This document shows, piece after piece, positions 1 to 23,205 of a stretch of 23,205 nt of DNA (position 1 is the stretch's first letter; each line of letters opens with the position of its first letter). This DNA comes from Prorocentrum cordatum (Eukaryota): the NCBI GenBank assembly GCA_963575745.1, contig CAUYUJ010000225.1:1488001-1511205 (forward strand), given 5' to 3'. The notes beneath the pieces were generated by a model. That model did no database searches, had not been told where the DNA came from, and worked only from the letters and a program-made list of their open reading frames with translations. Position numbers and translations under genes: made by a program.

Positions 1-790
1 GAATAGCAAGTAGCGAGTAGCGACTTATGACAAGTGGCTTCTGAGTAGGGAGTAGTGGGTAGTGAGTAGTGCGTAGTGACTCTTGCGTAGTGAGTAGTGA
101 ATAGTGAGTAGTGCGTAGTGGGTAGTGAGTCGTGAGTAGTGAGTACTGAATAGTGAGTACTGAGTAGCGTAGCGACTTGTGACTAGTGACTAGCGGGTAG
201 CGGGTAGGGAGTAGGGAGTAGCGAGTAGTGAATAGTGAGCAGTGAGCAGCGGGTACTGTGTAGGGAGTAAGGAGTAACGAGTAGCGAGCAGCGGATAGTG
301 AGTAATGAGTTGTGGGCAGCGAGTAGTGAGTAGTGCCCTGTGAGTACTCAGTAGTGAGTAGTGGACAGTGGCTAGTGGGTAGTGAATAATGCTTACTGAA
401 GAATGAGTAGTGGGCAATGAGTCGTGATTAGTGAGTAGAATAAGGAGTTGTGAGTAGTGAGTAGTGAGTTGTGGGCCATGAGTAGTGAAGTGTGAGTAGT
501 GAGTAGTGAGTAGTGGATAGTGGCTAGTGGGTAGTGAGTGGTGGTTTGTGATTAGTGCAAAGTGGATAGTGACTAGTGTTTAGTGTTTAGTGAATAATGA
601 GTAGTGAGTATTGAGTAGTGGATAGTGAGTAGTGAGTAGTGAGTAAGGAGTAGTGAATGATGAGTAGTGGGTAGTGAGTAGTGGGTAGTGAGTAGTGAGT
701 CGTGAATAGTGAACCGTTAGTAGTGAGAAGTGAGTAGTGACTAGCGAGTAGTGAGTAGTGGGTAGTGGGTAATGCGTAATGAATAGTGAA
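1..790 (+). repeat. Degenerate 7-bp satellite (GAGTAGT)n
   Basis: Continuous AGTGAGT/AGTGGGT variants. Confidence 0.92.
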
Positions 791-797
791 TGCTGTT

Positions 798-875
798 TGG
801 GGCTAGGGTTAGGGTACGGGGTTAGGGTTGGGAGTCAGGGTAAGGGTGAGGATTAGCGTTAGGGGTGGTAGGGGT
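798..875 (+). repeat. Degenerate (TTAGGG)n-like telomere-type hexamers
   Basis: GGCTAGGGTTAGGGTACGGGGTTAGGGTTGGGAGTCAGGGTAAGGGTGAGGATTAGCGTTAGGG. Confidence 0.6.
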
Positions 876-1514
876 CGGGTTCCGGAGCCTGGGGGCGCCG
901 TGGCGAAAGGGGGGGAGGGGAGGGGGCTTCGAATTTGGCGGCCAAAGGGGGGGAGGGGGGGGGGTCGGAACCCCCCCCCCCTTTGAAAGGAGGGGAGGGG
1001 GGGGGGGGTCCCCGGACGGATCCCCCGACGACGGATCGGGAGGGGGGGGGGGGTCCCCGACGACGGATCTGGTAAAGAGGGGGGGGGGTCCCAACCCCCC
1101 CACCTTGGGGAGATCCAGCGGCGCACCCTCCTAATAATGATCAAGCACGGGATTCAGGAGATTTGGATGAGGATGGCGATCCTACGGATGTGGAGGGGTG
1201 AATGCCAACATGAAGATGACGAGGACATTGCCCGTAGACGTGGCGTTGGCAACCATGCTCAACGTAACCGTTTAGCAGGTGGCACCGAACGGCACCTTCA
1301 AGTTGTCGTAAGCAAAGGCTGCGACGTAGACCCGTCGGTCGGAAAAAGTGGGTAGAAACATGAAGTAGGAAGGCGTTGGAAGTATATTGGGTTTCCGCCC
1401 GCCCCCTGAAGAGGAGGGAAGAGGGAAAACCGCTCGACTATTGAAGCATGAAGGCGGCTAAAGTAGATTGGGATCTGGGGATATCCAAATATTTACTTCC
1501 AACGGCCAGCGCGT

Positions 1515-1516
1515 AC

Positions 1517-1547
<31 letters not shown>

Positions 1548-1548
1548 A
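1515..1548. repeat. (TA)n microsatellite
   Basis: Direct reading. Confidence 0.9.
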
Positions 1549-1649
1549 CTCGAACCATCGCGCGCGATTCGCGCGCTTAGGTTCTAGCCCAGGCCGGGGG
1601 GGGCGCTGGAAGATCTTGGACAGCGCTATCAAGCACAGGCGCGTGACAT

Positions 1650-4625
1650 AGTCGTGCCTCCTGAGGGCCTCTTGGGGACCTATCGGGTCTTCGTGGGGGC
1701 GTCTGAAGGGCTTTTGGGGGTATCTCCGTGCTTCCTCAATTGGCTGTTGGAGGCACCTCTTGGGTGCTTCTTGGGGGGGCGTCTTGGGGCTTCTTGGGGT
1801 CCCTTGGGGGCATCGTCGGGGTTCACCTGGCAATCGGAAAGTGATGTTCTGCAATCTGAAGCCGTCATTGGCCGTCTGGGCTGCGTGGAGGTCCGACTTG
1901 AGGCCGCCTGGGGCCACATTGAGGCAATCCGGAAGCCTCCCAGGGGCCTCCTGGAGACAGTTTTGATGCATCGAAGGCACTGTTAGGCTATCTTGGAGTC
2001 CCTTGTACGTGTCCTGGGGGCCTTTCTGGGCCTCTTGGGAGGCTTTGGGGGGCCTCGTCGGACCACTTGGGGACTCTTGGGGCCTCCTGTGGGCCTCTTA
2101 AGGTGGAAGGCTCTGCTGTTGGGTTCGCGTTCTCCCTCTTGGGCCCCTTTGGGGCCTTCTTGGTGCCCTCTCGGGCCGCCTTTGGCGCCTCAAGCACCGT
2201 CTTGGGGCCCTGGTGGGCCGTCTTGGGGTCCTGTTGTTAGGTCGGGCATGTCCTCCTACAGGCCGATTTTGGAAGAAACATGAAAAATAATCAACAAGTG
2301 TTCAAAAATAGTCAGAAGAGTACGAAAAATCGCCCCCATACCATTTCTCTGCCACTCCTGAGTATTCTTCCTGTAGAGGGACATGCCCGACTTAACCGTG
2401 TCGGAGGCCTCTTGGGCTATCTTGGAGCGGTCTTGGAGGCCTCTTGGGCCGTCTTGGAGCGTCGGGATGCCCAATGGCTGAAACCTCGAAAATCAATCAA
2501 AAACCGATGGCAAGATAATGGTTTTTGCCTCTTGGGGCCTTCGTGGGAGGCCTCTTGGAACCTCTTCGGCCCCCTGGGGAGCTTCTTGGGGCCTCTTGGG
2601 GGATTCTCGGGGCCTCCTGAGAGCATCTCGGGGTGGACGGCTCGGATTGTCGGTTCGTGTTACTCCTCTAGGCCCCCTCTTGGGGCCGTCGTGGGGCCCT
2701 TTCGGGCCGCCTTGGGCGCCTCTGGCGCCGTCTTGGGGCCCTCTTGAGCTGTCTTGTGGCCGTCTTCGAGGCCTCTGGGGCTGTCTTGGGGTGGACATTG
2801 GGGCATCTTGGCCGTCGTGGAGCGTCGGGAAACTGAAATGGCGGAACTCGAAAGTCCTTGAAACACCACGGAAGATTAATGATTTTGCCTCCTGGGGCTC
2901 CTTGAGAGGCATCTGGGAGGCCTCTTGAAGCGTCTTGGAGGCCTCTTGGATAGTCAGGGGCTAATTCTGGGGTAATCTCGGGCCGTCACTGGTCGTTTTC
3001 GCAGTGTGGAAGCGCCATTTCTGGCGATCCGGGACCATCTTCGGGCGATTTTGCAAAAAGCCCCCGTCGCCCCAGCCTGGCCGCCAGGGCCCCGGTCCTC
3101 CCATGCGCTGTGGGAATCTCCCGATCGAGTCGGTTCGAATCGGCACGCACAAATCGATTCGATTCGAGACGGAGGAGCCAGAAAGACCCCTGTCGTGGCC
3201 GTCTCGAAACCGTTTCGGGCCGTCTCGGAACGCTCTGGGGGCCTTCCAGGCGCTTCCTGGAGTCGTCCTGGGCCGTCTGGAATCTGGAGGCTCTTGGCCG
3301 AGGGCGGCTGTGAAGACTCTTGGGGGCCGTGGGCCGTGCCTCTTGGGACGGCGTCGAGGATCGTCAGGAGTGTCTCACGGCGTCTCGGGGGAGTTTTTGG
3401 GTGCCTCGTTGGGGCCTCCTGGGGCTTCCTGGGGAGCCTCCTGGGAACTTCTTGGGGCCTCTTGGGGGCTTTTTGGGGGCTGTTGGGGGCGTCTCGGGGG
3501 CCTCCGGGGGCGGAGAGCTCGAAATGTTGGCTGGTGTTCCCCCTCGGAGCTCTCTGGAGACGTTCTTGGGGCGTTCTTGGGCTGCCTTGGAGGCCTTTTG
3601 GGCTGTCTTGGGGGCCTCTTGGGTAATCTCGACGTTTTCGTGGGGGCCTGATGGGGCGATATTTGGGAGTCCGGGACCGTCTTGGAGCGCCGGGAAGCTG
3701 AACAGGCAGAAACGGGAAGGCCCATCAAAAATCTAAACAAATCAATAATTTTGGCTTTTTGGGGCCCTTTTGGGGGTCCTCTTGGAAGCCCCTTGGGCCG
3801 TGTTGGAAGCAGTGTGGGCCATCTGGAGGCCATTTTGGGGGCGTTATCTCGGTGACTGCAGCCCTCTTGGAAGCCTCTCGCGGCCCTTTTCATTTGTGAT
3901 GAGGCTGTCTTGGGCCGTCTGGGGGCGTCCCTGGGCCGTCTCGGCACCCTCGTTGGGGCCTGTCAGGGCGATATTTGGGTGTCCGGGACCGTCTTGGAGC
4001 GCTGGGAAACTGAACAGGTAGAAACGCTGAAATGCACCCAAACCACAGAGAAATCAAAGGTTTTGGCTTTTTGGGCCCTTGGAGGAATGCTGTTGGAGAC
4101 TCTGTGGGCCGTGTTGGAAATCTTGTGGGCCATCTGGAGGCCATCTTGGGCGTGTTCGAAAGATGTTTTCGCGTTTCGAGCCCTCCTGGAGGCCTCTCGC
4201 GGCCCTTTTCATGTGTTGGGGCTGTTTTGCGCCGTCTGGGGCGGCCCTGGGCTCGCGGCGCCCTCGTGGGAGCCTGTTTGGACGATAATTGGGTATCCCG
4301 GACCGTCTTGGAGCGCCGAGAAGGTGAACAAGCAGAAACGGGAAAGTCCATCAAAAACCTAAACAAATCAATGATTGTGGCTTCTTGGGGCCCTTTTGGG
4401 GGTCCTCTTGGAAGCCCCTTGGGCCGTGTTGGAAGCCTTGTGGGCCATCTGGAGGCCATCTTGGGGGCGTTAGAACGACATTTCGGTGACTGTACCCCTC
4501 CTGGAGGCCTCTCGCGGCCCTTTTCATCCGTGTTGGGGCTGTCTTGGACTGTCTGGGGGCGTCCCTGGCGGCCCGGTGCCCCTATGGAGATTCAGGGGCC
4601 CCCTCCTGGGCCCCTCCGCCTCGTG
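1650..4625 (+). repeat. Dispersed CTTGGGGC/GGCCTCTTGG-rich repeat family, including about three tandem ~313-bp units at ~3650-4560
   Basis: The motif CGATAWTTGGG...GGACCGTCTTGGAGCGC...GAACAG recurs at ~3657, ~3969 and ~4283. More diverged units lie at ~2450 and ~2810. Confidence 0.85.
2237..2395. mobile_element. MITE family A copy inserted in a dispersed repeat (non-intronic)
   Basis: TTAGGTCGGGCATGTCCTCCTACAGG ... CCTGTAGAGGGACATGCCCGACTTAA. Internal TCAAAAATAGTCA is shared with the 17365 copy. 8-bp flanks TCCTGTTG and CCGTGTCG match at 5 of 8 positions. Confidence 0.85.
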
Positions 4626-4634
4626 CCCAGGGGA

Positions 4635-4686
<52 letters not shown>

Positions 4687-4688
4687 AT
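4635..4688. repeat. (TA)n microsatellite
   Basis: Direct reading. Confidence 0.9.
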
Positions 4689-4773
4689 TCTCATACGCAC
4701 CTCTCCGAGGGAGTAGAGCTCAGAGGCGATTCTCATACGCACCTCTCCGAGGGAGTAGAGCTCATGGGCGATT
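4687..4773 (+). repeat. Two-copy ~43-bp tandem duplication
   Basis: ATTCTCATACGCACCTCTCCGAGGGAGTAGAGCTCA occurs twice in tandem. Confidence 0.9.
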
Positions 4774-5137
4774 CATGCGCACGCGTCCGCGATTTTTCTG
4801 GGCGTTTCGCTCGGGACATCCTCGAAATTCTGAACATCGGTGGCACCCCTCACGCAGATCGCGACGTCAGGGTCCAAAAACACATGGGAAATTCACAATT
4901 TTAACATAAAACCTTCAAAAACACATGGTAATTTCAATAATTGTGACCCCGATTCTCAGTGAATGGCGGTTTCGCTTGAATTATCCCGGCAAAGCAACCT
5001 AACAGCGATGTGTAGAAGCATATCTGGAAGCATTCCCCTTAAGATTCAAATGAAAATCCAGTTGTCGAATTCTGCTGTTCTCGCAGTCGTAGTCGCATTC
5101 GCGATGACAGTCGCAGCGGCAACGGCAGTCGCAGTCA

Positions 5138-5492
5138 CAGCCTCAGCCTCAGCCTGCCTCAGCCTCAGCCTCAGCCTGCCTCAGCCTCAGCCTGCCTCAG
5201 CCTCAGCCTCAGCCTGCTTCAGCCTCAGCCTCAGTCTGCCTTCAGCCTCGGCCTCAGCCTCAGCCTGCCTCAGCCTCAGCCTGCATCAGCCTCAGCCTCC
5301 CTCAGCCTCAGCCTCAGCCTCAGCATGCAGCCTCAGCTTCAGCCTCAGCCTCAGCCTCAGCCTCAGCCTGCAGCCTCAGCCTGCTGCCTCAGCCTCAGCC
5401 TCAGCCTCAGCCTCTGCCTTCAGCCTCGGCCTCAGCCTCAGCCTGCCTCAGCCTCAGCCTGCCTCAGGCCGCAGCATCAGCCTGCCTCAGCA
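5138..5492 (+). repeat. (CAGCCT)n hexamer microsatellite
   Basis: Direct reading; explains the poly-SA/SL/QP ORFs. Confidence 0.95.
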
Positions 5493-5493
5493 G

Positions 5494-5825
5494 CATTCAA
5501 AATGTGGCCCAGGAGTGGAGTTTTGGGAACTAGAAGAACACGAAGTGGCCTACAGTTGGCTCCGGGCATTCAAAATCATGCCCAGGAATGGAGTTCTGGG
5601 AACTTGAAGAGCACGAAGTGGCCTACAGTTGGCTCCGGGCATCCAAAATGTGGCCCGGGAATGGAGTTCTGGGAAATCGAAGAGCACGAAGTGGCCTACA
5701 GTTGGCTCCGGGCATCCAAAATGTGGCCCGGGAATGGAGTTCTGGGAAGTCGAAGAGCACGAAGTGGCCTACAGTTGGCTCCGGGCATCCAAAATGTGGC
5801 CCGGGAACGGAGTTCTGGGAGCACC
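5494..5825 (+). repeat. 73-bp minisatellite, about 4.5 copies
   Basis: CGAAGTGGCCTACAGTTGGCTCCGGG starts at 5541, 5614, 5687 and 5760. Confidence 0.93.
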
Positions 5826-6388
5826 AAGAGCGATTTTGCGAGGATGTCCCAAGCGATTTCGGCTTCGGCGGCAGCCTCCCCGGGTCCCGCCCAGACCCCC
5901 CTGAGGAGTCATGATGCTCTCTTTTGAAACCACTAGAAACCTATCAGCAAGAGCTGTTAGGTAAAATCATATGCACTAACTTAAAGCGGGCTCGTTACGT
6001 TAGGAGGAGGGATCAAGGAGAGGAGGCCGGCGAGGGGGGGGCCGTGCCCATCCGAGGGAACGGGGCAGCCCCCCCCGCCCCAAAAAATGCTTCGGCCTCT
6101 CAAGGCCCCAATCCCATTGGGGGGTCGAGATCCCCGCTCTGCAGTGGGATTCGCGGAACGGGGCGCCCCCCAGGTGCTTGTTATCTTCGCGCTGGCGCCG
6201 GCAGTGTGCACCTGAGGGAGCGCGGGTTGAAATGAGTGAGGGATCAGGAAGGATGTGGAGGGGCGTTCCGCTCTGAAGCGTCCTCACAATCTGGCAAAAC
6301 CGCAACCCCTCCCCGGGGGCGCCGCGCGTGCTGGACCAGGCACACGCGTCGCCCTAAGTCGGCGCGCACATATGAGAGGCCCATGTTT

Positions 6389-6508
6389 GTGCGTCTGTCC
6401 CCCAGGAAGGCCCGACATGGCGAGCAGAAGACCCGAATAATTCGCCCGGTGTGTCTGTCCCCCAGGAAGGCCCGACACGGCGAGCAGAAGGCCCGAATAA
6501 TTCGTCCG
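6389..6508 (+). repeat. 60-bp tandem duplication (2 copies)
   Basis: GTCTGTCCCCCAGGAAGGCCCGACAYGGCGAGCAGAAGRCCCGAATAATTCG is repeated at 60-bp spacing. Confidence 0.9.
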
Positions 6509-6799
6509 AGGGGCTCCCCAGAGGGGCTCCCCAGAAGGGCGCAGGGAGCCTTCCTCAGAGCCCTGGTGCGCACGACCTTGGCCGAAGGCCATCAGATATG
6601 CAAGTACAACAGTTCATGCAGGAATCTCTTGTGCATGTGCTGGTGCCACTGCTGCGAGCAGGCAGTGGAACGAGCGAGGAGGGGGTATCAACCTTGACCG
6701 CCCGCCCCCGCCCCCTTCCCTTGACCGCGCTCCGCGGCCGGGCGCAAGCGCGGCCGGTCGGGGCAGCCGGCCGGGGCAGCCGGCCGGGGCAGCCGGCCG

Positions 6800-7740
6800 C
6801 CCTCCCCTCCTGCTCGTCGTCCTCCTCCTCCTCCTCCTGCTCGTCCTCGTGCTCCTCCTGCTCGTCCTCTTTCTCCTGCTCCTCCTCCTCCTCCTCCTCC
6901 TCCTTTCTCCTGCTCCTCCTCCTCCTCCTCCTCCTCCTCCTCCTGCTCGTCCTCGTTCTCGTCCTCCTCGTCTTGCTCGTCCTCCTCCTCCTGGTGCTCT
7001 CTCCTCCTCCTCCTCCTCCTCCTCCTCCTCCTCCTCCTCCTCCTCCTCCTCCTCCTGGTGGTCCTCGTTCTCCTCCTCCTGGTGCTCTCCCCCCACCTCC
7101 TCCTCCTCGTCCTCCTCCTCCTCCTCCTCGTCCTCCTCCTCCTCTTCCTCCTCCTCCTCCTCCTCCTCCTCCTCCTCCTCCTGGTAGTCCTCCCCCTCCC
7201 CTCCTCCTCCTCCTCCTCCTCTTCCTGGTCGTCCTCGTTCTCGTCCTCCTCGTCTTGCTCGTCCTCCTCCTCCTGGTGTTCTCTCCTCCTCCTCCTCCTC
7301 CTCCTCCTCCTCCTCCTCCTCCTCCTCCTCCTCCTCCTGGTGGTCCTCGTTCTCCTCCTCATGGTGCTCTCCCCCCCCCTCCTCCTCCTCATCTCCTCCT
7401 CCTCCTCCTCCTCCTCCTCCTCCTCCTCCTCCTCCTCCTCCTCCTCCTTCCCCCCCTCCTCTTCTCTCCTCCTCCTCCTCCTCCTCCTCCTCCTCCTCCT
7501 CCTCCTCCTCCTCCTCCTCCTCCTCCTCCTCCTGGTAGTCCTCCCCCTCCCCTCCTCCTCCTCCCTCCTCCTCCTCCTCTTCTGGTCGTCCTCCTCCTCC
7601 TGGTCGTCCTCCTCCTCCTGCTCGTCCTCCTCCTCCTCCTGCTCGTCCTTCTTCTCCTGCTCCTCCTGCTCCTCGTCCTGCTCCTGCTCGTCCTCGTCCT
7701 CCTGGTCTTGCTCGTCCTCCTCCTCGTCGTGCTCTTGCCC
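6800..7740 (+). repeat. Long degenerate (CCT)n polypyrimidine tract with internal higher-order duplication
   Basis: Direct reading; the block at ~6945-7100 recurs at ~7228-7385. Confidence 0.95.
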
Positions 7741-7746
7741 CTGCTG

Positions 7747-8120
7747 AAAATGTGGCCCAGGAATGGGAGTTCTGGGAAGTCGAAGAGCACGAAGTTGCCT
7801 ACAGTTGGCTACGGGCATTCAAAATGTGGCCCGGGAATGGAGTTCTGGGAACTCGAAGAGCACGAAGTGGCCTAGAGTTGGCTCCGGGCATTCAAAATGT
7901 GGCCCGGGAATGGAGTTCTGGGAACTCGAAGAGCACGAAGTGGCCTACAGTTGGCTCCGGGGCATTCAAAAATGTGGCCCGGTGGCCTACAGTGGAGTGG
8001 CCCGGGAATCTGGGAAGTCGAAGACCACGAAGTGGCCTACAGTTGGCTCCGGGCATTCAAAATGTGGCCCGGGAATGGAGTTCTGGGAGGTCGAAGAGCA
8101 CGAAGTGTGTGACTGTTGGC
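7747..8120 (+). repeat. Second array of the 73-bp minisatellite, about 5 copies (one rearranged)
   Basis: Same unit as 5494-5825, followed by the same downstream segment (8153-8236 matches 5886-5967). Confidence 0.92.
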
Positions 8121-8616
8121 TTAAAACGACTTCTGCGGCACCCTGTCCGGCACCCGCCCAGACCCCCCTGTGGAGTCATCTGCTGCTCTCTTTTGACACC
8201 ACTAGAAACCTATCAGAACAAGCTGTTAGGTAAAAATCCTTCCAAAATCGAGCCCCAGACCCCGCCTCGGAGCCTCCTGGGGGCCTCCTGGAACCTCCTG
8301 GGGCCTCCTGGGCCTTCTGAACCTTCTGGCACCCCAGACCCCGCCTCGGAGCCTCCTGGGGGTGTCCTGAAACCTCCTGGGGCCTCCTGGGGCCTCCTGC
8401 GGCCTCCTGGAGCCTCTTGGGGCCTCCTGAAGCCTCCTGGGGTCTCCTGGGGCCTCCTGAGGCCGCCTGGGGCCTCCTGGGGCCTCCTGGGGCTTCAGAA
8501 CTACATGCACACAGAGACACAAATCACGCCCAACACATCACACGCTAGACAAACATAACACACACACACACACCCTACAACACACAAAAAGCACGCACCA
8601 CACGAAGCATACATCA

Positions 8617-8664
<48 letters not shown>

Positions 8665-8867
8665 ACACTCACAATCCTGGGGCCTCCTGGAGCCTCTTCT
8701 GGTATCCAAGTCGGGCCTCCTAAGGCTTCCTGGGGGCCCTGGTACACACATCGCAAGGTGTGGCAACCCCACTTGCGCTCGAGTGCGACTTCGATGTTGC
8801 ATTTCACTCCTGCTTCAAACGCCCCTTCAGTTTTTTGTATGAGCCTGGGCACACACGTGCCACTTGT

Positions 8868-8894
8868 ATATATATATATATACAGATATCTAAC

Positions 8895-8944
<50 letters not shown>
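8868..8944. repeat. (TA)n microsatellite
   Basis: Direct reading. Confidence 0.9.
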
Positions 8945-8945
<1 letters not shown>

Positions 8946-9679
8946 GCGCACGCGTCCGCGATTTGTCTGGCCGTTTCGCTCGGGACATCCTCGAAATTCT
9001 GAAAATCGGTGGCACCCCTCACGCAGATCGTGACGTCAGGGTCCAAAAACACATGGGAATTTCAACATTTAACATAACAACCTTCAAAAACACATGGTAA
9101 TTTCAATAATTTTGACCCCGATTCTCAGAGAATGGCGGTTTCGCCTGAGACATCCTCCCAAAATCGAGCCCCAGACCCCTCCTCGGAGCCTCCTGGGGGC
9201 CTCCTGGAACCTCCTGGGGCCTCCTGGGGCTTTCTGGACCTTCTGGTACCCCAGACCCCGCCTCGGAGCCTCCTGGAGTTCTCCTGGGCCTGCTGAGGCC
9301 GCCTGGGGCCTCCTGGGGCCTCCTGGGGCCTCCTCTTCAGAACTACATGCACACACAGAGACACAAATCACGCCCAACACATCACACGCTAGACAAACAT
9401 AACATACACACACACACAACACCGACAACACACAAAAAGCACGCACCACACAAAGCACACATCACACACACACAACACTCACAATCCTGGGGCCTCCTGG
9501 AGCCTCTTCTGGTATCCAAGTCGGGCCTCCTGAGGCTTCCTGGGGGGCCCTGGTACACACATCGCAAGGTGTGGCAACCCCACTTGCGCTCGAGTGCGAC
9601 TTCGCTGTTGCATGTCACTCCTGCTTCAAACGCCCCTTCAGCTTGTTGTATGAGCCTGGGCACACACGTGCCACTTGTA
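8944..9679 (+). mobile_element. Short, internally deleted copy of family C
   Basis: Same head (ATGCGCACGCGTCCGCGATTT...) is joined almost directly to the same tail (...GAGCCTGGGCACACACGTGCCACTTGTATATA). Confidence 0.65.
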
Positions 9680-9879
9680 TATATGTGTGTATACGCACAA
9701 GATTGTACCAGCTCGCTGCGCTTCGCCTTTAAAATCTTGGTCGCACGGCGCCAGGGAGGCGCGATGAGATCGGTTGTCGTCACAGCCGCGGTGTGTTCTG
9801 GCCATGGAGACTATGGAGCAAACAGGGCTGATAAGACCCAGGGAATATTGCGGCTCGAAGAGCTCAGAAGGGGTCTCTG

Positions 9880-11230
9880 TCGTCATGGGGCCCAAGGGCT
9901 CGGAGCCCCCATGGGCGAGGGGTAATGCTGCCGATGCGGCTCCAGGGGGTCATGAGACTCACAGGGTTCACAGGGCTCATGGGGTTCTTTGGGGTCATGG
10001 GACTGTTTGTGCACATCGGGCACGGGGCTCATAATGCTGAGTGGCTTTTACAGAGGTCATGGGGGTCATAGGAGGCTCATGGTGCTCATAAGGGTCCTGG
10101 GGCTCCCTGGAGTCATCAGCTCTTGGGGGCCATTGGGCTCATAGAGCTTGCAATGCTCCGGGGGACCATAGGGCCCATATCGCTAACAGTGCGCGTAGGC
10201 CTCGTAGGGCTCACGGGCCCGATTGGGGTGAAGGGGCAAGTCGGGGCCATAGGGCTCATAGGGCCCGTAGGCCGTATACAGCAACTGGGCTCGTAGGGCT
10301 CAGAGGGAGGTCTCATGGGTCTCGCATGGCTTTACGGCTCCTAGTGGTGAGGGGGTTCTAGGGCTCATAGGACGCATAGGCCTCATAGGGGTCATCGCGC
10401 TCATATGGTGTCATGGACTCCATGACACCATATGAGCGCGATGACTTTCTGACTCCATGACACCATATGAGCGCGATTCTCCAGACTCCATGACCCCATA
10501 CCCCCCCGACCCTCCATGACTCATGGAGGGTCGGGGGGGTATGGGGCTCGGCTCATTGAGTTCATGGGGCTCCTGGGGCTCGTGAGCTCATAAAGGGCAT
10601 GGGGCTTCTAGTGCTCATGCGCCTCAAAGGGCTCATCAGGCTTATGGGGCTCATGGAGCTCGGAGAGCTCATGGGCTCGTAGGACTCTTAAGGCTCATTG
10701 GGCTCCTAGGGCTCATTGGAGTAATAGGGTTCGTGGGGGTCATAGGGCTCATAGGGCTCATACGGCTCATGGGCTCGTAGGGCTTGAAGGGCTCATAGGG
10801 TTCATAGGCCCCATAGAGCCCATGGGGCTCATAAAGCTCATAGGGCTCATAGGGCTCATAGGGCTCATAGGGCTCATGGGGCCCATGGGGCCCATGGGGC
10901 CCATAGGGCTCATAGGGCTCATAGGGCTTAAGGGCTCATAGGGCTCATGGGGCTCATAAGGCTCATAGGGCTCATAGGGCTCATAGGGCTCATAGGGCTC
11001 ATAGGGCTCATGGGGCTCATAGGGCTCATTGGGCTCATAACGCTCATAGGGCTCATATAGCTCATTGGGCTCATGGGCTCATAGGGGTCATCGGGCTCAT
11101 AGGGCTCATAGGGCTCATAAAGCTCATAGGGCTCCGAGGCCTCACAGGGCTCATGGGATCTCATGGGGCACCATGAGGCACCATAGTTGTCGTAGGGCTT
11201 GTGGGGGCGAGAGGCCTCATATGGCTGATA
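9880..11230 (+). repeat. 9-bp satellite (AGGGCTCAT)n, purest at ~10830-11130
   Basis: Direct reading; explains the (SPM)n/(EPY)n ORFs. Confidence 0.92.
10391..10546. repeat. Two perfect palindromes (27-bp and 26-bp arms, 1-nt spacer) plus an extra arm copy
   Basis: Arms at 10391-10417/10419-10445 and 10494-10519/10521-10546; the right arm of the first is repeated at 10451-10477. Confidence 0.95.
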
Positions 11231-11239
11231 GGGGTATGG

Positions 11240-11880
11240 CCTCTCGGGGCTCTCGTGGGGCGCCTTTTGAAGCTCTTTTGGGCTGTGTGGCGGCCCTCCT
11301 GGGCCGTCCCGGGACCCTCTTGGGCCGTCCTGGGGGGCTTGGGTCGTCTTTGGGCCCTCTTGGTTCTTCTTGGTGACCTCCTGCGGCCTTCTTGGGGCTC
11401 TCTGGTAAGCCTCTTGGTGCTCTTTGGGGCCGTCTTGGGGCTCTCTTGGGTCGTTTTGGCGCTCTTTGGGGCTGTCTTGGGGCTCCCTTGGGGGCTTCTT
11501 GGGCCGTCCTGGGGCGATCTTGGGGGCCTCTTGGGCCGTCTTGGACGCGATGAAGGCCAAAGAAGCGGATATGCTAAAAATGCACGTTTTCCAAAAGGGA
11601 ATGGGACGATTTTGACCTCTTGGGGGTCTTCTTGGGGGGAAGCCTCCTGGCGCGTCTTAAGAGCATCTTGGGCCGTCTTGAAGCCACCTTGAGGCCTCTT
11701 TGAGCGCTCATGAGCCGTTCTGGAGCGGTCTTGGGCCGCCTTGGGGCTTTGCGGGACCGTCCGGGGATGGCCGGGAGAAGCTCCCGAAACCGAACATCGG
11801 ATTTGAAGTCGGTGGGAGCTCCCAAAGCCGAATTGATGTACGGGGGGGTCAGGGGAGGCTTTCCGCTATAAGAATATTCG
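11240..11880 (+). repeat. Copy of the CTTGGGGC-rich dispersed repeat family
   Basis: Same GGCCGTCTTGG/GGCCTCTTGGG units and A-rich spacer (…GATTTTGACCTCTTGGGG) as 1650-4625. Confidence 0.8.
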
Positions 11881-11887
11881 AAGAGGA

Positions 11888-12510
11888 ATATATATATATA
11901 TATACACATACATACATACATACATACATACATACATACATACATACATACATACATACATACATACATACATACATACATACATACATACACATATATA
12001 TATATACATATACATATATACATTTATATACACATACCTACATACCTACCTACCTACCTGTCTACCTGCCTACCTACCTACCTACCTACCTACCTACAGA
12101 CATACACACATGCACACATACACACATACACACATACGCACATACGCACATACGCACATACACACATACACACATACACACATACACACATACACACATA
12201 CACACATGCATACATACATACATACATGCATACATACATACATACATTCATTCATTCATTCATACCTGCATACATGTACACACATACATACACATACACA
12301 CATACACACATACACACATACACACATACACACGTACGCACATACATACATACATACATACCTCCATGCACATATACATACATACATACATACATACATA
12401 CATACGTACAAACATACATACATACGTACATACGTGCATACATACAAACATACATGCACACATACACACATACATACATACATAAATACATACATACATA
12501 CATACATACC

Positions 12511-12541
<31 letters not shown>

Positions 12542-12988
12542 GATACATACATACATACATACACACATACATACATACACACATACATACATACATCCAT
12601 CCATACATCCATCCATCCATCCATACATACATACATACATACACACAGACAGACAGATATACATACATACATACACACATGCATACATGCATACATGCAT
12701 GCATGCATGCATGCATGCATACGTACACATACATACATACACACATACATGCACACATACATACATACATACATTCATACATACACATATGCATACATAC
12801 ACACATAAATATATACATACATACATGCATGCATGCATATACACATACATACACACGTCCATACATACATACACACATACATACAGACCGACAGGCAGAC
12901 AGACATACATGCATGCATGTATGCATGCATACACATATTTGCGCATGTATGTATGTATATATACATATATATATATACACATACCTAC
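11888..12988 (+). repeat. ~1.1-kb compound (TACA)n/(CA)n/(TACC)n microsatellite
   Basis: Direct reading; explains the HTYI/MYVC ORFs. Confidence 0.97.
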
Positions 12989-13199
12989 AAGTTCAGTCGC
13001 CAGCATTCCGCCCCTCATGCCACAACTGCTGAAAACAACAAAACTACGCGCTGAATTCCATCAACCCGTGAAGACGTAGGCGGTTCAGGGGACCCTTTCT
13101 TCCAACCCCTGTCTTCCCCTTCGGGGAGGGGTTTACCCTCCCCCTACCCCGCCTAGTAGGGGAAGTCCTCTCCTGAGCTTGGACGGCGGGGAGCGGGTC

Positions 13200-13690
13200 G
13201 TTAGAGCGTCCAAGGTAGCCCAAGATGGCCCCAGGTAGCCCCAGATGGCCGACGACTCAATATAGCCCACGATGGTTCCAGATAGCCTCCAAAGTCCAAG
13301 GCCGCCCCACGACAGCTTCAAGTGGCCACGGAGTCTCCCAAAGACACCCACGAGAGGCCCAAATCCTTCCAAAACCTAAGGACGATACGTGAGTGATGAA
13401 AATGGATGCATCATCGCATGATCGCATTCGATGGGCTTGCTAAATATTCAAGACGGCTCCAAGATCGCCCGAGAGAGTCCCAAGAGGATTCCAAAACGAC
13501 TCCGAGAGCGCCCAGGATCGCCCCAAGAGAATCCCAAGAGGCGAATGTTCTGTCTCCGACGGGGTGGAGTGCGCTGGCCCCTCTTCTTTGATCGATGGCC
13601 CCCGACATGGCCTTCAAGCCCCCCCAGGAGGGCTTATTTAGTGCCTCCCACATGGCCAAGAATGCCCCAAGATGGCCCGAGACAACTGCC
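13200..13690 (-). repeat. Opposite-orientation copy of the CTTGGGGC-rich repeat family
   Basis: CCAAGATGGCCCC/CCCAAGAG units are the reverse complement of the family motif. Confidence 0.7.
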
Positions 13691-13699
13691 AATAATCTA

Positions 13700-16600
13700 T
13701 GATATCGACATCTCCGCGAGAGCATGTCTGGTTCACTCCTCCTGGGTTTGTTGACGTTGATCCCGAGTTTCGATTAAACGGCTGCTCACCTTCTTCGTTA
13801 CACTGTTTTCTCTTGCTTCTTCCCACAGATCGGCCTGAAAAAGGTAAATCGTCTGGACATCCTCCGAGCAAATGCCGATCCAGCAAACGGCAGAAGTAGG
13901 AACTTCTCGGACCGTTTGCATTATCAAACCCACAACGGCGAGCCCCGACCGAAGGCAGGGGAGTGATCGGCGAACATACTAAGCTCGAGCTGATGAACCG
14001 ACGCCCCCGATTCACAAGGATGTTTTGCCCTGCGCATGGCAACTACTTGGTGACGTTGGTTTGCCCTCGCCTGGTCGTCACATAATTACCTCGACGGCAA
14101 GCTCATCGTGCTGGCCCCGTTCTCGCTCTACACCGTGTTCGGTGCCCGAGGCCCCATGCGCTTCGCTATAGAGTACTTTGACAACCTCCTTTCTGAAACT
14201 AGAGTTTCGGTTGCCATCCAGCCCGTGCGCTGCAGCGTGTATCTGTCGATGCTCGTTGATACAACTGTCCATACACGGTTGCGCACCTCTTTCATCCGTG
14301 GCCCCAAGATGTTGAGGAATTCGGAGCTGCACTCAATCTCTTTGATAATCAAGGTAATACACGGGCCCTCCCCGAGGAGCTATCCTGAACACTTGCGCTG
14401 CCAAGTGGTGTCGTCCCTCGATCCAACGCTCGCTGACTGGTGTCCTGGCTGCTCCATGTTTTTTGCCGCCAACAATCGCCAACGGATGCTTGTTGGTATC
14501 CCCAATGGTAGCCTGTATAAGTTATGCTATGTCGTCCCGCCATTACCGAAGTCTTCAGTGGTTGCGCTGTGCTCTCCGGCGGAAATCGTGCATCGGCACC
14601 TGGCATTGTGCTATGGTCATGAACGCTCTGAGCGAAACGCCGCCCGTGCCCTCAATACGTTTGGTGCGCAATTAGCTCTGCCGCACCCCGTCTGTTGCTG
14701 CGCGACGCTTCGTGTCCCACGTCGCCGCTGACAAGAAGTTGCGCTGTGCTGGCCTGGTGTCGTGGACAGAAAGCTCCCGTACTGCTGCGATCCTGGTCCA
14801 TCCGGAGTGGACCAGGTAGTCCGGGATGGTCCAAGACAGCCCTCAAGAGACACCACGGAGGCTGAGATCCTTCAAGGAATAAAGTTTCTTCAGTGATTTG
14901 GGACTCATCCCCTTCATTTGATTTGGGCTTCTGAGGCCTCAGGATGGCTCCAACATCATCGAGCAGTGTACTGCGCCGAACAACGCAATACAACGCGTAG
15001 ACACACCGAAAAGCAAAGGCTATTGGATATCGCAACCCAACTTGGGCCCAACACCCCGGTGTGGTCCCGAATGGACCACTACAAAACCAGAAAGGCCCCC
15101 GCGAGCCCCCCAAGCCCCTGAGACACCCTCAGCGAGCCCCCGGATTCATCGCAAATACTCCCATGAATCCACTCGAAGCGACCCGCCTGCCGAAATGCTT
15201 ACCACATGCCTTCGTAGAAACGAGAGCCTTGTTCCGCGTGCACTTGTCTGACCTCTCGTGGCCTTACCCTTTCACACATGGCACTTCCAACATAACCAAA
15301 TGCTAGCGATGACACAGTGTGGGTCGACGAAATCAGCAAGTGAAGCGGCGGAGAGAGCAAAGCGAATGCCAGCGATGATTGCAGCATGGGCCAGCGATGA
15401 CACAGTATGGGCAAGAGGGAGAAGTGGGAGGTCATCACAGGGACCGTCCCCCTCACGTCCTTTCCTCGACGCCGAACAGATGGACACGAGAGAGCGCGCC
15501 ACTGAAGCCGAGGGGCTGACAGGCTGGCGAGAGGAGCGCGGGTGAGGCATGATGCAGAGGTGGCTGGTGAGCACGAAGGATGCAAAGATGGGAACCAGAC
15601 GGCTCAGGATGAAGAGACAGAGAGGAAGAGGAGCTGGAGGCGGAGGCTGGGGCGGAAGAGCGGAGGAGGGGGGAAAGGAGGAAGGGGGGTATAAACAGAG
15701 GGGGGCTGGGCAGCAGAAACAAAGGACAAAAACATGTTTTGTGATCCGCCCCCCGCAGCCTGACGGAAGATGGGGTGGAGGAGGCCAAACGAAAAGGAGG
15801 GATGAACAGAAAAGAATTGGAGGAGGCACGTAAAACACGACTGTGGACCCGCGACTCGCACTCCTCGCTCTCCTCGAGGATGCAGGAAACAGGATGAGAG
15901 AGGAGGAGGAGGAGGAGGAGGAGGAGGAGGAGGAGGACATCTCATGCCAAGGCTTCTCGGCAACATCGGCAGCACAAGGAGAGCTGAAGAATACCGTGAA
16001 AAGAACCATGGAACCATGACCCCCCAACAACCGCGCCGCACCGGTTTCACGACGCGAATGGCGACATGCCAACAAAGACCACGCAAGGGCTGTCGCGATG
16101 GCCGACGCAGCGGCCGACGCGATGGCCGACACTCAAACTTTTCCTTTCGCCCTTACCGCCTCCCTCCTTTTCGCATCCCCTTACGATGTCGATGATGGCG
16201 TGAACATAGTCCCTAGTGTTTCCGTAGTGGCCCCAGAAACTTGCTCTGTTTTCCTGGAAAGGTTTCGGACCCTAGACACGACAGTCGCTGAACAACGTTC
16301 AAACAAATCTGGACAATCGCTGATGGCAAGTGGTCCTGAGCATAATTACCATTGAGATCGTTACCACCAGCAGTGTAGTGGCCCAGCAGGTGGCAGGGGT
16401 GTGCGCAGCAAGGACCTGACTCTTGCCCACCAACTTGTCCCCCTCCGCCTTCTCAACCCTGTGGACGGCGACACGTCGAAGGGTCACGCTGTGTCCGGAC
16501 ATTTGCCTGCTGTTCAATTATTCAGCATTCGGAGAGGCCTGGTCGGGGCAGAACGGGCAGAGATATTCCCAAGGATGATGCGAACCACATTCGCGCCAAA

Positions 16601-16850
16601 GCTGGAATCTTGTTAGCCAGTGAAGCTGCTTCCTCGAGAAGCCCCTCGAATTTCTGGAGCTTGCCCTCCCAACACAAACATATCACATCAGCATCCAAAC
16701 GCACCGAAACCTTGGATACTTGTGCAATCAACCGCTCCAGATCGTAGCTGATCCCCTCTGAATCCGCGGCAACCGTCGCTGGGCTGCCGCCACACGAGTG
16801 GCCCAAACTGGTGGCCACGTTGGGCAGGCTGCCAGGGTCGAGGGCCGGCA
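13700..16850 (-). pseudogene. Decayed non-LTR (LINE-like) retrotransposon ORF2 remnant (APE-type endonuclease plus reverse transcriptase)
   Basis: Motif-like fragments, read by eye across frameshifts and stops, occur in the expected order on the minus strand. Endonuclease: LDADVICL (~16690), VLAAHTP (~16400), TLLV/GNDLNG (~16355), TRDYV (~16210). RT: KGK..NKALVSTKACGKHF (~15270-15190), AFRCVYALYCVVR (~15000), GVRQS (~14685), A/DDIA (~14533), EFLNILG (~14310). Boundaries approximate. Confidence 0.55.
15896..15937 (+). repeat. (GGA)n microsatellite
   Basis: Direct reading. Confidence 0.9.
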
Positions 16851-17214
16851 CTTGCGCTTCGAGCAGGTTCTCTATCGTCTTCCCATTCGGCGGCTCTGCA
16901 GATCCCTTGAACTCCTCGAAGTTTGGGGGGGGTCACGCAGAAGAACTGGCCCTCAAACGCGTTCGGCCCTGCCGCCGCCTGCAGCGCCCAGAGGAGAGCG
17001 GCAGCCGGAGCAGCACAAAAAAGTGCACCCTGCGCAGAGCACAGCCTGGAGCACCGCAATCGGACTGACTCGAGCGAAGCTGGCTCCAGCCAAACTGGCG
17101 ACTGCACCGCGTCAGGGAGGAGAGCGAGGAGAGGGAGCAGGAGGAGAGAGCACAGGCAGGAAAAGAAAAAGAAAGGAGGGGGGCGCGCAGTCGACCACGC
17201 CATCACGGCGCCCG

Positions 17215-17358
17215 TCACCCGACGCTGTCGCCCACGCCGCAGGCGGCCGGGGTCTCGAAGCGCACGACGAAGGAGCACGCGTAGGTCTCCGTGATGGACA
17301 GCAGCGCGTCAGCTGGAGCACACTCGAACAGGACCTCGACGCTGCGGTTGACGGAGGC
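17215..17358 (-). CDS. Exon 7 (terminal): MRH domain C-terminal part and stop
   Basis: ASVNRSVEVLFECAPADALLSITETYACSFVVRFETPAACGVGDSVG* in ORF 17215..17445. AAG|G acceptor. Confidence 0.88.
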   Translation of the reverse strand, partial: ASVNRSVEVLFECAPADALLSITETYACSFVVRFETPAACGVGDSVG

Positions 17359-20300
17359 CTTGTGTTTGGTCGGGCATGTCCCCCTACAGGCGGACTTTGG
17401 GCGAAAGAAGCACAAATAGTCAACCGAATTCTCAAAAATAGTCAAGGAGAGTCCAACAAATCGTCCCCAGACTATTTTTGATCAATTTTGAATGTGCCTC
17501 CTCTGGAGGGACAGGCCCGACTTGAGCCTTGTGGCACCACTCGCCGTCGCCCATGTTCAGGCGGCTGTAGTCGCGCCTCAGCTGCCCGCTCTCCCAGAAC
17601 GCCTCCGCGAAGGCCCCTCCGCGCCCCAGCACGAAGGGCCGCCCCTCCTCGCCGATCTGGTGGGTGACCCTGTCGAGGAGGCAGACCTTGTAGATGGCGC
17701 TGCCCTCGTCCAGCCGGAAGCAGCCCTTCTCTGGGGGAGCGAAGCCTGGCAGAAACACAAAGACTCGGAGGTCCGCGCGGATGTCTCGGATCCGCGCTGG
17801 ACCCCCCTGGCGCGCTCCGCGCGCCAGGGAGGGGGGTCCAGCGCGCGGATCCGAGAACTCCGCGCGGACCTGCGAGTCTTGCTGCTTTACGCCACTCTTC
17901 GCGCCCCCCTTCTCCGCCACGGCCAGGAACGCGTGATCGGGGCCACCCGGCAGCCCCGAGTACTGCGGCTGCTGCGCCAGCTGGCGCCCCCTCTCGGCGT
18001 GTCGCGCCCGCGCCGCCGCGCCGAGCAGCGCCCTCGACGCACGCTCGGCCTGCCCTGGGCCCTCTGCCTCGAGACAGCGGTCCGGGCACCTGGCGTCAGG
18101 TCGAGCATGCCCCCCCTACAGGCGGAGCTTGGAACGGAAATCATGAGCAACATACCCAAAATGCTCCCAAGATGGCCGAAAACAATCGAGAGATCGCCCC
18201 CAGAGTATTTTTTGTGACTATTTTTGACGACTCCTCCCGTAGAGGGACATGCCCGACTTAAACCTGGCGCCAGTCTGCCACTCGTCCTCCCCGGCGCAGC
18301 AGTCGCAGATGCCGTCGTTCACCGCCGAGTGCGGCACCAGCCGCGCCCTGGCGCCCGACGGCTCTCCCGCCCCCGGAGGAGCGGCGAGGCGGGCCCAGCC
18401 GCAGTAGAAGCCGGCAGGAGGACGCCAACTCTCTACACCGCACACTGTACGGTGGGGGCAATAGGACAAGGAACCCTTCGATAAGGAATCCAGGGTCTGG
18501 AAGCTCGTGGATCTCTAATCTAGAGCCCTCCTAGATGGAGTCGGAGTAGATGGGGTCGAAGGATCGCGCCGCATCGGCGATACATCGGCGATGCATCGGC
18601 GATGCACCGGCGATGCATCAGCGACGTCGGCGATGCATCGGCGACGTCCGCGTGAAGAAAATCGGGCTCCGCATCGAGCCGCACCGGCGATGCATCGGCG
18701 ATGCGGCGCGATCATCCGACCCCATCTACTCCGACCCCATCTGGGAGGCCTAGAGGCAAAGGACAAGGAACCCTTCGATAAGGAATCCAGGATCTGGAAG
18801 CTGCTGGATTTTCAGTCGTGCATCGGCCATGGACATCACCGCCGCCCTTCTCGGGTAAGGACTCCTCCAGCGTCTGCAGCCTGCTGGGCAGACTCCTTCA
18901 CAAGCGCCTCCACCGTACACACCGATTCTGGGCCTGGGCTCACCCTGGGCCCAGGATCTGCGCGGACGCCCTCCCGGCTGGGGCACGGAGGCACGGATAG
19001 GCGAGCACGCTCCACTACCCGCAGAGCAACTACGCGCAAATGGCCTGGATCCGCCGCGGGGGATCTACGATAAATCACACCGAAGCTGGCGTGTGTTTGT
19101 CGGACGTTTGCGAGCAGGCACTCTGCGAGTGGTGGAACGCGCTCCGTGCATGGAGGCCATGCACGCCGCTGCTGGGCCCGGGCTCGGCAGGGCCAGGCGC
19201 GGTGCAGGCGCGCAGAGGCTGGTGCCCTCCGAGCCGGGCAGGCCCGGGCGGGCGACCGCCCCCGAGCACGCGGACGTGGCCGGCTCGTCGCTGCCGTCGG
19301 CGCAGTCGCAGAAGTCGTCGTTCAGCACCGCCGGCAGGCCGAGCGCGGGGCGCAGGCCGTCGGCGCAGGCGAACTCGGCGAGGCCCGCGGCGGCAGGGGC
19401 GTAGCGCTCGCGGAGGCGCGGGGCGACGCCGCGCAAGAGGTCCCGCGCATGGCTGCCGGTGCCCTCTGCAAGGCAGCACCGCTCGAAGGTGAAGCTCGCG
19501 TCCCAGCAGGCGGGGTTGCCGCCAGGCCCCTGGCAGCAGAGCTCTTCCAGAGGGTCCGGGGCCTCCAACTTGAAGGGAGCTTCTACACCAGATCCGGAGG
19601 CGCAAACCTCCGCGCTGCTCGGATGTTGCCGGAGGTGGCCCTGGCCACAGGAGCTCTCAGCGCTTCCAGGGGGGCATCCGATGGTCTCCAGAGCACCGCT
19701 GACGAGGCCTAGGAGGCCCCGGGGGGGCCCAAGATGGAGCGAAGAACCGTGGACACCTTGGCTCAGGACCATCCCCTGCAGCCTCAAACCTGCCGGGGGT
19801 CCCAACTCGTGTGGTGACAGGCCACGCGGCGACCTCGGAATACCAAGAGACCTCACCGCACGGTCCGTCACCGCACGGTTTTGGGACCCTGGAGGCCTCA
19901 GTCACCCGATACATTCTCGGAGAAGTACCCGTGTCCCAATAATACTGAGCGGGGACCCCGAACCCCACGGACTCACCACTCGGTGTGGTCACCACACAGC
20001 TTGGGGGGCCCCCGATCACCTCCTCCATCGGCGGGGGCGGGCTGGTGGGCTACAGTCAACCCGTACAATGGGGACGCACGATAAGGATGCAAAGGCCTTG
20101 GAAGGGCGTAGATGTTTTTCGCCCGGGTTGGTTTTCGCCCGGTGCGTTTCACCCGATTCGTTTCGCCCGGGGTTTGCTTTCGCCCGGGTTGGCTTTCGCC
20201 CGGGTTGGCTTTCGCCCGGGTTGGCTTTCGCCCGGATTGGTTTTCGCCCGGGTTGGCTTTCGCCCGGGTTGGCTTTCGCCTGGTTGGCTTTCGCCCAGGT

Positions 20301-20606
20301 TGGCTTTCGCCTGGGTTGGCTTTCGCCCGGGTTGGCTGTCGCCCAGGTTGGCTTTCGCCCGGGTTGGCTTTCGCCTGGGTTGACTGTCGCCCGGGTTGGC
20401 TGTCGCCTAGGCTCGTTTTTGCCTGGGTTCCCGCGTCCATCAGGAGCGCGGGCAACGGGCATGGATCCCGGGAGATGGCCGCGGGCCGGAGGAGAACAGG
20501 AAAGGCAAGACCGCGAGGTGCATGGAGGAGGGAGACCAGGAGGGGAACGGGAGGACGGGGAGTCGTCGTCGTAGTAGTCGTCCTCCTCGTTGTCGTAGTC
20601 GTCGAT

Positions 20607-20644
<38 letters not shown>

Positions 20645-22034
20645 CGACGACATCGACGTCGACGTCGACGTCGTGGTCGTCGTCGTTGTGATATTGTCGT
20701 GGTGGTGGTCGCCGTCGTTGTCTTAGCCGTTGTCGTCGTCGCCGTACTCGCCGTTGTCGCTGTCGTCGTCGTCCTCCTGGTCGCCGTCGTTGCCGTCGTC
20801 CTCGTCGTGGTCGTTGTCGTCGTAGTGGTCCCGCCCGTCAAGGTGCGCCTGCCCGACCCGACCCGCCCGTTAGGGTTCGCGCGTGCTGAGTCGAGCTCGC
20901 CCCACACTTTTGTGCCCCGCCCGCCCGACCCGACCCGCGTGATAGGGTCCTCCCGACACGACCCGACCCGTCCCGCCCGTTAGGGTCCGCCCGCCCGACC
21001 AGACCCGCCCGTTAGGGTTCACGCGTGCCCACTCGAGCGCGCCCCATACTTTAGTGTCCCGCCCGCCCAACCCGACCCGACACATCCCGCCCGTCAGGGT
21101 CCGCCCGACCCGATCCGACCTGCCCGTTGAAGTTCACGCGTGCTCGCTCCAGCGTGCCCCATACTCCAGTGACTCCAGTGCCCCGCTCGCCCGACCCGAC
21201 CCGCGTGTGAGGGTCCGCCCGACCCCACCCCGACCCGTCCCGCCCGTTAGGGGGGTCCGCCCGCCAGACCGGACCCGCCCGTTAGGGTTCACGCGTGCCC
21301 ACTCGAGCGCGCCCCACACTTTAGTGTCCCGCCCGCCCGACCCCGACCCGCCCGTTAGGGTCCGCCCACCCACCCGACCCGTCCGCCCGTTAGGGTCCGC
21401 CCGACCCGACCCAACCGCGTTAAAGGCGTGCTCGTCCGGCGCGCCCAAACACTTAGTGTCCCGCCCGCCCGACCCGACCCGCCCGTTAGGGTCCGCCCGA
21501 CCCGACCCCACCCGTCCCGCCCGTTAGGGTCCGCCTGCCCCACCCGACCCGCCGGTTAGGGTTCACGCGTGTCGCTCGGGCGTGACCCACACTTCAATGC
21601 CCCCGCCCACCCGACCTGACCCGCCCGTTGCGCCGAGGGCCTCCCCGGAGGCCCAAAAAGGGGCAAGCGAGGGAAGGGCAGCGGTGTCGGTGTATCGAAC
21701 AGGGCAGGGCTGTCTAGTAAACGCCCAGGGCCGTTTAGTAAGCGCCAATCATCGAATACGGGTGGTTTTTCCTCCCTTGATTCTCCTTCCTGGACCCTCC
21801 TCGATCCCCCTCCCCCTCCGAAGCTCGCAAAGCGGCCCAGAGCCCGCGGAGGCTCCGGACCCTCAAGGCTGGCGAGAAGCCGCCCGTCCAGCAGCCGGGG
21901 CCCGAGGGCGGCGGCATCGCGCCCTCGGCAGCCCGGGGCGCGGCCGCGCCGAGGGCCGCAGGCACCGCGGCCGAGGGCCACGCCCTGCACCGAGGCGAGC
22001 CGCCAGAGGGCGCGCGGCCCAGGCTCCGCCCCAT
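17215..22034 (-). CDS. PRKCSH: Spliced gene for a glucosidase II beta subunit (PRKCSH)-like protein. Preferred exon model: 22034-21870, 19541-19178, 18933-18908, 18430-18264, 18089-17909, 17725-17528, 17358-17215 (1245 nt, about 414 aa)
   Basis: Fragments in ORF-track translations match the family in the correct order. LDLa-like 1: EFACADG...[21 protein letters not shown]. LDLa-like 2: FYCG...VPHSAVNDGICDCCAGEDEW...RCPDRC. MRH: GPDHAFLAVAEKGCFRLDEGSAIYKVCLLDRVTHQ...LG...MGDGEWCHKASVNRSVEVLFEC...ITETYACSFVVRFETPAAC. Reading phases are consistent across all junctions in the model. The symbol denotes family likeness; orthology is not proven. Confidence 0.85.
17365..17525. mobile_element. Introner/MITE family A copy forming intron 6 (intron 17359-17527, GC-AG)
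   Basis: Ends are TTTGGTCGGGCATGTCCCCCTACAGG and CCTCTGGAGGGACAGGCCCGACTTGA (inverted). Perfect 8-bp TSD GCCTTGTG at 17357-17364 and 17526-17533. Confidence 0.9.
17528..17725 (-). CDS. Exon 6: MRH domain N-terminal part
   Basis: GCFRLDEGSAIYKVCLLDRVTHQ...GDGEWCHK in ORF 17432..17920. AAG|G acceptor and AAG|GC donor. Confidence 0.88.
17726..17908. mobile_element. Palindromic element (family B) forming intron 5
   Basis: Nearly full-length fold-back (AAGACTCGGAGGTCCGCGCGGA...GGCGCGC TCC GCGCGCC...TCCGCGCGGACCTGCGAGTCTT). Terminal GGGGGAGCGAAG/CTTCGCGCCCCC. Direct repeat CCCTTCTC at 17724-17731 and 17907-17914. Confidence 0.8.
17909..18089 (-). CDS. Exon 5: RCPDRCLEAEG...helical linker...GPDHAFLAVAEK
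   Basis: CAG|G acceptor. My translation in the frame continuous with ORF 17432..17920 gives the PRKCSH-like CPxxC and GPxxxF motifs. Confidence 0.85.
18096..18261. mobile_element. Introner/MITE family A copy forming intron 4 (intron 18090-18263, GT-AG)
   Basis: Ends are TCAGGTCGAGCATGCCCCCCCTACAGG and CCCGTAGAGGGACATGCCCGACTTAA. Perfect 8-bp TSD ACCTGGCG at 18088-18095 and 18262-18269. Confidence 0.9.
18264..18430 (-). CDS. Exon 4: second LDLa-like module (FYCG...VNDGICDCCAGEDEW)
   Basis: ORF 18218..18469. AG|GT donor at 18263; 5' boundary approximate. Confidence 0.85.
18463..18809. mobile_element. Nested element in intron 3: 50-bp inverted arms enclosed by ~50-bp direct repeats
   Basis: Direct repeats AGGACAAGGAACCCTTCGATAAGGAATCCAGG... 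at 18463-18512 and 18760-18809. Inverted arms at 18527-18576 and 18699-18748 (4 mismatches) surround an internal CATCGGCGATG 11-mer array. Confidence 0.75.
18908..18933 (-). CDS. Exon 3 (tentative micro-exon GPESVCTVE; may extend towards ~18846)
   Basis: CAG|G acceptor at 18933 is in the phase needed by exon 2. AG|GC donor after 18908 is in the phase needed by exon 4; other in-phase donors exist further on. Confidence 0.4.
19178..19541 (-). CDS. Exon 2: LCCQGPGGNPACWDASFTFERCC and first LDLa-like module
   Basis: Lies within ORF 19065..19871. The acceptor is uncertain (19541 or 19562, both in frame). The donor at 19177 is favoured by a 14-bp junction direct repeat; 19225 is a same-phase alternative. 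Confidence 0.8.
20115..20430 (+). repeat. 16-bp minisatellite (TTGGCTTTCGCCCGGG)n within intron 1
   Basis: Exact units at 20189-20204 and 20205-20220; roughly 19 copies in total. Confidence 0.93.
20562..20828 (+). repeat. Degenerate (GTC)n microsatellite within intron 1
   Basis: Direct reading. Confidence 0.92.
20829..21630 (+). repeat. Complex C-rich minisatellite (CCCGACCCGACCCGCCCGTTAGGGTCCG variants) within intron 1
   Basis: More than ten CCCGTTAGGGT cores, interspersed with recurrent TTCACGCGTG...CTCGAGCGCGCCCCAYACTTTAGTGTCCCG blocks. Confidence 0.88.
21870..22034 (-). CDS. Exon 1: putative signal peptide and first CW..CC half-motif (MGRSLGRAP...AAVPAALGAAAPRAAEGAMPPPSGPGCWTGGFSP)
   Basis: ATG at 22034 lies 25 nt after an SL-like motif. 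CWTGGFSP is completed by (E)LCC in the next exon, paralleling CWDASFTFERCC. GC donor at 21869. Confidence 0.7.
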
Positions 22035-22059
22035 CGCCGCCCCCCCAGCGCCACGAGGA

Positions 22060-22081
22060 CTTGAGGCAAAAGGGCCCCTGG
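22060..22081 (-). other. Relict dinoflagellate spliced-leader (DinoSL-like) sequence
   Basis: Minus strand reads CCAGGGGCCCTTTTGCCTCAAG versus DinoSL DCCGTAGCCATTTTGGCTCAAG. 16 of the 21 fixed positions are identical without gaps, and the motif ends 25 nt before the ATG. Confidence 0.75.
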
Positions 22082-22087
22082 CTGGGA

Positions 22088-22372
22088 CTCCTCCTGCTCC
22101 TCCTGCTCCTCCTGCTCCTCCTCCTCCTCCTCCTCCTCCTCCTCCTCCTCCTCCTCCTCCTCCTCCGCCTTCGGCTCCTCCTCCTCTTCCATCCTCCTCC
22201 TCCCTCTCCTCCTCCTCATCCTCCTCCTCCTCCTCCTCCTCCCTCCTCCTCCGACTCTCGCGTCCTCTTCGCCTCTCCCCTCCGCCTCCGTCTCTCCGCC
22301 TCCTCCTCCCCTCCCCGCCTCCTCCTCGTCCGTCCTCTCCCCTCCTCCTTCTCCTCCGCCTCCTCCTCTCAT
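22088..22372 (+). repeat. (CCT)n tract immediately upstream of the relict SL
   Basis: Direct reading. Confidence 0.92.
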
Positions 22373-22553
22373 CACTATCCTAACTCCTATCCTTATTCCT
22401 TATTAGAATATACTCCTACTCCCCTCTCAGGCCGGCCATTAGGGGCCGCATCCGGGGGTCCCATCCTAACCTGTAAAAAACAATACAACATCAACATGTT
22501 TCTTATTTTTTCCTCTCGACATGGACGTCTTGTCGTCCACGGCGATAATCCAT

Positions 22554-22932
22554 TGCAAAAAATACCACAAAGAGCACACGCGCGCGTTCATGTCAGAATC
22601 CTACCGAACACCTTGTGTTTGCAAGCATTTCAACATAAAAACAGCAAAAACCCAATGCTTTTTCACAAAAATTGTGCAAATTTCCCGCCCGGGCTCTCTT
22701 GCTGAAATCATAGGAAAACCATAGGAATCTGAAGAATTCGGTCAAATCCAGCGATTTCGCGTCATCGCGCGGTGCACTCGCGATGCTCTGTCATGCACCC
22801 AGGCCGCGAATCCTGTGCAAAAATACAACAAAGAGCACACTCGCGCGTTCATGTCAGAATCCTACCGAATACCGTGTTTTTGCAAGCATTTCAACATAAA
22901 AACATCAAAAACCCAATGCTTTTCACAAAAAT
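22554..22932 (+). repeat. Two ~118-bp direct repeats (22554-22672, 22816-22932)
   Basis: CAAAGAGCACAC.CGCGCGTTCATGTCAGAATCCTACCGAA...TTTGCAAGCATTTCAACATAAAAACA.CAAAAACCCAATGCTTTTTCACAAAAAT occurs twice. Confidence 0.9.
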
Positions 22933-23205
22933 GCTTTGGGGTGTCCTGTCAGACCGTCGGGCTTCCTCCGGCCACCTCTGGCTTCCTGCGGTGTACCGGG
23001 CCATTCTCGACTCGTCTGGCTATGCGTGCGCGGCATTCAACACGCGCTCGCCAGTTCCCGTCGGCAACCGCCATCGCGGCCGCATCAGCTGTACCAAACC
23101 GGCTGGCCGGTGTGACTTCGGCCCCCAGTTGTGCCAGCTTTGCTTCTTTTGTTGTGGGAGGGCGGGTGGGACTGGGCATGCCATGCTTGACTCGCTCGAG
23201 CTGGC

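What the first reader, a model, noticed from the sequence alone, without database searches (positions are those of the whole stretch)
17215..22081. Retroposed mRNA re-intronised by transposons: relict spliced leader plus six repeat-structured introns
Seen: an SL-like 22-mer 25 nt before the ATG, and inverted repeats and/or junction direct repeats in every intron. Established: genomic relict DinoSLs mark genes recycled through trans-spliced mRNA, which would arrive intron-less. Inference: all six introns postdate retroposition and come from at least four element families of different ages. The locus would record a full cycle of intron loss by retroposition and regain by Introners.
Basis: partly seen in the sequence, partly recalled or inferred. 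Interest (0 to 1): 0.85.

Follow-up and report, generated by a model that had tools for sequence, protein, structure and literature searches.

The report
Spliced-leader relic gene with transposon introns
A dinoflagellate gene for a glucosidase II beta-like protein carries a decayed copy of the spliced leader in its 5' UTR and five introns that all look like inserted hairpin transposons, a tidy example of two known processes at one locus.

Summary
The finding is real in outline and wrong in one count. The minus strand of 16946-22079 holds an expressed gene for a 381-aa glucosidase II beta-like protein. Transcript contigs from 4 runs of 4 studies give five introns, not six.

A 22-mer at 22081-22060 matches the dinoflagellate spliced leader (DinoSL) at 16 of 21 positions. 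It ends 25 nt before the first ATG and is retained in the transcripts.

- **Introns 3, 4, 5:** each is a miniature inverted-repeat element plus one copy of a perfect 8-bp target-site duplication. Each duplication contains AGG, which supplies both splice sites. Two families are involved.
- **Introns 1 and 2:** both are composite and carry inverted repeats. Their junction repeats are 2 and 6 nt.
- **Boundaries:** introns 1, 2 and 4 have no GT/GC/GA...AG pair within the possible cut positions.

Relict DinoSLs, Introner-type introns with 8-nt duplications, and repeated intron boundaries are all published. The claim that every intron postdates a retroposition is plausible but untested here, because no genome, paralogue or orthologue was available. 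Novelty: new member of a known kind. Interest is moderate; the non-canonical boundaries are the more unusual part.

The parts
22060..22081 (-). Degenerate relict DinoSL in the 5' UTR, ending 25 nt before the ATG
   Evidence: 16/21 to the DinoSL core and 13/15 to its 3' part. 3 window hits against 0.07 in shuffles. Transcript contigs cover it up to 22079, 22074 and 22065.
21869..22079 (-). Exon 1: 5' UTR, then CDS from the ATG at 22034-22032
   Evidence: Contig pieces; ORF.
19544..21868 (-). Intron 1, 2325 nt. About 40-nt terminal inverted repeats and a 2-nt junction repeat. The interior holds a nested inverted-repeat element (19796-20005), a 16-nt satellite (20117-20407), (GTC)n (20562-20823) and a 38/132-142-nt satellite (20828-21562). 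Possible boundaries are only CC..AG, GC..AA or AG..GA.
   Evidence: Joint in 4 of 4 runs; boundary options; end duplex z -4.4; repeats.
19232..19543 (-). Exon 2: Cys/Trp-rich motif and the first LDLa-like module of the glucosidase II beta fold
   Evidence: PF12999 at E 3.4e-13, profile positions 13-73.
18409..19231 (-). Intron 2, 823 nt, composite, with a 6-nt junction repeat. One element spans 18446-18919 (14-nt terminal inverted repeats) and contains 50-nt direct repeats (18463-18512, 18760-18809) around a 71-nt-arm palindrome (18524-18751). A second palindromic element spans 18944-19182 with an inner pair at 19003-19144. No AG acceptor is possible.
   Evidence: Joint in 3 of 4 runs; boundaries; inverted repeats; end duplex z -2.1.
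18262..18408 (-). Exon 3: second LDLa-like module
   Evidence: PF12999 profile positions 85-111.
18088..18261 (-). Intron 3, 174 nt: a family-1 miniature inverted-repeat element plus an 8-bp target duplication (18088-18095 = 18262-18269). GT..AG when cut at 18090-18263.
   Evidence: Hairpin -85 kcal/mol, z -4.1.
17907..18087 (-). Exon 4: linker region
   Evidence: colinear with homologues.
17724..17906 (-). Intron 4, 183 nt: a family-2 near-perfect palindromic element plus an 8-bp duplication (17724-17731 = 17907-17914). At the AG|G offset used by introns 3 and 5 the ends are GG..AG; AA..AG and AG..AG are the only other cuts ending in AG. The intron is a multiple of three and has no in-frame stop.
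   Evidence: Hairpin -155 kcal/mol, z -12. Read-through frame.
17526..17723 (-). Exon 5: first part of the MRH domain
   Evidence: PF07915 (weak, E 0.099); alignment.
17357..17525 (-). Intron 5, 169 nt: a family-1 element plus an 8-bp duplication (17357-17364 = 17526-17533). GC..AG when cut at 17359-17527.
   Evidence: Hairpin -69 kcal/mol, z -3.7.
16946..17356 (-). Exon 6: end of the MRH domain, stop codon at 17217-17215, then the 3' UTR
   Evidence: PF13015 at E 3.7e-5; contigs.
17069..17104 (-). Two abutting SL-like units (16/21 followed by 11/15), the pattern of a twice-recycled leader. They lie downstream of the stop codon and upstream of the next minus-strand ORF.
   Evidence: Joint chance is about 2e-6 for the whole window.
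2235..2393 (+). Third copy of the family-1 element, 77% identical to intron 5, with decayed flanking repeats (5 of 8)

Best explanation
The locus is an expressed gene of a GC-rich dinoflagellate for a 381-aa glucosidase II beta-like protein.

Its 5' UTR keeps a decayed DinoSL. This is the mark of a gene copy that re-entered the genome by reverse transcription of a trans-spliced mRNA.

All five of its introns look like inserted non-autonomous DNA transposons (Introner-type elements).
- Introns 3, 4 and 5 are each exactly one miniature inverted-repeat element plus one copy of its 8-bp target-site duplication.
- Each duplication reads NNNNAGGN on the coding strand. The upstream copy supplies the donor (AG|GT, AG|GC, AG|GG) and the downstream copy supplies the AG acceptor.
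- The element folds into a long hairpin that brings the two ends together.
- Introns 1 and 2 are larger composites with inverted-repeat ends, grown by nested insertions and satellite expansion.

Shown: the gene model, removal of the five stretches from RNA, the element and duplication anatomy, and the SL similarity.

Inferred: that the gene arrived without introns, and that every intron was gained afterwards.
For: Gene model:
- One contig of 1465 nt (X1) lies on six exon pieces with 0 mismatches, and the same joints occur in the other runs. I1, I3, I4 and I5 are joined in 4 of 4 runs and I2 in 3 of 4, across four studies; one run is on record as polyA RNA.
- The joined exons give one open frame of 381 aa.
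- Exon-wise Pfam hits run in profile order: PF12999 at E 3.4e-13 and 1.1e-3, PF07915 at E 0.099, PF13015 at E 3.7e-5.
- The protein is colinear with two glucosidase II beta homologues.

Transposon origin:
- The junction repeats are perfect 8/8 for three introns.
- Family 1 has three copies in the window, with shared terminal repeats.
- The two arms of family 2 pair over 181 nt.
- In run X1, 50 and 47 different contigs break off at the two sides of the family-2 core, and 41 contigs carry a variant base in the inner palindrome of intron 2. Both elements are therefore multi-copy in the transcriptome.
- The three short introns fold as hairpins with z -3.7, -12.1 and -4.1. End-to-end pairing is significant for 4 of 5 introns.

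Relict leader:
- 16/21 matches, 7.6e-7 per position.
- A second, tandem relic 36 nt long lies behind the gene, showing that leader relics occur in this stretch of genome.
- Contigs include 20 of the 22 relic bases.

Background from the literature:
- Introner elements with 4- and 8-nt duplications that recruit splice sites from AGGH are described in dinoflagellates (bioRxiv 10.1101/2020.10.14.339549, parts 1-2 of 4 read).
- In the GC-rich Prorocentrum cordatum only 2.4% of annotated introns meet the introner-element pattern (supplement of PMC10666404, passages). Five of five repeat-structured introns would be unusual for a gene with inherited introns, if the window's organism is comparable; the organism was not established.
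Against: - Timing is not shown. Transposon-derived introns could have been present in the parent gene and carried over by retroposition of an unspliced transcript, which published reviews consider common (PMC6050394).
- Relict-SL genes have as many introns as other genes (3.74 against 4.17, and 16.74 against 17.1; PMC5585692 Table 2).
- The relic fails the 9-nt exact-match rule used in that paper.
- A fresh SL on the transcript was not seen. The X1 contig carries 5 letters beyond 22079 that do not fit the genome, but the tool did not print them.
- Introns 1 and 2 are not simple element-plus-duplication units. The 2-nt repeat of intron 1 is at chance level, and the end pairing of intron 2 is weak (7 of 300 shuffles as good).
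- Introns 1, 2 and 4 have no GT/GC/GA...AG pair at any allowed cut, so ordinary spliceosomal removal is not self-evident.
- Three of the four runs are of unrecorded kind. They are taken as RNA only because they hold about the exonic share of the sampled words (0.25-0.28 against 1460/5301).
- No other genomic copies of either family could be fetched outside the window.
Confidence: 0.58

Rival explanations
1. The leader relic is real, but some or all introns, especially the large composite introns 1 and 2, were already in the parent gene. They came along because the retroposed template was an incompletely spliced, already trans-spliced pre-mRNA, or because the relic dates from an older cycle. 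On this reading only the three small elements, if any, are later gains.
For: Reviews and genome surveys report intron-containing relict-SL genes and read them as retention of parental introns (PMC6050394 and PMC5585692, passages). Introns 1 and 2 are heavily reworked by nested elements and satellites, which suggests greater age. Their junction repeats are short (2 and 6 nt).
Against: All five introns have inverted-repeat ends, which is unusual against a published background of 2.4% in a comparable genome. The intronic halves of the three 8-bp duplications are intact (0 changes in 12 free positions) while the relic has 5 of 21 changes. That fits younger insertions, but only weakly: about 0.04 if the positions are neutral and of equal age (my estimate).
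Confidence: 0.2
2. The SL-like 22-mer is a chance or convergent sequence in the leader, for example a T-run promoter-like motif. The gene was never retroposed and is an ordinary dinoflagellate gene colonised by Introner-type elements.
For: Only 16 of 21 positions match, and the longest exact run is 6. The published 9-mer criterion is not met. One of the three window hits (19747-19767, + strand) lies inside intron 1 on the other strand and has no obvious meaning.
Against: Shuffles give 0.07 such hits per window against 3 seen. The local-composition chance is about 8e-5 for a 100-nt leader. The best-preserved part is the TTTT...CTCAAG 3' part, which published relics also retain. A textbook tandem relic lies 5 kb away on the same strand.
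Confidence: 0.12
3. The window copy is a transposon-riddled silent allele or paralogue. The perfect 'spliced' contigs come from a sister copy with empty insertion sites, so the joints reflect DNA, not RNA processing.
For: Removing an element plus one duplication copy is exactly what an empty site looks like. Three of the five joints have no standard splice dinucleotides. Dinoflagellate genes are often multi-copy. The tool gave no check of the joined form in DNA runs (table 5b).
Against: The exons and UTRs match the contigs at 1460 of 1460 bases, which is hard to reconcile with a dead copy old enough to collect five insertions, nested elements and satellites. A 151-nt contig with 0 mismatches lies inside intron 2 across unique sequence (X1 record 3), so this locus is transcribed. 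All three 8-bp duplications carry AGG at the same offset, as expected for spliced insertions. Intron 1 has only a 2-nt repeat and does not look like a simple empty site.
Confidence: 0.08

Closest known systems
Relict DinoSL / recycled cDNA genes of dinoflagellates (Slamovits and Keeling 2008, recalled; Song et al. 2017, PMC5585692; review PMC6050394)
   Same: A leader-like sequence lies just upstream of the coding region on the coding strand. The TTTT...CTCAAG part is best kept, and the relic is retained in the mRNA. A neighbouring tandem pair shows the 22+15 nt arrangement.
   Different: It is more decayed than the published calling threshold: the longest exact run is 6, not 9. No parent copy is known. 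A fresh leader on the transcript was not seen.
Introner-like elements of dinoflagellates (Roy et al., bioRxiv 10.1101/2020.10.14.339549; Curr Biol 2023, not read)
   Same: These are non-autonomous inverted-repeat elements that become introns on insertion. They make 8-nt target duplications, and the splice sites are recruited from an AGG(H) in the duplication. GC donors are common and several families occur in one genome.
   Different: In the parts of the preprint that I read, only the 4-nt AGGH class is said to take both splice sites from the duplication, and the simple 8-nt classes are given as GHN6. Here an 8-nt NNNNAGGN duplication gives both sites. One intron would use GG as donor, which is outside GH.
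Introner elements and non-canonical introns of Amoebophrya (Farhat et al. 2021, PMC7789003)
   Same: Introns with inverted repeats near both ends, short direct repeats over the borders, predicted hairpins that join the exon ends, and no fixed boundary dinucleotides.
   Different: Those are in a parasitic early-branching lineage that seems to lack U1. Their repeats are 3-5 nt and their stems 8-20 nt. Here the repeats are 2-8 nt, the stems are much longer, and the organism looks like a GC-rich core dinoflagellate.
Identical repeated intron boundaries (IRIB) of dinoflagellate introns (Mendez et al. 2015, PMC5032977)
   Same: Two to nine identical bases at both intron borders, present once in the mRNA, usually containing AGG.
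   Different: That paper did not tie the repeats to transposon duplications. Introns 1 and 2 here lack the AGG.

Membership tests
Relict DinoSL (retroposed-gene tag) | Significant similarity to the 22-nt DinoSL on the coding strand | tested here: met
   16/21; 7.6e-7 per position; 3 hits against 0.07 in 300 shuffles.
Relict DinoSL (retroposed-gene tag) | Lies within 500 bp upstream of the ORF | tested here: met
   Ends 25 nt before the first ATG of the transcript.
Relict DinoSL (retroposed-gene tag) | At least a 9-nt exact match (criterion of PMC5585692) | tested here: not met
   The longest exact run is 6 nt.
Relict DinoSL (retroposed-gene tag) | Relic present in the mRNA behind a fresh trans-spliced leader | tested here: inconclusive
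   Contigs reach 22079, 22074 and 22065, so the relic is transcribed and kept. The 5 further letters of the X1 contig were not shown.
Relict DinoSL (retroposed-gene tag) | A parent copy with fewer relics and its own introns | not testable with these tools
   No genome is held for the window.
Introner / introner-like element | Terminal inverted repeats and target-site duplication bounding the intron | tested here: met
   Introns 3, 4 and 5 have 8/8 duplications and long terminal repeats. Introns 1 and 2 meet this only in part.
Introner / introner-like element | Removed from mRNA exactly as element plus one duplication copy | tested here: met
   Joints with 8 ambiguous bases in 4 of 4 runs.
Introner / introner-like element | Many similar copies forming introns in unrelated genes | tested here: inconclusive
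   Family 1 has 3 copies in the window, two of them introns of this gene. Family 2 and the palindrome of intron 2 occur in tens of different transcript contigs. Whether those copies are introns could not be seen.
Introner / introner-like element | Standard splice dinucleotides (GT/GC/GA...AG) | tested here: not met
   Met for introns 3 and 5 only. Not met for introns 1, 2 and 4 at any allowed cut.
Amoebophrya-type introner element | 8-20 nt inverted repeats and 3-5 nt direct repeats within 30 nt of the intron ends, with non-canonical ends | tested here: inconclusive
   Inverted repeats are present in all five introns, but the direct repeats are 2, 6, 8, 8 and 8 nt, outside the 3-5 nt range. 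Three introns have non-canonical ends.
Glucosidase II beta subunit / PRKCSH family | N-terminal paired LDLa-like modules and a C-terminal MRH domain | tested here: met
   PF12999 at E 3.4e-13 and PF13015 at E 3.7e-5, both above cut-off; PF07915 weak. Colinear alignment. No C-terminal ER-retention motif, which the two homologues have.

The most novel reading that the evidence does not exclude
In this core dinoflagellate the transposon's own anatomy may be the signal for RNA excision, whatever the boundary dinucleotides. That anatomy is a hairpin of inverted repeats flanked by the target duplication. Three of the five introns here have only non-standard options (CC..AG or GC..AA; no AG at all; GG..AG at the shared AG|G offset), yet all are removed cleanly. 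If this reading is right, any such insertion is an intron from the moment it lands, as proposed for Amoebophrya and resembling the non-conventional introns of Euglena. That would explain how a retroposed, intron-free gene is refilled so quickly.
Probability: 0.3. Interest if true: 0.7.

Novelty: new member of a known kind. Interest (0 to 1): 0.4.

Why it matters
Dinoflagellate genes are among the most intron-rich known, although their mRNAs are constantly recycled into the genome as intron-free copies. A locus that carries both a leader relic and introns with intact transposon signatures is a concrete, checkable example of how the two processes could balance. The published reading of intron-bearing recycled genes leans on retained parental introns, so a clear case of gained introns would add the other half. 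The three non-standard boundaries also matter in practice: gene-calling pipelines that allow only GT/GC/GA...AG would mis-model this gene.

Tried and rejected
- **Whole-genome search for element copies, paralogues and empty sites:** no genome is held for this window.
- **Metagenome scan with a 30-nt stretch of the 5' UTR, to catch a transcript with its leader:** 0 matches.
- **Metagenome scan with the family-1 terminal repeat:** 3 loci. Each shares only one arm of 19-34 nt, in contigs of 66-75% G+C. I judged these chance matches, not family members.
- **Rfam on the whole window:** 0 matches.
- **Pfam on 7 neighbouring ORFs:** 0 families.
- **Homologue search with exon 2 among longer proteins:** only 2 hits, neither the window's own product, so no public gene model could be compared.
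- **A mini-exon inside 18409-19231, which would give six introns:** rejected, because three runs join 18408 directly to 19232.
- **Nested or recursive splicing to rescue standard sites for introns 1 and 2:** rejected by reasoning. The outermost acceptor would still have to lie in a window without AG (intron 2), and no donor can be rebuilt at the 5' border of intron 1.
- **Reverse-transcriptase template switching across hairpins as the source of the joints:** unlikely. All five joints sit in one contig in four studies, and one of them spans 2.3 kb with only a 2-nt repeat.
- **Parts of the stretch without contig cover:** not used as evidence.
Full report
**What is at the coordinates.** The finding spans 17215-22081. 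The coding strand is the minus strand. No whole genome is held for the window, so I worked from the window itself, public run contigs and the literature. The window averages about 58% G+C and the gene about 65-70%. With the leader-like sequences and the intron style, this points to a GC-rich dinoflagellate. I did not try to name the source.

**Gene model from transcripts.**
- A search of public runs found 20 rows holding part of the stretch, and none held half or more of the sampled words. The best rows held 0.25-0.28 of the words, which equals the exonic share (1460 of 5301 bases).
- I laid four runs from four studies: X17 is on record as polyA RNA, and X1, X2 and X10 are of unrecorded kind.
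- One 1465-nt contig of X1 lies on six pieces with no mismatch: 16946-17356, 17526-17723, 17907-18087, 18262-18408, 19232-19543 and 21869-22079. Contigs of the other runs repeat the same joints.
- There are therefore five introns, not six:

| Intron | Coordinates | Length (nt) |
|---|---|---|
| I1 | 19544-21868 | 2325 |
| I2 | 18409-19231 | 823 |
| I3 | 18088-18261 | 174 |
| I4 | 17724-17906 | 183 |
| I5 | 17357-17525 | 169 |

- The joints for I1, I3, I4 and I5 are in 4 of 4 runs, and the I2 joint is in 3 of 4.
- A low-depth 151-nt contig with no mismatch lies inside I2 (18898-19048). This is a weak sign that this very locus is transcribed before processing.

**The protein.**
- The joined exons have one long frame from the first ATG (22034) to the stop at 17217-17215, giving 381 aa.
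- Exon-wise Pfam scans give Glucosidase II beta subunit-like families in profile order:
  - PF12999 positions 13-73 in exon 2 (E 3.4e-13)
  - PF12999 positions 85-111 in exon 3 (E 1.1e-3)
  - PF07915 in exon 5 (E 0.099)
  - PF13015 in exon 6 (E 3.7e-5)
- A database search with exon 2 found only two longer relatives, both with these three families. The spliced protein is colinear with them.
- The protein is shorter in the middle than the two relatives. It has no C-terminal ER-retention motif and no obvious signal peptide.
- Its N-terminus carries two copies of a Cys/Trp-rich motif, the first of which is completed only across the I1 junction.

**The leader-like sequence.**
- The DinoSL is printed in PMC5585692. 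The minus strand at 22081-22060 matches its 21-nt core at 16 positions and its last 15 nt at 13.
- The window has three hits at >=16/21, against a mean of 0.07 in 300 dinucleotide shuffles, none of which reached three.
- With the local base composition the chance is 7.6e-7 per position.
- The second hit, at 17104-17084 on the minus strand, is followed directly by an 11/15 copy of the truncated 15-nt form. This is the published signature of a twice-recycled message, with a joint chance of about 2e-6 for the window. It lies behind the stop codon and before the next minus-strand ORF.
- The third hit (19747-19767, + strand) lies inside I1 and remains unexplained.
- The relic fails the 9-nt exact-run rule of PMC5585692; its longest exact run is 6.
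- Transcript contigs reach 22079 (X1, with 5 further letters that do not fit the genome and were not printed), 22074 (X2) and 22065 (X10). The relic is therefore retained in the mRNA and is not trimmed at its own terminal AG.
- An end at 22079 is what a fresh leader joined after the AG at 22079-22078 would give, since the leader also ends in AG. This is inference only.

**The three small introns.**
- I3, I4 and I5 can each be cut at nine equivalent places because 8 bases are repeated at both borders.
- The repeats read CGCCAGGT, GAGAAGGG and CACAAGGC on the coding strand, so AGG sits at the same offset in all three.
- Cutting after that AG gives GT..AG for I3 and GC..AG for I5. It gives GG..AG for I4, which has no GT/GC/GA...AG option at any of the nine cuts.
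- Between the repeats, I3 and I5 are two diverged copies of one element with shared terminal inverted repeats. A third copy lies at 2235-2393 (77% identical to I5 over 163 nt), with flanking repeats decayed to 5 of 8.
- I4 is a different element, a near-perfect palindrome whose arms pair over 181 nt.
- As RNA the three fold into hairpins of -85, -155 and -69 kcal/mol (z -4.1, -12.1, -3.7). The hairpins bring the two borders together.
- In X1 alone, 50 and 47 different contigs break away at the two sides of the I4 core. The element is therefore present in many transcripts.
- This is the anatomy of a miniature inverted-repeat transposon that became an intron on insertion, with both splice sites taken from the duplicated target.

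**The two large introns.**
- **I1:**
  - About 40-nt imperfect inverted repeats lie right at its ends (end-duplex z -4.4, 0 of 300 shuffles as good).
  - The junction repeat is only 2 nt.
  - The interior holds a nested inverted-repeat element, a 16-nt satellite, a (GTC)n run and a 38/132-142-nt satellite.
  - The only possible borders are CC..AG, GC..AA or AG..GA.
- **I2:**
  - The junction repeat is 6 nt (CCGGCT), and no AG acceptor is possible at any of its seven cuts.
  - It is a composite of at least two inverted-repeat elements, one of which encloses a 71-nt-arm palindrome between 50-nt direct repeats.
  - End-to-end pairing is weak (z -2.1; 7 of 300 shuffles as good).
  - A variant base in its inner palindrome is carried by 41 contigs in X1, so that piece is multi-copy.

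**How it most likely works.**
- *Shown:* the five stretches are absent from polyadenylated RNA, and their removal restores a colinear glucosidase II beta frame.
- *Shown:* three of them equal one transposon plus one duplication copy.
- *Inferred:* the elements inserted at AGG-containing targets, so that the duplication gave a donor and an acceptor at once, and the hairpin helps to pair the ends.
- *Inferred:* the leader relic means the gene copy came from a mature, spliced mRNA and was intron-free on arrival, so its introns are later gains.
- Two weak arguments favour this order.
  - All five introns are repeat-structured, while only 2.4% of annotated introns met a comparable pattern in the GC-rich Prorocentrum cordatum (supplement passages of PMC10666404). 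The comparison holds only if the organisms are alike, and that survey allowed standard donors only.
  - The 12 unconstrained bases of the three duplications are unchanged, while the relic has 5 changes in 21. If both were neutral and of equal age this would happen about 4% of the time (my estimate).

**What argues against the full story.**
- Relict-SL genes carry as many introns as other genes (Table 2 of PMC5585692).
- Both that paper and the review PMC6050394 (passages) allow or favour inheritance of parental introns through retroposition of unspliced transcripts.
- Nothing here dates I1 and I2.
- The empty-site rival (the mRNA comes from a sister copy without the insertions) cannot be excluded without DNA data. 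It is unlikely given 1460 of 1460 identical bases and the shared AGG offset.

**Comparison with what is known.**
- Relict leaders and gene recycling are established (PMC5585692, PMC6050394).
- Introner-like elements with 4- and 8-nt duplications, recruitment of both sites from AGGH, and frequent GC and GA donors are described for Symbiodinium and Polarella (bioRxiv 10.1101/2020.10.14.339549, parts 1-2 of 4 read).
- Identical repeated intron boundaries of 2-9 nt are described for several dinoflagellates (PMC5032977, passages).
- Hairpin introns with arbitrary boundaries are described for Amoebophrya (PMC7789003, passages).
- One full-text search for such non-canonical hairpin introns in other dinoflagellates returned only the Amoebophrya paper among dinoflagellate work. 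One search linking retrogenes, relics and intron gain returned no paper that makes the re-intronisation argument in its title or abstract. The library does not cover subscription journals. I did not read the printed Current Biology version of the Introner paper, which may discuss it.

**Verdict.**
Transposon origin is well supported for three introns and plausible for two. The leader relic is likely real. The order of events is not shown.
- The locus is a good specimen of known processes rather than a new kind of thing.
- The least expected feature is that three of the five introns lack any standard boundary pair and are still removed.

Noticed in passing
window 17069-17104 (minus strand): Two abutting leader-like units (16/21, then 11/15 to the truncated 15-nt form). 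This is the classic arrangement of a twice-recycled message. They lie in the 3' UTR or intergenic stretch ahead of the next minus-strand ORF (16522-16932), which has no Pfam match.
   Followed up: partly
window 19747-19767 (+ strand, inside intron 1): A third 16/21 match to the leader, on the strand opposite to the gene and just before a nested inverted-repeat element (19796-20005). It may be chance or a fragment of another recycled message.
   Followed up: no
window 2235-2393: A third copy of the family-1 element, 77% identical to intron 5, with flanking 8-mers matching at 5 of 8. One flank still reads NNNNAGGN on the minus strand. Whether it lies in an intron of another gene is unknown.
   Followed up: partly
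window 17724-17906: Intron 4 is 183 nt (61 codons) and has no in-frame stop, so a transcript that kept it would still encode a full-length protein with a 61-aa insert.
   Followed up: no
window 5040-5930 and 7540-8240 (+ strand): A repeated ORF-like unit occurs many times in two blocks. The blocks are separated by a long Pro/Leu/Ser/Glu-type low-complexity array (about 6700-7750). The unit has a recurring '...CGPGMEFWE.EEHEVAYSWLRA...' translation in the frames listed.
   Followed up: no
window 11600-13000: An AT-rich microsatellite-like block (G+C down to 35%) of CATA/TACA-type repeats, in sharp contrast to the rest of the window.
   Followed up: no
window 22088-22368: A (CTC)n array of about 94 copies lies directly upstream of the relic on the + strand. 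It keeps the gene's reading frame open far upstream of the ATG and attracts many unrelated contigs.
   Followed up: no
L001-L003 (metagenome contigs): The 19-nt terminal-repeat motif of family 1 occurs once each in three high-G+C metagenome contigs without a second arm. These are most likely chance matches.
   Followed up: yes

What the first reader, a model, noticed from the sequence alone, without database searches (positions are those of the whole stretch)
17357..18269. One MITE family made two introns in the same gene, with both splice sites supplied by the 8-bp TSD
Seen on the coding strand: CGCCAG|GT-[166-bp element]-CGCCAG|GT for intron 4 and CACAAG|GC-[161-bp element]-CACAAG|GC for intron 6. 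In both, the TSD has AG at positions 5-6 and GT/GC at 7-8. The first TSD copy gives the donor and the second gives the acceptor, so splicing restores the original codons exactly (TGA-R-CPDRC; WCHK-ASVNR). The element itself contributes no splice dinucleotide, and both copies are in the same orientation. Established: Introner elements are known in dinoflagellates, and 8-bp TSDs typify hAT, P and Merlin transposases. Inference: this family may be undescribed, and the identical register of AG|G in both TSDs suggests target preference or a spacing constraint.
Basis: partly seen in the sequence, partly recalled or inferred. Interest (0 to 1): 0.85.

Follow-up and report, generated by a model that had tools for sequence, protein, structure and literature searches.

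The report
Transposon copies spliced out as introns
Two copies of one small inverted-repeat transposon sit inside a glucosidase II beta-like gene and are removed from its mRNA as exact introns, using splice sites made by the 8-bp duplication each insertion created; this is a real case of an intron-making mechanism already described in other algae.

Summary
Two copies of one TIR element (166 and 161 bp) lie in a PRKCSH-like gene on the minus strand. Each is flanked by a perfect 8-bp duplication, CGCCAGGT or CACAAGGC. A third copy lies at 2237-2395.

RNA-derived contigs from 4 of 4 laid runs skip each element plus one duplicate. The 8-base ambiguity allows only one canonical register each: GT-AG (18263..18090) and GC-AG (17527..17359). 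The spliced frame stays open and aligns with 16 homologues.

So this is an introner-type MITE that takes both splice sites from its target-site duplication. That mechanism is in print for Polarella glacialis (4-nt AGGH class; an 8-nt class with five frames) and Florenciella. I therefore rate it a new member of a known kind.

The CDS has GC3 of 93.5%, which argues against a Symbiodiniaceae-type dinoflagellate. A GC-rich haptophyte-like alga is my unverified guess.

Outside the finding, the two other RNA-verified introns are also repeat-bounded hairpin elements, but non-canonical. Intron 5 (8-bp repeat GAGAAGGG) allows only GG-AG. Intron 3 (823 nt, 6-bp repeat) has no AG acceptor in any register. 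This could be relaxed splicing or an empty-site allele; I could not tell which.

The parts
18096..18261 (-). Element A1, 166 bp, a TIR element with no coding capacity; it forms the body of intron 4
   Evidence: RNA hairpin -85.3 kcal/mol, z -4.9
18262..18269 (-). Upstream duplicate CGCCAGGT of A1; its last two bases GT are the splice donor
18088..18095 (-). Downstream duplicate CGCCAGGT of A1; its bases 5-6 (AG) are the splice acceptor
18090..18263 (-). Intron 4 as spliced, 174 nt, GT-AG, phase 2 in an Arg codon AG|G
   Evidence: Joint 18087>18262 in 4 of 4 runs (in X15 with only 27 letters on the shorter side); only canonical register; also absent from P0019
17365..17525 (-). Element A2, 161 bp, same family and orientation; it forms the body of intron 6
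   Evidence: hairpin -67.8 kcal/mol, z -3.75
17526..17533 (-). Upstream duplicate CACAAGGC of A2; GC is the donor
17357..17364 (-). Downstream duplicate CACAAGGC of A2; AG is the acceptor
17359..17527 (-). Intron 6 as spliced, 169 nt, GC-AG, phase 0
   Evidence: Joint 17356>17526 in 4 of 4 runs; only canonical register; absent from P0019
2237..2395 (-). Element A3, 159 bp, third copy of the family in the same orientation, in a satellite-like stretch. Flanks are CGACACGG and CAACAGGA (5 of 8 alike)
   Evidence: No RNA evidence was laid here
17726..17908 (-). Intron 5, 183 nt: a near-perfect palindromic element of another family between 8-bp repeats GAGAAGGG (17914-17907 and 17731-17724). The best register is GG-AG
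   Evidence: Joint 17723>17907 in 4 of 4 runs with 8 ambiguous bases; registers; hairpin -155.2 kcal/mol, z -11.6; dozens of other contigs share its core (tables 2 and 7)
18409..19231 (-). Intron 3, 823 nt, between 6-bp repeats CCGGCT (19237-19232 and 18414-18409). No register gives an AG acceptor. Its ends pair, and it holds a nested foldback at 18457-18809
   Evidence: Joint 18408>19232 in 3 of 4 runs, not in X16; registers; fold z -12.95 on 20 shuffles; nested repeats; 3' end retained in P0019
17215..19545 (-). Host gene (5' end not delimited), glucosidase II beta subunit-like (PRKCSH-like). Exons seen in RNA contigs, as the aligner placed them (repeat bases counted at either end; splice registers): 19545-19232, 18408-18262, 18087-17907, 17723-17526, and 17356 down to the stop at 17217-17215, with 3' UTR beyond
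   Evidence: PF12999 47.4 bits against cutoff 34.9; PF13015 23.7 against 23 on P0019; alignment with 16 homologues

Best explanation
Family A is a non-autonomous DNA transposon (a MITE of about 160 bp with TIRs of roughly 25-30 nt) that makes an 8-bp target-site duplication.

Two independent insertions hit coding exons of a PRKCSH-like gene at sites reading NNNNAGGY. After duplication, the upstream copy ends in GY next to the element, which serves as the donor. The downstream copy carries AG at positions 5-6, which serves as the acceptor.

The spliceosome therefore removes the element plus exactly 8 bases, and the original codons return.

- **Shown:** the anatomy, the family relationship, exact removal from RNA, and an intact conserved reading frame.
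- **Inferred:** that removal is spliceosomal; that the insertions were tolerated because the target happened to contain AG|GY; that the TIR hairpin helps by bringing the two sites together; and that the element's 3' end plus the first duplicate base (CTGAC, CAAAC, CTAAC) acts as a branch-site-like motif 6 nt before the AG, which would fix the register.
For: - **Anatomy:** perfect 8/8 duplicates and TIRs. Three copies of one family in the window, with one of them outside this gene in satellite-like DNA. That fits DNA transposition rather than intron-specific spread.
- **Other copies elsewhere:** RNA contigs match the element terminus and then diverge at 17368, in 7 contigs of X1 and 5 of X16 (table 7).
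- **Removal from RNA:** both joints appear in 4 of 4 runs, 2 of them recorded as polyA RNA, from 3 studies.
- **Splice register:** only one of nine registers per intron is canonical.
- **Reading frame:** the joined ORF of 326 aa stays open and aligns with 16 PRKCSH homologues across the junctions.
- **Independent source:** P0019, from a separate data source, lacks introns 4-6 while still carrying the end of intron 3. Introns 4-6 were thus removed from a molecule that was still unspliced elsewhere.
- **Chance:** AGGY at positions 5-8 occurs in 0.83% of CDS 8-mers.
- **Structure:** the introns fold with their ends paired.
- **Precedent:** the same logic is published for other algae.
Against: - No genome was available, so there is no census, no TSD logo, no autonomous partner and no empty site.
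- All laid runs are assembled contigs, so junction read counts, lariats and retention levels are unknown. Two of the four runs have no recorded library kind.
- The joined form would look the same if it came from a DNA allele lacking the insertions, and the tool did not report the joined form in DNA runs (section 5b).
- The two neighbouring introns are removed just as exactly without canonical sites, so GY-AG may not be what drives removal in this organism.
- The copies are only 64-77% identical, so recent mobility is not shown.
- The proposed branch site lies unusually close to the acceptor and is only an inference.
Confidence: 0.8

Rival explanations
1. Structure-guided or relaxed removal. 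All four introns of this gene are taken out because they are hairpins bounded by direct repeats, as in the non-canonical introners of Amoebophrya or the nonconventional introns of euglenids. On this view the GT-AG and GC-AG in family A are helpful but not required.
For: Intron 5 allows only GG-AG, AA-AG or AG-AG. Intron 3 has no AG acceptor in any of 7 registers. Yet both are skipped exactly, in 4 of 4 and 3 of 4 runs. All four introns pair their ends, with z from -3.75 to -12.95. Such introns are described in four other lineages.
Against: Both A copies have a full canonical AG|GY in one register, which chance gives in about 0.8% of sites each; this argues for selection by a normal spliceosome. 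The rival does not contradict the TSD reading for family A; it only adds to it. RNA-level removal of introns 3 and 5 is itself not proven.
Confidence: 0.1
2. Empty-site allele. The mRNA comes from a second haplotype or paralogue that never received the insertions, so the 'junctions' are simply the uninterrupted gene.
For: Precise loss of the element plus one duplicate is exactly what an empty site looks like. It would explain the non-canonical introns 3 and 5 without any unusual splicing. P0019 shows a transcript that keeps the end of intron 3. No DNA run holding the locus was found: 0 of 24 listed runs hold half or more of its words.
Against: It needs one haplotype free of four separate insertions from at least three families. 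It also needs the other haplotype to be nearly silent: unique intron 3 sequence has depth 1.08, 0, 0, 0 against exon depths of 57, 28, 17, 12 (table 2). P0019 has the end of intron 3 but lacks introns 4-6, so it would need a third haplotype. The A copies are old (64-77% identity) and intron 3 carries a nested insertion, which makes presence/absence polymorphism less likely. It does not explain why both A duplicates carry AG|GY.
Confidence: 0.05
3. The elements landed in pre-existing introns, or the repeats arose by intron duplication or reverse splicing, and did not themselves create the introns.
For: None specific. MITEs do often sit inside older introns.
Against: Each intron consists of nothing but the element plus one duplicate copy, so no older intron sequence is left. 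TIRs, differing duplicates and a non-genic copy fit DNA transposition and not reverse splicing.
Confidence: 0.02

Closest known systems
Polarella glacialis introner-like elements, class 14 (4-nt TSD AGGH) and class 3 (8-nt TSD, five frames, both orientations). Roy et al. bioRxiv 10.1101/2020.10.14.339549; I read passages and section 5
   Same: TIR/TSD DNA elements whose insertion creates an intron, with splice sites recruited from the duplication. Class 14 takes both sites from the TSD. Class 3 has an 8-nt TSD used in several frames. Donors are GT, GC or GA, and a G follows the AG.
   Different: Here AG|GY sits at positions 5-8 of an 8-nt duplicate in both genic copies, but n = 2. No sequence comparison with those classes was possible, because their supplemental dataset was not readable here. 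The host composition does not look dinoflagellate.
Aureococcus anophagefferens introner elements, as described in Roy et al. and in the Fig. 2F legend of Gozashti et al. 2022, PMC9860276
   Same: Short TIR elements with an 8-bp TSD in a very GC-rich marine alga, spliced out as introns.
   Different: Those elements carry one splice site (or both) themselves and take at most one from the TSD. Some add 12 bp to the mRNA. Family A carries neither dinucleotide and leaves the mRNA length unchanged.
Florenciella introners (Gozashti et al. 2022, Fig. 2E legend) and the 'co-opt both' class in Dataset S7 of Gozashti et al. 2025, PMC12130899
   Same: The element carries neither splice site; both are co-opted from the insertion site.
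   Different: The one 'co-opt both' row I read (Emiliania huxleyi fam4: 45 copies, all GT) has a 4-bp TSD and was called LTR-like.
Non-canonical TIR/direct-repeat introns of Amoebophrya (PMC7789003, passages), and of Fritillaria borealis and euglenids (review PMC11282704, passages)
   Same: This applies to introns 3 and 5 only: direct repeats across the exon/intron boundaries, inverted repeats that pair the intron ends, and no GY-AG.
   Different: Amoebophrya repeats are 3-5 nt; here they are 8 and 6 nt. RNA-level removal is not proven here. The two family A introns are canonical.

Membership tests
Introner element (a transposon family whose copies are introns) | Similar sequence at two or more unrelated intron positions | tested here: met
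   A1 and A2 lie in different exons with different duplicates, and A3 lies elsewhere
Introner element (a transposon family whose copies are introns) | The intron equals the element (plus duplicate) and is removed from mRNA | tested here: met
   Joints in 4 of 4 runs; registers; P0019
Introner element (a transposon family whose copies are introns) | Genome-wide family creating many introns | not testable with these tools
   No genome held. Metagenome scan gave 1 chance hit in a bacterial gene, and the viral scan gave 0. The only hints are 7 and 5 RNA contigs with other flanks (table 7)
MITE / non-autonomous TIR DNA transposon | Terminal inverted repeats | tested here: met
   Arms of 25-26 nt at 80-88% complementarity; six termini share the motif
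MITE / non-autonomous TIR DNA transposon | Target-site duplication of fixed length | tested here: met
   8/8 at A1 and A2; 5/8 at A3
MITE / non-autonomous TIR DNA transposon | Small size, no coding capacity | tested here: met
   159-166 bp
MITE / non-autonomous TIR DNA transposon | Autonomous partner with the same TIRs, or proof of mobility (empty sites) | not testable with these tools
   No transposase family in the 48 frames scanned, out of 103 open frames of at least 110 aa; no genome
hAT / P / Merlin / Novosib superfamilies (8-bp TSD; list recalled, not from a call) | 8-bp TSD | tested here: met
hAT / P / Merlin / Novosib superfamilies (8-bp TSD; list recalled, not from a call) | Superfamily-specific transposase or terminal motif | not testable with these tools
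   No autonomous copy is available. The termini T-Y-A-R-G-T do not obviously fit the hAT end motif as I recall it. An E. huxleyi introner family with a RepBase hit to Novosib-1_EmiHux is listed in PMC12130899 Dataset S7, but no sequence is given there to compare
[quoted passage not shown] | The donor dinucleotide and the acceptor AG both lie in the duplicate, none in the element | tested here: met
[quoted passage not shown] | Sequence homology to the published classes | not tested
Non-canonical direct-repeat/inverted-repeat introns (Amoebophrya type), for introns 3 and 5 | No GY-AG in any register; direct repeat across the boundaries; ends paired | tested here: met
Non-canonical direct-repeat/inverted-repeat introns (Amoebophrya type), for introns 3 and 5 | Removal happens at the RNA level | tested here: inconclusive
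   Contigs skip them and P0019 retains the end of intron 3, but an empty-site allele is not excluded
Glucosidase II beta subunit-like (PRKCSH) host gene | Pfam PF12999 and PF13015 above the curated cutoffs | tested here: met
   PF12999 47.4 bits against 34.9; PF13015 23.7 against 23 on P0019, where PF12999 alone is below cutoff at 26.9

The most novel reading that the evidence does not exclude
This GC-rich alga (probably not a dinoflagellate; perhaps a haptophyte) turns exon insertions of several unrelated hairpin transposons into exact introns, whether or not they offer GY-AG.

All four RNA-verified introns of one gene are repeat-bounded TIR elements from at least three families, and two of them have no canonical register. 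The 8-bp-duplicating elements also appear to insert preferentially at NNNNAGGN: AGG sits at positions 5-7 in 4 of 4 sites, including one outside this gene. That would make the classic proto-splice site a transposase target.

If so, this would be a further lineage with relaxed or structure-assisted splicing of transposon-derived introns. The element's own TIR would double as 5' splice-site context at one end and, as its complement, as branch-site context at the other.
Probability: 0.3. Interest if true: 0.75.

Novelty: new member of a known kind. Interest (0 to 1): 0.45.

Why it matters
This gene is a clean, RNA-backed example of how a transposon that carries no splice sites can still create a harmless intron. 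The duplication made on insertion supplies both sites, so the coding sequence is restored to the base.

It also packs four transposon-derived introns from at least three families into about 2 kb. They run from canonical (GT-AG, GC-AG) through GG-AG to no recognisable sites at all. If the non-canonical removals are real splicing, one locus would give a graded series for testing how much a strong terminal hairpin can replace splice-site sequence. It would also allow a test of whether proto-splice sites reflect transposase target choice or later selection.

Practically, gene models that insist on GT-AG will misread such genes.

Tried and rejected
- **Whole-genome census:** no genome is held for this window.
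- **Collection scans:** I scanned public collections with a 22-nt degenerate TIR pattern. The metagenome scan gave one locus, L001, which is a chance match inside a bacterial ABC-transporter-like coding region. The viral scan gave none. This says nothing about how common the family is.
- **Window-wide MITE scan:** I looked for 8-bp repeats flanking TIRs with at least 11 of 14 matches. Of 60 hits, 59 lie in micro- or minisatellite tracts and 1 is A1; 20 mononucleotide shuffles gave 0 each. A2 did not pass the TIR threshold. No further family emerged.
- **Transposase search:** I scanned 48 of the 103 open frames of at least 110 aa, roughly those of 180 aa or more. Only PF12999 passed its cutoff. 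A fatty-acid-desaturase match at 20411-20980 is below cutoff.
- **Rfam:** no match.
- **Organism:** the protein atlas gave only weak PRKCSH-like leads (0.78) with no useful taxon. Cluster names showed that one distant homologue (P0007, 84% identity over 24% of the query) is a Crypthecodinium cohnii entry, which does not place the window. The E. huxleyi genome paper is not held.
- **Supplements:** the supplement of Gozashti et al. 2022 could not be read, and bioRxiv supplements are closed. I therefore cannot say that this family is absent from published lists.
- **Literature:** searches for introners, MITEs or non-canonical introns in E. huxleyi or haptophytes found no description of this element. 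They did find the donor statistics and the Dataset S7 rows.
- **Rejected, recursive splicing of intron 3:** the final acceptor would still not be AG.
- **Rejected, U12-type AT-AC:** no register fits.
Full report
**1. What is there**

Read on the minus strand, the region holds two inserts with the same architecture.

| Copy | Duplicate | Upstream copy | Element | Downstream copy |
|---|---|---|---|---|
| A1 | CGCCAGGT | 18269-18262 | 166 bp, 18261-18096 | 18095-18088 |
| A2 | CACAAGGC | 17533-17526 | 161 bp, 17525-17365 | 17364-17357 |

- The two inserts align along their whole length.
- Their ends are inverted repeats of about 25 nt at 80-88% complementarity.
- A 16-nt terminus motif with up to 3 mismatches occurs 6 times in the 23 kb, against 0.29 expected; 0 of 100 shuffles reached 6. 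The six hits are the ends of three copies.
- The third copy, A3 (159 bp, 2395-2237, same strand), lies in a satellite-like stretch with flanks CGACACGG and CAACAGGA, alike at 5 of 8 positions.
- Element-only identity is 64%, 67% and 77%. The termini are 80-93% identical and the interiors 52-73%. These are diverged members of one family and not recent duplicates of each other.
- The elements are AT-richer (43-51% GC) than the coding sequence around them (74.9% GC).

**2. The host gene**

- The frames on the minus strand encode a glucosidase II beta subunit-like protein. PF12999 scores 47.4 bits against a cutoff of 34.9.
- Joining the exon pieces seen in RNA contigs gives one open frame of 326 aa up to a stop at 17217-17215.
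- This frame aligns with 16 PRKCSH-like proteins across all four junctions. At most a single-residue gap in most homologues falls beside a junction.
- The 5' end of the gene was not delimited. The longest contig carries 214 further letters that did not lie on the stretch I laid.

**3. RNA evidence**

- One run search listed 24 runs. Of these, 20 hold part of the stretch and none holds half of its words; the top shares are 0.38-0.42, which is roughly the exon fraction.
- I laid four runs from three studies: X1 and X2 (library kind not recorded) and X15 and X16 (recorded as polyA RNA). All are assembled contigs, so they show presence and not amounts.
- Joint 18087>18262 skips 174 bases and joint 17356>17526 skips 169. 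Each has 8 ambiguous bases and each appears in 4 of 4 runs. For the first joint, X15 has only 27 letters on the shorter side.
- Enumerating the nine registers gives exactly one canonical choice each:
  - GT-AG for 18263..18090.
  - GC-AG for 17527..17359.
- In both introns the donor is positions 7-8 of the upstream duplicate and the acceptor is positions 5-6 of the downstream duplicate. The element supplies neither dinucleotide.
- A protein from another source, P0019 (234 aa, on a 1083-nt contig), is 98% identical to the query exon. It runs uninterrupted across the junctions of introns 4, 5 and 6.

**4. Is it more than chance?**

- In this CDS, 0.83% of 8-mers have AGGY at positions 5-8 and 4.1% have it in any register. 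Two random insertions would both be spliceable in this way about once in 14,000.
- A scan for 8-bp repeats flanking TIRs found nothing in 20 shuffles. In the real window, outside satellites, it found only A1; A2 fell below my TIR threshold.

**5. How it most likely works**

Family A behaves as a MITE that acts as an introner. Insertion at NNNNAGGY duplicates the target. The spliceosome then uses GY from one copy and AG from the other and removes the element plus 8 bases, so the codons are restored. Intron 4 splits an Arg codon as AG|G, and intron 6 lies between codons.

Three further points are my inferences, not results.

- **Hairpin.** The TIRs fold the intron into a hairpin with its ends together: -85.3 and -67.8 kcal/mol, z -4.9 and -3.75.
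- **Branch-site-like motif.** The element's last bases plus the first duplicate base read CTGAC, CAAAC and CTAAC in the three copies. This sits 6 nt before the AG. If it is used, it would fix AG at duplicate positions 5-6 and would explain the conserved C at position 1.
- **Two-way TIR.** The opposite TIR end, T-Y-A-R-G-T, is the complement of that motif. The same TIR could therefore provide 5' context at one end and branch context at the other.

**6. The register question**

- AGG occupies positions 5-7 in A1, in A2, in the 8-bp repeat of the neighbouring intron 5 (GAGAAGGG), and in the 3' flank of A3.
- The background frequency of AGG at that offset is 1.9-3.5%.
- Four sites, three of them under selection for splicing, cannot decide. 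In Polarella glacialis an 8-nt-TSD class uses five frames.

**7. What lies around it**

*Intron 5*
- Joint 17723>17907, 183 nt, seen in 4 of 4 runs.
- It is a near-perfect palindrome of another family (-155.2 kcal/mol, z -11.6) between 8-bp repeats.
- Its core is shared by dozens of other RNA contigs (50 and 47 loose ends in X1), so that family is abundant.
- No register gives GY-AG or GA-AG. The nearest is GG-AG.

*Intron 3*
- Joint 18408>19232, 823 nt, seen in 3 of 4 runs (not X16).
- It lies between 6-bp repeats CCGGCT and its ends pair (z -12.95 on 20 shuffles).
- It holds a nested foldback.
- It has no AG acceptor in any of 7 registers.

*P0019*
- Its first 12 residues are the in-frame read-through of the last 37 bases of intron 3.
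- A transcript therefore exists with intron 3 still present but introns 4-6 already gone.

*How to read introns 3 and 5*

Two readings remain open.
- Relaxed or structure-assisted splicing, as described for Amoebophrya, Fritillaria and euglenids.
- An element-free DNA allele that supplies the mRNA.

- Unique intron 3 sequence has almost no RNA depth: 1.08, 0, 0, 0 against exon depths of 57, 28, 17, 12.
- The inserts look old.

Neither point proves it. The tool did not report whether the joined form exists in DNA runs.

**8. Which organism**

- CDS GC is 74.9% and GC3 is 93.5%. The window gives 45 tandem-repeat rows. The donors seen are GT, GC and GG.
- By my recollection of published genome compositions, this does not fit Symbiodiniaceae or Polarella.
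- It does fit a very GC-rich marine alga. Emiliania huxleyi has 65% GC, 56-65% GC donors, 35-40% GT, about 4% GA and AG acceptors (Feldmesser et al. 2014, PMC4028052, passages).
- This remains a guess at roughly two in three.

**9. Comparison with what is known**

- Roy et al. (bioRxiv 2020; passages and section 5) describe three relevant patterns in P. glacialis:
  - class 14, with both sites from a 4-nt TSD AGGH;
  - classes 6, 8 and 10, with an 8-nt TSD GHN6 and one site carried by the element;
  - class 3, with 1334 introns, an 8-nt TSD, five frames and both orientations.
- Gozashti et al. 2022 (PMC9860276, passages) show Florenciella introners that co-opt both sites, and Aureococcus elements with an 8-bp TSD.
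- Dataset S7 of Gozashti et al. 2025 (PMC12130899) lists three introner families for E. huxleyi CCMP1516:
  - one of 45 copies, 'co-opt both', with a 4-bp TSD;
  - one of 6 copies with a RepBase hit to Novosib-1_EmiHux;
  - one of 5 copies.
- I could not read the 2022 supplement or any bioRxiv supplement.
- The mechanism is therefore known. Whether this particular family is already listed somewhere I cannot say.

**10. Verdict**

- Novelty is that of a new member of a known kind.
One gene holds four consecutive transposon-derived introns from at least three families, and two of them lack canonical splice sites.

Noticed in passing
window 17724-17914 (- strand): Intron 5 is a 175-bp near-perfect palindromic element of a different family between 8-bp repeats GAGAAGGG. 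It is skipped exactly in 4 of 4 runs, but the only near-canonical register is GG-AG. Its core is shared by dozens of other RNA contigs, so the family is abundant.
   Followed up: partly
window 18409-19237 (- strand): Intron 3 (823 nt) is bounded by 6-bp repeats CCGGCT with paired ends and has no AG acceptor in any of 7 registers. Even so, it is skipped exactly in 3 of 4 runs. A database protein (P0019) begins with the read-through of its last 37 bases, so it is retained in some transcripts.
   Followed up: partly
window 18457-18809: A foldback is nested inside intron 3: 56-nt direct repeats (18457-18512 and 18755-18809, 93% identical) around a 236-nt inverted repeat that includes an 11-nt tandem array (18571-18644).
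   Followed up: no
window 2229-2403 (- strand): Third copy of family A lies in a satellite-like stretch. Its flanks match at 5 of 8 positions, and the 3' flank CAACAGGA again has C at position 1 and AGG at positions 5-7. Whether it lies in a transcribed gene is unknown.
   Followed up: partly
whole window; e.g. 42-789, 6801-7725, 10550-11154, 11888-12933, 20117-20407: The window is unusually rich in tandem repeats, with 45 TRF rows. These include a 7-mer of about 107 copies, a CCT array of about 308 copies, an ATAC array of about 262 copies and a 16-mer of about 18 copies just upstream of the gene. A 21-mer satellite recurs at 2675-2761, 3409-3511 and 11278-11544.
   Followed up: no
window 20411-20980 (+ strand): An open frame has a weak fatty-acid-desaturase match (PF00487, 22.7 bits, below the 29.7 cutoff). 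It may be an exon of a neighbouring gene on the other strand.
   Followed up: no
window 17215-19545, coding sequence: Codon bias is extreme: GC3 is 93.5% and CDS GC is 74.9%, while the family A elements are 43-51% GC. This makes the elements stand out as AT-rich islands within the exons.
   Followed up: yes
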